The translations under genes and the position numbers were made by a program. This document shows positions 1-64,000 of a DNA stretch of 64,000 bases, piece by piece; positions within the stretch are counted from its first letter, which is position 1; every line of letters begins with the position of its first letter. The DNA comes from Tubiluchus corallicola (lineage: Eukaryota > Animalia > Priapulida). The notes under the pieces are model-generated. The model searched no databases and had not been told where the DNA came from. It was given only the letters and a program-made list of their open reading frames with translations. The stretch lies in contig JAQGDQ010000060.1 of NCBI GenBank assembly GCA_030141605.1, positions 496,001-560,000 of the forward strand, written 5' to 3'.

Positions 1-239
1 GGAACATTGGGTGACCCTCAAGGTAACTGTCTCAGCCCAGTGGCACAGAAGCATGCGTAATTATAATAATTTTTCATTCAAGTAAGGCGAGTGTGTTAAT
101 GACCGTATGGTGGTACATTCACTTTGCACTACTCAAACTATTTTATTGATTATTGATCTGTTTGACATTGTATTTTTTGATGTGTGAAAAATAAATTCAT
201 AGTTCATACTCATAGTGGTTTTCACGTTGTATTTAGCCA

Positions 240-1212
240 ATGGTGAAGCACTCCAAAACAAAGATTCACTTACAGATCATGATTGCCATACCTCCTCCGA
301 GTAAATCTTCATTTCTACATGGTCAATCACACTTATCCTGTAAGATGTCCCTAATAGACCAACAGTATGCTGACGACATTGGGTGGATTAGAGTTTCAAA
401 ATTCTGCATGGATTCCATTATAAAAGATAGATAGATAGATAATTTACCTATTGTAATACGTACAAAAAAAACAATTACATAGCAAAATAAATTGTTAGTA
501 TTAGCGAAAGGGTGGCGAAAAAACCCTAGAGTTTGGCAAATCAACAAAACCTCAATGTCAATAACATGAAAACTGAAGAATATTACATTTCAAGGGATGG
601 AGATCAACAACTCTGGAAATATTGCAAATAAGTGAGATCACTACTTAAAGCAGAAGGTAATTTATCAAACATAGGAAACTCCGGGCAAAGCATGGTTCGA
701 CCCAAAGTAAATAAATTCTTATCAGCAAGAAATTATCCCTGAAAACATGGCTGCAACTCTTCAATGTATATGTAACTAGTATCTTCAAGTTCAATAATGA
801 AATGAGGAGTTTGACTGTAATGCAGGCCAGAGAAATAGATGTATTGCCGAGATATGTTAAACATAAAATGACCATATATCATTTCAACAAAATCAAAGAG
901 CAGCTTTGGGGCACTAAAATTAAAATCAGAAGGTTTAGATGGGTAGGACATTTAATGAGATTGCCAGAAACAACACCAGTAAGATTAGCATTAAACGAGA
1001 TTAGCATTACATGCTAAACCAAAAAAAAACTTAAGAAGATATCAAGAATTAATAGGCCCTAAAGATTTACAACAGCTGAGACCAAACTTAACAGTAGCAT
1101 CACAGGAGTTGAAAATTTTATCTGTAGACAGGAAACAGTGAGGTGTTTTAATAAAGGATAGAGGCTCTATGTCTACAGTAGATGTTTAGAACAACAGAAG
1201 AAGAAAAGAAGG
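240..1212 (+). mobile_element. Degenerate non-LTR retrotransposon (RTE-like) reverse transcriptase fragment
   Basis: ORF 240-434 has the RT catalytic motif QYADD. ORF 802-1017 has the typical C-terminal RRFRWVGHLMRLPETTPVRLAL. The frames are broken and the region ends in a GAA-rich tail. A related fragment lies at 32940-33215 (-). Confidence 0.75.
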
Positions 1213-1217
1213 AGATG

Positions 1218-1437
1218 CTGCATCGGTGCTGAGAAGCCACTGGCATAGTGCCAGTGTGATACTGCATCGGTGCTGAGAAGCCACTGGCATAGTGCCGGTG
1301 TGATACTGCATTGGTGCTGAGAAGCCACTGGCATAGTGCCAGTGTGATACTGCATCGGTGCTGAGAAGCCACTGGCATAGTGCCGGTGTGATACTGCATC
1401 GGTGCTGAGAAGTCACTGGCATAGTGCCAGTGTATAC
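1218..1437. repeat. Minisatellite, 44-bp unit x5
   Basis: Unit CTGCATCGGTGCTGAGAAGCCACTGGCATAGTGCCAGTGTGATA starts at 1218, 1262, 1306, 1350 and 1394, with an internal inverted repeat CACTGGCA-TAG-TGCCAGTG. Confidence 0.95.
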
Positions 1438-2166
1438 TGTTTGCAGAACTTATTGCAGCTTTTGCCTATTTCAGGGCTTATTTCTTTTATTTAAGAATTC
1501 AGCCTGCCCAGTGTTTGCAGTAAATGAAAAGAGCATTCAATAATGATATTTTTGTACCTTCAAGAATAGGTCTAAAAATATAAAACTAAGGAATTTTCAT
1601 TAATGAATTCATCCTTTTGCCGGGAAAGGGAGGAAATATTAGGTTGTTGGTGTTGCTTACTAAAATAACCCAACAAGAAAGGTCTTTCTGTCAGTGCTAA
1701 GCTTTCAAAATAAAACATGCGTTACACCGCAATTTTGCACCTTCCCTGATTTCTATCAGTTGCATGCACTTGTTTGATCGGTGCAAAAATAGTGAGGATT
1801 CTCGTGTGATTCGTTTTATTAATCTGCTGAAGCCACTAAATTACAAAATTTCTTAAACAGGTATCCAAATTATTATTAGCCATTAGACATACCAATTTAC
1901 TAAATTACCAAAATTTATAATTATTCACTTCACTCCTCAATTATGCAGATTCATACCATAGAGTAATAACCTTAATAAAGCTAAAAGTTACTACTATTAT
2001 AGAAATTTGTATGGAGTAGCAGATTTTGCAGAGTTAGCATGCTAATAGCAAATATTAGAATTGTGATTATTAATGTATTTGATCGGAATGAAGTCTGTGT
2101 CTAGCAGCACTAGAGGTGACTGCTTAGTTTATTTCCTTGTGGTACATGTGCATTCATGGAGTATCA

Positions 2167-2653
2167 CAGGGGTGTGCAAATTATCTGACTAGCCGGGCGG
2201 GCCACATTAAACTTTCCCGCAATTCCTGCGGGCCACAAGCAGTTTGATCAAGGAGCCAAGTACAGAAAGGCCTAATAACGATTTTTTTTGCATTCGACCT
2301 GCGTACATCATTACTACTACACTCAAGAAACTATTTTAGAAGTTATTAAAATTTATATTACAAACCATATATTTCTACTTTCAGGACAGATAGTGGTAAT
2401 TTCATTACAATGCATATTAGTAATGTGTATCACACAGTCTGTGTAGTACAGTGACATTAAGCTACAACCGTCTTGTAAGGGTTAATGGCATCCGATCTAG
2501 TAGAAAAAACTACCCGCACTATCTTTGGGATCGTGGCATGGACTTCAGCTGGATACACTCAATTAATCGCCTGGGCCGCACTTTCATTAGATTGACAAAT
2601 CTCTTCGCAGGCCGCACAAATTCTCTTGGCGGGCCGCAATTTGCACACCCCTG
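2167..2653. mobile_element. hAT-type MITE
   Basis: TIRs CAGGGGTGTGCAAATT...AATTTGCACACCCCTG with an exact 8-bp TSD GAGTATCA. A near-identical inverted copy lies at 51246-51728. Confidence 0.9.
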
Positions 2654-2898
2654 GAGTATCATATCAACATTATGTTTAATTTTTTACAATCTTAATTATG
2701 TAATTTACTTACAATTTTTGAATTGTTGGAGCCAAACTTTGACAAAAGTTTTATTTGATTATTAGCTATCTTAGCTGTTTTTGACATTGTTGTAATGCAA
2801 AACATGAAAATTTGGTGCCTTGAACATTATTTTGTATAATTATTTGCATATAAATCTGATGTGTCAAATTTTCTGTAAATTTTATTCTTAGTTTAATA

Positions 2899-3072
2899 AT
2901 GGCCTCTCCTGTTGAAAGTGGAGAGCAGATGTGTCGTCAGTACGTACACGAAGTGAGGAGTTTCAGCTCACAATATGGCAGTGAGAGAAGCTTGTCGTAC
3001 ACAGCTGTCAACCTTGCCGGGGTGTCAAACATCTATCCAACCTACGGTGACTTTACACAAGCCTATGCACCT
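2899..3072 (+). CDS. FBXL4: FBXL4 coding exon 1 (acceptor AG 2890-2891)
   Basis: [58 protein letters not shown], followed by GTAAGT. Confidence 0.9.
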
Positions 3073-6000
3073 GTAAGTAACAATTTTCATCACGTAATAA
3101 TAAGGTAAAAGGTTAAGTGCACCATAGCAACGTCTCTTAACTACAACCGTCATGTAATGTGTGGCAAAAGCAAAATTCTCTCCCGCATTAGTTCAGTAGT
3201 GTCAATTGTTTTACATGGACTTTACTTATTATGCATCAGTTTGTGAGTGATTTACTGGTAGGATTTTGCTTGGGAACAAGAAAAAATGAATTAGGTAAGG
3301 TTCTAACTAGCTTTTGAAAATGTTACTAGTACACTAGCATGGACTGCGAGGCATTGTCAAGTGTACACAAATGCATTGTCTGGTACACTTAACCTTTGAC
3401 CTTTTGACAATCATCGTCAATCGCTGGAACTGTGAAAAGCTTTATTACTATTTGCCTCAAAAGTTTCTAACTTAATGAGAAAGCTAAGAAAAAAATAACA
3501 TTACTTTAAAAGCAAATTTTGCATAAAATGGTTTATTGTATATACTGTTCAGAGAACGTATGGCACTTGGTGGTCAAATTCTCCATGTGGAGCCCAGCCA
3601 TTTGGACACCCTGTATGTGATACACCTGCACTAGACTTTATAGGTAAGTGTTAGTAATTAGTATGTACATGAGCATACTGTATAGGCATACATGAAATTG
3701 TACACACAACAACAACATAATGACAGCATCTTTGTGCTCACATCTGAAATTAACTTTACTCCGGAGGAAACAAACAGATGGGTGGTGGACTGATGACCAA
3801 GAGAACTAGTTTTAGGCGGTTCTGTCTGCTTGATTTGTAAATACTGGGCGCTCCCGTTTTGAGCACTGAAATAGGTGGCAAACAAACATATAATAAGCAG
3901 ACCTACTTTCTACCTTCAGTCTTTAGCTTTGGTTTGTAGGCCAGCTTTTGGTATTTATATCACAGGTTTATGCTTAATTGACGTCTAACATAATGTCAAT
4001 CATTTTCGTTGACTGCCCAATCAGCATGCAAGTTATTTCACACACCCCCGCAGCAGGTACGTTCGGGACATTTAGCTACAGCTCCGTCTAACACTGTCAT
4101 GAAACATGCTCAACTTTTCATTAGTTAGCGGGAGGAATATTGGCCTGGCTCTAGATAAAAATGGAAAAATACAAAACCTGAATAAATCTTGCAAACGAGA
4201 ACATAATCATTTAATATAGAAAAATACATCGCTGACTTGATGTTCATATGTTTAAAGGCAAGAGAGACTTAATATTTATGTTGCTCATTTATTGTAAAGC
4301 AAAGCTAACTGGCTTAGTTTCTTTATCATACTTATGTCTCTGTATTTTGTAGTGGTTTGAAACTTCGTCTCTACATTCTGTTTAAACTGAAAAGTCATTT
4401 TTTGGCTACTTGAAGTGTTAACTTCGTTTAAAAATAGCTACTGCTCTGCAAATTTGTGTTTATGAAAAAGAGCAATCAGTTTATCTGCTGATTAGACATT
4501 AGTTCTGACTGTCGTGATGTTTTGTTTAGTTAAGTTTATCTTAGACAGTTGTTCTGCGTGAGCTGTTGTCCCGAATGCTGCTGAGCGTGCTTATGTTGCA
4601 GCGGGTGCGGAGCAATAGACCAATATGTTTGACGTCAATTATACATCAGGTAATGTTCATAGTTTGGCTGTTCATAACTCCCCATGAAAAACACTTTCAT
4701 TGACTTTCAGTATTTCAGTATTTAGCAAGCCTAAGAATCGCCTGCCATCTCAAACCTCAAGGACGAACCTTTGCTTTCCACGGAACTCCTGAAAATGACC
4801 AAACTAATCATAATCAATATTGGCACTGGACCCACTGTCAACAGCGCAGCTAACTATCTAATTCACAGTGTGCCAAGTTGCATGTAAAGTAATAGCAAGC
4901 AAGCTTATTTATGATATTGTTGTGTTTTGTTTACTTCGGAAGTCTCGGTAGAGAAAACCAGAAAACACGTCATCAAATGAAACCAGTTTATTATGCGAGA
5001 ATTCTACAACACAAAAGTATGAAGAAACGCGAAATGTTTACAGTAAATATGATAATCTGGAAACTTGAAAACGAGAAAGCATATATGAGAATCTGAGAAT
5101 ATGAGGTTACAAGAGAATAAACTCCAGCGGCCAGCTCCGCCTTATATATCAGTGCAAAGGAACAACAATCTAGAAATAGAAAGTTCTCGAAACTTCTATA
5201 AGGTAAGAAGATTGTTCTACTATTCCAGATCTCCACAACAGATATTGTATCTCAGAAATTGCTAAACTGGCAGTAAAGTCACCAGATTTTAGGAATAAAC
5301 GACCATTTGTGATGTGACAGCTCCAATAGTAATTAAGCGGCTACAGTAGATTATGAGGTTGAATATTAAATACCAGGTAGTGCTGGTGATTTTATAGGTA
5401 GAAATTGGAAAAATTGAGCACAAAAACCACAAATTCAGTTAGTAAGCACTTTGTTGAGAATGTACGTCTGCGAAATTCTATTGTTTACTTGCTCAATGTG
5501 CTCATGGCTGTTTTGGCCTTTCTGTTATAGACTTATGGTTCAAAACTGCTGTGATACCTTATAAGATAGAGATAATGGAGACATTTAATCCTGGCAGCAT
5601 GCTGAGAATTCGGGCTACTCATTTGCTTAGCAATGGGGCAAAATGTAGTAGGTAATTCTCGCTTTCGTTAGTAGATTACTTTCAAAATATATAGATAGAC
5701 CTGCAAAATTTCAGCATATAAAATTAATGATCACTTTCATTGCATTTTCATCGTTATCACCTCATCGTCTTCTTTCCTTTTTTTTAATTTTTAGCTTTTT
5801 TTCTTCTGTTCTGCTTACATTAGTTACTTACACCCTAATTTTACCTTCATGTCGTCTCTTTTCATTGCACATCTCTTTTATTCTGCCCCTAACACTTAAC
5901 AACACACTGTTCACTTGATAAGTAATTGTAGTACTTTTGTTTTCAGTTCGTGTAATGTTTAATAAACAAGTTCAACAAACAACGACTTTATTTTGTTTGT

Positions 6001-9000
6001 TTTAATTAAAGTTTAATAAACAGATGCATTGCATTAGTGTTTATGCTAGTGTGTCGAAAATAGAAAAATCTTGATGCATTTTGGCTGTGTTGTTTCGAAT
6101 TTTTTCAGAATTTTAAATTAATTAATAATTTTTCAGTAAATTTTTCAGACGAAAAATTATCATAGTCCGTGCTTATAAAGGAAAACAGTTTTCGTACAAA
6201 TACACATACATTTCTTAAATTGGAAGATGAGACTAGTTTATCAAATGCGTAATGGCCGACCAATTAATGTTTATGAGAAGCTATGAGCAATGTTTAGGTT
6301 GTGCTGTAATTGCTGTATATATATGATGGAAAAATTTTTAACTGGGGTACTAGTAGAAGCGGGCTTGCTGAATTTTGTAATTGTTTACCGCCCACGTTCA
6401 CTCTGGAATGTGCTCCCTATATACTCCCGTGCAGCTATTTGACTTTTAAGAGAGATTATTTAATTGCATTCATAAAAAAATTATGCCAGACTTTGTAGTG
6501 CCATTGACCTAGCCAACTCTTTTGTACAGTTAGTCATATTATTTGTCAGCATATTGTGGTAAACAAGACAGCGAGCGGGAGGGAGGGGAGAGGAGAAAGA
6601 AACAGGGAGACTTCAGACATGTTGCTCAATGGCAGAGATGCTCTCCGTATTAAACCTCACTTACTTTCAATTTTTGGTGTAAATTTGACCCGAAAACGAA
6701 AGGACAATAAGCCATATAAGTCATAAAATATATTTAAAATTGGAGCACTGACGTCTGTGATGATTGTCCTACGTAAGGGAAGGGCATAAAACACTAACTG
6801 GTTATTACTACTAATCGGTTTCCGACTTCTTACACAATGAATTGTAATACCTAAGGGTATAAATCACAAACTGTTTTGATTACTAATTTGTGTTCCGACT
6901 TCTTACTAGGTCAATTGTCCTACCTAAGGGTTAAAAGGTAAAAATCACTAACCGTTTAACTGATAGCTGAAAACCTAGCACGTATGATCTTTTATGTTAG
7001 TTTAATACCTATGACATTAGTGAAGTGAGTAAAAGTAGTAATGATGCGATTTGCGTGCGTGCATGTTGTTGCCATTATCATTATTATTGTATTTTTGGCA
7101 AATGAAAGCGTTAATGGAGGAAAACGTTTTCAAAAATCTAAAGCAGCCGAAAAAGGATACGGCGGTCTACCATCTTTGAGGGGTAAAAAAGTGCGAAGTA
7201 GATACGATTATCAACCACAGATAAAGAAACATAATCAGAAGAAAAACACACATGTTTCGGACATAGAAACAATAAAAAACGCGCAGCTAGATTGCTTTGA
7301 TGTCGAAGATGTTGAGAAGAAAGTTAACTTCCCAGACCTGAGTGATACCGATTATATAAAGCTAGATAACGTCATAAACAGACATCTGACCGCTTTCACA
7401 GTTGGATTGTGGGTTTACTTGCCATCATCTACTCTAGATGAAGCGGAAACCGTTTCTTTCCTTTCGTACGCACTGCCATCTACACCTGAAGATAATCTTG
7501 ATGATGCGTTTTGGCTCGGATCAACGGCAAATTTGACGTCTGTAGGAATCTATGTTAACGGCGGTGGATTAAGTAATAACACGCTTGCTATGGACGCGAA
7601 TATATTTGATGATGACTGGCATTACATTACGGCATGTTACGACAGTCGGGATGGCAGCTGGGCAATCAGTATTGACGGTGGTGAGCACGAGGCTGAAGGT
7701 ACTGTGGATCCCAGTCCCGGAAAGCTAAAGGGAGGTGGCGCACTAGTGTTTGGACAGGACCAAGACACTGTGGGCGGTGGATTTGATGCCTCGCAAAGCT
7801 TTAAAGGAATGGTTACAGACATTTGGATGTCTTCAAGAAAGCTGACTGATGATGAACTAAATTCACCATTAACTTGCAAGCATACGGGTGACTTATTCAC
7901 ATGGGGTGACTATCGCATGTCTCTTGTTGGTAACGACTTGCAAGAAGTAGAATCCACGTGTCCATTCTTGGAAGATGCAACAATCAGGAGAGTCTGTTCT
8001 CTTCCTCAGCACACGTTCGAAACTCTTATTGATTTAGTTATAAAATCAGCACCAAAAACACGTAAAAATGTTCACAAGAAAAAGATAAATCACGACAAAT
8101 TTTACTAAATCTTATTCTTACTGGGTAACAGTAATGATTTTACGTATTTAAATATTGTTAGTTTTATGTTAACAATGTATTGCACAGTTACTGGTTCACT
8201 TTTTTATTTGTATAATATAGGCCTAATACTTTATATTATCTTGGTTGATTTGCGTGCTCAATTTTTATATTATAATATAATCATCAAAAGCTAAGCCAAG
8301 ATCCAAGCCAACAACATGTAGCTTATTTGGGCAACAATAGTGATTTTATATATTAAAATTTTATGTTAACAGTATATTACCTAATTGTTGGTTCACTTTT
8401 TTGTCTATGATATAGGTCTGTATTATTTTGTCCCATCTTGATTGATCTTGACTTATATTATATCAAAATGCAAAATGAATGTTATAAAAAAATAACAACC
8501 ACTGACAAAATAGAGCAGTATTTTTGTCTATAAGTAACTGAATTTAAATACTGTATTTTACTAATGTTCACCTTTTAGCAACGATTCTAGTTTTCCTCAT
8601 TTAGATTACCTGTAAATATGCTTTGCGCTAATATCGAATGGATTTTTTTGCTTTGATAATGTAAATTAATTTTTAAAGGTCTCACTATAAACGTTGTTTT
8701 TTTTAAAGAAAAAGGGACGCCTCCCCAGAAGTTAAGTTCATTAGGTCTGCGAAAAATCTCAAAAAGATTCGGCAGTAAAAGCATAAGTGATAGGGGCCTT
8801 CATAATTAGCAAATTAGTCACGATAATTTTCAAGGTCATTTCACGATCATTTTGAACTTTCTTTCTTAGCCTTTTTATTCAAATGAAAAAGAGATACAGC
8901 GCGATGTCATGGGAATTCCACTTGGTGCACTGCAAGGAAAATTCTTGCGTAATTTTTACGGTCTTTCTAAATTTTCTTCAATTTCTAAACAAACACTTTA

Positions 9001-12000
9001 AAGATAGTAAACAATTAACAATTGATGATCTTGTTATGTACAATATTGCGGTATTTATGCACAAAATCCACTCTAAATTGTTTCTGCAATTTTTCATAAA
9101 TCCGGTAAACAAAAATATCAAACATCAGAATACTAGGTATAATGAATATATTATGTCAGATATTGCAGAACCGACGTTGCTAAACATTTTATTTCTTTTG
9201 TAGGACATAAAGTTTGTAATTCTATTTCTTGTAATATCATAACGGTATCATGTCAACCTAAATTTAAGAAGGAGATGAAAATGTATCTTTTAGATACGTA
9301 TTACATGGATTTGGTGTTCAACTTTTGTTGCCAAATTGTGTTCACCGCGTTGGTTGCCACTCACAGTCCATCCCTGTATACATAAACGACTTATCAAGCC
9401 ATTTCATTGCATTTTCATCAATATCATCTCATCGTCTTTTTTAAATTTTTAGCTTTTTTTCTTCTCTTCTACTTACATTACTTACTTACACCCTAATTTT
9501 ACCATCATGTCATCTCTTTGCATTGCGCATTTTTATATCCTGTCCCTAACACCTAACCTAACAACACACCATGTATTACAGTTGGACTTTCCAAGTTCCA
9601 GCTTTTAGCTCAGCTGCAAGCAGTTACATCGTTTGTTCACTAATTTATTGCTTACTAGATAAGTAATTGTAGTAATTTCGTTTTTAGTTTGTGTAATTGT
9701 ATATAGTATGTCTGATTATGTAATTGTAATGGCTAGTAAACAAATAAAATCATGTGTAATCATTTGCATGTCTAAATAAATGACAGAAATATCCGAAACG
9801 TCTGAGTATTTAATTACTAAAAGACCTTAGTATTTACTGTTCATTGCCGCACGACATTCGTGCGAGTATATTGCGATCAAATCACGACAATTTCTGGGAA
9901 TTTTTACAGAAAGAAGTGCAGGACAAGCAAGGTTCGCCAAAATGTCGCAAAGTGGTCGAAGAATAGTTGCAAAGTTGTTCCAGCATTCTGAAAATTGTTG
10001 CAAAATGTTTGTCAATTCATCAAAAGAGTTGTTGCGGACTGTGAAATGGGTTGACGAACATCATGAATAATTTGCAAACGTTTGGTGTGACAACTTTATG
10101 ACAGTTTTTCGGCTCCGGCGACAAGTTTTAAAGATTTTAAAAATGCCGATGACCTTTTTGCGACTATGGCGAGCACTCACAATTGTTTTGCGACTGTTTG
10201 GCGAATTTTTGATGCATGTGGTCGGCTGTTGGATTTAGAAATTTTCAGATTGTGAAGTCGTGAAGCCCGTGGCAGTCTGGCTTTATTCACTAGCAAAACA
10301 AAAGAGCATCTAGCAATGAAAACCTTTTATTCCTTCTTTTGTTCGCCTCCACATTTTGTCATACATTTTCAAGATAACCGAGTCTTTGCAAATCGAACAT
10401 GTACTTATTTTAATTGTATGAGAAAGATCTCCTACTGTAGCTTTCGATCCTAGAAATGAGGTGCATTGCTAAAATTTCTTTGTCTACTTCCGAAAAAATT
10501 TTGGTTACTTCGTATGTGGTACTTGGCATCTTGGACGCCTGCTGTTGATGTTGCATGAATGTGTCTCTAGAACTGCTAGGAAATTGTAGACAAGAGTCCA
10601 AAGTCGGAGATAAGAAAGTTGGTAAACCGTGTATATTAATTACTCTCTTGACTGTGTTTATAATATAATTGTTGTTGTTGTTGGCATCCTTCTGTCCCGG
10701 AAGATAATGGAGTGTGTGCCAAGAGAGTCCGATCCTTGAACGTCTCCAGGGCACACGCCTGGGCAAGGTGTATGGAGATCCTGAGTTGCCCAGACAGGAA
10801 CCCCCTCTCTTCCTCGCTGGTGTACCAAAGGAAAGCAGAGTGATACGTTTGGCACCAGGTTGGCTGCAGGAGCTACCGGAGTCAGTGAGCATGCTGCACT
10901 GGTCCGCTTTCGGAGCTCCACTCCTGATTTGGAAGGTTTAGTCCTCTTCACATGGCCGTTGGGTCACTTGACCTCCTCCGCCCTCTAGCCGTTTATAATA
11001 TACAAAGTGAATATGTGAGACGGTATGGGACGGTAACCTGAGCTGTGATAGTTCGCTCAAGGTCAAAGGTTTTTGTGGACCAAAAAAGTAGACCATGTGC
11101 AACAACCTATTGGGAGTTAACACATCCAGTACCATCTTTATACTGAAGTTGTTTGTTACCCTTCCATATTATTTTATATAAAAACTGTTTGGATTTCTTA
11201 TGATTAATTTTATAATTTTTTTTTCAATCCATTGACTTTTCGAGTGAAAATTGAGGAATCTAATTTGTGTACACTTGTTTGACTGTTTTCTGATCTATAG
11301 CAAAATCAAGATACCTCGTTATAATGATAAACTTGCTATTACACTATCTTCTTCCCAAAGTAGATGGTGTGAAGACGTTTCATTGCAATATTGAATTTCT
11401 TGTAATGATTTTGATAAGATTTTTTCTAAAATGGGGCATGTTTTGACTTAACTAAAAAAAGTTACATTACATTGAAATGATAATGATGTAGGTATTAATT
11501 TTGTTTGCACAACCTTGTGTTGAGTGAACACAATCATGTCTTTTATTTACATATTAGTTGCAGGTGGGTGGAATTGTGGCACGGCACACCTGAACTTGCA
11601 CCTGCGGAATCGCGTATTTTCTCCCCGGATTTGAATCCGATTGCCCAGCCTACAAAGTGAGTATTTGTTAGCGAACGTGTGTCTCTTATTTTGGCGAAGT
11701 TTCTGTAATTGTTATGTTTGGTAGTGACTGACAAGCAAAAATTTCCTTTACGTTTTTTTTATATTAATCAAAATCATTTGTAGGTTTGCTGACATTTTAG
11801 GGGTGTTTTTACTTCCATTTTGTGCTACATTTTGCTGCAAAAAATGATTTTGTCTGTGTGGTTAACAAATACTATGTCATTCTGCAATCTACGTATTATG
11901 GTATCCAGCACTCTACGTCTGGGTGTAATATCTTGATAATTACAGCAGTACAGATCTGTCAATAGTAGCTGTACCAGTAGCTGTCAATTTTTCTTAATGT

Positions 12001-15000
12001 GTTCATCATTGTTCAGCTTCAACCATTAAGTACACACGCATGCATGCACACACCATGCACCACACACACGCACTCCACAGACACACACCACACACACACA
12101 CGCACACACACACACACACGCCCACACACACACACACACACACACGCGCACACGTGGTCACACGCACACAGTCACACACACGCGCGCACACACACTGTGA
12201 CCACTCGGCTTTTCTCCCGCAATGCCGAGAACATGAAAACAACGACAAACACCAACTTTAATTTGTAGTATACGTATTCTGATCATTATAAGAGGAAATA
12301 TGTAAAATTATTATGAAGACCGAACCCCTAATATTGCATTGATAACTGTGATTATCCTTAGTCCTTGTCCCATGTAATGAGGTAATTGTTAAGCATTTTC
12401 AATACGAGAGGCAATATCTACACTTTCCAGGTCTTATTTTCTTCTTGCAGCCTAATTCGATTAGAGCTGAACCATTCTCACTTGCCGTACTACCCGGAGT
12501 TCGATGCTGTAAGGCTTACAGGACAAGCGCTGAGAGACGAGACTTTGTTTCCACACTCAGTCAACAGTGTAGGACAAGTCTCACAGAAGCTGAGCTCCAT
12601 CACTTTAACAGATACTACTGACGGGTACCTTAATGGGGCTTTCGCTGTACTGCCAGTAAGCTTCATGATACAGTAAGTCCTCGCTTAATGATGCTAATGC
12701 GTTCCAGCAAAGTGCGACGTTAGAAATGTGGTTGAACGAAACGAAAACTTCCTTCTCTTAGGAAGTAATGTAAACGAATTGAGACACGTTCCAAAACCAA
12801 AAATCAATGCATCAATGCTGCTTAAATCATATAAATTAAACATTTTACGAGTTTCATTCATATTTCTACTGATTAATTTCTTTCTGTTTGCTTGAAATCA
12901 CCTATCTTTGTTACCGGTACCTAGCTAGACTTGCTAGCGATTTCTTCTCCCCCGTTTAAACACTGCGTGTTAAACACTACATAGTGAAAGCCAAGTTCTG
13001 CATGGAGCGACCTTGAGACAATTTCATATAGTACTAGTCTGGTTGTTATAGCAACAGGTTACATACAGAATTTCTTGGCATGGGGTTTAAACCCGGGTGT
13101 TGCTTGATACAAACGGCTAAAATGTAGTACGTAGTCAGTCGGGAAGCGAAAACATTTAATAATTACACTATTTAAGTTACTAATGCATTTTTAGAACAGA
13201 ATAATACAATGTGTACCATTTTAATGCTTCAAACTAGGTAAAAAAGGTTGTTGGTAAGATAAAAAATAGCTGTGAGTAAACTAAAAAATTATCGGTAAAA
13301 CAAAACGGTGCGTCGTTAAGTGAAGAAGCGGTGTCAAATGTTCAGCGTCACTAAAACGAAATGTCGCTAAGCGGAGAGTCATTAAGAGAGGACTTGCTGT
13401 ATAGTAAGGATTATGTAAGTTTCTTGTAAAACATCGACCACACATACACAGCGGAGTAGCGGGGAAGGTCACCCTGTGTGGTAGCCAAATTGGCCGCGTC
13501 CTTCCTTAAACATAATACAACTGCCACCGCTACAAGCACACGTATACAAAAGACTTGCATTTCATTTATTGACTGATGAACATAACACAACAGCAGCCGC
13601 TACAAGCACACGTATACAAAAGACTTGCATTTCATTTATTGACTGATGAACATAACACAACAGCAGCCGCTACAAGCACACGTATACAAAAGACTTGCAT
13701 TTCATTTATTGACTGATGAACATAACACAACTGCCACCGCTACAAGCACACGTATACAAAAGACTTGCATTTCATTTATTGACTGATGAACATAATACAA
13801 CTGCCAATGCTACAAGCACACGTATACAAAAGACTTGCATTTCATTTATTGACTGATGAACATAACACAACAGCGGCCGCTACAAGCACACGTATACAAA
13901 AGACTTGCATTTCATTTATTGACTGATGAACAATGTAATGATGCTCAAAACTTAAATCTGTGGATACAGACAATAATAAATAAAAAGCAAATTTAATAAT
14001 TGAATTTAAAACATAGAAAAGAATAATAAAGTCTGAAAGGGATGAAAAATTGAAAGCAATAAAGAATATGAAAAACACTGACAATGTTTTTAGATATTTA
14101 TCACTGAATGCCCTGGACTTAGGCATTTATTCTTAAAGCACCAGAAAACCTTCCACTTACATAAATCTTAAAGAATTCGTCTTGAAATTTTGTATAACTT
14201 ACCTACTGCCTTTTTGCATATTAGTCTTGCACCAGCAGTGACGCTGTATAAAACATGTAAATTTAAACTCCCGCAATGACCGTTAGTCGCAACCATTCTG
14301 ATGATAATACATTTGAAACAGGTTTAGATAACATTGAGTAAAGTTTGAAAAAATAATCAAAGCATTCGTAGCATTCATGTTGCTAACTAAGTAAAATTTT
14401 AAATTACTGTATCTCGTCAATAAGATCAAAAATACATTTTTGGTTAGTGAGTGGTGCACCCTGGAGGGTCAGCGACATTTTACCAATTGACACGAACATT
14501 TTAAATAATTATTTCTAGTTACATAAGTATCTCAAGCAGGTAAGCGAAATGCTAAGTAATACAATTTTGCACGGAAAGTTTTTTTGGGACATGGTTTGAC
14601 ATGTACTTTTCTTCCCCTGATTTACGTTGTGCATAAGTGATAACACGTAATGGCTCCGTCGGAACAGTGTCGTGGGAAAATGAAATCAAACGAAAAATCC
14701 TTTTAACGCTAGCACAATATATGCATAGAATTGCTATAAAGTAATATAATTTTTTAAAGCGATTTTTCTGAAACCTACTTCAGGCACCCTTTTATTGTCC
14801 TTTAAAATGAAAATACGAAAAACACTGACTGAACCCTTTTATTGTCCTTTAAAATGAAAATATGAAAAACACTGACTGAACAACTAGATGTTCAACTTTT
14901 CAACTTTTTGAATTTCGAATTGCTTCATGATCTCTTAAACATCAAGTGATTCGGTTTATCCTCTTTCAGTAGAAAGAATTTCTAAGTTAATGGGTCTATG

Positions 15001-18000
15001 ATTGTTCATAGTTTTAAGATAATTCTTTATTAGTTTCAATTTAGAACAACTCGCAGTTAGCCCCGCTGACAACTTTTGCTAAAAATAATCTCAGTAATAT
15101 TTGGCATCGAATTTTGAAAACCAAATTTGGTGATGAAACTATTTGAGAATTCCGCAATTTGGAAAAAGAATCATCGACCAAAATTTTTTATTGACCTAGA
15201 TAGCTTTTTGTGTAAATTTTAGAAAATGTTACTGCCTGAAATTTTGCTGTCTCAAATTTTTACTGTCTTCATGTAGTTATAAATTTTTCTTGTACCAATA
15301 CCTCTGGTGGCATCCAAAAGATTTATTTTAAGAAGTACGTATTATTACCATGTTATCGCTCATATACATTTTGTTTGATATCAGTTTACGAGCTTTAAGC
15401 TTATGTTTTACAAATATGTACTGTTTTATATCATACCGATGAAAATAAATATGATCTTATCTTATCTTATCTTATCTTAAAATCACAAAAAAGTAATACG
15501 TTGCACATAACTTGGGCATAAACTAGTTACTTTTCTGCTTAAAATGTGATATGGTAGATGCCGTCATCTTACTTTTTTGTATTGTTTTGCAGGATGAGCT
15601 CATACAGTTGATAATTTCTTTTCTTGATCTGCCTTCATTGTTACGTGCAGCTCAGACATGTTTGTTACTACGGCGACATTGTACACAAACATCGTGCTTC
15701 AAGGAGTTGAATTTACATCCGTACTGGCATTTGGTGAGAGTAATTAGCAGACATTGCTTGTCCTTTGTATTACTGAATGGTCATGAATTACACTAGCTAA
15801 AGTTTTAAAACTATGCCTTTTGATGCAGTGTAATGCAATGATTTTGGACTTTCATAATTGCTTAATTTTTTGAGCCATTCTGCTTCGAACCCTGTTGACA
15901 TCGGTTTAACTCCTTCAGGACCGCACATTCCTCCTGAACCCTGCTGTTGTCGGTTTAACTCCTTCAGGACCTCACACTGCTCCTGAGCCCCTCTGACATC
16001 GGTTTAACTCCTTCAGGACCTCACACTCCTCCTGAACTCTGCTGTTATTGGTTTAACTCCTTCAGGACTGCGCACTCCTGAAGCCTGCTGTCATCGGTTT
16101 AACTCCTTCAGGTCCGTACATTCCTCCTGAGCCCCTCTGACATCATTTTAACTCTTTCAGGACCGCACACTCCTCCTGAGCCCCTCTGACATCGGTTTAA
16201 CTCCTTCAGGACCGCACATTCTTTCTGAAGCCTGCTGTCATCGGTTTAACTCCTTCAGGACCGCACATTCCTCCTGAGCCACTCTGACATCGGTTTAACT
16301 CCTTCAGGACTGCACACTCCTCCTGAGCCCCTCTGACATCGGTTTAACTCCTTCAGGACCGCACACTCCTCCTGAAGCCACTCTGACATCGGTTTAACTC
16401 CTTCAGGACCCACCTTCAGGACCGCACACTCCTCCTGAGCCACTCTGACATCGGTTTAACTCCTTCAGGACCTCACACTCCTCCTGAGCTCTGCTGTCAT
16501 CGGTTTAACTCCTTCAGGACCGCACATTCCTCCTGAGCCACTCTGACATCGGTTTATCTCTTTCAGGACTGCACACTCCTCCTGAGCCACTCTGACATCG
16601 GTTTAACTCCTTCAGGACCGCACATTCTTTCTGAAGCCACTCTGACATCGGTTTAACTCCTTCAGGACCGCACATTTCTCCTAAGCCACTCTGACATCGG
16701 TTTATCTCTTTCAGGACTGCACACTCCTCCTGAGCCACTCTGACATCGGTTTAACTCCTGTTGAATGTAAGATCCATTGATGTCAGCAAGTATCTTCCCC
16801 CTCCCCCACTTTCTATTTTTGCTTTATCTGGTTTCCTAAGATTACATCATTTCACACTCAACATTACTGATGTGTTACTTTACTTTTGCCCATCGCCAGT
16901 ATACATGCGTGTTGGTAGCGTTATCAACTTTACTCCTTTTGCAAAGTTGCTTTTTTTGTTTTCAACTTCTTTGTTTTTCTTTGCACTCATCTTTCTACTT
17001 ATAACCTCGTTACTTTGCGAGTTACAATAAAGTTTTTAAATTTATTCTTGTTGTCTTCGTGTTTGAGACAGAGCTGGTACATTCTTTGATTAATGGCGCA
17101 TAATTTCTATGTAAGTGCTTATAAAATAACCTTCTGTTAATTAAAAAAAATGTTTACGAAAGCATTCATTTAACTGAAGGTAAGTCTACAAGAATAGAAG
17201 TTTTCCGGACAGAATACAGGAACCGAAAAGCAAAAAGGCTACAAGTCATATAGAATACAGCAGGGTCAGAAATCCAATTTCAAATTCCATCAGTCAAATT
17301 CAATTTTAGAATCAATGAACACAAGCTGTAGATAGATAATTAAATACACTTTATCAATACACTGTAATGCATGCGTAAGCCTAATATGCCTTTTATTATA
17401 ATATTACAGAAAAATATTAGGGTGTAGAGGGGGTGCTAGAAATATGTTTGCTTAGGATGTCAAACTTGTCAAACTAGAGCTGGCTCTGAGATTGCCAAGA
17501 ACTGCTATATTTATGTTTTTTGTGTTTGTAGGTTAATGATGAGACGTTTGAGGCATTGATGCAATTCAGGAATTTACAAAAACTCTCCCTTTCGTGGTGT
17601 GGGCCATACAAAGAGATCTCTGCATCTGGCCTTTGTAGGTAATTGATTTTTTTTATTTTCACGTAGCAGCCCCCTTGTTGAAATGTTGCCGTGAAACTCA
17701 ATTTAATCTGGAATGCGCTGTAATTTACACGAGCAACTTGTCCAAAAGAAAATCGGTACCAAAGCAGTGAGTGAAGCCTTTGAGTGAACCAAAGCATAGG
17801 CATGATCAAATGTTGTATTAGGAAAGCCTAATGTATACTGTGATGAGTGATGATTTCTACTTCCATAGCAGTAATGCCACACCCATCGACTAATTGATTG
17901 ACTAGTCAATTAAAGGGGTCAAAACACTTCCATCCCAAAGCGAGTCTATTAAGTGGCATCTGCTGTGCAGTCAGCCACCTATTATACGTGTGCGGGACAA

Positions 18001-21000
18001 TAAACTGAAAATTATTATTGTTAAATTTAAGGCTTAGGGGTTGCAATACCATGTGTAGATGTGTTTATTTACTTCAAAAACCATTTAGGCTTTTTAGAGG
18101 ATACATTAAAACTTTATGTCATTAGGGTCTTGCTTAAAAAATTGTCAGTTAAACATTGGTATTAGAAAACATTTACTGTACATTGAAATAACCAGCTTAC
18201 TGACCACTGCGAGTAAGTCTGCTGTAAATGATCTCTCTCACCTGTGCCTTAATTGCAACCATTCTTGCAGGTTCTTACACGCTTGTGGGTCAAGCCTAAC
18301 CGTCCTGCGACTAGCTTGTTGTGATTTTGTTACCGATGTTGCTATGGAAACCATCTGCGCTGTCTGTGTAGTACTACGAGGTAGGGGATCTGCCTGAACT
18401 GTTTTTTGTACAGTTCAGTTTACAGCAAGTCAGTATCTAGGCAACAGTGTTTGTTGTTTCTGTTGATGGATGTGGCAGGACTGACACCTAGCTTATTGAT
18501 AATATAGTCAGTCCTCGCTTAATGACTCCCCATTTAACGATGTTTTGTTTTAACCATGTTGAACATTTGACTCTTAGCAATGGGTGTTTTATTTAACGAA
18601 GGCTTTTTTGCTTTAGTCAAGCCATTTTTTTATTTCAACAACAACTTTTTTGCCTAATTTGAAGCAGTAAAACAATACTTCTTGCATTAGTTTGTTGTAA
18701 GAAACTGCTAGCAATGTAGAATAGTATAATATATATTTAAGAATTTATCTTCCCGACTGACTGCCAAATGCTGAAGCCATATGTACTTGTGATTAGTTGA
18801 TTATTCCTCTACACAGTGGAGTGCAAACTTTCTAAGGGAATTCTGCCTGCAACCTGTCGCTAGCAGCGAGTGTCCAGGTGAAATTGCTCCAAGGCCACCT
18901 TATGCTTGGCTTCTTATTACGCAGTGTCTAACTGCTACCTGCTAACTGTCATGTGGCTTCAAAGTTGATGAGAGAGAAACTACTAGCTGCAGGTAAGAAA
19001 CTCAAAGGCCTGGCCAGCAGAAAAAAATAAATTAGAACTAGAAACATGGACGGCGGTACTAAAAGATTTAATTTATATTCACTAAGTTTTACTGATTTTT
19101 GTCCCAAATGTATCTCAATGCATTTACATTACTTTCTATGGAAGTTATGCTTTGCCTGACGATATTTTGCTTAAAGTCTCTTTTTGCTGGAACGCGTTAC
19201 GCCATTAAGCGAGGACTTACTGTAAATCAATAGCAATGGTCTAAGATGAGATATTTCACTAGGAGAAATGTTCTTACTCTCCTTTGGCTGTGTATATAGA
19301 TCTTCCTTCAATAAGAGAAATTTTCAAATGCAATGTGACACGGAAGCAAGTTTTTTGCTGTCACCCGTACATTTACTGACCGGGCCTGGCATGTCTGAAG
19401 ATTGCCAAGTCACTCAGTGATAAAGCCAAAAGGTGTTTGAGCAAATAAGAATTACAGTGAAATCTCGCGATCTGTTTCTTAGAATTGACATCTGTTGATT
19501 ACACTGCCACTTTTCTTTATTATTTATTACTCAGTGCAGTGAAAAGCAAGTGACTGCCTATGTGCATTTTCAATGTAATTATGTTTTGCATGCGGTAATA
19601 GTCTGTACGTCGTTTCTGTTTAATTCTGTTTAATTTTATTATGTTATATTTATGTTATGTTTTATTTTATTTGTTTTTATTAGGATTAAATTTGGAAAGA
19701 ACTCTAGCATGTCTAGCTTAGTATGTTTGTCTACCTTTTGTCTTCAGCCTGTGTCTAATTTTATAAAGTATTTCTTATTCATCCATTTTAGTACTTAATG
19801 TAAAACAGCACACAGTAAACTAAACTAGTCAGTTTTTAGTCTTTAAAGGTACAGTAAGTCCTCACGTTTTTACGACGCTGAGCATTTGCCACCTTTTTTC
19901 ACTTTAACGACACCCTGTTTCGTTTTTTTTTTTGTACTTTGCTCTAAGTAAATGTTCATTTTTTCAACCACTTTCTACTAAATTTGATCCATTAAAACAG
20001 TACACATTGCATTATTCTGTTCTAAAAATGCACTAGTAACCTAAGCAGTGCAATTATCATTCAAGTACAGTATACGTTTTTGCTTCCTGACTGACCACTA
20101 AATGCTAGCCGTTTAGCATTTGTATCAAGGTGGCCCAGCGCTTGGTTTTGACTCTGCTAAAATGACGGTGCTAAAAAGGCTTTTGTCAATATATGTAGCA
20201 ACATAAACCAAACTCCTTTAGTGACACAAACACTTTATTATTGATTCTCGTTTCTGTACACTACGTTGTGACTACTAGATTAAAACCTGTAAAAGCTCAA
20301 ATCAGTTACTGATTTGGTTACCGAAACTGGTTAACCTTGGGCAATGTATCTCAGAAACCAGTCAGGTGAGAAAATGATTCACTGTAGTCTAACTTGCTGT
20401 AAAGTTGTAATGTTGCTAAAGTTTATAAAGTTCATAAACAAACTCGTGAATCAGTTCACGACAGATGGCAATGTTTATTGTTTAATTGCTGCCTACACTA
20501 AATGTTAACGAAAGAGAAACTGCTAGCTAGGCTAGTAAGATATATAGGTAGTTTCAAGCAAACAGAAAAAATTAATCAGTAGAAACATGAGTAAAACTCA
20601 TAAAACCTTTAATTTATATGATTTAAGCAGCTTTGATTTTTGCTTCTGGAATGTATGTCACTTTTTTACATTACTTTCTGTTAAGTCTTGGCTTCGTTTA
20701 ACGACGTTTTGTTTAACGTCGCATTTTGCTGGAACGCATTAGCATCGTTAAGCAAGGACTCACTGTACTGTGTTCTGTTTTGTATTTAAACTGTTACTAG
20801 CACGTCACGGACTGTTATGAAACTGTTGTGTATACAGCTTGATATGCTTCATGTAAAAAATTCTATTCTGTTCTATTTTGCTTAGTTTTACTTGACGAAC
20901 AGATGACGCTTTTGCAGAGTTGGACATATCATGCTGTAGACAGTTAGGAAGCAGAGGGTTCACAGCAATGGCTGACCTTAAGAATCTTCGCTCTTTAAAC

Positions 21001-24000
21001 TTGTACAGAACGCTAATCGACCTGGGAGTGATGAAACAAATAGTAAGGTACTATGTCTTGTAGAAAAAAGTGATTATCTGATGCAAAAAATCAGTTATGG
21101 AGAATGCTTACTGTGTGCATTATCAAAGCTGTGCTCTAGTCATCCACAAAACATTTACTTTTTGACATTTTATAACAATTATATGTAAAATATAGTCAAA
21201 CGCCTCGGTAGGAATTCAATGACGATCTGACTAGTGCACATAGGGATTCTCAATTACTTTTTTTAAAACGGCAAACGGGCAACGATAAGCTGAAATTACA
21301 AAACAAATAAATAAAACGGTCAGCAAAAAAACATTGAAACAGAGATATACAAGGACAGGCTGAATAGTTTCACTATCTTCACAGTTTCAAGAAAGTTCTT
21401 GCGCACTGGACACCCATTAGTCCATCACATGTAGCGTCCTCTGTGGGGCCCAATTTGAACAAATCTGTCTAACTGGCTTAAAACTGGTCCTGCCTGAAAT
21501 GCCACTGATGAAACACTGGGGTTCTCTTCTCCAAAAAATTGTTTAGAATTGGAAAATTTAAAACATGCTAGCAAATATTTTTAATAATTTCAGAAATTTC
21601 TGCACGTACAAACATCCTACAAAATTTTTAGCATTTACAGTTGCAAACTTATTAAACTTTTTTCTCAAATTAATGTAAAAGCACAAATACAGTTGCACCT
21701 CTTTACACTGCCAACTTTAGGATTGTAAAAAAAAGTTGGCATTAAGCAAGTTTGTCATTATAACATGGTGGATTAACGTACATGTCTATAGATATTTTGT
21801 TTTGCAAAAAATTTAGGCTTTAAGTGAGGTTGGCATTATAATGAGATTTGATTATACGGAGAAACTTTAAACACGTTAAAACATGTCTGAACTTCTTGGG
21901 CTGTTTTTGACATTGTGAATGTCCAGTGAGGTTAATTTTTTTCTCAGATCCGTTGTGCTTTCTTGGTATCAATTCTCGTCATTAGAAAAACAAATGGAGT
22001 TCAATGGAGCACTTATGACATCTTCTGTTTAGCAGATTTATCAGTTTTTGTTCGTATAGCTAAGTGAGCTTATAGTGATCTTTCCGTATGCCTTACAAAG
22101 TAGAGGTCTAGATGCACCCTCGGTAGAGGAACGATAGATTAGATTTCGTGTATCATGTACAGTCAACCTCGGGTATAAGGTACTCTCTTATAAGGGACCA
22201 CGAACACCGATCCCAATTTTTCATAACGTTTTCCTAATAAAAATCTTCGTATATAAGGTACTTTCTGTTATAAGGGACGATATCTTCAGGTCCCGCGTAA
22301 TAGAAACCCAGGTAAAATACCTCGCATATAAGGGCCCTATGATCAAAGCTAAATTGATCGATTTTCAACCTCAATTTTTCATAAACTTGGCCTTCGAACA
22401 ACTCGGTTTCCGTAGTCATATTCATCTCGCATCACTGATGGAACTTCCTACATACTGTTTGTGCAGAATGTGTAGCAATAATCCATAAAAATATGGGTAA
22501 AAGTACAGAAAAGTATAGGTCTGGATACACCCTTGGTCTGACTCAACTTCGGCTATAAGGGACATCGGATATAATTGACGATTTTTTCCAGTCCGGAGGT
22601 GTCCCTTATATCTGAGGTTAACTGTACAGATATTTTATCTTGCTGAAAATATGGGCACTAAGCAAGTTTGGCAGTATAAAGGCGGCGTTATAATGACCCG
22701 TTGACTATCATTTTTGTGATGTGTTTATGCTTTTACAGGTGTTGTCCCAACTTGGAAGTTTTAAACCTTGGCTCCTGCTCTTCGATCTTTGATTTTGATT
22801 CGCTAGCCCAGGACATCGGAGACCACCTGAAACATCTAAGAAGTTTAGATTTATGGAGGGCGAAGACGATGACGACAGTTGGTCTACGGTGCATATCAAG
22901 GAATTGTCCAAAACTGATTGAATTAGATCTGGGATGGTGGTAAGGTGGTGTAATATTTTTCTTGTTTTGTTGAAATTTGTATCTTGATTCCATTCATTTT
23001 CAATGGAATGTTTTGTGCTTCATTGTATTTTTGCTTTGACTTCATTTTCTAGTGTGAAATTAACGGAAACGGCTTTAACTACAGTCTTGATTAAAACGGT
23101 TTTCATTTAGGTAGAAAAGTCAATTTGTTTCCTAGTCCCAAAATGAAGTACGATGATAATAAAGTTATGTTTCACTGTTTGCCAAATTCAGAGGCACTGC
23201 AAATGTCTGTACTTTGTCTCCTTTTTTGCATTTTTTTGCTCTCTGCGTCACCTCTTTTTTTAGATATCAGCTACTACTCATCATTAAACTAAAAAGGTAA
23301 TACAGAAAATTGGACGAATGATTCTCTCTAGTAGAGGTGTTTCATGACAACCCGTACACGCTGTAGAATTGAATAGAAATTTGTAGAATGTTCTATAGTA
23401 TAGTAGAACAATCTTTTTACCTTGTAGAAGCAATCGTAGATTCTAGAACTTTCTATACGTGATGCGCGTAGTAGTTTCTAGATTGTCCTGGTGTTCTCCA
23501 TTTGAATTGATATTCTCAGATACGCACATTCTTGCTTTCACTTTTCCAGATTATCACATTGACTGTACATATTTCGAGTTTCTTCATACTTTCTGTTGTG
23601 GAATTCTCACACAATGAACCTGTTCAATTTGACAGCGTCTTTTCTTGTTTTCTCTACGAGCCTTCCGAAAGAAACAAACACAACACACTGTAAATAAGGA
23701 AACTGCTTTAGGGCATATTCCCTCAGATAAAAATGCTTGATTACAAAACTGAAATATACAAGTGTGTAGAAAAAAATCAGTAACCCTATAACACTTAAGT
23801 GCCTTTATAACGTTTATCTTTATGGCAGGATGTAATGTAAAGATTTCTTTGTCATCTAAACACATTTTACCCATCTTGCATTGGCCTTACTCCCAAGACA
23901 GTGCACAACTTCTGTCTAACTTAATCTCACTTGTTTTACAAAATTGAGCTTTCATGTTATTATTGTTTCAAAGGTTCTAATTTTATACATAATTTTTGGA

Positions 24001-27000
24001 ACTGTTTGGAACTGGCGCAATTGTTTTATGTGTGTTTTTTTGAAAAGCAATATTTTATACTGTTGTGTTTTGTTTCTCTCGGAAGGCTCGTAGAGAAAAC
24101 CAGAAAACACTTCATCATATTAAACCAGCTTATTAAGCGAGAATTCTACAACACAAAAGTATGAAGGAATATAAACGTTAAAATCTGGAAAACATTTGAG
24201 TGTATGCAAGTACACAAGAGAATGTGCAAGTAGCGTCCATGTGAATCAGTGTGTGTCTGTCAGCGGCCTGCTTCGCCTTATACAGGGTGCCAGGGAACAT
24301 TCTAGAAGTTTCTTTCCAGAACATTCTACACAGTAAGACGATTATTCTAACGGAACATTCTACAATGTTCTATTTAATTCTAATAGATGCCAGCAATCTC
24401 CACAACGTATACCAAGTTTTGTAACTGTACACTGTTAATCGGGAGGTGGTTACTGGCTGCGGTTTTTGTCTGTCGTTAAACCTCTGTTTCTTCAATCTTT
24501 AAAGGAAGGTTATCGTTTCGTGTATGGTTACCATATTGTCTGAGTTGAAAAAGAGGACACTTTTTTGCTCACTTGTAATTAGGCAAAAATGACCAGTCTG
24601 ACGGTATGAAAGGCCAGTGTTCCTTCAGCCGCTGACACAGAATCGTCAGTTTTTGAGCCAGGTTTTACAAAAAAATCCGTGACTCTTGTGGACGAACTTT
24701 CTCCTCGAACACTCTTACCATGTTTCTGTGTGCTGACGTGGGCATCCAAATCGAGCGCACCTTTATTTGCAATGAAATGCAAGTTCCACCACCACATGTC
24801 GAGCATTCGGCTTCCCAGTAATATCGACCTGCGCGAAAACACGGGTACTTGGCCTTCATTTCATGTGTAAATGCATTGCTACATTCTAATTAACTTTTAC
24901 CAGTTGCTGAAAACTGCAAAACAGCGAAACTATTCAAATCTAAAGAAATTCACGGAAAAACAAACAAAATGGCGGCGCTATTACACTTTCGCACCGCCTA
25001 GCTTTTTATAGGTTATTACTCGATTTTAGGCTCGTAAGTCATCATTCTATTATTCTTACGTCATCAGTGAATGTTTCCGCTAATCTAATTGTAATTTAAT
25101 AATATATTTAGGTATAATTACCAATAATTACGCTGTATTCACAGTTCTACACCTATACAGCGCGTATCGCCATCTTGTTTGTGTGTGTAGTCACGTGACA
25201 AATTTCGTACTAGTTTATGCATTATCAGGGCCTAGCTTAAAAGGCACGTGACACACTTTCATCTTCACCGCATTTACGAAATAAAGAAAAAACCTTTACT
25301 TTTTTTATAATCTAATAGTAATAATACTACAGTAATAAATAAAATTAATGATAAATAACTGTTCCGTTCCAGGCCCACCCGCGATACGATACAAACTCCC
25401 ATAGCTGCAACCCTAATAATCATAAATTATGCGAAGAAACTAAAAATACAGGTTAAGGGCCACACACGTCACTGCGCGAGAGCGATTGCGCATCAGTGGT
25501 GTAAACACGGTTATTCACGTGCAGATTTTAATGGCGGCTGTAGGTAAGTAATGCATGATTTTAATCTGGACTTATAAAGCGTAAGAAGCAATAATATTAT
25601 GGGAATATGGTGTATATTACGCCTGTTGGTCTGCTTTCTGGCCTGCAGGCGTGAAAACAACCAATAGGCCAGGAAAAGCTAGGCGGTGCGAAAGTGTAAT
25701 AGCGCCCAAAATGGCTCCCGGAAGCTGACGTCATTTTAAGCCGTTAGCGAATACGCCGAGTATCGACAGCGGTGTGAGTCGTGTGACCCATAGTGATGTG
25801 TGTGCGCATCGCTTACTTTGTTCAGTAAATATGTACACAAAGCTTTTACAACGTCCGTACATACTTACGGATTGAGGCAAAACCCAGACAAACTGCCGAT
25901 TTTTTGAAAATTCGCCCGGACAGAGGCCCAAAAAGAGGACGTGTCCGGGGAAACCCAGACGTATGGTAACCGTAGTTTTGTAGAAATTTGTGTTCAACTA
26001 ATAAGCTTATAGAAAAAGTATTTTGATCTTAAAAACATGCTCAAATTGAATTGTTTGTAATGAAAAAATATATGCAATTATTGTCTGCTGGCATTTAGCC
26101 TCTAATTAACTCTTAATCTCTGTAACAATTTTTGCATGCCCTAAATATGTTTTCTGAATAACAGAAATGATTTGTTTATTCAGAGGAGTTGTGAGAGTTG
26201 TTTCATTCATGGACAAAAAAATCAGTTTACTCAGCAATCCCCAGAGCCTTCACCACTTATGTGCTGTACCCTCTCATTTTAGCATGTCCCTGACCTCCGA
26301 TTCTGGTTGTTTCGTCCACCTTGCTGCTCACTGTCCCAAGTTGAAAGTTCTCAATTTGACAGCTATTAGGACAGTTTCTGACACCGACTTGGAAGCCTTG
26401 ATTCACCACTGTCCTCACCTGGAGCGGCTGGACATACTGGGAACGCGAGAAGTTTCACCGCCTGTCGTGGAAAGGTAAAGTTAAATATCTTGGTGTGCTG
26501 TCACAAGTATGCATTCTTATACGTCTTTACTGGAAAGCTTTAGCTGCAAACAACGAATGTAATTAAAGGAAAATGTTGCCATTAGTTTTTCACAATTATG
26601 TTTGTCAATGAAATTTGTACTATTTCGAAAAAAATATACAGGGTGTCTATAAAGACTCTTTACAGTTTTAAAAATGTATTACAAATGCAGTTGACAAGAT
26701 TTGTTAACTAGATTTGTTCTAATGTAATCAGTGGTTGTCAAGGTTTTTTTAAACTCATTTAATACACTTCTATATTGGCACCATTAGTTGCACGAAGCAC
26801 ATCAAGACGGTACTTGATTTCTTGCCATGTTCGCTGTAGCATAGCCTCATGGCATCAGAAATCCGTCCTTTGCTTCAAGTCAGTAATGTCCCGTATCTTT
26901 GTTTGATGCACGATGTCTTTCACATAACCCCATGGATCTCTTCCATACTTAGTTCTGTAGTTTCGCTGAGTCTGCACGTACGATTTTGTCTCAATAAACC

Positions 27001-28321
27001 ATGATACACACTGTGCCTTCTCTTGAGGGGTAGCCATTTTTGTGGTTTCAACAATACCCTTCTATCAACAGGAGACTTACATAAAATGCAAAATTTCAAT
27101 GTGATATCAAACTTAAATAAACACTGAATAAAACAAAACAAATCTGTTAAGATATCTTGTCAACTGCCTTTGTAATAAATTTTTAAAATTGTAAAGAGAC
27201 TATAGACACCCTGTATAGCATTCAACATATGTCCACATTTTGCTGGATAGGTAATCTTGGCACTAAATAAATTTCGCTTAAGTAATGGGTCATCCGCATT
27301 GCAGTGTATTATGAACTTGCTTTTAAGATATATGCCTATTACAATAAAACACAACGAATATTACCTAGGTATATGTAGGTAAAATATATTTATTAAAGCA
27401 GGAAGTCTATGTCCCAGAATTTAGATCTCATTTGAGGCCTCCAAAATGTGCTTAAATAAAGGAAAATGCGTTGGTGGAGTCGAGCTTACAGCGCTCCCCC
27501 GACCCTCTAGCTGCTGGTGCGTCCAATTCTTTAACCACTGGCGGCACCTATGCCAAATATTGAGGCCTCCATGACGAAGATAAGCAGGAATTGCATTACC
27601 AGTATACATATTCAAACATTTTTGTGTATGGACATTCATACATATACTGATGTATAATGTGTCGGCCAATCATTACTTTTGGAGCAGAAATTGAAACTGG
27701 GAACCTGCCATAGCAAAATTTCATTTGAACACGAATCACTGAAAAATATGAAATATGTTTGGAAAAATATCGATTCACGGTGATTATTTTTGCAACCCTT
27801 TCCAATTTCCCTGACTTTATGCACCATTTTCATCATTTTCCTTGACTTTTTACCAAATTATCCTTTTCCCTGACTTTCCAGGATAGCATGTATTTTCTAG
27901 GATTTTCCCTGATCATGGGAACCCTGAGAAGAGAATCAGGACTTCCTTAGTGGCATTTTTTACCAAATTATCCTTTTCCCTGACTTTCCAGGATAGCCTG
28001 TATTTTCTAGGATTTTCCCTGATCATGGGAACCCTGAGAAGAGAATCAGGACTTCCTTAGTGACATTTCTGGGTGTTTTTTACATAAAAAATTTGCAACT
28101 GAATGACTGTTGCTCTTTAGCAGACAGTTATGTGTATTTCTGTTGACTTGCAATTTCTTATTGGTAGGTTTCTTGAAGAAATGACGAATCTGAAATTCAT
28201 AGACGTATCGTTCTGTGGACAGGTCGACTTTGCTTGCGCTTACGACTGGCGTAAGCAGTTCCCTCGAGTGGACATCAAGAAAAGCTTTCAGAGTCACGTT
28301 ATCAATTCTAAATTGTTATGA
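2899..28321 (+). CDS. FBXL4: F-box/LRR-repeat protein 4, 12 coding exons, 572 aa from the ATG at 2899
   Basis: Exons 2899-3072, 3553-3643, 5531-5651, 11564-11656, 12451-12655, 15593-15733, 17532-17638, 18271-18380, 20918-21047, 22739-22939, 26283-26474, 28168-28321. All introns are GT-AG, phases are consistent, total 1719 nt. Motifs [15 protein letters not shown]...[19 protein letters not shown], an F-box, LRRs and the C-terminal DVSFC...[11 protein letters not shown] match FBXL4. Confidence 0.93.
3553..3643 (+). CDS. FBXL4: FBXL4 coding exon 2
   Basis: cag|[30 protein letters not shown]|gtaagt. Confidence 0.9.
3976..4640. mobile_element. Probable old MITE with imperfect TIRs
   Basis: AATTGACGTCTAACATAATG near 3976 versus CAATATGTTTGACGTCAATT near 4621-4640, plus an internal inverted pair TTCGGGACA/TGTCCCGAA. 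Ends are approximate. Confidence 0.45.
4918..5240 (-). mobile_element. Solo LTR
   Basis: TGTTGTG...CACAACA termini with an exact 5-bp TSD GATAT. On the - strand a TATA-like motif precedes AATAAA. Relatives lie at 23362-23686 and 24061-24407. Confidence 0.8.
5531..5651 (+). CDS. FBXL4: FBXL4 coding exon 3
   Basis: tag|(D)[39 protein letters not shown](R)|gtaatt. Confidence 0.88.
5735..5975 (+). mobile_element. 3' fragment of a LINE family, copy of about 9400-9750
   Basis: Shares long blocks with 9400-9750, e.g. TTTCATTGCATTTTCATC and TTACTTACACCCTAATTTTACC. Confidence 0.6.
6761..6957. repeat. Degenerate ~75-bp tandem repeat (about 2.5 copies) upstream of the pentraxin ORF
   Basis: Recurring ATTGTCCTAC(G/C)TAAGGG, TACTAAT and TTCCGACTTCTTAC blocks. 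Confidence 0.6.
7041..8108 (+). CDS. Secreted pentraxin-domain protein, 355 aa, single coding exon, nested in an FBXL4 intron
   Basis: Hydrophobic signal peptide ([14 protein letters not shown]) followed by a basic N-terminal region. Pentraxin motifs [38 protein letters not shown] and [33 protein letters not shown]. Confidence 0.88.
   Translation: MMRFACVHVVAIIIIIVFLANESVNGGKRFQKSKAAEKGYGGLPSLRGKKVRSRYDYQPQIKKHNQKKNTHVSDIETIKNAQLDCFDVEDVEKKVNFPDLSDTDYIKLDNVINRHLTAFTVGLWVYLPSSTLDEAETVSFLSYALPSTPEDNLDDAFWLGSTANLTSVGIYVNGGGLSNNTLAMDANIFDDDWHYITACYDSRDGSWAISIDGGEHEAEGTVDPSPGKLKGGGALVFGQDQDTVGGGFDASQSFKGMVTDIWMSSRKLTDDELNSPLTCKHTGDLFTWGDYRMSLVGNDLQEVESTCPFLEDATIRRVCSLPQHTFETLIDLVIKSAPKTRKNVHKKKINHDKFY
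8975..9750 (+). mobile_element. LINE 3' end (CR1/L2-group-like), degenerate
   Basis: The peptide [27 protein letters not shown] resembles the region C-terminal to the RT in these LINEs. The 3' part is duplicated at 5735-5975. Confidence 0.55.
10669..10985 (-). mobile_element. GC-rich non-autonomous retroposon (RTE-type SINE-like) with a (CAA)n tail
   Basis: Sharp GC-rich island with GTTGTTGTTGTTG at the left end, i.e. a (CAA)n tail on the - strand. No credible ORF. The family is assigned from recollection only. Confidence 0.5.
11564..11656 (+). CDS. FBXL4: FBXL4 coding exon 4
   Basis: cag|(R)[30 protein letters not shown](N)|gtgagt. Confidence 0.88.
12033..12195. repeat. Imperfect (CA)n microsatellite
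   Basis: Visible CA runs, which explain the HT/VC-rich ORFs in this region. Confidence 0.95.
12451..12655 (+). CDS. FBXL4: FBXL4 coding exon 5
   Basis: cag|[24 protein letters not shown]...NGAFAVLP|gtaagc. Confidence 0.9.
12671..13399. mobile_element. Tc1/mariner (pogo/Tigger-like) MITE, family A
   Basis: TA|CAGTAAGTCCTCGCTTAATG...CATTAAGAGAGGACTTGCTG|TA. Relatives lie at 18505-19222 and 19852-20765. Confidence 0.85.
13511..13930. repeat. Minisatellite, 70-bp unit x6
   Basis: Unit CATAA(C/T)ACAAC...GCTACAAGCACACGTATACAAAAGACTTGCATTTCATTTATTGACTGATGAA starts at 13511, 13581, 13651, 13721, 13791 and 13861. Confidence 0.95.
14137..14801. mobile_element. TTAA-flanked non-autonomous DNA transposon (Kolobok-like), family K
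   Basis: TTAA|AGCACCAGAAAA...TTTTATTGTCCT|TTAA. Copies lie at 28599-29076, 45603-46190 and 63850-64000. Confidence 0.75.
15593..15733 (+). CDS. FBXL4: FBXL4 coding exon 6 (F-box)
   Basis: cag|[47 protein letters not shown]|gtgaga. Confidence 0.92.
15873..16760. repeat. Minisatellite, ~49-bp unit, about 18 copies
   Basis: Unit CTCTGACATCGGTTTAACTCCTTCAGGACCGCACACTCCTCCTGAGCCA, with an internal TCAGGA/TCCTGA inverted pair. Confidence 0.95.
17532..17638 (+). CDS. FBXL4: FBXL4 coding exon 7
   Basis: tag|[35 protein letters not shown](R)|gtaatt. Confidence 0.88.
18271..18380 (+). CDS. FBXL4: FBXL4 coding exon 8
   Basis: cag|[36 protein letters not shown](E)|gtaggg. Confidence 0.9.
18505..19222. 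mobile_element. Tc1/mariner MITE, family A
   Basis: AGTCCTCGCTTAATG...CATTAAGCGAGGACTTACTG|TA. Confidence 0.8.
19852..20765. mobile_element. Tc1/mariner MITE, family A (inverted relative to 12671-13399)
   Basis: TA|CAGTAAGTCCTC...GCAAGGACTCACTG|TA. Internal blocks are reverse complements of the 12671 copy. Confidence 0.8.
20918..21047 (+). CDS. FBXL4: FBXL4 coding exon 9
   Basis: cag|[42 protein letters not shown](R)|gtacta. Confidence 0.88.
22160..22624. mobile_element. Tc1/mariner MITE, family B
   Basis: TA|CAGTCAACCTCGGGTATAAGG...CCTTATATCTGAGGTTAACTG|TA. An inverted copy lies at 33797-34245. Confidence 0.85.
22739..22939 (+). CDS. FBXL4: FBXL4 coding exon 10
   Basis: cag|[13 protein letters not shown]...[34 protein letters not shown](C)|gtaagg. 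Confidence 0.92.
23362..23686 (+). mobile_element. Solo LTR, diverged, same family as 4918-5240 in opposite orientation
   Basis: Reverse-complement similarity to 4918-5240 and 24061-24407 (TTTCTCTACGAGCCTTCCGA, GTTGTGGAATTCTC). Ends are approximate. Confidence 0.65.
24061..24407 (-). mobile_element. Solo LTR
   Basis: TGTTGTG...CACAACG with 5-bp TSD TATAC; homologous to 4918-5240. Confidence 0.8.
24523..25974 (-). mobile_element. Internally deleted hAT element with a frameshifted transposase N-terminus
   Basis: TIRs TATGGTTACCATA...TATGGTAACCGTA with an approximate 8-bp TSD. The - strand 24579-24859 encodes, across a frameshift, a zinc finger ECSTC...[18 protein letters not shown] followed by [11 protein letters not shown]. 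Confidence 0.75.
24974..25706. mobile_element. Mutator-like (MULE) MITE nested in the hAT element
   Basis: Perfect 33-bp TIR GGCGCTATTACACTTTCGCACCGCCTAGCTTTT with an exact 9-bp TSD CAAAATGGC (24965-24973, 25707-25715). Confidence 0.85.
26283..26474 (+). CDS. FBXL4: FBXL4 coding exon 11
   Basis: tag|[63 protein letters not shown](R)|gtaaag. Confidence 0.92.
26639..27213 (-). mobile_element. Internally deleted Tc1/mariner element with transposase remnants
   Basis: TA|CAGGGTGTCTATA...TATAGACACCCTG|TA with TIRs of about 70 bp. The - strand peptide joins an N-terminal HTH ([32 protein letters not shown]) directly to the C-terminal [22 protein letters not shown], so the DDD core is deleted. Confidence 0.88.
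27847..28062. repeat. 110-bp tandem duplication
   Basis: The block TTTTTACCAAATTATCC...GGACTTCCTTAGTG occurs at 27847 and 27957. Confidence 0.9.
28168..28321 (+). CDS. FBXL4: FBXL4 last coding exon
   Basis: tag|[50 protein letters not shown]. Confidence 0.92.
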
Positions 28322-28598
28322 TGTTGTGGACAATGAGGATATTGTTTGAAATCAAGTTAACTTATTTAAGCTACATCTAGTCAAGTTGTTAGAAGACACA
28401 GTTAGTTGTTTCTGGTGCCATGTTTGCACGAATTTGAAGCTTTCTGGAATCCTTGGTCAAATCAATGTAGATTACTCAAATCACTGTAGAAGAGCATCGT
28501 AAATCTTTCTTTTAATGATGTGCAAAGTTTAATTTTTTGTAAATCAAGTTGAATGCAACAGCTCACCATTAATTTTTTAAATACAGTTTGGGACTTAA

Positions 28599-29076
28599 AG
28601 CACAAGAAAACACTCTTTCATAAATAAAGCTTAGAAAATTTGCCTTGAAATTCTACATGACTTTCATGCTGTGTTATTGCTTACAGGGCTTGCATTAGCA
28701 GTAACACTGTATAACAATTGTAAATTTAAACTCCCACGATTACTTTGTCATTTGTTACAAGTTTAGATAACACTGCGTTAAGTTTGAAAAATAATTGGAG
28801 CATTTGTAGCACACACATCACTAACTACGCAAAAGTTTAAATTACTTTATTTTGTCAGTAAGATCAATAATGTGTTTTTCTTGAATTAGTTATGCACACT
28901 GGGCTGCTGATCCAGTAACGTTTTACCAGGTGGCGGTATATGTTAAATAGTATTAAGAATTTTCTTTTCCAATTACTTAAGTCTTTCAAACAGATAAATG
29001 TAGGGTACAACGCTTAAGTAATATAACTTTACAAAGTTTTTTTTGGGATACATTTTAAAATTTCATTTTTTCCCTT
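28599..29076. mobile_element. Kolobok-like family K copy downstream of the FBXL4 stop
   Basis: TTAA|AGCACAAGAAAA start; collinear with 14137-14801. The right end is approximate. Confidence 0.65.
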
Positions 29077-29355
29077 TGAACAGACCAGTTGGCTAGCCGC
29101 CTTGTCTCAACTGCTGGTTGTTTATATCACGAACGTGCTGTGTAAACGTGTCACTTTTACTGTTTACGGCCATTAATGCACTACCATTGTGTGTCCAGTC
29201 TGTGCAGTTCATAAATTTTATGTTTAGCCTGGAGTTAATAAAGTCGTGTAGCATGTGGAACATGCTGTCAATAAAGTGTGTACACCAAGTAATTTCACTT
29301 GCAAATTGTAGATCTGAACAGGCTCAAAAATAAAATGTATAATAAAATCTATGCA

Positions 29356-29815
29356 TGGGGCCGTCTTAATGCATGGGCATGCTCTGCAATTGCCCAGGGC
29401 CTCACGCTAGGCTATATACGTTGTGGCTTGCTGTCAATAAATAAATACCGTAATATACTATACTAAACTATTAATATTTCTTGTGTTACAAGTGGACATT
29501 GGCATTCTGATTTAGTATCGTGGTCGCCTCTTCAACTACAGGTGTATGTATGTATGGATCTTACGCATTGCATAATGTAACACAAACATTTTTTGCATTT
29601 TTCAAGGCTCATGTTATAATATTTAAACGTTTGCGTTGATTAATCTTTGTTATACAGCATGTTTTTAAAATGCCGATTTTGTTGAAAGTACGAATACAAT
29701 AATTATGTGTAATTTTATCGACCATTTGCAATTTTATTACTGCAAGTGGTTGTGTAGGCGAAGACCTCAGTGCACTGCTTTGCCCGGGGGACTATAATGC
29801 TGTTAAGACAGTCTG
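29356..29815. mobile_element. Degenerate hAT-like MITE
   Basis: Imperfect TIRs GGGCCGTCTTAA...TTAAGACAGTCT. Confidence 0.45.
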
Positions 29816-30025
29816 GCTTATACATACATTAGGTTTATACGTCAAAATAACTTAAGTTTTTGTGGTGAACTTGGCTAAATCATCGTTGCAAAGTCGATTA
29901 ATTATAATTATGAATATACTTTTATGTTGAAAAGTTACTGACTGAATGACATTAATGCATAACAATGGAGTTTCTAAGCTGTATATTTATTGTTTTAAAC
30001 AGTCTGTTAATGTTGTGTTGAACTA

Positions 30026-30455
30026 CAGTCAAACCTCATTACACTGCCCCTCCCCCTCTCCGCCCATTGTACCCTCACTAGTCATACCCAAATCTTGTGG
30101 CTCTTTTCTAATAATCATCCAAGCAAATCCCAGCAAGAAATTTGTAATAACCTGTTCACATATGCAATGTACATGTTTAGTGAACCAGAATGTCTACAGT
30201 GTATTACGTACATGATACATTTATTTAAACAAAAAGTTCTTGATAAAGTTGAATTCACAGATGATTACTTTAAAAAATTTTCTTTTATTCCATTAACTTT
30301 TAGAGTGAAAATTAAGGCCTCAATTCCGTGTACCCTTGTCCGACTGCTTTGTGATTCGTCTACAGCGAAAGTTAACTCACCTTGTTATAACGCCATACTA
30401 ACTATAATGCCAACTTTTCTCAGGTCCCAAAGTGAGGGGTATAGAGGTTTGACTG
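30026..30455. mobile_element. Tc1/mariner MITE
   Basis: TA|CAGTCAAACCTC...GAGGTTTGACTG|TA. Confidence 0.8.
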
Positions 30456-30462
30456 TATGTTG

Positions 30463-30914
30463 CAAGGGCGGATACAGGCTTTAGAAAAAGGGTGGGCCAA
30501 AGAAATAGCAGCTGGGGCGTCTGGCGAGTCCCGGCTACCAATGCATTTTACTGCATTTTAGACCATTTTTCTTACTATTTCCTCAAGCAAATTCAATAGT
30601 TTAAAACTCATTATGTCACCTCAAACTTTTGACTCTTAATTACACACCAGTACACTAGTAATACACGCTAGTATAGCATATAATTGCGCACAGCGACATC
30701 TTTGCCAAAAACTTCAATTATCACTTAAAGGGCACAAACGTTTTTACACTGAAATCATTAATGCAGAACTTTTTTACTCCATATAAGTCATTAAAAGCTA
30801 CCACTAAACGTTCTAAAACTTATAATCCAGAGAAAATATTCACTTGGTATGCTGTAACTGTTTCTATGAAATGGGTGCCAGGCCTCTTGGGCCCACCCAC
30901 TAAATCCGCCACTG
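30463..30914. mobile_element. hAT-like MITE
   Basis: Imperfect TIRs CAAGGGCGGAT...ATCCGCCACTG. Confidence 0.5.
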
Positions 30915-31309
30915 TATCGTAACTAAGAATGCTGTATTGAATAAAGCTGCACTGTACAATAAATGTAGCAATGGAAATTCATCGTACCCAACAATTGATA
31001 TGTTTATTAATGTGTTCAGTTTGAGATATAAATAGGAATGTTATTTTTTAAGAAATATCTGCAGTTTGTTACTATAATCAATGCTTTGCTGATAAATGTG
31101 AATGTTTTTTACCAATAATGCAGTTTGTTTACGTAAAGGGGCAGTTTTCATTTTGGATATTACGGCTATATGTTTTTTTTAACAATAATGCAGTTTGTTT
31201 AGATAAAGGGGCAGTTTTAATTTTGGACATTACGGCATATATACAGTTTGCGTGTTAACAGTATGGACATTAACCTGGCATATGCAATTGCTGCATTGAT
31301 TTACCTTAA

Positions 31310-31772
31310 AGGAAAGGGCATGTCACTTAGTGCGTTGGGTTTATTTTACTACTATCACGTAAACATAGAAAAATATAATATAAGCGTTGCAAAAAACTGT
31401 CTATAGAAGCTTAAAGTTAACAGAAATTTTCAGGTGCGGTGGTAGCCGCCATTTACTTCAAAACTGTGACGTAACTGGTGGCTTTGTGATTGTATCGTGG
31501 TTTTCAGTTTCAAACGTCTACAGCTTATCTAGTATCCATGTAGAGATATCATAAAATTAGCTGTCTAAGTTTGGTTAAAACTTGCTAGATATCTTAGTAC
31601 AAATTGACGTGGGCTGCTGAACAAAAAAACGGCATTCAAAATGAAAGCGCCTGGGTGTGAAATGATTGCAGCTTTTTACTAATCACAAGAGACACTTCTA
31701 TTACTAAAACTTGCTGATATTTTTCACGAATGTTGAAATGAGCTTAACTTCTCAGGCAGCTTAGCCTTTCCT
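31310..31772. mobile_element. TTAA-flanked Kolobok-like MITE, second family
   Basis: TTAA|AGGAAAGG...CCTTTCCT|TTAA. Confidence 0.7.
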
Positions 31773-32099
31773 TTAAAGCAGCAATACAGCTTACAGGTGC
31801 CCACTGTTAATTGATAACCATGTAAGCCTTTGTTTGCAAGTTGAATTATGATGTCCAAAGAAAATAGGATGAACTGTAATGCAGTTCAAAGTCACGGCTG
31901 TCAGTTGGAAACAAAATCAGACAGAAACATTCAAAACGCTAAGTCTCAGTCTAGGAGCATCAGTTTTTACAATCGTTAAACAGATGCAAAACTATAATAC
32001 CGTATAGAAACAGTAAATGCTACCGAAAAAACAACAAATAAGAGTAGCAAACAGCTAAACATTAATAACCCTTTCGATTTCTGGTATAAAAGCTGGCAT

Positions 32100-32205
32100 C
32101 ACTGATAATATTTAATACTTTTATTAAAGAAACAAAACGTTTCGTATAGCTACAAATACTTTTATAGAATATCTCTCTTCCTCCTGGGCTGGTCGTGGAC
32201 GGTAG
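32100..32205 (-). other. Candidate distal terminal exon of TRA2
   Basis: Acceptor TGATTGCAG (AG at 32206-32207), a GC-richer start, and AATAAA on the - strand at 32120-32125. Confidence 0.4.
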
Positions 32206-32939
32206 CTGCAATCACATCGCAGCTAATTGTGTTACTTCCAAAGATTTCCCTTATTACTTCAGTATATGATCATATAAATTGTTGAAGATTTTGACTTACA
32301 GTTGTTTACAATTGACAATGTTGGGAGCACCTCATGAAAAGTTTCAATTTCATCAATTTTATTTTCTGTGGAAGAATATTAGTTACAATTTCATACACCA
32401 ATCTTCTCATTACTGTGCATTTCCGGTTTGTACAGGAACTAAATTAATAACCTGTTTTTTTGATCTGTCGCTTTACCAAAAAAAATTCAACTGGATAGTC
32501 ATAGCAGTCTCGACGTTTAGCTATACCTATAGAATGTAATTGCTAGCTTTACAAAAGATCATTACGTGCCAAACGCATCATGAATGAACGCAATCCAAAT
32601 ATCAGCAAACAATTACAGAAAGTTAACGAAACAGCATTACCGTCTAACGTAGTAATCTTCTTACTAAAAATTCCAATGCACATGTGCTGCAAACATCCCT
32701 ATAATAAGTTAAAACGCATTATACACAGATGATGTGAATTAAATCAGGGCAAAATCAAAAAGACAAGATGAACATTAGTACAAATACAAATGCAAACTAG
32801 CCTAATTCTAGTAAAGTAGACATTACTTTCTTCTACTTCAAGGTCTCATTATGTCTGTTACAGGCATTTGAGGCACTACCAATTATTACAGCAGTCTGCC
32901 CACCCCTATCTGCAGCTAACAGCGTAAGTTCTTCTACTC

Positions 32940-33215
32940 CCAAAGATAGATTTGGTTGAAGTTGTTGAACATCTTTATTTACCTTATCTATACAAGTTGT
33001 TTTTGGTTTGCCAGGTGGGTTTTTGCAAGGCTTTTGAGGTTTCCTTTAAGGGAAATTTTACTGGTGTTTCACTTGGTAATCTTAGAAGGTGTCCTAGCCA
33101 TCCTAATCTTCGGAACCTGACTTCGAACTCCAAGGAACTTCCTTTGTTCTGGTGCATAAAACGTCATTTTTGATTATGTATGGCCATCTTATCTTTAAGA
33201 CTTTCTTTAGAAGTC
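32940..33215 (-). mobile_element. LINE RT C-terminal fragment, same family as 240-1212
   Basis: The - strand reads VRFRRLGWLGHLLRLPSETPVKFPLKETS, homologous to IKIRRFRWVGHLMRLPETTPVRLALNEIS. Confidence 0.7.
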
Positions 33216-33796
33216 TATGAAGACTACAATTATATTAGCAGAAATGTAAATATTCAATAAAAAATATATAGTGCATGAAGTTTCTTGTGATTCGCTGTTC
33301 TCTACCAGTGAACTTGCAAACAATTCTAAATGAAAGTGCATTCAGACTAACGAGTTTTCTCTTGAGAGTTGTCTGCAAATCTCTCGGAGTTTGGAATAAC
33401 TTCCCGAGAGAACTCTCAAAGAGAATTCCCTAATCTGGAAGCCGTAAGAGAAATAAGCAAGAAATTACCAAACTACAGACTTTAGTTGCTAAAACATGCT
33501 TACTCTGCAGACTGCTCAACGTATGAAGTCTTTGTCGGATACTCTGCAATGCGGACAAAAGCTGGCGACCAATGCAACACCAAGCACTAATCCCAAGGTC
33601 TCCGGTTCAAATCCGGCTCTGTCATATCGGTTTTCTTTCTTCTTTCTCCTTGAGAAACTCACATACAATAATAACTGTGTTAAATTTCTTTCCCACTTCC
33701 TAAATCATCACCATAAAAATTTTATCAGATCTGATTTGGATCATAGAGTACCTACTTCTCCCCGATACTTTCAATAATGAAATCGATTTTTTAATA

Positions 33797-34245
33797 CAGT
33801 CAACCTCGGACATAAGGGACACCTCCGGACCGGACAAAAACGTCCCTTATAGCCGAAGTTGAGTCAGACCGAGGGTGTATCTAGACCTGTACTTTTAACC
33901 ATATTTTTATGGATTATTGCTACACATTCCGTGCAAACGGTATGTAGGAAGTTCCTTCAGTGATGCGAGATGTATGTGACTGCGAAAACCGCTCTGTGCG
34001 AAGGCCGAGTTTACGAAAAATTGAGCTTAAAAATCGATCAATTTCGCTTTGATCATAGAGCCCTTATATGCGAGGTAATTTACCTGGGTTTCTATTGACC
34101 TGAAGATATCGTCCCTTATAACCGAAAGTCCCTTATATCCAAGTACCTTATATACGGAGATTTTTATAAGGAAAAACGTTATGAAAAATCAGGACCAATG
34201 TTGGTGATCCCTTATAAGCGAGTACTTTATACCCGATGTTGACTG
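33797..34245. mobile_element. Tc1/mariner MITE, family B (inverted copy of 22160-22624)
   Basis: TA|CAGTCAACCTCGGA...CCGATGTTGACTG|TA. Confidence 0.85.
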
Positions 34246-34463
34246 TACAGGAAACACGAAATCTAATCCACCGTTCCTTGCCCCACTCATCAAATTGTTT
34301 TTTTTGTTATCTATTAATTTGAATTGTTATTCGTCAAACACGGCTGATAACATGCATTCCAGGTAAGATAGCAATGGAAGTAAAACTGGAAGACACGAAT
34401 CAGCGTGAATGATTTGCAAAAACCTATTAACTATAGCAAATCTATTAAAACTGTTAAACTCAC

Positions 34464-34496
34464 CTGACGGCATGCGAGTGTCACAAAAGATGACAT
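34464..34496 (-). other. Candidate 33-nt exon in the TRA2 3' region
   Basis: cag|ATGTCATCTTTTGTGACACTCGCATGCCGTCAG|gtgagt. The donor is consensus; the pyrimidine tract is weak. Confidence 0.4.
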
Positions 34497-36034
34497 CTGT
34501 CGTGTTAATATAACCATTTTACGCAAAATACAACAGTAATAATGTATTTTTTCTATTTGCATCAATCGTACTTTACTAAACTCGTATTAAACTTAAGACC
34601 TAGGCTAGTTCTTAACTGTATCTTTCCTTGGAATGGTAACATGGGGTCCATCCTTACTTAAAAGGACATTTGTGGAAGATAAATACGTGAAAGTAGTTTT
34701 AAGATATCTAGCGCTTACAAGTACTGTTAAAAATGGTGGCAAATGACTATGCTCTGACAACCAGTTGGCAAACAGCATAAAACTTTCCAACTAAGAATGA
34801 AACTTACTTGTTATTCATACGTTTAACGAAAACATCACACATTTTTAGAACAAACAGTATCAGACACGTTTTTTTAGAAAATTTACTGTGGGGATAACAA
34901 ATTAAATCTAATAATAACAATTCTTACAAGTTCAAAAAATTGTATGTGGCTTATAAAACAAAAGGGAATTCACTCTGTCGCATACAAATACGCAACAACA
35001 CTTAGCTAGGAAGGTATAAAGGCACGTTCGGTCACCCAGTCCTGTGTAGTAAACAAAATCCATCACTCTTCCTGTATTCTGAAGATTATTTCATATTTTT
35101 GTACAACTACACAAATGAGGAAGTAGAGATTTTGCAAGTATGGCCCAATCAAGGTTTCAGCAATTCCACAACCGAGACCTAACACAGACATCGCCATTTT
35201 CAGTCAATACTTTCAGCAGAAACGACTTTTAGTAAAAAAACTCGGTCAAAGAAAAACTTCTAAAAATTCTAGAAATACGAAAGTGTTCCTATTTATTTTG
35301 CACCCGTCTATGTGACTTCTAAAGAAACCGTCTAGAAACTGTCAACGATAATCAAACGCCATTTTCTGTTAAGAAACTTTCCATCTTAACTCATCTGTTA
35401 CACTGAGGATGAAGAACTAGTGGAGCACAGCATCAAAAATTGGACCCAAACTCTTTACCATGTGGACACACAAAGCCTTTAATAAGTGAGGTTATAGTAA
35501 GACATCATTATTAGTTGATAACCCTTCTCTTAATATCAGATACTTCCGATTTGTTTGTATTAAACTATATAAAAACTATAGATTACAAACTGTTTGTCAA
35601 ACTCTCAAGAACTTATCATGCAAAACTCTTAATGCTTATCAAACCAGCATGCTTATTGTAAATGTACTCATACTCCAAACGGATAATATTATTTGCAGTC
35701 CACACTATTAATGAACTCTTTGTTAGACTGGGATAGTTTATTAGTACCACTAATTGATCTTACAGGGCCAAAAATTAACCATGCATCACTGCAACTGTAA
35801 GTTGGATCCAAAATGCATCATCGCCGTTCAAGTTAGTTTCACATTTCTGCCCCGGGGGGCAGCACAACAGCTAATGACTGGCTGCGTTAGTAAAATCCAC
35901 AAGGAAAGATGCGGAACTGTTCGCAAAATCGAACAGCAATTGTAAGGACAGTGAGAGAGGTAACAGAGGAATTCACACAACAACATTCGTCAATCCCGCT
36001 TCTAGACTGAAGGACAAGTAATGTTTTACCATAC

Positions 36035-36181
36035 CACATATAAGTCTCATCAATTCTTCAAAAAACTTCCCAAATTCATCTACTTCTTTTTTCATTTTCT
36101 TTTCTTCAAAACCCCGTCTCTATTTCATTTTCTTTCTTCATTCTAACCTTTCGTGTTTTCAATTTCCTTTCTTCTATTATC
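36035..36181 (-). other. Candidate AGAA-rich alternative or 3'UTR exon of TRA2
   Basis: Acceptor TTTCTTTGTTTTAAAG, about 9 AGAA motifs in 147 nt, and possible donors GTATGG (36034) or GTAAAA (36029). Confidence 0.5.
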
Positions 36182-36862
36182 CTTTAAAACAAAGAAATGC
36201 CATTAAAACGTGACATACTGAAATAGTTCGCTATCACTATACTCGCACGTTTATTTCAACAAATTACAGTCAATCAAACACATATTAGATTATCAACACA
36301 ACAGGATAAAACTACCAGATGGAACAAATCCATAAATCCACCACCTACATCAAGATTTTTATCGTCAAAAATATTCAGTGGTACATTAAAACCTCAAAAG
36401 ACGGTTAACGTTAATGAACTTACATAAAATATCATACTGCTGACAGAAAAGATTAACTGAAATGACTACAAAGAAATGCAGATTCAAAATGAACTGCTTA
36501 CTAAATACGTTCGAGTAAATACAGCATGTACACAAGTTAATGCTTCTTTAATTTGTGCTTAGAATATTTTTACGCAATAAACAAAAATGGAAAATGCAGT
36601 TTAACAAAGCAAATTAATGACGCAAAGTTGCCAAATAATCATAGAAGCTGTTTTTGTAAACAAAAATTATAGAAAAGAATGAAAATAAGGATATTTAGGT
36701 AATAAATTAACATATTTTCTCATACTAATCAAAATTCCAAATGCCTAAAAATTGAAAAGGCGTGTTTACGTCAAAATTTTATCATAACACTGTCACAGGT
36801 AAGTTCTATGATTACTGTGCAACAAAACTACATTCAACTGTAATTTATACATATTGTTGTAC

Positions 36863-37378
36863 TAGTGACGGGCGATTAACCAATTAAATTGAATTAGTCA
36901 AGATTACAACCGTATATGAATCGATATAATCAGCGATTGAACAGTAATTCAATTAATAGAGAGCAAAATATGTGTGTTACACATCGATTGACAGGCAATG
37001 TTTTGGCACCAATAAATGAAATCTTCGCATTTCCTTTATCATTTTTTTTGCGTTACACAACACGCACAATTGTGAACTAGGGACTTCAAATTTGTTGGTA
37101 CGTGTGTGTAGCGGTGTAGCGTGTGTGTGTAGCGATGTAGTCACAGAGTAGTTAACGAAAGCGCAGTGCTTGTGTACAAATTATAGTTTGCGAGTAGAAA
37201 AATGGCAGACAGCGACAAATGCCGTGTAGAGGTTTATACGCCGAACGATCATTTCACCTGTGATCATTGAAAACACGACTGAAACACTAAAAAATTGTCA
37301 CAGAAGATTAATCGTGACGTCGAAAAATAAGGACAAGATTATAATCGAATTACGAAATTTCAAAATCGCCCATCACTA
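36863..37378. mobile_element. hAT-type MITE downstream of the TRA2 stop
   Basis: TAGTGACGGGCGATT...AATCGCCCATCACTA with flanks TGTTGTAC/GATTGTAC (approximate 8-bp TSD). Confidence 0.75.
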
Positions 37379-37809
37379 GATTGTACTATACAATACGAAC
37401 ACGTTACAAAGAGCAGTTATGAAAACGTTTGTCTACAGTAACCAGTAGAAAAACCATTAAAAGTCATCCTAATTCCTACTAATTACTCGGAGAACAAAAC
37501 ACAGCACACTTTCAATTAACTTTTCACGAAGATGTTCAACTCGTCACAAACTAACGGACGTTATTACGGAACAAAATTTTTAAACAGTTTAAAATGATTT
37601 ACAGAATTTTATGCTAAAATTTCACAAGATGATATGAACTAAACAGAAATTTTACATCTTAACAACATTTCGAGAGTGAGGTGAGAAGTCCTTTACAGTC
37701 AAGTTAATGATATTATCATTTATGCCCATCGCGTTTTACAAAAACGGCAAATTTAACGTCGTTCGCAAACATCCAGTCTAGGAACAACCTAGACAACAAA
37801 GAGCGCCAT

Positions 37810-37820
37810 CTAGTAACGAC
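37810..37820 (-). CDS. TRA2: TRA2 last coding exon (RRY-stop)
   Basis: tttctag|GT CGT TAC TAG completes SYSP-R-R-Y*, the canonical Tra2 C-terminus. Confidence 0.85.
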
Positions 37821-40800
37821 CTAGAAATTAAGACAATTAATTGAATACAGATCAAACAACAAGCACTTTACTTACACTCCTATATAATGCTATATCCTAT
37901 CTAATACAGTCACACAGATATACCGAAAATTAACTGTAAGAAAATATATCCAATCAATATATGATTAGAATAACGAGTAGGATTATGCATTTCTGGGCAA
38001 AAAAAAATCGATTTTACGGATCATTATAAATTTGTCTTACTCACAAATTAAGCTTAATTTGGTTCAAAATAAGTACATACATCTGTTTTCTCCTGCAGTT
38101 ATAAGTAGATTAGGAGATAACTTTGGTATAAAACCAAACGAAAGTGACTACATTTACTTTAGTGAAACAAACAATTTACAAAACAAACCTAATGCAGGCA
38201 GCCTAAAAAATGATTAACAAATTATTAATTAGTTAAAGTCCTTTTCTTGTTCAAAATCATTTGCACACAACATAACTGTTTAAAAGCTTGACAAAAAACA
38301 GAAAAAAAATGATTGTGATGCAGTGAAACAGCAGCTCTTTTGTACATTGGTGCAATAGTACATTACTAATTTGCTACCACTGTCCAAAATGGAAAGCAAA
38401 AATTTTAACAAACGAAATCAATGGGACGCAACAGAACCATCTTCCGTTCCCTTCTTTGCAAGTGAGTCTTAAAATGACAACACATTTCAATTCTTCTGAA
38501 GGCATTTCCTTCAATTGTTTTAGCTTAAATCAGGAACGCTTCTGCCAATATTGCTCGTCCCATGCCAGCTTTTGCAGGATATGTCAGCAAGACAGAATTT
38601 GGTACAATTTTAACTTGGTAACAGCACTACACCGCATAGCATTCAGGAGCTGGCTGGTAAAAATATTCTTAATATTTTACAGACTTTTGCAAGCTAAAGG
38701 TTAAACACAAAATACTTTATGAAGTTTCAATTTTACCCAAAATCAGAAAGAAAATGGTCTAACTAAGATTTCGTGATGCTTTTTCTTAGTAGCTTATATA
38801 TAAGAGGAAATCTGATGCCAAGGTGTCATTTTCGAAGAGTCTGCAACTTCATTTTGCTCGTTAAATGACACCAGGAATTCCAGCGCTTGAGTTTGGTTAT
38901 CACGTGTTATATTCTGCCGTGTAGAATTGTTTACAAACTCAATGTCACAGAAACTTTAGTGCGATTTCGCTAAGTTTCACAAGCCAAACCGAACAGAATG
39001 TTTTGGGAAAAATGCAACTTCGAGGCTTGATTTCATTCGGAAGGAAGCCGTGAAATTTAATAAAATTAGTGTCAGATTTTAAATTATGGTTAGCTCTTTT
39101 TATTAAAGAAAATTTGTTTTTATGCAAAATCTGACCTTAATGACAGAGTGTAAAACAGCTGAATAACAGTTTGAGCACAAACCATAAGCCCCTGACAGAA
39201 TAAACTCAATATGAACAATGAAGCAATCAATTGATTCTTCGGTTTGTAACATGCGTAGCGTTCCATATGTAAACAATGCAAGAACTGTGGACCATTACTC
39301 CCGAAAACGACTTTACCTCGACGCCAAACTGTCTCAGCTTCCCGGTCGTCAAGTTGCAGGTAACACGTAAAGAATTTTCCATAAATTTTTAGCCCAGGAT
39401 CTCTGGCCTAATTCTCGGCAATGAAAGGCATCAGCAAAATTTCAGGGGAGCGAAAGCAATTAGTGAATCGCAAAATTCACTGGAAAATGACTTATACCCT
39501 CATACTTACGTGGAGAATAAGAACGGGATCTGGAACGAGAGTAGCGCGGAGAATAACGTGGAGAGTAACGCCGGCTGCGATTGTACCCATATCCGCCGCC
39601 CCCTCCGTATCCACCGGAATATCCGTATCCATAATTACGACGTGGTGGCCTGAAACACGAACACATCAAATTATTAGAGACATTAATGAAATGACATCTG
39701 ACAACACTGGAACACAGAGACGGCATCCGAACACGGAGACGGCGTCCGAACACGGAGACGACATCCCAACACAGAGACGCGTCTGAACACAGAGAGGACG
39801 TACGAACAGAGAGAGACGACATCCGAACACAGAGACAACAGAACCATTGCAGCAAAAACAGAAAAAAACTTCAGTCATTGGTAGAAACTCAAAATAATTG
39901 GTCCTTATACCTGGCGGGTCTTCCCATGTACACTCCAGGAGTTGGCGTATGTGCCCGGTTGGTAATGGAAAAATCTACTCTGATACGCCGTCCGTCTATT
40001 TCCATGCCGGCTGCTTTTTCCTTTGCCTGTCAAAATAAAAGCACATATGAAACTCATAGATAGGGGCCAATGCAACAAAAACTAAACATAATAATCTTAA
40101 TCTCTATCACGAGACAAATAATTATTTTTATAAAATAATACAAGATTAAAACACGGCTGAAAGTATTAGCAAAGCTTAGTCTGATCAGGTAATCAAATTT
40201 CTTCTACAACTTTTTCACCAGGTGTAATCAATAGGACGTACTGCAATCTTCATTAAATCAACTAGTTAATGTTGTATCAAAAAAAATTTTATACACCAAT
40301 AACTATTAGCAGTCACAAGTACAGCATAATAACTTAAATTAAATACCAAGTATGGTTCTCTAACTGGTTTTCATCCCCTTCACTTTGCCAGACTGGACTG
40401 GTGTTTAACTGGATAGATGTAACACTAATTTGCAATATAGCAAACATACTGCAAAGGAGCATAGTGTTGTTTGGTACTACACTGTTTGCTGTAACCAGTC
40501 TGGGTGAATAGAGAGTCGGTGTGGAAAAACAGCCTCATACAAACTGATTTTAAAAGTGCAGTTTTTACGTATTTTTGGGGTATTTAATGAGTCTGTAGAA
40601 CTTAAGCACACGAAAAAAGGATAACCCGATGGCATGACTTTTGTTAATGATACACACTGGCCTGGCTGGATGCAGATGACATATGGAATACCTGTACCCG
40701 GTGTTGCAGGAAATCATGGCAAAACACCAAGAAGAGTTCAATGGCGAGGCAGTTGATGAAGAAACTTCTAGCTCAGAGTTTGAGCCCGCTGAAGAAGATT

Positions 40801-43800
40801 TGATTGCAAAGCAAAACATTCTTGCCATTTGACTTTGATTAAATTAAACTTCGTATTGGAACGAAAAAAAATTCTATTAAATTAGTCTGTGTGAAAAATC
40901 GATCTAACACAGACTAATTCTGATAGTGCATGTTGATAAGTTGGTTTCAAAATTAGTCTCAAAACATAATAATTACATTAAACAGTTTAGTTCTGCTGTA
41001 TCCCTAATTACAATCATTTACCACTATGTGTTAAGCAAAGATTATGAGTACAGTGTTCCCTCGCTACTTCGCGGTTCGTTTATCGTGGACTCGCTGTTTC
41101 GCGACTTTTCAAAAATATTAATGTAAAATATTTATCGCGCTATTTTCGCTGTTTCGCAGGTTTTTGCAGTACTCCGTCTAAAGTATTTTTGCACATGCGC
41201 AGTACGTATTGTACAGTACTGTATACATTTGATGAATTTTGCATAAAAAATCACAAAATGTATAAAAATATATCAAAAATATTAATTCTAACATTAAAAG
41301 AATATCATAAATCATAAAAAATTACCATTTATAGTAAATAGTGTATTTATTCAGCGGATGAATACACACCAAAAACGAAATGTAGTACTTGTGCCCTAAA
41401 ATAAGTATAGCGTCCCTACTTATCGTGGGTGGGCCTAGGACGGAATACCCACGATAAGTGAAGGAACACTGTATTACAAAACATTGGCTGGCTCTTAACT
41501 AAAAATCTACTTCAATTATGTAAAGGTCTAGCATATCAGCTTTATTTACTCTATTTCATCATGTGGCAAAAAGGTACTTACCTCCATCGCGTCATTTGTG
41601 TCTTCGAAATGGACAAATGCAAATCCTCTAGACTGACCAGACTAAAACAGTAAAACATTCATGATAATGCACAGTTGCACATGTTTAGTTCATTGCTTCT
41701 ATCAATAGCAGTGCACAAAGTATGTAAATATATATATACTTCTCTTAAGCTCTGCAGACGTTAAATTTTGTAACCGGGAATGTTTAGTCAGTTAACTGCT
41801 AGTTAAACTCCATTTGAAAATTGTCTAGCTGCGTTTTTAGTTATAAATTTCACAAGTTTTCAAAAATTGTCAAACATTTTAACATAGGTATGACAGGCTC
41901 CCCCCACCATCCCCTCTCTGCCTCTCTCTCTCGCTCGCTCTGTCTGTCTCTCTCTCTCTGTCTGCCTCTTTCTCTCTCTGTCCGTCTGTCTCTCTCTCTA
42001 CCTCCCTCCCTCCCTCTCTCTCTTCCTCCCTCCTTCCCCCTCTCTCTCTCTACCTCCCTCCCTCCCTCTCTCTCTTCCTCCCTCCTACCCTCTCTCTCTC
42101 TCTCCTTCCTCTCTATAATGCAAAAAATTAGTGCTGTAATGGGAAATCATATGGGAATGGCAATTACTACAAACACGTCAACAGGATAGTACAGTAGTAT
42201 ATAGTAGTACGTCACAGTTCATCAACATTGAAAAGCAATGAATCAAGACTGTAGTAAAATGATCACAAGACGTGACCAAATTTTGCTTTGGCAGTACTCT
42301 ATAAACTACTCACTCTGTGGTCATATATCACATTAATTTCATCAATAGGTCCATAGCGGCCGAAGATCTCTCTCAGATCCCTTTCTTCTGTGTAAAGTGA
42401 CAATCCAAAAATTCCAAGGCAACGACTCACTTCCGGATTTTCCTATAAAGAAAAAAACAAATAACTGTTTAAGCCATGGGAATTTTTACAATTTTTAAAA
42501 AGGCATTTATAAGATAGATAGATAGATTATTGACATATGGCCAACAGGGCCAATCAAAACAATAATGAACATGTCATACAATGGATAGATAGTTTATTGA
42601 CATATGGCCAACAGTGTCAATCAAAACAATAATAAACATTTCATGCAATAGATTACATACAAGTTCAGATAAATTTTTCCACTGCACTTTCTATTACAGT
42701 GTTTTGTGCTTGCATCACACAAAACAGTTTTTCATTTTCAGTTAAAGCATTAAAAGTAGGATCATACTGAGAAACTGTGTTCAACATAAAGTTATGTGCA
42801 ACATTATGTCTTGAGTAGTACAATAAAAAATGGCATTCATCTTCAACAACATTGCAGACACCACAAACATGATTTTCACATGGAATAGGTGGTCATACAT
42901 GTCTAGCAGTTTCAACAGCCAAACGAGGAGCACTAATTCTAAATTTTGTCAAGGCCCCGTTCTATCTTCAATATTCCTAACATTTCCTAATTAAGCTTTT
43001 TAACATGGCATACAAACTAAAACTACCTGGCCATTACATTGCGTCAACATCACTCAGGTACTTCCACTCAGAAAAAACATTTCTTAATTAAGCTAATTTC
43101 CTTGCAGTTTAATTCAACAAACTTCGGATACTTCCAGAATAGAGAGCAACCAGACATACAACAATGTTATTTTTCATATCCCATTTTCATGTCCGATCAA
43201 AAGTAAACATTTTAACTCCAGTAATATTCGTAAGCATTTCTGATAATTAAGTAACAGATTAAAAACTTAATTAACGGTGGGCGAGCCCAACTACTGATGA
43301 CATCACAAACTAACATAATTTTCAACAGCAAAAATATTTCATGAGCGTGTTGCACACGTTTGCAAAAGCAAAAATTGAAGTACAGTGCTAGTGTAAGATA
43401 TTCCGTGTGTTGTACTAAAACTGGGCAAGTTTTAAGATAAAAATTGAAATTTCAAATTTGCTGCTGTGCTCACCATAAGCTGTCGAACATGTGTAGTTCA
43501 TCACAAACTAACACATCTGAATTAAGTGGTACACCATCTGCGTTTTTGCAACACGTTTCCGAAATGCAGGCGCTAGTGTCTGTCTAACTAGCGAATGGCG
43601 AAATGCATGTAATGGCAAAGTTGCGTTTGTGTGTTAATATTTCTTTCACGGAAGTCATTTTCGAAAAAAATAGTATGTTTCCTTTCAATATTTTAAAGAG
43701 TAGATTGCTTTGAGCTACGGTTTAAGATTGGGTCCGATTTTGATTTAAAATTTTGTTTTTTATGCAATTCTGTACTCTCAAACAGCGATCCAGCATTCTG

Positions 43801-46800
43801 TGGCATGGCGAGTGCTAGATGTGAGGGCAAACTGGGGCATGGCGAGTGCTAGATGTGAGGGCAAACTGGGGCATGGCGAGTGCTAGATGTGAGGGCAAAC
43901 TGGGGCATGGCGAATGCTAGCTGTGAGGGCAAACTGGGGCATGACGAGTGCTAGATGTGAGGGCAAACTGGGGCATGACGAGTGCTAGATGTGAGGGCAA
44001 AATGGGGCATGGCGAGTGCTAGCTGTGAGGGCAAACAGGGGCATGGCGAGTGCTAGATGTGAGGGCAAACTGGGGCATGACGAGTGCTAGATGTGAGGGC
44101 AAACTGGGGCATGACGAGTGCTAGATGTGAGGGCAAACTGGGGCATGACAAGTGCTAGATGTGAGGGCAAACTGGGGCATGGCGAGTGCTAGATGTGAGG
44201 GCAAACTGGGGCATGACGAGTGCTAGATGTGAGGGCAAACTGGGGCATGACGAGTGCTAGATGTGAGGGCAAACTGGGGCATGACGAGTGCTAGATGTGA
44301 GGGCAAAATGGGGCATGGCGAGTGCTAGATGTGAGGGCAAACTGGGGCATGACGAGTGCTAGATGTGAGGGCAAACTGGGGCATGGCGAGTGCTAGCTGT
44401 GAGGGCAAACTGGGGCATGGCAAGTGCTAGATGTGAGGGCAAACTGGAGCATGACGAGTGCTAGATTGGGCAGACACTGTGACCACTCAGTTATTTTTCA
44501 TTACACTAAATTGAACTGTAACATGAATAATATGTTTTTACAACTATCTTCTAGACAGAACGTGTTTTCGGTATATTAAATTAGACAACGATAATATGCA
44601 AAATATTCTAGCTTCAATAAAAGTTCAATAGATGGCACTACCAGTACAAAATTGTAAGTGCTTTATGATTTATTGTGTAAATTATCAGGTGACAAGAATA
44701 AAAGAAAAATACTGGCAATTTTAACATTAAAGCTGTTCAGTACTCACTCTGTCTCCAACATGTCGACGGCGCTGAGACATCGGTGAATGACTGTGACTGC
44801 GACTACGGCTACGATAGTCTCGATTGCTGCGTCCATAATGTGGCGATCGATCACGGGAACGGCTGTACGCAAACACAAAACACAAGCAATATAAAAAATA
44901 CTCATAACGTACAGACAGTCAGTTGAAGACAAACTACATTTAAATATAGTGTAAATTTATTGTTTAGTAAATATAGTGTTTATTGGCTACGGTTACAGCA
45001 GTCTTGGTTGCTGCGTTCATAATGTGGCGATCAATTAAGGGAACGGCTGTACGCAAACAAAACAAACAATATAAAAAATACTCATAACGTACAGACAATC
45101 AGTTGAAATGAAACTGCTTTTAAATATAATTATTCAATAGGTTTTTTTTACCTCGAATATCTAAAAATTTCGAGTAAGTTATGAAAACTGGAATACCCAT
45201 AACGCTTTATCTATTTTTATCTATTAAAAATAGTTAAGGCGCACAAGTATTATTGTTCACACAATTGTTATTATTAGTTAATTGTTGTAAACATTTAACT
45301 TAAACTATTTGCTGATGTTGGAAGTGCGTACGTTAATCATTAGGATAGAAAGGATTTGAAGTAGCAAAAACAGCAAAGTCTACCAACACTGCAGTTCTTT
45401 TTATATGTTTATCTAATTTCGCTAAAAGAATTGCCATTTTCACATATTTTGCTTTGTTTAATAAAAGTGTAGAACATGCAAAGTGTGCAGGTACTTTTGA
45501 GACACCCTGTACATAAGACTTCTATTTTCCTGCGTTCACATTTTCAGTTTGCACACACACAGCAGGCGTGGTTTTCATAAAGAAGCAATCAGGGTTTTTA
45601 AAAGCACAAGAAAACCCTCAACTTACATCAAGCTTAAAAAATTCATCTTGAAATTTTATACCACTTACATACTGCCATTTTGCATACAGGGCTCGTGTCA
45701 GCAGTAATGCTGTACAAAACATGTGAGTTTAAACTTCTGCAATGACCGTTAGGCGCAGCCATTTTAATGGTAGGTCATTTGAAAAAAATTTAGATAACAC
45801 TGAGTGAAGTTTGCAAAATTATCAGAGCAATCGTAGCACACACGTCACTAAGTAAAATTTTAAATTATTGTCCATAAGATTAAAAATACGTTTTTGGTTA
45901 CTGAGTGGTGCACCCTGGAGGGTGAGTCAGCGACACTTTACCAATTGGCACGAACATCTTAAATTGTTATTTCTAGTTACATAACTCTTTCCAGAATATA
46001 AGCAAAATGCAAAGCAATACAGATTTGCATGGACAGTTTTTTGGGACATCTCCTTTTTTCCCCAGATTTGCATTTGCGTAATTGACGTCATGTAACATCA
46101 TGTCATGGCGTCGTCGCAACAGTATTGCGGAAATTGCCATAAAGTAACATAATTTTTAAGGCTACTTCAGGCACCCCTTTTCTTGTCCTTTTAAATCAGC
46201 TGCTCATACAGTCCATTCTCAAACAGCATCAATTACCCAAAAAAGGTACAACCCTAGCAGACAAGGTGGTGACGTCAAATGCTGCCCATCGCCCCCCCCC
46301 CCCCCTTCGAGAGTATTCTTCCTCTACGCCAATCAGCAAACCAATTATCTCGAAGACAACACCAAATAAGGTGGCCACTATAAGATTCAAATTAGCAAAC
46401 CTTCTGATAATAAACCTCAACTTACCTGCCATGTAAGTCTTACAATTAATAGGATGACAAAAACGCATTTAGTGTCTTGTACTTATCTGGCTATCATAGA
46501 ATCTTATTTAATTACATAATGATGCCAGTGCCTGGCCAATCCTGGCAAAACTATTGCTGCTTTCAAAGCTCAAAGTGAAAATGGCATGTAAAGAGCAAAT
46601 AATAATAATAATAATAATAATAATAATCTTTTTATTTACACGCACAGTTATAATACAATTAATTTGGAAACAAAAATGTGAAGAAAGGGCAGCGAAAGAC
46701 CAATTGGTCATCTAGTCAGCTGCCCTTTGGTTAGTGCGAACATTTTTATAGGCGCTATGCTACAGTGTATTAGTGTTAGTACTGCTTATAATAAAAATTT

Positions 46801-49800
46801 AATTGTTACGAATGACATAAAATTGATATGCTTATAACGTGTTAGTACAATTCATACACAGTAATAATAAGTGCATAATAAAAAAATGAAACTGAAAAGC
46901 AAAAGGAACAAAAGAAAGTTAAGGATCAAAAATTTTTATTACTTGGTGACATCATACATAGTTTAATTGAATTTGGCTAAATACTGTCAATGAACACTAC
47001 ATGTATATGAGAAATGTCTAGAAATAGCACTACATTGGTTAAATTAGGAGCCAGTAAAAAAGAAGCAGTCTAATACACAACATATCATATCATAAATATT
47101 TTCCAGCAAGCTCTAGGATTATTTCTCCACAACCAAAAAAACTCCAAGTACACTTTACAGCAAGATTTGTTCAGTTAGACAATAATGAGACTATTGTATA
47201 AGAAAGCAGGTGATAGGATTGACGGAACTTCAGATCTTTGTACAAATGCAAGCACTAGGACCCTGGTTCAAAAATTTTTGCACTAATTTACATAAACCCT
47301 AGCATAAATGTAGTAAAAACCTTAGTCATTAAAGTTTAAGTGATGCATAGGAGACCATCACAAACAACACTACAAATCTACATGATCTTAACATTGTACA
47401 AAAACCACCCTAGCCTAGGTTTGTAAGTAAGCAAGAACAGTGTTAATCCTAAAGCACATTGAACACAATGATGTGGCGTAGGTCTAATGTATTCAACAAT
47501 GCATACTTATTGCTAATTTTAAAAATTTGTCTTACTGTTATGCTGACCTAGGTGACCCTATTTAAACGAAAACACGCACATTCAACTTGTGGTAATTATT
47601 GTGCTTAATTTTTAATTATACAAGGAACATCACGAACGTCATATTTAATGTCTTTACGCACTTAATTGTCATAGACCTTCGCAAAAATTTTAATGCACCC
47701 TATTTTTAAAAGTGGATTTGTCACCTAATTTCATCAATAAACTCATTATTATTATTATTACAGTGGAACCATATTCCTTTCGGTCACAAATGCGTCCTTT
47801 ATACTCACTGGGCTGACACCACCCACTGATCCCCCCCCCCATACCGACATTGAATGCGCAATATGAGAAATGTCTAGTCCCTATAGCAGAAATCAGCTGA
47901 ACATGCTACAGACCATCGTCCAGTAATTAACAACATTGAAAAAAAGAAACCCAGCATTCTACCGGCATAAGAATTGCGATGGCAGGCAGTTTTCCAGGAA
48001 ATTGACCAACCATTGACTATCCGATACTAATTATTAATCTCATATTAATAGTTTCACTTCAGTTTTTGCGGTCATCTCTGCAAAATGCCTAAACCAAGAC
48101 GTATAGCACAAAACTAACACTGTCATTGGATTCACAGACCTTGAAGACTGAACACTTAAATTTAAAATTCCATTTAAAATTAAGATATGAACCAAAGAGT
48201 AGTTACAGCAAATACAAGTGACGCCATTACTGCAATAAATGGCAGTGATGAAAAGCAAAATGCTGTAAAATTTTACAACGATCATGTAGCAGTATTGTCC
48301 AAAAAATGTAAAGGACTGAAAATGAAAAGCCACGGCGAGTAGCAGAGTGGAGAGTGCTGCTGTAAATATGATCTGAAGCACCAACTTTTTGCTCATGCCA
48401 TTTCGTTAAAGGAAAGGACAAGCCCTCTAAAAAGTTTAGCTTATTTCAATGTTTGCGAAAAATAATATGCCTTTGTAATAAAAGTGATATAAGCACTTCG
48501 TGTAATTAGTACAATTACTTTAAAGTCGTGATCATTTCGTATTACAACAAATGGGGCAGAACGAATTGTGGCCGTGAGTCGACGACTACCCGAATGTGGC
48601 AATTGTTAAAGTACCACATGGTAGTCTCATGCTGCAAGTTCAGACTGTGCACTCTCAAACACTTTCGGCACTGGATATTTGTACAGATCTTCCAAAAACA
48701 CTCTGCGGCACTTATCGTTCATTGCATGCCGTATAGACTTGCGACGCGACATGTCCTCCAACGTTCCCGGATACTCTATCTCTAGCTGTGCCAAAATGGC
48801 ATTGACTCGTGCAGGATCCAACTTGTTCTTCATGATCTGGCCCATTTTTGTGAGGGCCACCCCTCCCTTCAAGGTGCTTGTGCGAAGCTCCTCGCGGCTA
48901 AAAAGAAGCCCCATAAGTTTGAGCACAAAAATATTTGGAGAACCGCGAGATCGATCATATGCCGTATCATACTCCACTTTGGAAATTTCAAACTGATTAT
49001 CAGTTGTAGCACCTATTACTACAGTCTTATCGATGAGCATTCCATATTTTGGTTCACTTGGCACGAGAAATTCTGGCACGATGTTCTTATTGCGAAGACG
49101 ACAGAAGTTGGCAGAAAAATCTTGCACCATATTTGGGTCACTTTCTGTGGTTACAACACTTGACTGGTCGAAAAACTCAACTGGTTGTGATCCAGAAACC
49201 GGGACCTGCCGTTGCGACCAACAATCGTGACTTTCGATTTCAGATTTCATAGCCACTTGCCCCGAAGACCACTCTTCAACTGCCAAAACAGTATTTGAGT
49301 GTTTGTCCGACATAGACGTACCTTGACTAGATTCTGTTGAGTCTTGCAGCTGGTGACTAAGTTGATTCTCAGCTATAGCATGTTGCATCGAGGCTCTTGA
49401 TGACTGTGCCGTTACACTTGATTCTACAGTTTGTTCCGTTCCACTTTCAAGTTCACCATCACTTTCATCAATTTCTACAATTTCAGTTATGTAATTATTG
49501 ACATCAACCGTCTGGGACGTGCTGGAGTCGGCGGCATTAGATTTACGTTTCTCATTTGAAGATGTCGATGCAGCAGAATGTAAAATGGGGCTGTGGTTCG
49601 CAATGCGCTCAGCTGTGCGACGGCTTAAATATGCTCTAGCTGCGGCAAATCCTTCACACGTAGCCACAGGAACTGATAGCCGATCAAGTCCATTTGGTAA
49701 AGAATGCCGAGGACTTAGCGAAGCCAGCACACCTGTGGAATTTTCTACTCGTTCATAACCTGTCTTTGGTGATTTACAAAAGCCAGGGATCTTCTTCCTT

Positions 49801-52800
49801 AATAAAGTACTCAGCTCACGAATCTCTTTTAGCACAGTGACATTTTGCTGTTCCATTCTATCTAATCGTTTCTCTATTTCAGCTAATCGATCGCCCGACG
49901 GAGCCGACTGTGCCAACTGGGGAAGCTGTGATTGTAAAGTATGCAGTGACGGATGCGTCAAGAGGACTGTCAGAGCTTGCTGCAGCTGTTCATTACCAAG
50001 GTTACTAGACATTCTGGATGATCCGGATCTGTAACAAAGTAAAGATCCGTATAAGGAAAATGACATGAAGCATGGCAAATGAATGCACTAGCTTCATGAC
50101 AGAGTGCCACAACAGCAAAATTCTAAAACCTTGAAATTCAGTACTTTAGCTTTGCGTTGCCTTATCATGCAAAAGTGACTCTAGAAGTGAACATTTACAG
50201 CAAACTCTCACAAGCTCTTGCCACATGAGATCTTGGAAAACATACCAGACCAAACCAGGCACTACACCTGATAGATGATATAGTCATTCCAAGACCGTGA
50301 CTTAGTATATACCACTACGGAAAATGCGATATCTTTTAACTTGAAAATTGCAAAACCATTTGGAAAAACAATGTTGGAGAATTATCAATACTGAACTAGT
50401 AAAAAATCAGCTCCCACTGACATACACTTCAAATGAAAGGCTAGGCCCGTTTTACAGGTCTTCGTTAACAATACAAGAATAAAAAAACGAAACCTAATTC
50501 ACCTATGAGTAATGGCATTTGCATAGCACAAAGTTTGACCACATTCTGCTTAGACAAACTGACAGAATGTCAGTCTAGCAGGATGGCTAAAGCCGCAAAA
50601 TGCTTACATACAAATCAGTTTGCCATACAGACAGTTAAAAAAATGTGTCCACACAACTTTCACACAGGAAACATCCTGCTTTCTGCAGGAGAGAAACACT
50701 TGTCTATTATACTCACTACATCAAAACTGGAGGAATTCCTAATGGAAAAGCCAACTCTGGATCAACATTCATTGTATTTTAATGTACATTTAAAAATAGT
50801 ACCACATAATATACGCACTTAAAACGCCTTAAAAATGTAAAAGAAAATGCCGTTCACTCAGAAATTCAGCTATTCTAGCTAAGTAAGTCTTTGTGTTCAA
50901 AGTGTTTATGTCAAAATTAGTTATCGGATCAATCTCCCATAACTTTACATACAAAACTCATATAGTTTTAATCCACAGAAATATACCTCAAAATCTGTAC
51001 TATCACACACGATACAATTACAGATAAGCATGGAATTTTGCGAGCATACAGCAAGTGCTGTTCGAGTTACTCAGCTTTATAGACTTTTAATTTGTTAAAA
51101 TAATTATTCTCTTACTTTGTCGAGGTTAACTTACTAGCCGACTTGGCAATTACTGTATTATAATCAGTAACTGGTTTTTAGTACACTGTGGGCAACAGGA
51201 TTCATCAAAAAGAAAAAAGTTAATTTTCCACCTAAGGTTTTAGACCAGGGGTGTGCAAATTGCGGCCCGCCGAGAGAATTTGTGCGGCCCGCGAAGAGAT
51301 TTGTCAACCTAATGAAAGTGTGACCCGGTCGATTAATTGAGTGTATCCAGCTGAAGTCCGTGCCACGATCCCAAAGATAGTGCGGTTAGTTTTTTCTACT
51401 AGATCGGATGCCATTAACCCTTACAAGACGGTTGTAGCTTAATGTCACTGTACTACAACAGACTGTGTGATACACAGTACTAATATGCATTGTAATGAAA
51501 TTACCACTATCTGTCCTGAAAGTAGAAATATATGGTTTGTAATATAAATTTTAATAACTTCTAAAATAGTTTCTTGAGTGTAGTAGTAATGATGTACGCA
51601 GGTCGGATGCAAAAAAATCCTTATTAGGCCTTTCTGCATTTGGCTCCTTGATCAAACTGCCTGTGGCCCGCAGGAATTGCGGGAAAGTTTAATGTGACCT
51701 GGCTAGTCAGATAATTTGACCACTCCTGTTTTAGACTATTTGTAGCTGATATTACAAATCACAACTGCAAAAAGCTCCAGCAGGTGGCAGGATAACTCTT
51801 TATATTGCATGGTAGAGCGGATGACGTCATTTCTCGTTCAAGATGAACACGCTTGAGGTGATTGCAACTTTAAATTAATTTTACTAATTTACACAAGCAA
51901 TTTATCACAAATTCACTGCCGAAACTTTTTAACATTTTTCTCAAATATTAAAATGTCCCAAGAGATTTGTCTTTTGTTTTAAAGCAAAATGTATCAAAAA
52001 TTCACAAATATTTTCCAAAAATAACATGCTATTTGGCTTCAGTAAGGTCTATTTTGTTTGATAAGGAAAGCACACAATTCACTAGCCTACCTTGTTCGCT
52101 CAAGGATCTACTCGCAGGACTGCACCGGTTTACTGGTTTGGTAAACAAAACGTAATTTACAGACAGTGATGCAAACAATTCACTTCATTTTGAAAAGATT
52201 TAAATCAATAATCAGTATTAACTAACCTTCCAAGATTCTGTAAAGTGAAGTGAACAAAGCATTTGCATGCGAAAACTTCTCCGAGCTCCAGATATAAATT
52301 ATTAATAATATGCTAATCAAACTGTTGAGTGTGGTAAAAACAGCTCGATTAACTAGAATTAGGCCTAATTTGTAATCAAACATAAACAAGCAGACAAAAC
52401 TCACGTGGAATAGCAAATGTCAGTCACATGTAAGAAATGTATAAGGAAATTGTTTTCTCTGCCTTATCATTGTTGTGCAAGTGAAACGACAGTAGACTCT
52501 TACTATCCCTTATTTTGATGTGTTCTAAAGGAAATGATCAGTTTTCTCCTTAAAAGAAAAGCAGACGATTGTGTAAACATTAGTTCAGAATAAAGAATGC
52601 TCTAAAATATTGAAAACTACAATAGCTTTTTTTAATCAAAGCTTAGATTAAATAATAATTTCGTCGGATACTCAAATTGCGTTAAACTTTCAAAGCTACG
52701 CGTGGCTCAGTGTATCTACTAAGATTGGCAACGGCACCTTTTTGTCACATGCACGTGGCTGACAAATAGAAGGCGGTACCATGATAACCATGATCATGAA

Positions 52801-55800
52801 CTGAAGTGTTAGTTTCTGACGTCATATGACGTAGAGCCCATTTTCGTGACATCACGCGTCTAAACAGTACTATAAAACTTGACGTGTAAGGGAAGATGCC
52901 TGTTAATGCACAAACTGTGGTTAGTTTCGAACGTAAGCAATAGGTGTGTTCAGTTGCCGTCAATTAACTTTCTAAGCTAATTATTCAAATATAAGAAACA
53001 ATTGCTAACTTTTATAGGAAAGAAAACATATATTTTGCACAGTAAACTAAAATGAGATTGAGTATAAACAATCGTCCAGTTTTCCTTTAAAATCGCGTCT
53101 TGAGATGTACGATAATGCCTATGAGATGCTTCAGGCTATCTACCTCTAGCGTACATCCCAGCAGATGGAGGGACATACGTGTAATTCTAGTATAGCAGAG
53201 CTCTCACAGACATACTTAAATGCGCAGCCTGTGTGTTAGGCTTCATCTATGTGCGTATTTATTAATTTATCAATTAATGTTCACATAATAACTCTCATTT
53301 ATCTTTTATGATTTACTGTGTGCAACTAACTTTATGTGAACTTAGAAGCAAAACTGAATAGGCACAAAATAAAACTTGAAAAGCAGCAAAAGAGCCACCT
53401 TCTGGAAACTAACATCAGCGCCGAATGCATAAACATATATAGAGTGTTCAAACGGCATGCGACTAATACCAAATGCAACTACACTTCTTACACAAGATAC
53501 TAAGAAAAAAGATTCACAGCATGTCACTCAGTGAAAGCTACAATAACAGCATCATGTCTACTTTTATGCCCAAGCGTTTTTTCCCTTCATCCAGAAAAAT
53601 TAAAATTTCTTACGGGCAAGCTTTCCCAACTAAAAAAAAGAATATGTGCTCAACAAAATGTAAGAAACGATCTACAATTATAAAAAAATAGAAGTTCTAT
53701 CTCACACGAGTTAAATTATCTGTTTTTCCTGACCACTTTACCAAATGAAAAATTTATCAAGTTTTAACTCTACAGTATTAACTTTTATCAGGCACTTTCT
53801 TGCTCTAACTGACACATTTTAAACAGCGACACGCCTGAATTACTCTTATACTCATGCATAGAAAACCAAATTAAACAACAATGAACTTATCAGAAATAGT
53901 TTGGGCTGTTATGCCATGGCTACTTAGAGAAGAACAATGCAAAAGAAATCTCGTATCACTCATACTGCAGATTACATATTGCATCTGAGCCAATAGAAAG
54001 TGTAGAATTTTTCCTAATATGAACAAAACAGCTTCACAGAATGTTTAACTACGTTAACAACTAATAACATTAACAGATAAGCAATTCTCAAACGTAAATT
54101 GGAAGGCATGTAAATTCACACCATAAACCCAAAATGGATTGTTAAGTCGTCGAAACAAACAACTTAAGCTTACTAATTATTATAGTCTAGATTGTAGTTT
54201 ACAATTACAAAATCATCAATCAAAATTAAATAAATTAACATATCTTGTTCCTACTAATAATAATTACTAATTGTGTCACATGACAGAACCCTACAGTAAA
54301 GGCAACTATAACCAAAAAGTATTTAAGTGTACTTTGTACTTTAGTTCATAATAAACACATTATTTAGCATAACACTAATCGAATTTGTTGTAACTATAAT
54401 CACAGTTACTGAAAACGCCAAAGACCCAAATGTTTCCGTCATTCTTAACTTATTCATCACGTAATTTCCGACACCGCTGTAGAATCTTAACTTTCGGCAA
54501 CGACAACTTGGCAAGCCAATGAACATACCAGCAACAAAGAACAAATGGAGGACGTTACTTTCGCTTGCTAAATTCACCCAGATAATTATTGTTAACCTTT
54601 GGTATCGGAAACTTGTGCATGTCCTCCAGAAATATTCGGCGGCATTTGTTGTTCATTGCGCGTCGAATCGCTTTGCGACACGGTACCTCATTCATTGTCC
54701 CGGGGTACTCTATCTCCAGCTGCGCCAAGATGGCATTCACTTTAGCTGGCTCCAACTTATTCTTCATGATCTGTCCCATTTTAGTAAGAGCCACGCCACC
54801 TTTGACAGTGCTCGTCCGAAGCTCCTCGCGTTTGAAAACAAAGTCCATTAACTTCAGCACGAATACGTTAGCATTTCCTCGAGTCTGGTCATAAACACGA
54901 TCGTAGTCTGCTTTCGGCACTGGCAAGGGGTTATTTGTTGTGGCACCAATAAATACTGTATCATCAATTAGTATGCCATACTTCGGTTCATCAGCTTTGG
55001 ATTTGGAGTTGTTAAAGAAAACTTCTACAGGTGTGTCCTCAAAAGAGTCTTCGATCTCTATACCAACAGCATTACTAAGCTGTTTAAGTAATCGAGACCC
55101 TGACAAAATCACGGGGCCTCTGGAACTGTCAGCATCAGCTGCGCGATAACCTTTACCTTTTCCTCGTGAAGTACTTGTACTATTTCCGTTACGCTTGACA
55201 CCGGAAACAGAATTGCTTTGGCTTTGTGTTTTAGCAGATGCCAAGTGCTGATTCTTTTTCCTCTTTTTCGTTGAAAAAATAGAACGTACTCGACGTTTCT
55301 TTCCTTTCCGGATTTTTATGTGAGTTGATTCCATGTTTGGCACACCTGTTTCTGCAGCAGTATCCTCTTCTTGATCAACAGTCAGTTCTACTTCAGCAGC
55401 AGTGAAAGTTTTAAGGGTCTGCTGAGCTAATGAATCAGAAACAACTGGCATATCTTTAGACGTCAAGTCTTTACTTTTCTTGAATGACGATGCAGATGAG
55501 ATATTTGGCACTTTATTTGATTCAAATTCTAGTTGATTATTTATATTGCACTCAGCTGTTTCACCGCCTGGTTCTTCTATGATAGGCTCAGTTTCTATCT
55601 CTGGTTGTTCAATTATGGGATTACTTTCATCAACCTTACCTGTGCAAGGTTCCACGGCATGTCCTTCAACATCGACGTTTCTTCCAGAACTGTTTTCATC
55701 AATGTTGACAACACAAGGAGAAGTTGCAACATTCTCCAAAGTAGCTAGATTCGACACTACATCACGGAACTCTTCCGACTCGCGTCGTCGAGTGGACTTT

Positions 55801-58800
55801 GCGGTTACCGTGTAACACGTCGTTAAAAACGTACTCAACGCGCGAAGTTCTTTCACCATTGCTACAGTTTGCTGCTCTACCCTGTCTAAACGCTTCTCAA
55901 TTGACGTAAGAAGGTCAGGAGACAAGGGGGTAACTTGTGGCGACTGGAAAGACATTGGAGTTGTTACAGCATCCGCTGTTTGTTGAAACTGTTCACTATC
56001 GGGGCAATTAGAATGTTCGGAGAGTCGGGATCTGCAAGAGATGAAAGATCCATATAAGGATTTTGAGCATCACTCCTCACAAGCTTAGCACTATTTTAGC
56101 CATGAAACTGCTTAGTTGGAGACGTAATTCAAAACTTCACGGGTTCCAATAATTATTAAAGCTGGCTGTCCAAGGTGCTACTTGACAATGTACTGTTCAT
56201 TCATTTTTTATGTGAAATACTGGAACACAGCAATAGCTGGGTCAAGAAAGTTAAAATTTTTATTAAGAAACAACAACAAGTATGACCACAAATGTTATAA
56301 TGTATTTAGAATCAATTTAAGTCAAAAACATAACAATGTTTGCACAAAAGCACACTTATTGTCTAGTACAAGAAACAAATCATTATTTTAATCTTATATA
56401 ATGAATAGAGCTAGCGACTATCTGGAAAGAACCTACTATGTGAATAGTTTTTATATTTAAAAGCTACTTATATACAGTAAAAAATACCTTAACACAAATT
56501 ACACAATAATACATAAAAATATATTTATGCTGTTTTGCAAGCTTAGGCAAAAGAATCATTTTACTGCATTTAAAAGGAAATTCGACTTTGACAGAGCTGA
56601 ATGCCTCGACACTGTCTGTCAGTTTAATGCACCATTTCCAAAACAAGCTTACTTAATTCAGTCGCTGTCTAGCATACATTACCTTAGTAAAGATAACACT
56701 TTGATGAAAAAATAAATATTTAACATTATAAAAATTGAGGCTAAAAATCTACTGCACAGAATTCGAAACAATATCACTGGAAAATTAATATTAACTTATT
56801 TATACATATAAAAGTCCATTTCCATAAAACATTTCAACATCACTAATTTTCTATGCATAAAAAGTGACTAATGACTACATTGCAAATGACTCTGGCAACA
56901 ATACAGCAATAACATTTCTCTAAATGTAGACAAGGGAATGTGCATGTCAGACAAGCTGGCAGAAAAAATTATACAAATGCTGTTCACAAAACCAATTATC
57001 TAGCTACTGGAAGTCGAGAGTGGAAATTAAACCCATCATAGAACCTGATAGCAAAATAACAAAGTTTAGTTTCAACAAACAAAAGTCTATGTGCGACGCG
57101 GGTTAATTCTGACAACAAAAGGCTTGCTTGGGTCGCATTGCTATATGTACTCTTTTATAGCATCATCTCCATACCCTGCTACTTAAAATGGTTTGCGACT
57201 ACCTGTTGGAGTGCTTCACTTTTCTGGGCAGAAAAACCAATACCTGTTCTGCACAGCTAAGATGAAAATTTTCACAAGTGCAGATGTTAGTTATTTTTCT
57301 GGCCAGTGGATAAGTTCTAGCGTGCTTGTAGTTGACGCATCTGGCTGGCACATGATTTTTGATGCAAATTCTTTACCATGGAAAGATGAGTTAAGTGTCG
57401 TTTGGCAGCAAAAAGCACAGTGTTGCTGTTGTATGGCCTGTTTTCCTCAGCTTCATTACTATTACATGGTTTACAGAGCTGGTCGAGCCACAACAAGTGT
57501 GTTGTCGTTCCATTTCAGTCAACTGTTTGTACGTTGCCGTTGCGGTCTACACGAATGCTGCTTAACTGAACCACTTGTTGTCGTTCCATTTCAGTCAACT
57601 GTTTGTACATTGCCATTGCGGTCTACACGAACTGGACCACTGTTATGTACAGACGCTATGCAATTAACCAAAGATTACGCCAAAATGAAAAATCTAATGA
57701 GTTATCAATATTTCGGTTCTAAATGCAGAGAGAATTTTTGCATCTCTGCAGAGACTTTAATAAACTGTTAATAAGTTGTAAATCTATGTGCATCATATGG
57801 TTTCTACACACAGATCTACAATTAAATCATCTGTCTAACTTAATCATATTTTTAGTGCAAGAACCACAAGTGCTGGCGAGCAGCTAAGAAACAAATGAAT
57901 ATAACAGCAGAAAAAGGAGCACTTGGGCACTTGACGTAACTGCAAACTCCACAAGTGAAGTTGTGCAGTGTCCAATAAATCAGATCCAGAAAGGAATCAG
58001 ATTTTTTTTTCTGATTTTCCTGAGCCGAAATGAAACAAAGCCAAAACTATAATAATCCTAACGGAAACATATCCAAAAGTTCACTAATCCTAACCGAAAC
58101 AAAACCAAAACTGCACTTAACTTAAGTCTACAAATGAAACTAAGCAGACACTAATTGCAATTGTAATAATCTTATTGTATAAAATGATCTGAGAATCTGA
58201 GAGACAATTTTTTGCGAGATATTGCACTGTTTGGCAAGGCAGAGGGATGCTAGCATTTTGTGAAGAGGGGTGATGTAGAAGAGAACCACAGAGAAAAACT
58301 GCTAGCCAAGCCAAGTGCCCAATAAATCATTACAGCATGTGAACTGATCACTACAAAAACAAGCAAATGTTATTTCACATCTCAATTTAACATAGTTTCT
58401 TACTGGTGCTGTGAAGATGTAATAAAACGCGGCGGGCATTTACGCCAGGTAGGTAAACATTGAAACATCAACTAAACAGCTAGCTGGTCAAGTTCCTAGT
58501 CAGAAACCCAAAGAGACACTTAAGTGTTTTACCTGCATATCAATACACACATCTAGGCGTGGCTACAAAAAGTCATTGTTAAATTTCATTCATGTGACGC
58601 GGTATATGGTCTTACAATAGAGGGTAGTACACGACCTTTCACTAGGGGGCACTAAAATAACAATGTAGTAGTACAGAACAATTTATTACATGGATAGCGC
58701 AAATCTATCATGTCCTCAGAATTTAGCGTGAAAACCTCAAGTATCTTGCTTGTGCCATCAATGGCAATAATCACAATGAAATGGTCAGGGTAAGATTACT

Positions 58801-61231
58801 CAAAATATTGTTTGAATAAGATCAGCTGAATGTTAATACAGCATAAGGTAAGAATAAAAGGAATATACAAATCCTAGTAAGAGAGAAGGCAGTTTGGGGT
58901 TCTTCTTCAAAACGTTGTTACGTAGGTCTGGAAACCCTTGACCCAAACCAAATTGAATCCCAGTCAAATTTCGTGCCTTAATCTGAGACACATTCACTTT
59001 GGCCCAAGCACTGTCAGCTGTTCCATAAAAGCAATTTTTAGCCAATAACAAGTAACTCAAGAAGAAATAAAGTGATATTACATTAGTCACGGTAATATTG
59101 AAGAAAGGAACAAGATTGATTTATAAACAAAGTAAGATAACAAACGATCTCCAAACTAAACAGCTAAATGGCATGAATAAACTTAATGAGCATTATTACG
59201 TTTATAATCGCACCAAAAATCTATAAATGCACAGAAAATAGTTGCAAATTTATGCTTCATTACTACAAATGCAAGCAATTCACCTAACAAGAACTTGATG
59301 CAAACTTTTCGAACAAATAACTACTAATGTGACTAATTATTCCCTCACTTCACTCAAAAAACATCAAACTAAACCTAAAATACTTAAAAACAATCAACAG
59401 GTGCAATTATAAAAAGTCACACTATAAATTAAATAGTTTCACATCTCAAACACTTAGCCTAATTCTCCAGGTAACTAACCCAACTTTTCATTAGCTAAGA
59501 AACTGCCAAGCTTATCTAGAATTCGGCTAAATAACAGAATTATCTCAAATCATATTTTGCACAGCTATCATGTTGATATAGAATTTTCACTTACAAGTAG
59601 TCAAGTACAGCGAGGAGGCGTGACTACCGTGTAATAATTGTAATTAGGTATTTCTTGCATTTTTAACCTATGACTGACTACAGTTTATAAAACATACAAA
59701 AACGTGTGCTTACCTTCGTGAGCTGAAAAAAAGAAAAAAGACAACATCAGCATCAAAATACATTCAGTAAGTAACAACAAAAAATATGGCTGTGCAAATT
59801 AAAGGAAAGCAATAGTCAAATTTAGAACATAGCTCAAAATAATGTATGGACTAAAGTACAGACAAGAAAAATATTGTCTTTTTAACAAGCACAGCTTTAC
59901 AAAAATGCACTACATGAAAAATAAGCAATGTATTGGATCCATCAGAAGGACTCGACCCAGTCATGACATAGACCCAGGATGACAACTAAGCCACACGAGT
60001 GCATACAGCTTGAAATCATGAATTCAAAAGCACAAAACTTATGCTGTTGCGAATTTTACATGGAAATGTCAAGTTTCACCTTTCACTCTTATATAAATGT
60101 ATGAAATGTTAATAAACGTTATGGGAGTTCACGAAAATCGAGAAACTTTTGGAATTTAGCCTATCAGTGACCTAACTGTTAGACGTGCTCGGGGTAGCTA
60201 ATTAAATTTCTAACTTACCGGTATTATTTAACTATCAGATACATGTGTGTGGAAAACGTCCGGAATTCGACTATCATGCTTTTTCAGTTTATTCACACAT
60301 TCTGAATCTATATCTATTGAGGTTCACTTGATGCAAGCTCATCGCTCTACGTTATTTTTGATGGAAATAATCAACAAAAAACTGAGGCCTGTGCTGTGCA
60401 GACTAAAAAACAATCTTAATAGAACTGCCATTGAAATTTGCCATTGTTTTTGTCTGATTCCTACACAAACACCTTAGCAATAGCAAGAAAGAGTGGCCCG
60501 TTAATGGCTTTTCAAGATAATAATCTGGAGCTGATAACGAAAGTAACTGCAATAAAATGGCCGCTCACAGGAAGGAGTTTAAAAATATGAGTCTTAATTT
60601 TTAGCCAGTAAATGAGAGAATATTTGATGTTAACCGGACATTTGATGCAATCAACTTAAAGGCTAACCTTGACATTGCCGATTTACGGACGGTTAAATTA
60701 ATTTGCATGTACACATTTCGTAATAGCAGTGTTCTCTCGCTACTTCGCACTTCGTTTATCGCGGACATTTTTATGAACATTTAAGTAAAGTTTTTTAAAA
60801 GGTACATGTACAGTATGGGAAAAGGTTATTAATGTATAAGAGTGTGGGGAGGGTTAATAAGGGCTTAAAATAATGTATAACTACTAAGATAAGTATAGTG
60901 TCCCTACTTCGCTGATATTCACTTATCGTGGGTGGGCCTGGAACGGAACACCCACTTAAGTGAGGAAACACTGTATTACAGGTAAAAATTGTATATTTTA
61001 TATCACATATTTCAGGCATAGCCTGAAAAATCATTGCACTTTCCTTTAAATAATATTAAGACATCCAGCTGCAAAAATTATTAAAGAAGCAAGGATAACC
61101 AACATAAAAAAATGATAAATTTTACGTTCCTCTCTAATAACGCAGATACGTACTAGTATCTAGACTTGCGTCCTCTAGAACGGGAACGGGAACGGCTGTA
61201 ACGTGACCGACGTGGCGTTCTCGATCTGCTT
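37810..61231 (-). CDS. TRA2: Transformer-2 homolog (RS-RRM-RS splicing factor), 5'-partial
   Basis: Exons on -: 61154-61231, microexon 59714-59722, 44748-44862, 42314-42442, 41582-41641, 39911-40026, 39510-39649, 37810-37820. All are GT-AG with consistent phases. Diagnostic motifs: [40 protein letters not shown]1 [50 protein letters not shown]. The start codon was not found in the window. Confidence 0.93.
39510..39649 (-). CDS. TRA2: TRA2 exon, Gly/Tyr linker and RS2
   Basis: cag|[46 protein letters not shown]|gtaagt. Confidence 0.92.
39700..39840. repeat. Degenerate ~19-22-bp tandem repeat in a short TRA2 intron
   Basis: Recurring GAACAC(A/G)GAGACG(G/A)C(A/G)TCC. Confidence 0.75.
39911..40026 (-). 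CDS. TRA2: TRA2 exon, end of RRM
   Basis: cag|[38 protein letters not shown](R)|gtataa. Confidence 0.95.
41051..41471. mobile_element. Tigger-like MITE, family C
   Basis: TA|CAGTGTTCCCTCGCTACTTCGCGG...AAGTGAAGGAACACTG|TA. A shorter copy lies at 60727-60973. Confidence 0.8.
41582..41641 (-). CDS. TRA2: TRA2 exon, RNP1
   Basis: tag|[20 protein letters not shown]|gtaagt. Confidence 0.95.
41910..42113. repeat. CT-rich low-complexity tract (GA-rich on the TRA2 sense strand)
   Basis: Mosaic of (CT)n and (CCCT)n. Confidence 0.9.
42314..42442 (-). CDS. TRA2: TRA2 exon, RRM start (RNP2)
   Basis: tag|[43 protein letters not shown]|gtgagt. Confidence 0.95.
42512..42975 (-). mobile_element. LINE 3' end with C-terminal zinc-finger remnant and (TCTA)n tail
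   Basis: The - strand reads [17 protein letters not shown]...[15 protein letters not shown]. The tail region 42512-42640 is tandemly duplicated. Confidence 0.7.
43802..44465. repeat. Minisatellite, 34-bp unit, about 19.5 copies, inside a probable TIR element (about 43575-44480)
   Basis: Unit GCATG(G/A)CGAGTGCTAGATGTGAGGGCAAACTGGG. The flanks AGTGTCTGTCTAA and TTGGGCAGACACT form an imperfect inverted pair. Confidence 0.93.
44748..44862 (-). CDS. TRA2: TRA2 exon, end of RS1
   Basis: cag|[38 protein letters not shown]|gtgagt. Confidence 0.95.
44985..45130 (-). repeat. Tandem duplicate of the TRA2 exon acceptor and first ~60 exon nt, with an in-frame stop
   Basis: Matches about 44805-44950. 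The acceptor GCGTACAG is intact (AG at 45047-45048) and is followed by C CGT TCC CTT AAT TGA. Confidence 0.85.
45603..46190. mobile_element. Kolobok-like family K copy
   Basis: AGCACAAGAAAA...TTTTCTTGTCCT with TTAA flanks; collinear with 14137-14801. Confidence 0.75.
48627..50028 (-). CDS. BEN-domain protein B (coiled coil + C-terminal BEN); single large exon, possibly an alternative last exon of TRA2
   Basis: Open frame 48627-50078. Coil [32 protein letters not shown] motifs [22 protein letters not shown]...[10 protein letters not shown]...[10 protein letters not shown]. Acceptor TTACTTTGTTACAG has its AG at 50029-50030, phase 2; an in-frame ATG follows a few codons later. Confidence 0.88.
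51246..51728. mobile_element. hAT-type MITE (inverted copy of 2167-2653)
   Basis: CAGGGGTGTGCAAATT start and a decayed right TIR, with flanks GTTTAGAC/TTTTAGAC. The interior is nearly identical to the reverse complement of 2167-2653. Confidence 0.9.
54555..56031 (-). CDS. BEN-domain protein A (coiled coil + basic NLS + C-terminal BEN); single large exon, possibly an alternative last exon of TRA2
   Basis: ORF 54555-55955 stays open up to the acceptor TTCATCTCTTGCAG (AG at 56032-56033, phase 2). Coil [29 protein letters not shown]; NLS-like [18 protein letters not shown]; BEN motifs [22 protein letters not shown]...[10 protein letters not shown]...[10 protein letters not shown]. Confidence 0.88.
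57500..57631. repeat. Short tandem duplication (~76-bp period)
   Basis: TGTTGTCGTTCCATTTCAGTCAACTGTTTGTAC...TTGCGGTCTACACGAA occurs twice. Confidence 0.85.
59714..59722 (-). CDS. TRA2: TRA2 9-nt microexon
   Basis: Long pyrimidine tract TCTTTTTTCTTTTTTTCAG|CTCACGAAG|GTAAGC. It is frame-preserving and adds Ser-Arg to RS1. Confidence 0.75.
60727..60973. mobile_element. Tigger-like MITE, family C, short copy
   Basis: CAGTGTTCTCTCGCTACTTCGC...AAGTGAGGAAACACTG|TA. Confidence 0.75.
61154..61231 (-). CDS. TRA2: TRA2 RS1 exon
   Basis: tgtgtag|[28 protein letters not shown]|gtacgt; phase 2 at both ends. Confidence 0.9.
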
Positions 61232-61781
61232 CTACACATGAAAAACAACAAAATAGAACCGATCAGTAAGTGAAGCTTAAAAATTAAAAAAGAAGACTTT
61301 ACAAAAGTAAAACCAGCAACCGCATAAAACGATGAAAGGTTTCTGAAAACAGAAAGTCCAAATGAGAGTTTCACTAATCACAGAACGATAAGTAAGCCAA
61401 GCCCATGAAACTAATGAAGACAAAATACGTTGACAAATTTATGCAAATAAGTTTAGCTAGATGCACAGCCTTTTAATTAAGACTTTCAGCTTCATTTCAC
61501 ATAAGATATTATTTTCCACACAAATTTATGAATTAACATCATTAAACTACAGAAATTATTAGCTTGTGATCTCCGCACTAAAAGCTAGTTACATAAACAT
61601 GCGCTGCACTCAAGTTATTGTTCATTGGCGTGCGATTAATCAATTAATTAAACAAACCACACACTACAATCATTGATAAAAAAATTAGTAATACTAACAA
61701 CATCGTTATTAACCATATGCACAATGCACGTGTCAAACTTTCATACTTACTACAAAGACACAAGAATCTGTGAAAGCTTTA

Positions 61782-62006
61782 TGGTGCATTCAGACGTAAA
61801 GACTTCCCTCGCAACTTCTCTCTGAGAGTAAAGTAGCACGTGTGAACGGTTTGGCAACTTTTCTCGCAACTTATTGAAAACTAAGCGAGAACTGCTGAGA
61901 GCTAACTAGCGCAATAAGCTGTGAGAGAAATTACCAAGCTGTTCACACATGCGACTTTACTCTCACTGAAAAGTTGCAAGAGACGACTCTACGTCTGAAT
62001 GCCCCA
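61782..62006. mobile_element. PIF/Harbinger-like (Tourist-type) MITE
   Basis: TTA|TGGTGCATTCAGACGTA...TACGTCTGAATGCCCCA|TTA, with a largely palindromic interior. Confidence 0.75.
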
Positions 62007-62249
62007 TTATAATCCGAAGTAGATGTCACTGCCTTTACAAACAGTCATGTGCTCTACTGCGTCTCGAGGCAAAGGCTTTTAACTTATCAGTCAACATCGT
62101 ACAAAAAGCCACAAAAACAAAGTCTGACATTCGCAAAAACACAGCAGTGTGTTAAAAATTCTATATGTATCAGTTTCTGAAAATCCTCTCAAAAAAAGGA
62201 CTTGGCTTTTATTGCTTATAGTCAGCACTAAACAAGGCAGACGACACCA

Positions 62250-62520
62250 AGATCAAGACTAGGATGCTACTTTTAAGACCATGATTAAGACCAACATGAA
62301 AATTTTCTGATCATCACAATACCAAAATCAAGACCTACTAGATCAAGACTAGGATGCTACTTTTAAGACCATGATTAAGACCAACATGAAAATTTTCTGA
62401 TCAACACAATACCAAAATCAAGACCTACTAGATCAAGACTAGGATGCTACTTTTAAGACCATGATTAAGACCAACATGAAAATTTTCTGATCAACACAAT
62501 ACCAAAATCAAGACCTACTA
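62250..62520. repeat. Tandem repeat, 90-bp unit x3
   Basis: AGATCAAGACTAGGATGCTAC...CAAAATCAAGACCTACT starts at 62250, 62340 and 62430. Confidence 0.95.
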
Positions 62521-63557
62521 ATTCAATACAACATTATTCCAGACCGAGTTCGACAGCAAAAATTATGCTTTCACAAAAAACAGCGTTAGGCATGACAAGC
62601 CTGCCTTTAAAATACTTTTCTATATATGTTGTAGTCATTATAACGCATTATATGGTAAATATAACATAAAAATTTAACAAAACAAGATTCCCCAAATAAA
62701 GAATTCTCAAAAGGACAGAAAACAGTCAAATTCAGCAACATAAAAGTACTGATACTGTTGTCTGAACTTGAAATTTGAATCCATAAATTTGTTACGTCTT
62801 TTGCAAATTGATATTTCGGTTGAACAATGGGACGCCATCATATCATGACTGGACTTTTTTAACCGTACTTATCAAGCCTTCACTGCAAATAGAAACTTAT
62901 TAAATTAAAATAATGCAGAATTGAAGATACCTAGTTCAGTCTTCTCGTTCTCATGTATTTATTCAAGTCTGTCTATCTGTACTCCGGGCACACGAAATTT
63001 CGAGAAACTACCCAAGCACTTAGTCAGTCTTCTCACAATTTGCTACTACCTAACTCTGTCTAATGGATGGGATAATTAACTGCACTTTGTGAAATTAATA
63101 CTAAAGTGAAATAAATTTCAAGGCCTGGCTTCGATACCCGGACCAAGGCCAGCACGTACAAACGAAAATCAATCCCAAATCAGTAAAAACTAAAACTTAC
63201 GAGACCGGGAACAAAACTTACAAAAATTGGTCACGATTAAATGCATCACAAACAGGTGTGGATAAAACACTTTATGACAAAATTTAACACATGTACCTCA
63301 CAACTATATATGCATACTGTATCAAACTTCTCACCAAAGTGTGTTGAACTTTATTTGCAAAGGGGGCTTTCACATGCAATGCACATAAAATACAGAAAGA
63401 CATCACAAAGGCACATCAGGACAACTTTGTCTCAGATTAGAAGTCCCACTAAGAGTTAAGCTAACGAACAACATGCGCATAATTAAGAGTTCTCCCGTTA
63501 GTATGAAATCTACTACAGGGGCAAAAAAAAACATTTCTCAGTTTCATTATTAACGAC

Positions 63558-63611
63558 CTGGAATATGTGAAGTCCTCATCAACATCATCATCATATGACA
63601 GTGATATAGAT
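63558..63611 (-). CDS. Candidate 54-nt TRA2 cassette exon (acidic)
   Basis: tttgtttcag|A SISLSYDDDVDEDFTYS AG|gtcgtt. Phase 2/2 fits the RS1 exon, but the donor is weak. Confidence 0.35.
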
Positions 63612-63849
63612 CTGAAACAAATTGTGCAACATGACGGTAAAAAAAACAAAGTGAAAAAACTTCTTACCTCCTTAACTTCACCTCTTAAATTGTCAATAAA
63701 ACCAAGCCACACAGTTTAGAAACAAAGTGACAAAATTTTTCACCGGAAAAGTACTTCAAAGGTCACACGGAAGAAGATTTTCAAAATTAAATTACATTGG
63801 ACATACAAAAGCATATGGAAAACAACAATTAATGTTTATGGTTGAAGTA

Positions 63850-64000
63850 GAAGAAAACCCTTCATAAACATAAAGCTTAAAAAAATTTGTCTTCAAATTT
63901 TATATCACTTATGTACTGCCTTTTTACATACAGGAGCTCAATCAGCAGTCACGCTGTATAAAACAAATTTAAACTCATGCGATGACCGTTAGACGCAGTC
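63850..64000. mobile_element. Kolobok-like family K copy, cut by the window edge
   Basis: Collinear with the first ~150 bp of 14137-14801 and 45603-46190. Confidence 0.65.

Follow-up and report, generated by a model that had tools for sequence, protein, structure and literature searches.

The TRA2 locus and its 14.85-kb intron

The minus strand of the 64-kb window (the whole stretch of Tubiluchus corallicola DNA that was analysed) carries a TRA2 gene of nine exons, running from 63611 to 37810. All nine exons have AG/GT ends, and they join into 236 open codons with an RS1-RRM-linker-RS2 layout, ending in a stop. The exon at 42442-42314 matches human TRA2B RRM structures at E 3e-15, with the next family at 1e-5 or weaker; the gene thus combines a single RRM most like that of TRA2B with the RS1-RRM-linker-RS2 layout in one frame, as expected of the TRA2 family. 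No start codon was found within the window, and it probably lies beyond it. The exons, in the order of transcription, are:

63558..63611, minus strand: candidate upstream TRA2 coding exon, acidic then RS, with CAG/GT ends and a weak phase-2 donor, in frame with the downstream exons
61154..61231, minus strand: RS1 exon, 26 codons, ending in TA
59714..59722, minus strand: 9-nt microexon with a U2-type GTAAGC donor
44748..44862, minus strand: exon 3, second half of RS1, canonical partner of the 59714 donor
42314..42442, minus strand: first part of the RRM, with the TRA2B structure match
41582..41641, minus strand: middle of the RRM, open in the joined frame
39911..40026, minus strand: end of the RRM and linker, open in the joined frame
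39510..39649, minus strand: glycine-rich/RS2 exon, open in the joined frame
37810..37820, minus strand: final coding codons and stop, open in the joined frame

The end of exon 3 at 44748 is a small correction to an earlier reading. The acceptor of the microexon contains 18 pyrimidines in 19 positions, the strongest tract in the TRA2 gene, and its donor opens a phase-2 intron of 14.85 kb (59713-44863). Near the far end of this intron, the exon-3 acceptor and the first 60 nt of the exon are partly duplicated in tandem at 44987-45128 (minus strand), 180–184 nt upstream of the true one. The duplicate is recent and 84–87% identical; its acceptor lies at 45046, its frame closes after four codons, and an AATAAA is present at 44984. 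It may act as a decoy acceptor or a poison end. Tandem repeats were also noted by eye, with about 20 copies of a unit of about 34 nt in the intron after exon 3 (about 43800-44460) and three copies of a unit of about 93 nt upstream (about 62250-62530). Rfam gave no matches in 36000-64000. Elsewhere in the window, a single long ORF on the plus strand (7029-8108) encodes a pentraxin domain (Pfam 1.3e-19) and a likely signal peptide.

The intron 59713-44863 holds two intact frames on the same strand, BEN1 and BEN2, which end at 54555 and 48627. Read from their CAG acceptors, at 56031 for BEN1 and 50028 for BEN2, they span 491 and 466 codons and keep the frame of the 59714 donor:

54555..56031, minus strand: BEN1 terminal coding exon, 491 codons, an intact ORF with a Pfam BEN match and an orthologue (P0001)
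about 55919-55791, minus strand: BEN1 coiled coil, followed by an acidic disordered middle
about 55316-55251, minus strand: BEN1 basic NLS-like patch
about 54989-54594, minus strand: BEN1 BEN domain
48627..50028, minus strand: BEN2 terminal coding exon, 466 codons, an intact ORF with a fold model and a homologue (P0002)
about 49886-49788, minus strand: BEN2 coiled coil, preceded by an N-terminal helix and followed by a disordered middle
about 49055-48660, minus strand: BEN2 BEN domain

BEN1 and BEN2 are 47% identical over 64 residues of the coiled-coil segment and 70% identical over the C-terminal 132 residues, with unrelated middles. The coiled-coil segment forms one long helix in a full-length model, which is poor (pLDDT 40) and was used for helix positions only. 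The first-pass annotation had described two long same-strand ORFs in this intron, each with a coiled coil and a C-terminal BEN domain, and the frames, the profile search and the fold bear it out. Re-joining 59714 to 56031 and 50028 reproduced its junction residues (YSR-RSRLSEH and YSR-RSGSSRM), and the joined frames place both BEN acceptors in phase 2, like exon 3 (44862), as it had stated. Because BEN1 and BEN2 are paralogues, their phase match counts as one observation, with a prior chance of 1/3.

Two sequencing runs were compared with the locus. Run X1 behaves as DNA: all 30 bins are covered, among them those of introns and repeats. High-copy interspersed repeats lie at 45092-46867, 51012-53379 and 60484-61075, where the contig depth of X1 reaches hundreds to thousands; one such block sits between BEN1 and BEN2. 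Over the BEN exons, beside repeats at thousands, the depth is 2.5–9 and single-copy-like. Run X2, which we guess to be RNA (13 Mb of contigs), covers TRA2 exon 3 only, in a contig ending where the exon does. The two BEN exons and the obligatory TRA2 exon 61154-61231 have no match in X2 at 90% or 80% likeness, and the run is therefore uninformative on BEN expression. Although X2 carries the same species label, 7 of 116 positions differ in the TRA2 exon (44749-44864; about 94% identity), which suggests a cryptic species or very high polymorphism.

Fold, age and constraint of BEN1 and BEN2

Pfam PF10523 matched BEN1 and BEN2 at E 2e-4 and 5e-4 (21.8 and 20.8 bits), just under the curated cut-off of 23.2, which several of their profile relatives exceed; the BEN assignment was then confirmed by the family profile and the fold. 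Searched against the PDB, a profile of 40 relatives returned 13 matches, all 13 of them BEN chains and the best being BANP (3.5e-7). The fold was modelled for BEN2 (pLDDT 94), to which the BEN1 domain is 70% identical. Foldseek placed BANP, Insensitive (Insv), NACC1, Bsg25A and BEND6 on top with probability 1.0, and the TM-score to the query was 0.57–0.63 for BEN structures (BANP, Insensitive, Elba1, BEND6 and NACC1 in the comparison); bracovirus and poxvirus BEN proteins gave weaker structural matches. BEN factors bind DNA, according to PMC11472053, and the modelled fold predicts sequence-specific DNA binding for BEN1 and BEN2. Like BEN1 and BEN2, the BEN-solo factors BANP, Insensitive, Elba1, BEND6 and NACC1 carry the fold at the C-terminus, although they are independent genes (PMC11472053, PMC4281564); unlike them, the BEN1/BEN2 subfamily is modelled with an inserted beta-hairpin and an N-terminal beta extension.

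Between the BEN domains of the two exons, pS is 0.74, pN 0.17 and dN/dS about 0.06, with 11 of 41 four-fold sites identical; the duplication is therefore old and the protein has been under constraint. Judged by their sequence, BEN1 and BEN2 are working genes or exons, not debris. The first 25 codons of the two exons are weakly constrained (dN/dS about 0.7). Two close homologues were found: P0001, an orthologue of BEN1 at 71% identity from another data set, and P0002. BEN1, BEN2, P0001 and P0002 group together (99) in a quick tree, apart from the other BEN fusion cases described below, although the tree is poorly resolved (36 of 67 inner branches open). P0001 and P0002 are each predicted with a start of their own, that of P0002 lying 28 residues upstream of the junction-like position. 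Two scans of metagenome contigs for relatives found none (0 of 596 and 0 of 96 pattern matches).

Acceptors, start codons and candidate 3′ ends of the BEN exons

The 28 nt preceding the AGs of BEN1 and BEN2 are identical at 21 positions in register, including a block of 16/17 with a branch-point-like core:

56032..56061, minus strand: BEN1 acceptor with the branch-point-like motif common to BEN2 (16/17 nt in register)
50029..50058, minus strand: BEN2 acceptor with the same branch-point-like motif (16/17 nt in register)

Upstream of this stretch, identity falls to about 3 in 10. The 36 pairs among TRA2's own nine acceptors average 10.9 identical positions with a maximum of 15, and none of 4797 pairs drawn from 99 pyrimidine-rich YAG intron sites attains 21/28 or 16/17. 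The acceptors had been called clean pyrimidine-CAG sites; CAG acceptors are indeed present at 56031 and 50028, but their pyrimidine content (13/19 and 12/19) is average, like that of most TRA2 acceptors, and ranks 31 and 92 among 460 YAG sites.

A blastn comparison of the sequences ahead of the two BEN exons (3.7 kb and 4.5 kb) gave three weak matches (E 0.17–0.59), the best of which is the shared acceptor 17-mer, so that no leader exon or promoter is seen duplicated with the BEN exons. From the two acceptor sequences we infer that both BEN exons are spliced onto something upstream.

Other readings of the shared motif were considered and set aside. Although it translates alike in both copies, it is not taken as coding, since its silent positions are identical whereas those of the BEN domain are saturated; moreover, a stop lies in frame in BEN1, 13 codons upstream of the junction (a 1-nt assembly error there is possible, only the best-supported indels having been listed), and the nearby ATG is out of frame. 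A Dscam1-type docking/selector cluster was rejected, the best complements (14–15 of 18 with G-U pairs) being weak and mostly different for the two motifs. So was a U12-type intron: 50029-64000 holds no exact U12 donor, the motif differs from TCCTTRAY and the TRA2 donor is U2-type.

The first in-frame AUG of BEN1 is codon 26 (55955); the 25 codons ahead of it are open and align to BEN2 without gaps, and the chance of such an open stretch is 17–30%. This AUG is preceded by an out-of-frame AUG (55972) and comes after a helix common to BEN2 and P0002. BEN2 has an in-frame AUG at codon 6 (50012), 16 nt behind the acceptor, and another 13 codons before the acceptor. In P0002, no Met occurs for 79 residues after the acceptor-like position, until inside the coiled coil, while the first helix is conserved; the chance of this Met-free run is 0.3–2% if the stretch is non-coding, the junction being read from protein only. 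The spacing from the junction to the first helix differs by whole codons among BEN1, BEN2 and P0002.

Both of the poly(A) signals named in the first-pass annotation are present on the minus strand, and a U-rich tract follows the second only:

53258..53263, minus strand: AATAAA, candidate BEN1 poly(A) signal, 1.3 kb past the stop, with no U-rich tract behind it
46935..46940, minus strand: AATAAA, candidate BEN2 poly(A) site, 1.7 kb past the stop and followed by a U-rich tract

Many ATTAAA motifs also lie behind the BEN stops inside the intron. The most pyrimidine-rich acceptor-like site of the intron, at 46891-46930 (minus strand), has a perfect TCCTTAAC branch motif, lies directly behind the AATAAA at 46940 and opens 13 codons in phase 2; it may serve as the U-rich element for BEN2 polyadenylation or form a short terminal exon, the third in the intron.

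BEN1 and BEN2 as candidate last exons of TRA2

We give a probability of roughly 70% to the reading in which BEN1 and BEN2 are alternative last exons of TRA2, yielding RS-BEN fusion proteins through predicted junctions. The nearest coding donor of the right phase is TRA2's. Such fusion isoforms had already been proposed as candidates, and the proposal is strengthened by acceptors conserved against saturated synonymous sites, by the lack of a duplicated upstream exon or promoter in the compared sequence, by coding-like sequence between the acceptor and the AUG in BEN1 and P0002, and by sea-star gene models with an RS/BEN swap; the junction itself stays a prediction. Under the fusion reading, the microexon donor at 59714 would face a three-way choice between BEN1, BEN2 and the normal exon 3, and intronic polyadenylation would follow BEN1 or BEN2. 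Since the RS1 exon 61154-61231 ends in TA, joining it directly to either BEN exon would create a TAA stop; the reading frame therefore stays open only where the donor comes from the microexon or from the upstream candidate exon (63558), and microexon inclusion could gate the fusion. In the product, at least 47 residues of RS arm would precede a coiled coil and a predicted DNA-binding BEN domain. By analogy with BANP, Insensitive and NACC1, such a protein would act on chromatin in the nucleus, recognising specific sequences and probably forming oligomers, and the RS arm would add nuclear/speckle targeting or SR-protein contacts. As BEN transcripts would terminate ahead of the RRM, every one of them would be made at the expense of a TRA2 message. 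The first-pass interpretation that the locus could swap its RRM for BEN is partly supported, but the exchange would go further, with half of RS1, the RRM and RS2 all removed. One BEN exon would have been trapped in the intron long ago and then duplicated in tandem.

Three other explanations compete with fusion to TRA2. It is unlikely, though by no means negligible, that BEN1 and BEN2 are nested same-strand genes translated from an internal AUG, fed by an unseen short leader exon with its own promoter in the intron, or by spliced-leader trans-splicing at the conserved acceptor. A conserved acceptor would be expected equally of a spliced-leader or own-leader gene, and many relatives resemble stand-alone coiled-coil and BEN proteins; the BEN2 AUGs, one of them only 16 nt behind the acceptor, and the own starts of P0001 and P0002 are counterpoints to the fusion that make stand-alone translation possible. 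However, no homologous leader or promoter precedes the two copies, although old non-coding sequence may have diverged past detection; BEN1 would meet its out-of-frame AUG first and lose the conserved first helix, and P0002 offers no Met after the acceptor-like position until inside the coiled coil.

We consider it quite improbable that TRA2 only lends its promoter, with TRA2-BEN splicing (microexon skipping, for example, leading to a stop) followed by translation of BEN from an internal AUG, so that the main effect would be to lower TRA2 in the manner of a poison exon. The immediate stop on joining from the 61154 donor, with the BEN2 AUG 16 nt later, would suit this arrangement, as would the control of vertebrate TRA2B by a poison exon near its 5′ end (PMC12469348), but BEN1 has no matching AUG and the acceptor-to-first-helix spacing keeps frame in BEN1, BEN2 and P0002. 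That the frames are silent remnants, whether mobile-element or retrocopy debris or pseudogenes sitting in the intron, is very improbable: several high-copy repeats do occupy the intron by X1 depth, but frames intact over 466–491 codons, a dN/dS of about 0.06, an orthologue 71% identical elsewhere, the single-copy-like X1 depth over the BEN exons and the lack of terminal inverted repeats of note all speak against it. Regarding a transposon origin of the BEN exons, Pfam revealed no transposase domain and no clear terminal repeats were seen; old ends could have decayed.

Returning to alternative last exons, a profile search with BEN relatives gave 70 hits. Names were sought for 20 of 68 distant hits, chosen mostly by length, and 11 clusters were named. 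A host-type N-terminus stands ahead of BEN in 5 of these 11; another five look stand-alone, and one is an amphioxus hit. An RS-rich N-terminus combined with BEN occurs in gene models of two sea stars, Asterias amurensis isoform X3 and A. rubens isoform X4. The A. amurensis isoforms X1 and X3 are identical over an RS-rich N-terminus (281 of 281 residues) and then diverge, X1 ending in a SMAP domain and X3 in a coiled coil and BEN; a true swap was tested for this case only, on database gene models. From its architecture we take this RS-rich SMAP-domain gene to be RSRC2-like. In a hagfish (Myxine) protein named 'microspherule protein 1 isoform X1', the similarity to its namesake stops where MCRS_N begins, and the C-terminus is BEN; the identity of this protein (P0045) as MCRS1 rests on the name in the source and a weak Pfam edge match (E 0.046), with no PDB match. 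Further models join BEN to a NAP/SET-like domain in Priapulus, to Tudor/MBT in the crinoid Anneissia (isoform X2) and to BTB in Mytilus (isoform X8), and the amphioxus hit is labelled isoform X35 and has no Pfam hit. The BEN-ended isoforms of these animals (sea stars, P0058/P0076/P0077; hagfish, P0045/P0075; Priapulus, P0054; crinoid, P0043; mussel, P0057; amphioxus, P0033) have unrelated host N-termini or high isoform numbers, which suggests that capture of a BEN last exon is recurrent across them. The BEN domains of the Asterias and hagfish fusion models are not the closest kin of BEN1 and BEN2 in the poorly resolved tree, a placement consistent with, though no proof of, independent captures. 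Neither the 70 profile hits nor the two hits of the homologue search included a protein that begins with TRA2-like RS sequence and continues into this BEN type, and a search with the N-terminal fragment gave none on BEN among 781 candidates. Besides these cases, P0007, P0012, P0019-P0021, P0024, P0025, P0035, P0052 and P0062 share a similar-looking short N-terminal domain before a BEN-like end. The named members of this multi-member family are from echinoderms or hemichordates and have no confident N-terminal Pfam hit; it might be a mobile source of BEN exons.

Compared with the Asterias gene models, in which an RS-rich N-terminus is likewise continued by the normal end or by a coiled coil and BEN, the TRA2 locus has another host, another BEN lineage, two BEN ends instead of one and a shorter shared part (281 residues in Asterias). 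No paper describing the Asterias RS-rich SMAP/BEN isoforms was found in the literature searched. In Drosophila, mod(mdg4) combines a shared BTB N-terminus with many alternative ends and uses trans-splicing. As in the first-pass comparison with this gene, one end is BEN, that of isoform C (PMC4281564); both loci would pair a common N-terminus with alternative DNA-binding modules at the C-terminus, BEN among them. Unlike the BTB chromatin domain of mod(mdg4), the shared part here belongs to a splicing factor, being its RS arm, and the default continuation binds RNA; both BEN exons lie on the sense strand, so trans-splicing is unneeded. In CSB-PGBD3, a piggyBac element in intron 5 of ERCC6 serves as an alternative 3′ terminal exon, an 'exon trap' (PMC2268245). 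Both cases have a large ORF exon in a host intron, preceded by a conserved 3′ splice site and matching the frame of the host N-terminal exons. The CSB-PGBD3 exon also has a flanking poly(A) signal, for which the TRA2 intron offers the candidate AATAAA motifs. The cargo here is a coiled coil and BEN instead of a transposase, in two tandem copies with no transposon ends found and a predicted junction. The TRA2B poison exon (PMC12469348) similarly sits in the 5′ part of TRA2 as an alternative exon and draws transcripts away from the full-length form, but it is non-coding and triggers decay, whereas the BEN exons are long, conserved and coding.

The class of mechanism is already known from CSB-PGBD3 and mod(mdg4), and a wider pattern is plausible. 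No report of TRA2-BEN, RS-BEN or RSRC2-BEN was found in the searched literature, which did not extend to subscription journals and supplements, whose domain-architecture tables may list such fusions. The arrangement of BEN exons in the TRA2 intron is real and conserved, and probably unreported. A bolder view, which we hold tentatively, as possible rather than probable, is that BEN exons are a recurrent, unreported exon trap, having repeatedly become alternative last exons of housekeeping nuclear genes in invertebrate and jawless lineages (TRA2, RSRC2-like, MCRS1, SET-like), and that here a tandem pair and a gating 9-nt microexon would let TRA2 make either an RNA binder or one of two DNA binders with RS arms, the latter tethering the SR machinery to chosen genomic sites, with TRA2 turned down. 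Annotation can readily overlook BEN last exons or separate them from the host gene. Should the junctions be real, two lineage-specific chromatin factors would come from the gene of a conserved splicing regulator, and the RS arm on a DNA-binding domain would directly link recognition of DNA sequence to recruitment of SR proteins. Together, the sea-star and hagfish models suggest a general, overlooked route by which animals gain DNA-binding proteins.

What the first reader, a model, noticed from the sequence alone, without database searches (positions are those of the whole stretch)
50024..56058. Both BEN acceptors lie in the same GGATCT-N12-AGATCC hairpin
Seen (- strand): A reads CCTTATAT GGATCT TTCATCTCTTGC AG|ATCC (stem-loop 56028-56051). 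B reads CCTTATAC GGATCT TTACTTTGTTAC AG|ATCC (stem-loop 50024-50049, 7 bp with the flanking C-G). The stem, the 12-nt loop length and the upstream CCTTATA are kept, although the loop sequence, the neighbouring intron and the protein middles have diverged. The acceptor AG lies in the stem and the pyrimidine tract in the loop. Inference: this is a selected RNA structure or binding site that controls use of these acceptors, and it supports them being functional splice sites.
Basis: partly seen in the sequence, partly recalled or inferred. Interest (0 to 1): 0.72.

Follow-up and report, generated by a model that had tools for sequence, protein, structure and literature searches.

The report
Hairpin-masked BEN exons inside tra2
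Inside an intron of an animal's tra2 splicing-factor gene lie two old, intact BEN-domain reading frames whose predicted splice acceptors share a conserved 17-base signal; it likely folds into a small hairpin over the acceptor and would limit how often tra2 transcripts end in a DNA-binding domain instead of the RNA-binding one, but no RNA or compensatory change confirms this yet.

Summary
Observation confirmed. The pattern occurs 2 times in 64 kb, at the stated places. The shared block is wider than the stem: 16 of 17 bases (-29..-13), while the intron further upstream is no more alike than shuffles and four-fold sites of the two BEN domains are saturated (11 of 41). So it is under selection. 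New context: the host gene is tra2. Both BEN frames start at phase-2 acceptors in frame with the upstream RS exons plus a 9-nt microexon, so they are probably alternative last exons giving RS-coiled-coil-BEN proteins. The block reads as a branch point (A at -24) plus a hexamer complementary to AG|ATCC. Whether the pairing is what is selected is open: no compensatory change, about -6 kcal/mol, folding z-scores not significant for copy A, 125 of 3708 YAG sites have such a stem, and a distant relative cannot carry GGATCT. No RNA covering the BEN exons and no orthologous DNA was obtained. Verdict: real selected acceptor element; masking hairpin about even odds; the tra2-BEN exon layout is the more interesting part.

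The parts
56044..56060 (-). Conserved intronic block of acceptor A (-29..-13): predicted branch point (A at 56055) plus 5' arm GGATCT (56051-56046)
   Evidence: 16 of 17 identical to B; selection shown by saturation of synonymous sites; branch-point role inferred from the yUnAy consensus (recalled)
56028..56051 (-). Predicted hairpin A: 6-bp stem, 12-nt loop with 10 pyrimidines, acceptor AG at 56033-56032 in the 3' arm
   Evidence: 24-mer -5.9 kcal/mol; stem-pair probability 0.35, 0.89, 0.88, 0.88 in four windows
54555..56031 (-). BEN exon A, predicted alternative last exon: 491 open codons, coiled-coil-like segment near the start (judged from sequence), BEN domain at the end; first Met at codon 26
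   Evidence: relative P0001 is 70% identical over the whole length
50041..50057 (-). Conserved intronic block of acceptor B: predicted branch point (A at 50052) plus 5' arm (50048-50043)
50024..50049 (-). Predicted hairpin B: 7-bp stem, 12-nt loop with 9 pyrimidines, acceptor AG at 50030-50029
   Evidence: 24-mer core -5.5 kcal/mol; stem-pair probability 0.94, 0.89, 0.20, 0.93
48627..50028 (-). BEN exon B, predicted alternative last exon: 466 open codons, first Met at codon 6
   Evidence: BEN fold by model (pLDDT 91.8) and Foldseek; relative P0002
61154..61231 (-). Predicted tra2 RS1 exon (78 nt, phase 2 to phase 2); donor position is predicted
   Evidence: no RNA cover
59714..59722 (-). Predicted 9-nt tra2 microexon; needed for an open frame into either BEN exon
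   Evidence: strong pyrimidine tract, AAG|GTAAGC donor; no RNA cover
63558..63611 (-). Possible further upstream tra2 exon (54 nt, in frame, weak donor); uncertain. The tra2 start probably lies beyond 64000
44748..44862 (-). tra2 exon ending RS1; its acceptor competes with the BEN acceptors
   Evidence: covered by a contig of run X2 with 7 differences in 116
39911..42442 (-). tra2 RRM exons 42442-42314, 41641-41582, 40026-39911
   Evidence: RRM_1; best four PDB hits are human TRA2B, E about 3e-15 to 7e-15; tblastn of two Tra2-like proteins hits all three exons
37811..39649 (-). tra2 RS2 exon 39649-39510 and last coding exon from 37820 to the stop
   Evidence: one X2 contig joins 37818/39508 across a GT-AG intron

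Best explanation
The two BEN reading frames sit in a tra2 intron and are likely alternative last exons, and the 17-base block they share is a selected signal that likely combines the branch point with a hexamer predicted to pair over the acceptor AG. Shown: host gene is tra2; both frames are intact BEN-domain paralogues; the block is retained against a saturated background; both acceptors are phase 2 and open in frame after the predicted RS exon plus microexon (520 and 495 codons). Inferred: the 6-7 bp hairpin hides AG from U2AF35 while leaving the pyrimidine loop mostly free, which weakens these proximal acceptors so that most transcripts splice on to the RRM exons; when it is opened or out-competed, the transcript ends in exon A or B and gives an RS1-coiled-coil-BEN protein in place of Tra2. 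One shared signal would let one cue control both exons.
For: Retention of both arms, including a synonymous exonic C, while 5 of 12 loop bases and the paired-flank position changed and four-fold sites are at chance (11/41). The conserved hexamer holds GGA where a pyrimidine tract gains nothing from it. Stem predicted in 3 of 4 windows for each copy at 0.88-0.94; loop about 0.7 unpaired, AG 0.03-0.04; in A only 9 of 200 random hexamers hide the AG as well. Acceptor features match the other tra2 acceptors. Translation must begin upstream of the junction: in P0002 the 79 residues before the first post-junction Met match B (18/43, score 75, 0 of 2000 shuffles), and A's pre-Met segment matches P0001 at 16/22 and B weakly (21 of 2000). 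P0002 reads C-R-S at the junction, compatible with YAG|A in the same phase. Stems that mask an acceptor are documented (Atrophin; PMC2724269 passages).
Against: No compensatory change: an invariant stem cannot tell structure from sequence recognition. The seventh pair exists only in B. Folding z-scores: A -0.13, -1.33, +0.74; B -0.98, -2.85, -3.04, and B's best window folds another way. In B, 99 of 200 random hexamers hide the AG as well. The micro, RS and first RRM acceptors also show AG paired at 0.65-1.0. Both arms are RGATCY words, so two GATC cores give 4 of the 6 pairs for free. If P0002's first 28 residues are read-through intron, neither GGATCT nor CCTTATA fits any back-translation; best possible match 12/15, 239 of 1000 shuffles as good. 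The fusion rests on predicted exons only, and none of 58 BEN-family proteins retrieved begins with an RS domain. AGAA counts in the exons are not clearly raised (39 and 96 of 500 synonymous shuffles), so Tra2 autoregulation has no support.
Confidence: 0.42

Rival explanations
1. Same exons, but the block is read as sequence: an extended branch point plus a protein-binding hexamer (or two GAUC words). The complementarity is incidental.
For: No covariation; conservation runs 9 bases beyond the stem on the 5' side; 3.4% of YAG sites have such a stem by chance; GATC cores are self-complementary; weak energy.
Against: The conserved exonic stretch stops exactly at the end of the 3' arm (+4) and includes a synonymous base; the two hexamers differ (GGATCT, AGATCC) in the way pairing needs.
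Confidence: 0.27
2. The BEN frames are separate nested genes. The AG is used by a non-coding leader exon, an intronic promoter or a trans-spliced leader, and translation starts at their own Met.
For: B has Met at codon 6 and P0001 starts with Met at the place of A's codon 4; no RS-BEN protein among 58 retrieved; nearest AATAAA/ATTAAA lie 0.9-1.3 kb past the stops.
Against: Window A has Leu at that place and no Met until codon 26; P0002 has none for 79 residues yet is conserved there; both acceptors are in phase with tra2 and read on as R-S.
Confidence: 0.15
3. The block is coding or a uORF in an unspliced transcript: it reads SLYGS in the BEN frame in both copies with the single change synonymous, and a second frame gives 21-22 codon uORFs that end at the same place.
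For: Three-frame reading; B has an in-frame ATG 14 codons upstream, A has a look-alike ATG one base out of frame; P0002 reads SLRASVCCRS there.
Against: Six degenerate codons are all identical, P about 0.003 from the BEN-block rates; A has an in-frame stop at -39 and no AG or in-frame ATG between it and the block.
Confidence: 0.05
4. The inverted repeat acts in DNA, as a site for a dimeric factor, possibly the BEN proteins themselves.
For: It is a perfect inverted repeat; BEN-solo proteins bind palindromes as homodimers (PMC4281564 passages).
Against: The reported sites are contiguous palindromes, not half-sites 12 bp apart; the repeat coincides exactly with acceptor anatomy; the one-sided CCTTATA is not explained.
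Confidence: 0.05
5. A short recent gene-conversion tract, not selection, made the two blocks alike.
For: Tandem paralogues 6 kb apart; P0002 may lack the block.
Against: The identity is split by a loop that differs at 5 of 12 bases; a single tract would have copied the loop too.
Confidence: 0.04

Closest known systems
Stem-masked alternative acceptors in Drosophila: Atrophin, Nmnat (Raker et al. 2009, PMC2724269; passages seen)
   Same: [quoted passage not shown]
   Different: Those are longer-range boxes proven by compensatory mutants; here the stem is local, 6-7 bp, untested, and repeated at two paralogous exons.
SRSF10 exon 3 (Meinke et al. 2020, PMC7244321; passages seen)
   Same: SR-family gene with an early alternative exon carrying its own poly(A) site that diverts transcripts from the full protein.
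   Different: Exon 3 is non-productive and works through major/minor spliceosome competition; here the exons encode about 470-490 conserved residues with a BEN domain, and no minor-type donor was found upstream within the window.
TRA2B/TRA2A poison exons (review PMC12469348; passages seen)
   Same: Alternative exon early in a tra2 gene that removes transcripts from the productive pool.
   Different: Vertebrate poison exons are non-coding cassettes degraded by NMD; these are long coding terminal exons, and AGAA enrichment is not shown.
METT-10/METTL16 splice-site hairpin of SAM synthetase (Mendel et al. 2021, PMC8208822; passages seen)
   Same: About 30-nt stem-loop spanning a 3' splice site that controls its use.
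   Different: Needs the nonamer UACAGAGAA/UACAGAAAC in the loop; here the AG is in the stem and the match is 6/9 (B) and 5/9 (A).
BEN-domain proteins BANP, BEND6, Insensitive, Bsg25A, NACC1, BEND3
   Same: Profile and fold hits: all 12 PDB sequence hits and the top 15 listed Foldseek rows (best TM 0.61/0.75) are BEN domains.
   Different: 17-23% identity; Pfam BEN scores 20.8 and 21.8 are under the 23.2 cut-off; DNA binding untested; none is known to me as an exon of a splicing-factor gene. mod(mdg4), which uses BEN as one of many 3' ends, is recalled only; my search for it returned 0 papers.

Membership tests
Structure-masked alternative 3' splice site | Complementary arms covering the AG | tested here: met
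   6 and 7 bp perfect stems
Structure-masked alternative 3' splice site | Arms conserved above background | tested here: met
   16/17 against 11/41 at four-fold sites
Structure-masked alternative 3' splice site | Compensatory changes between homologues | tested here: inconclusive
   None between A and B; no orthologous DNA; P0002 allows a compensated 6-bp stem in the same register, but 53 of 60 shuffled peptides allow some stem
Structure-masked alternative 3' splice site | Acceptor used in RNA and responsive to stem mutation | not testable with these tools
   No RNA holder listed
tra2 (Transformer-2) gene | RS1-RRM-RS2 layout with TRA2-type RRM | tested here: met
   last intron spliced in X2
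BEN domain | Pfam gathering score | tested here: not met
   20.8 and 21.8 bits against 23.2
BEN domain | BEN fold and profile match to solved BEN domains | tested here: met
METTL16/METT-10 splice-site substrate | Nonamer UACAGAGAA/UACAGAAAC in the loop of a hairpin | tested here: not met
   6/9 and 5/9, AG in the stem (sequence; rule from PMC8208822)
U12-type intron | RTATCC-type donor upstream and TCCTTRAY-type branch site (consensus recalled) | tested here: not met
   No RTATCC on the - strand between 64000 and 56031; neither block matches CCTTRAY. A donor beyond 64000 could not be examined
Docking-site/selector pairing (Dscam type, recalled) | Shared selector pairs with one distant docking site | tested here: not met
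   Best duplexes in 954 windows (-13.4, -14.9 kcal/mol) are no better than control windows (-15.8, -14.3)
Tra2-autoregulated exon | AGAA-rich enhancer in the exon | tested here: inconclusive
   A 16 vs 11.5 expected (39/500), B 14 vs 11.2 (96/500)
Rfam RNA family | Match at gathering score | tested here: not met
   0 matches in the 64 kb window

The most novel reading that the evidence does not exclude
This lineage turned the 'off' branch of tra2 splicing into a productive one: transcripts diverted from Tra2 make RS1-BEN proteins that join a splicing-factor RS domain to a DNA-binding domain. Two gates control it: a hairpin over both acceptors, and a 9-nt microexon whose skipping keeps Tra2 in frame but creates a TA|A stop at either BEN junction. 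One locus would then trade a splicing regulator for chromatin factors.
Probability: 0.22. Interest if true: 0.8.

Novelty: new variant of a known kind. Interest (0 to 1): 0.55.

Why it matters
tra2 is a core, conserved splicing and sex-determination regulator whose known alternative exons are non-coding poison exons. Coding BEN exons in its RS1 intron would show how an autoregulatory slot can be recruited to make new DNA-binding proteins with an RS domain. Two paralogous acceptors with saturated synonymous sites are also a natural footprint: they mark a 17-base control element that a small minigene can test directly. I found no paper on a tra2-BEN arrangement (listings only; open-access library only). 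If the hairpin is incidental, the hairpin finding falls to an ordinary conserved acceptor, and the exon layout is what remains of interest.

Tried and rejected
No whole genome is held. No RNA holder listed for 48600-56200. X1 behaves as DNA of the same or a very close species (long pieces with 0-3 differences); the cut tables list no difference at either hairpin, which proves nothing. X2 has contigs on two tra2 exons and one tra2 junction and none listed on the BEN exons; a part without cover is no evidence. Related-locus scans with alignment A2 found nothing: 596 pattern matches in metagenomes, 181 in viral contigs, 88 in prokaryote genomes, 0 confirmed. The motif pattern gave 0 matches in metagenome contigs. 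Protein searches: A gave 1 hit among 7990 scored candidates; B residues 320-460 gave 2 of 87; both covered only about 256-860 residues. The representative search gave 55 hits, 2 close; ten of these were looked up, four are named and come from echinoderms and a hemichordate, all distant. The RRM exon search gave 4 unnamed hits of 6 candidates, so the organism stayed unidentified. The BEN tree (16 rows; 12 outgroup rows picked from the top hits) puts A, B and P0001 together at 74/83 and does not reject B+P0002 (p-AU 0.25), so whether P0002 split before the duplication is open. Rejected: U12 intron, docking-site pairing, METTL16 substrate, Rfam family, a third BEN copy in the window (tblastn), ADAR editing of the AG (stem too short; recalled knowledge, not tested). 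No complex prediction was run.
Full report
1. Observation. The pattern GGATCT-N12-AGATCC occurs at 50025-50048 and 56028-56051 and nowhere else in the window at up to one mismatch; none of 100 shuffles gives two. B has a seventh pair, A does not. The two copies come from one duplication, so the count of two is not two events.

2. Is it more than descent? Identity around the AG is 7/7, 0/1, 6/6, 7/12 (loop), 2/2, 4/4, then 13/27; upstream it is 5/17, 6/15, 10/30, 8/30. Counting -29 and -14/-13, the block is 16 of 17. The intron from -300 to -30 aligns no better than shuffles (307 and 250 of 500). In the 132-codon BEN block the proteins are 93/132 identical but four-fold sites are 11 of 41, equal to chance (27.5%); P(>=13/14) is 5.5e-7 at that rate and 8e-3 even at 60%. 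The limits were drawn after seeing the block, yet the margin is wide. The block is under selection. A conversion tract would have copied the loop too.

3. Context. The host gene is tra2 on the minus strand. Predicted exons 61231-61154, 59722-59714, 44862-44748, 42442-42314, 41641-41582, 40026-39911, 39649-39510 and 37820 onward join to an open RS1-RRM-RS2 frame of 218 codons ending in SPRRY. The first RRM exon hits human TRA2B structures at about 3e-15, ten orders better than other RRMs; two Tra2-like proteins hit all three RRM exons; one contig of run X2 (RNA by guess, about 94% alike) joins 37818/39508 across a GT-AG intron. The two long frames in the intron between the microexon and exon 44862 are paralogues, 70% identical in the last 132 residues and 47% in a 64-residue stretch near the start. 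Pfam BEN scores fall just under the cut-off, but the Atlas (0.93), a profile against PDB sequences (12 of 12 hits BEN), a model at pLDDT 91.8 and Foldseek (BANP, NACC1, BEND6, Insv, Bsg25A on top) agree on a BEN domain.

4. Are the AGs acceptors joined to tra2? Both are phase 2, like the acceptor at 44862. After the RS exon and microexon they stay open for 520 and 495 codons; without the microexon the junction reads TA|A. Each is the only AG between the upstream AG-free zone (39 and 57 nt) and the conserved coding start, has a yUnAy-type A at -24 (consensus recalled) and a pyrimidine share like the other tra2 acceptors. Two unnamed relatives exist: P0001, 70% to A, and P0002, B-like. A has no Met until codon 26, yet that segment matches P0001 at 16/22. 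P0002 has no Met for 79 residues after C-R-S, yet matches B there (18/43; 0 of 2000 shuffles). This points to translation from upstream. Against: P0001 was called from a Met four codons after the junction and B has one at codon 6; none of 58 retrieved proteins starts with an RS domain, though such calls are made on unspliced or partial contigs. No RNA tests the junction. I put real acceptors at about 0.8 and joining to tra2 coding exons at about 0.65.

5. Is the hairpin the selected thing? For: both arms are kept, the exonic conservation ends at the last paired base and includes a synonymous position, the loop varies, and the stem is predicted at 0.88-0.94 in 3 of 4 windows per copy. In A only 9 of 200 random hexamers hide the AG as well. 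Against: no covariation; -5.9 and -5.5 kcal/mol for the 24-mers; z-scores of -0.13, -1.33, +0.74 for A and -0.98, -2.85, -3.04 for B, where the longest window prefers another fold; 99 of 200 random hexamers do as well in B; 125 of 3708 YAG sites have such a stem and several constitutive-looking tra2 acceptors are predicted paired too; both arms are RGATCY words. If P0002's first 28 residues are read-through intron, GGATCT and CCTTATA are both impossible there, although its peptide lines up with a 3-nt shorter loop (best 12/15, 239 of 1000 shuffles as good) and allows one compensated stem in the same register; 53 of 60 shuffled peptides allow some stem, so this is a prediction, not evidence. 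The tree does not settle whether P0002 predates the duplication. About even odds.

6. Mechanism. Most likely: branch point at -24, then a hexamer that pairs over the AG, lowering U2AF35 access (inferred from standard 3' splice-site recognition) so that the two proximal terminal exons take only a share of tra2 transcripts. Products would be RS1-coiled-coil-BEN proteins lacking the RRM. Steps shown: gene identity, intact frames, selection on the block, phase. Steps inferred: acceptor use, fusion, pairing in vivo, direction of the effect, any Tra2 feedback (AGAA counts inconclusive). Rivals are a sequence-read element, independent nested genes, a coding or uORF role (the block reads SLYGS in both copies, but six degenerate codons are identical, P about 0.003, and A has a stop at -39), a DNA site, and conversion.

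7. Known systems. Stem-masked acceptors and a stem-balanced terminal exon are described for Atrophin and Nmnat (PMC2724269, passages). SRSF10 uses an autoregulated early exon with its own poly(A) site (PMC7244321, passages). TRA2B and TRA2A use non-coding poison exons (PMC12469348, passages). The METT-10 hairpin needs a nonamer in the loop and does not fit (PMC8208822, passages). BEN-solo proteins bind palindromes as dimers (PMC4281564, passages). No minor-intron donor, no docking site and no Rfam family were found. An unchecked note from another genome reports a BEN alternative 3' end in shark PRDM11 (e1-8581646); I did not test it. Searches for a tra2-BEN link (listings only) showed none; some searches were background searches. 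Supplements were not read.

8. Verdict. The element is real and selected. As a masking hairpin it is a new instance of a known device and unproven. The layout around it, two old BEN-coding exons in the RS1 intron of tra2 with a possible microexon gate, is a new variant and is worth an RNA check. Interest 0.55.

Noticed in passing
window 59714-59722 and 61154 (- strand): With the predicted donor at 61154, skipping the 9-nt microexon keeps Tra2 in frame but makes TA|A, a stop, at either BEN acceptor. Donor not confirmed by RNA.
   Followed up: partly
window 55640 (- strand): Strong internal donor CAG|GTAAGG 392 nt into exon A; use as a cassette shifts the frame and stops in the first RRM exon, a possible poison form.
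   Followed up: partly
window 44979-45069 (- strand): Degenerate tandem copy of the acceptor and start of tra2 exon 44862 (84% over 83 nt, 184 nt apart) with intact CAG at 45046, an in-frame stop after 5 codons and AATAAA at 44984-44979: possible decoy or poison acceptor.
   Followed up: partly
window 56053-56080 and 50000-50035 (- strand): In A the branch-point 7-mer is predicted paired in a second hairpin (unpaired 0.07) but free in B (0.92); in B the AG can also pair with exon sequence downstream. Not shared between copies.
   Followed up: partly
window 50950-53550: The spacer between the BEN exons holds dispersed repeats: about 500 nt at 51245-51699 has an inverted copy at 2200-2654 (94-99%) and very high X1 depth.
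   Followed up: no
window 43798-44466: 34-nt minisatellite, 19.7 copies, 95% matches, in the tra2 intron before the RRM.
   Followed up: no
window 7029-8108 (+) and 26158-26478 (+): Single long ORF with a pentraxin domain (E 1.3e-19) and an LRR exon of F-box/LRR type.
   Followed up: no
P0040, P0047, P0049: Distant relatives join this BEN subfamily to Tudor, NAP and BTB domains, so it is often fused to other N-termini.
   Followed up: no
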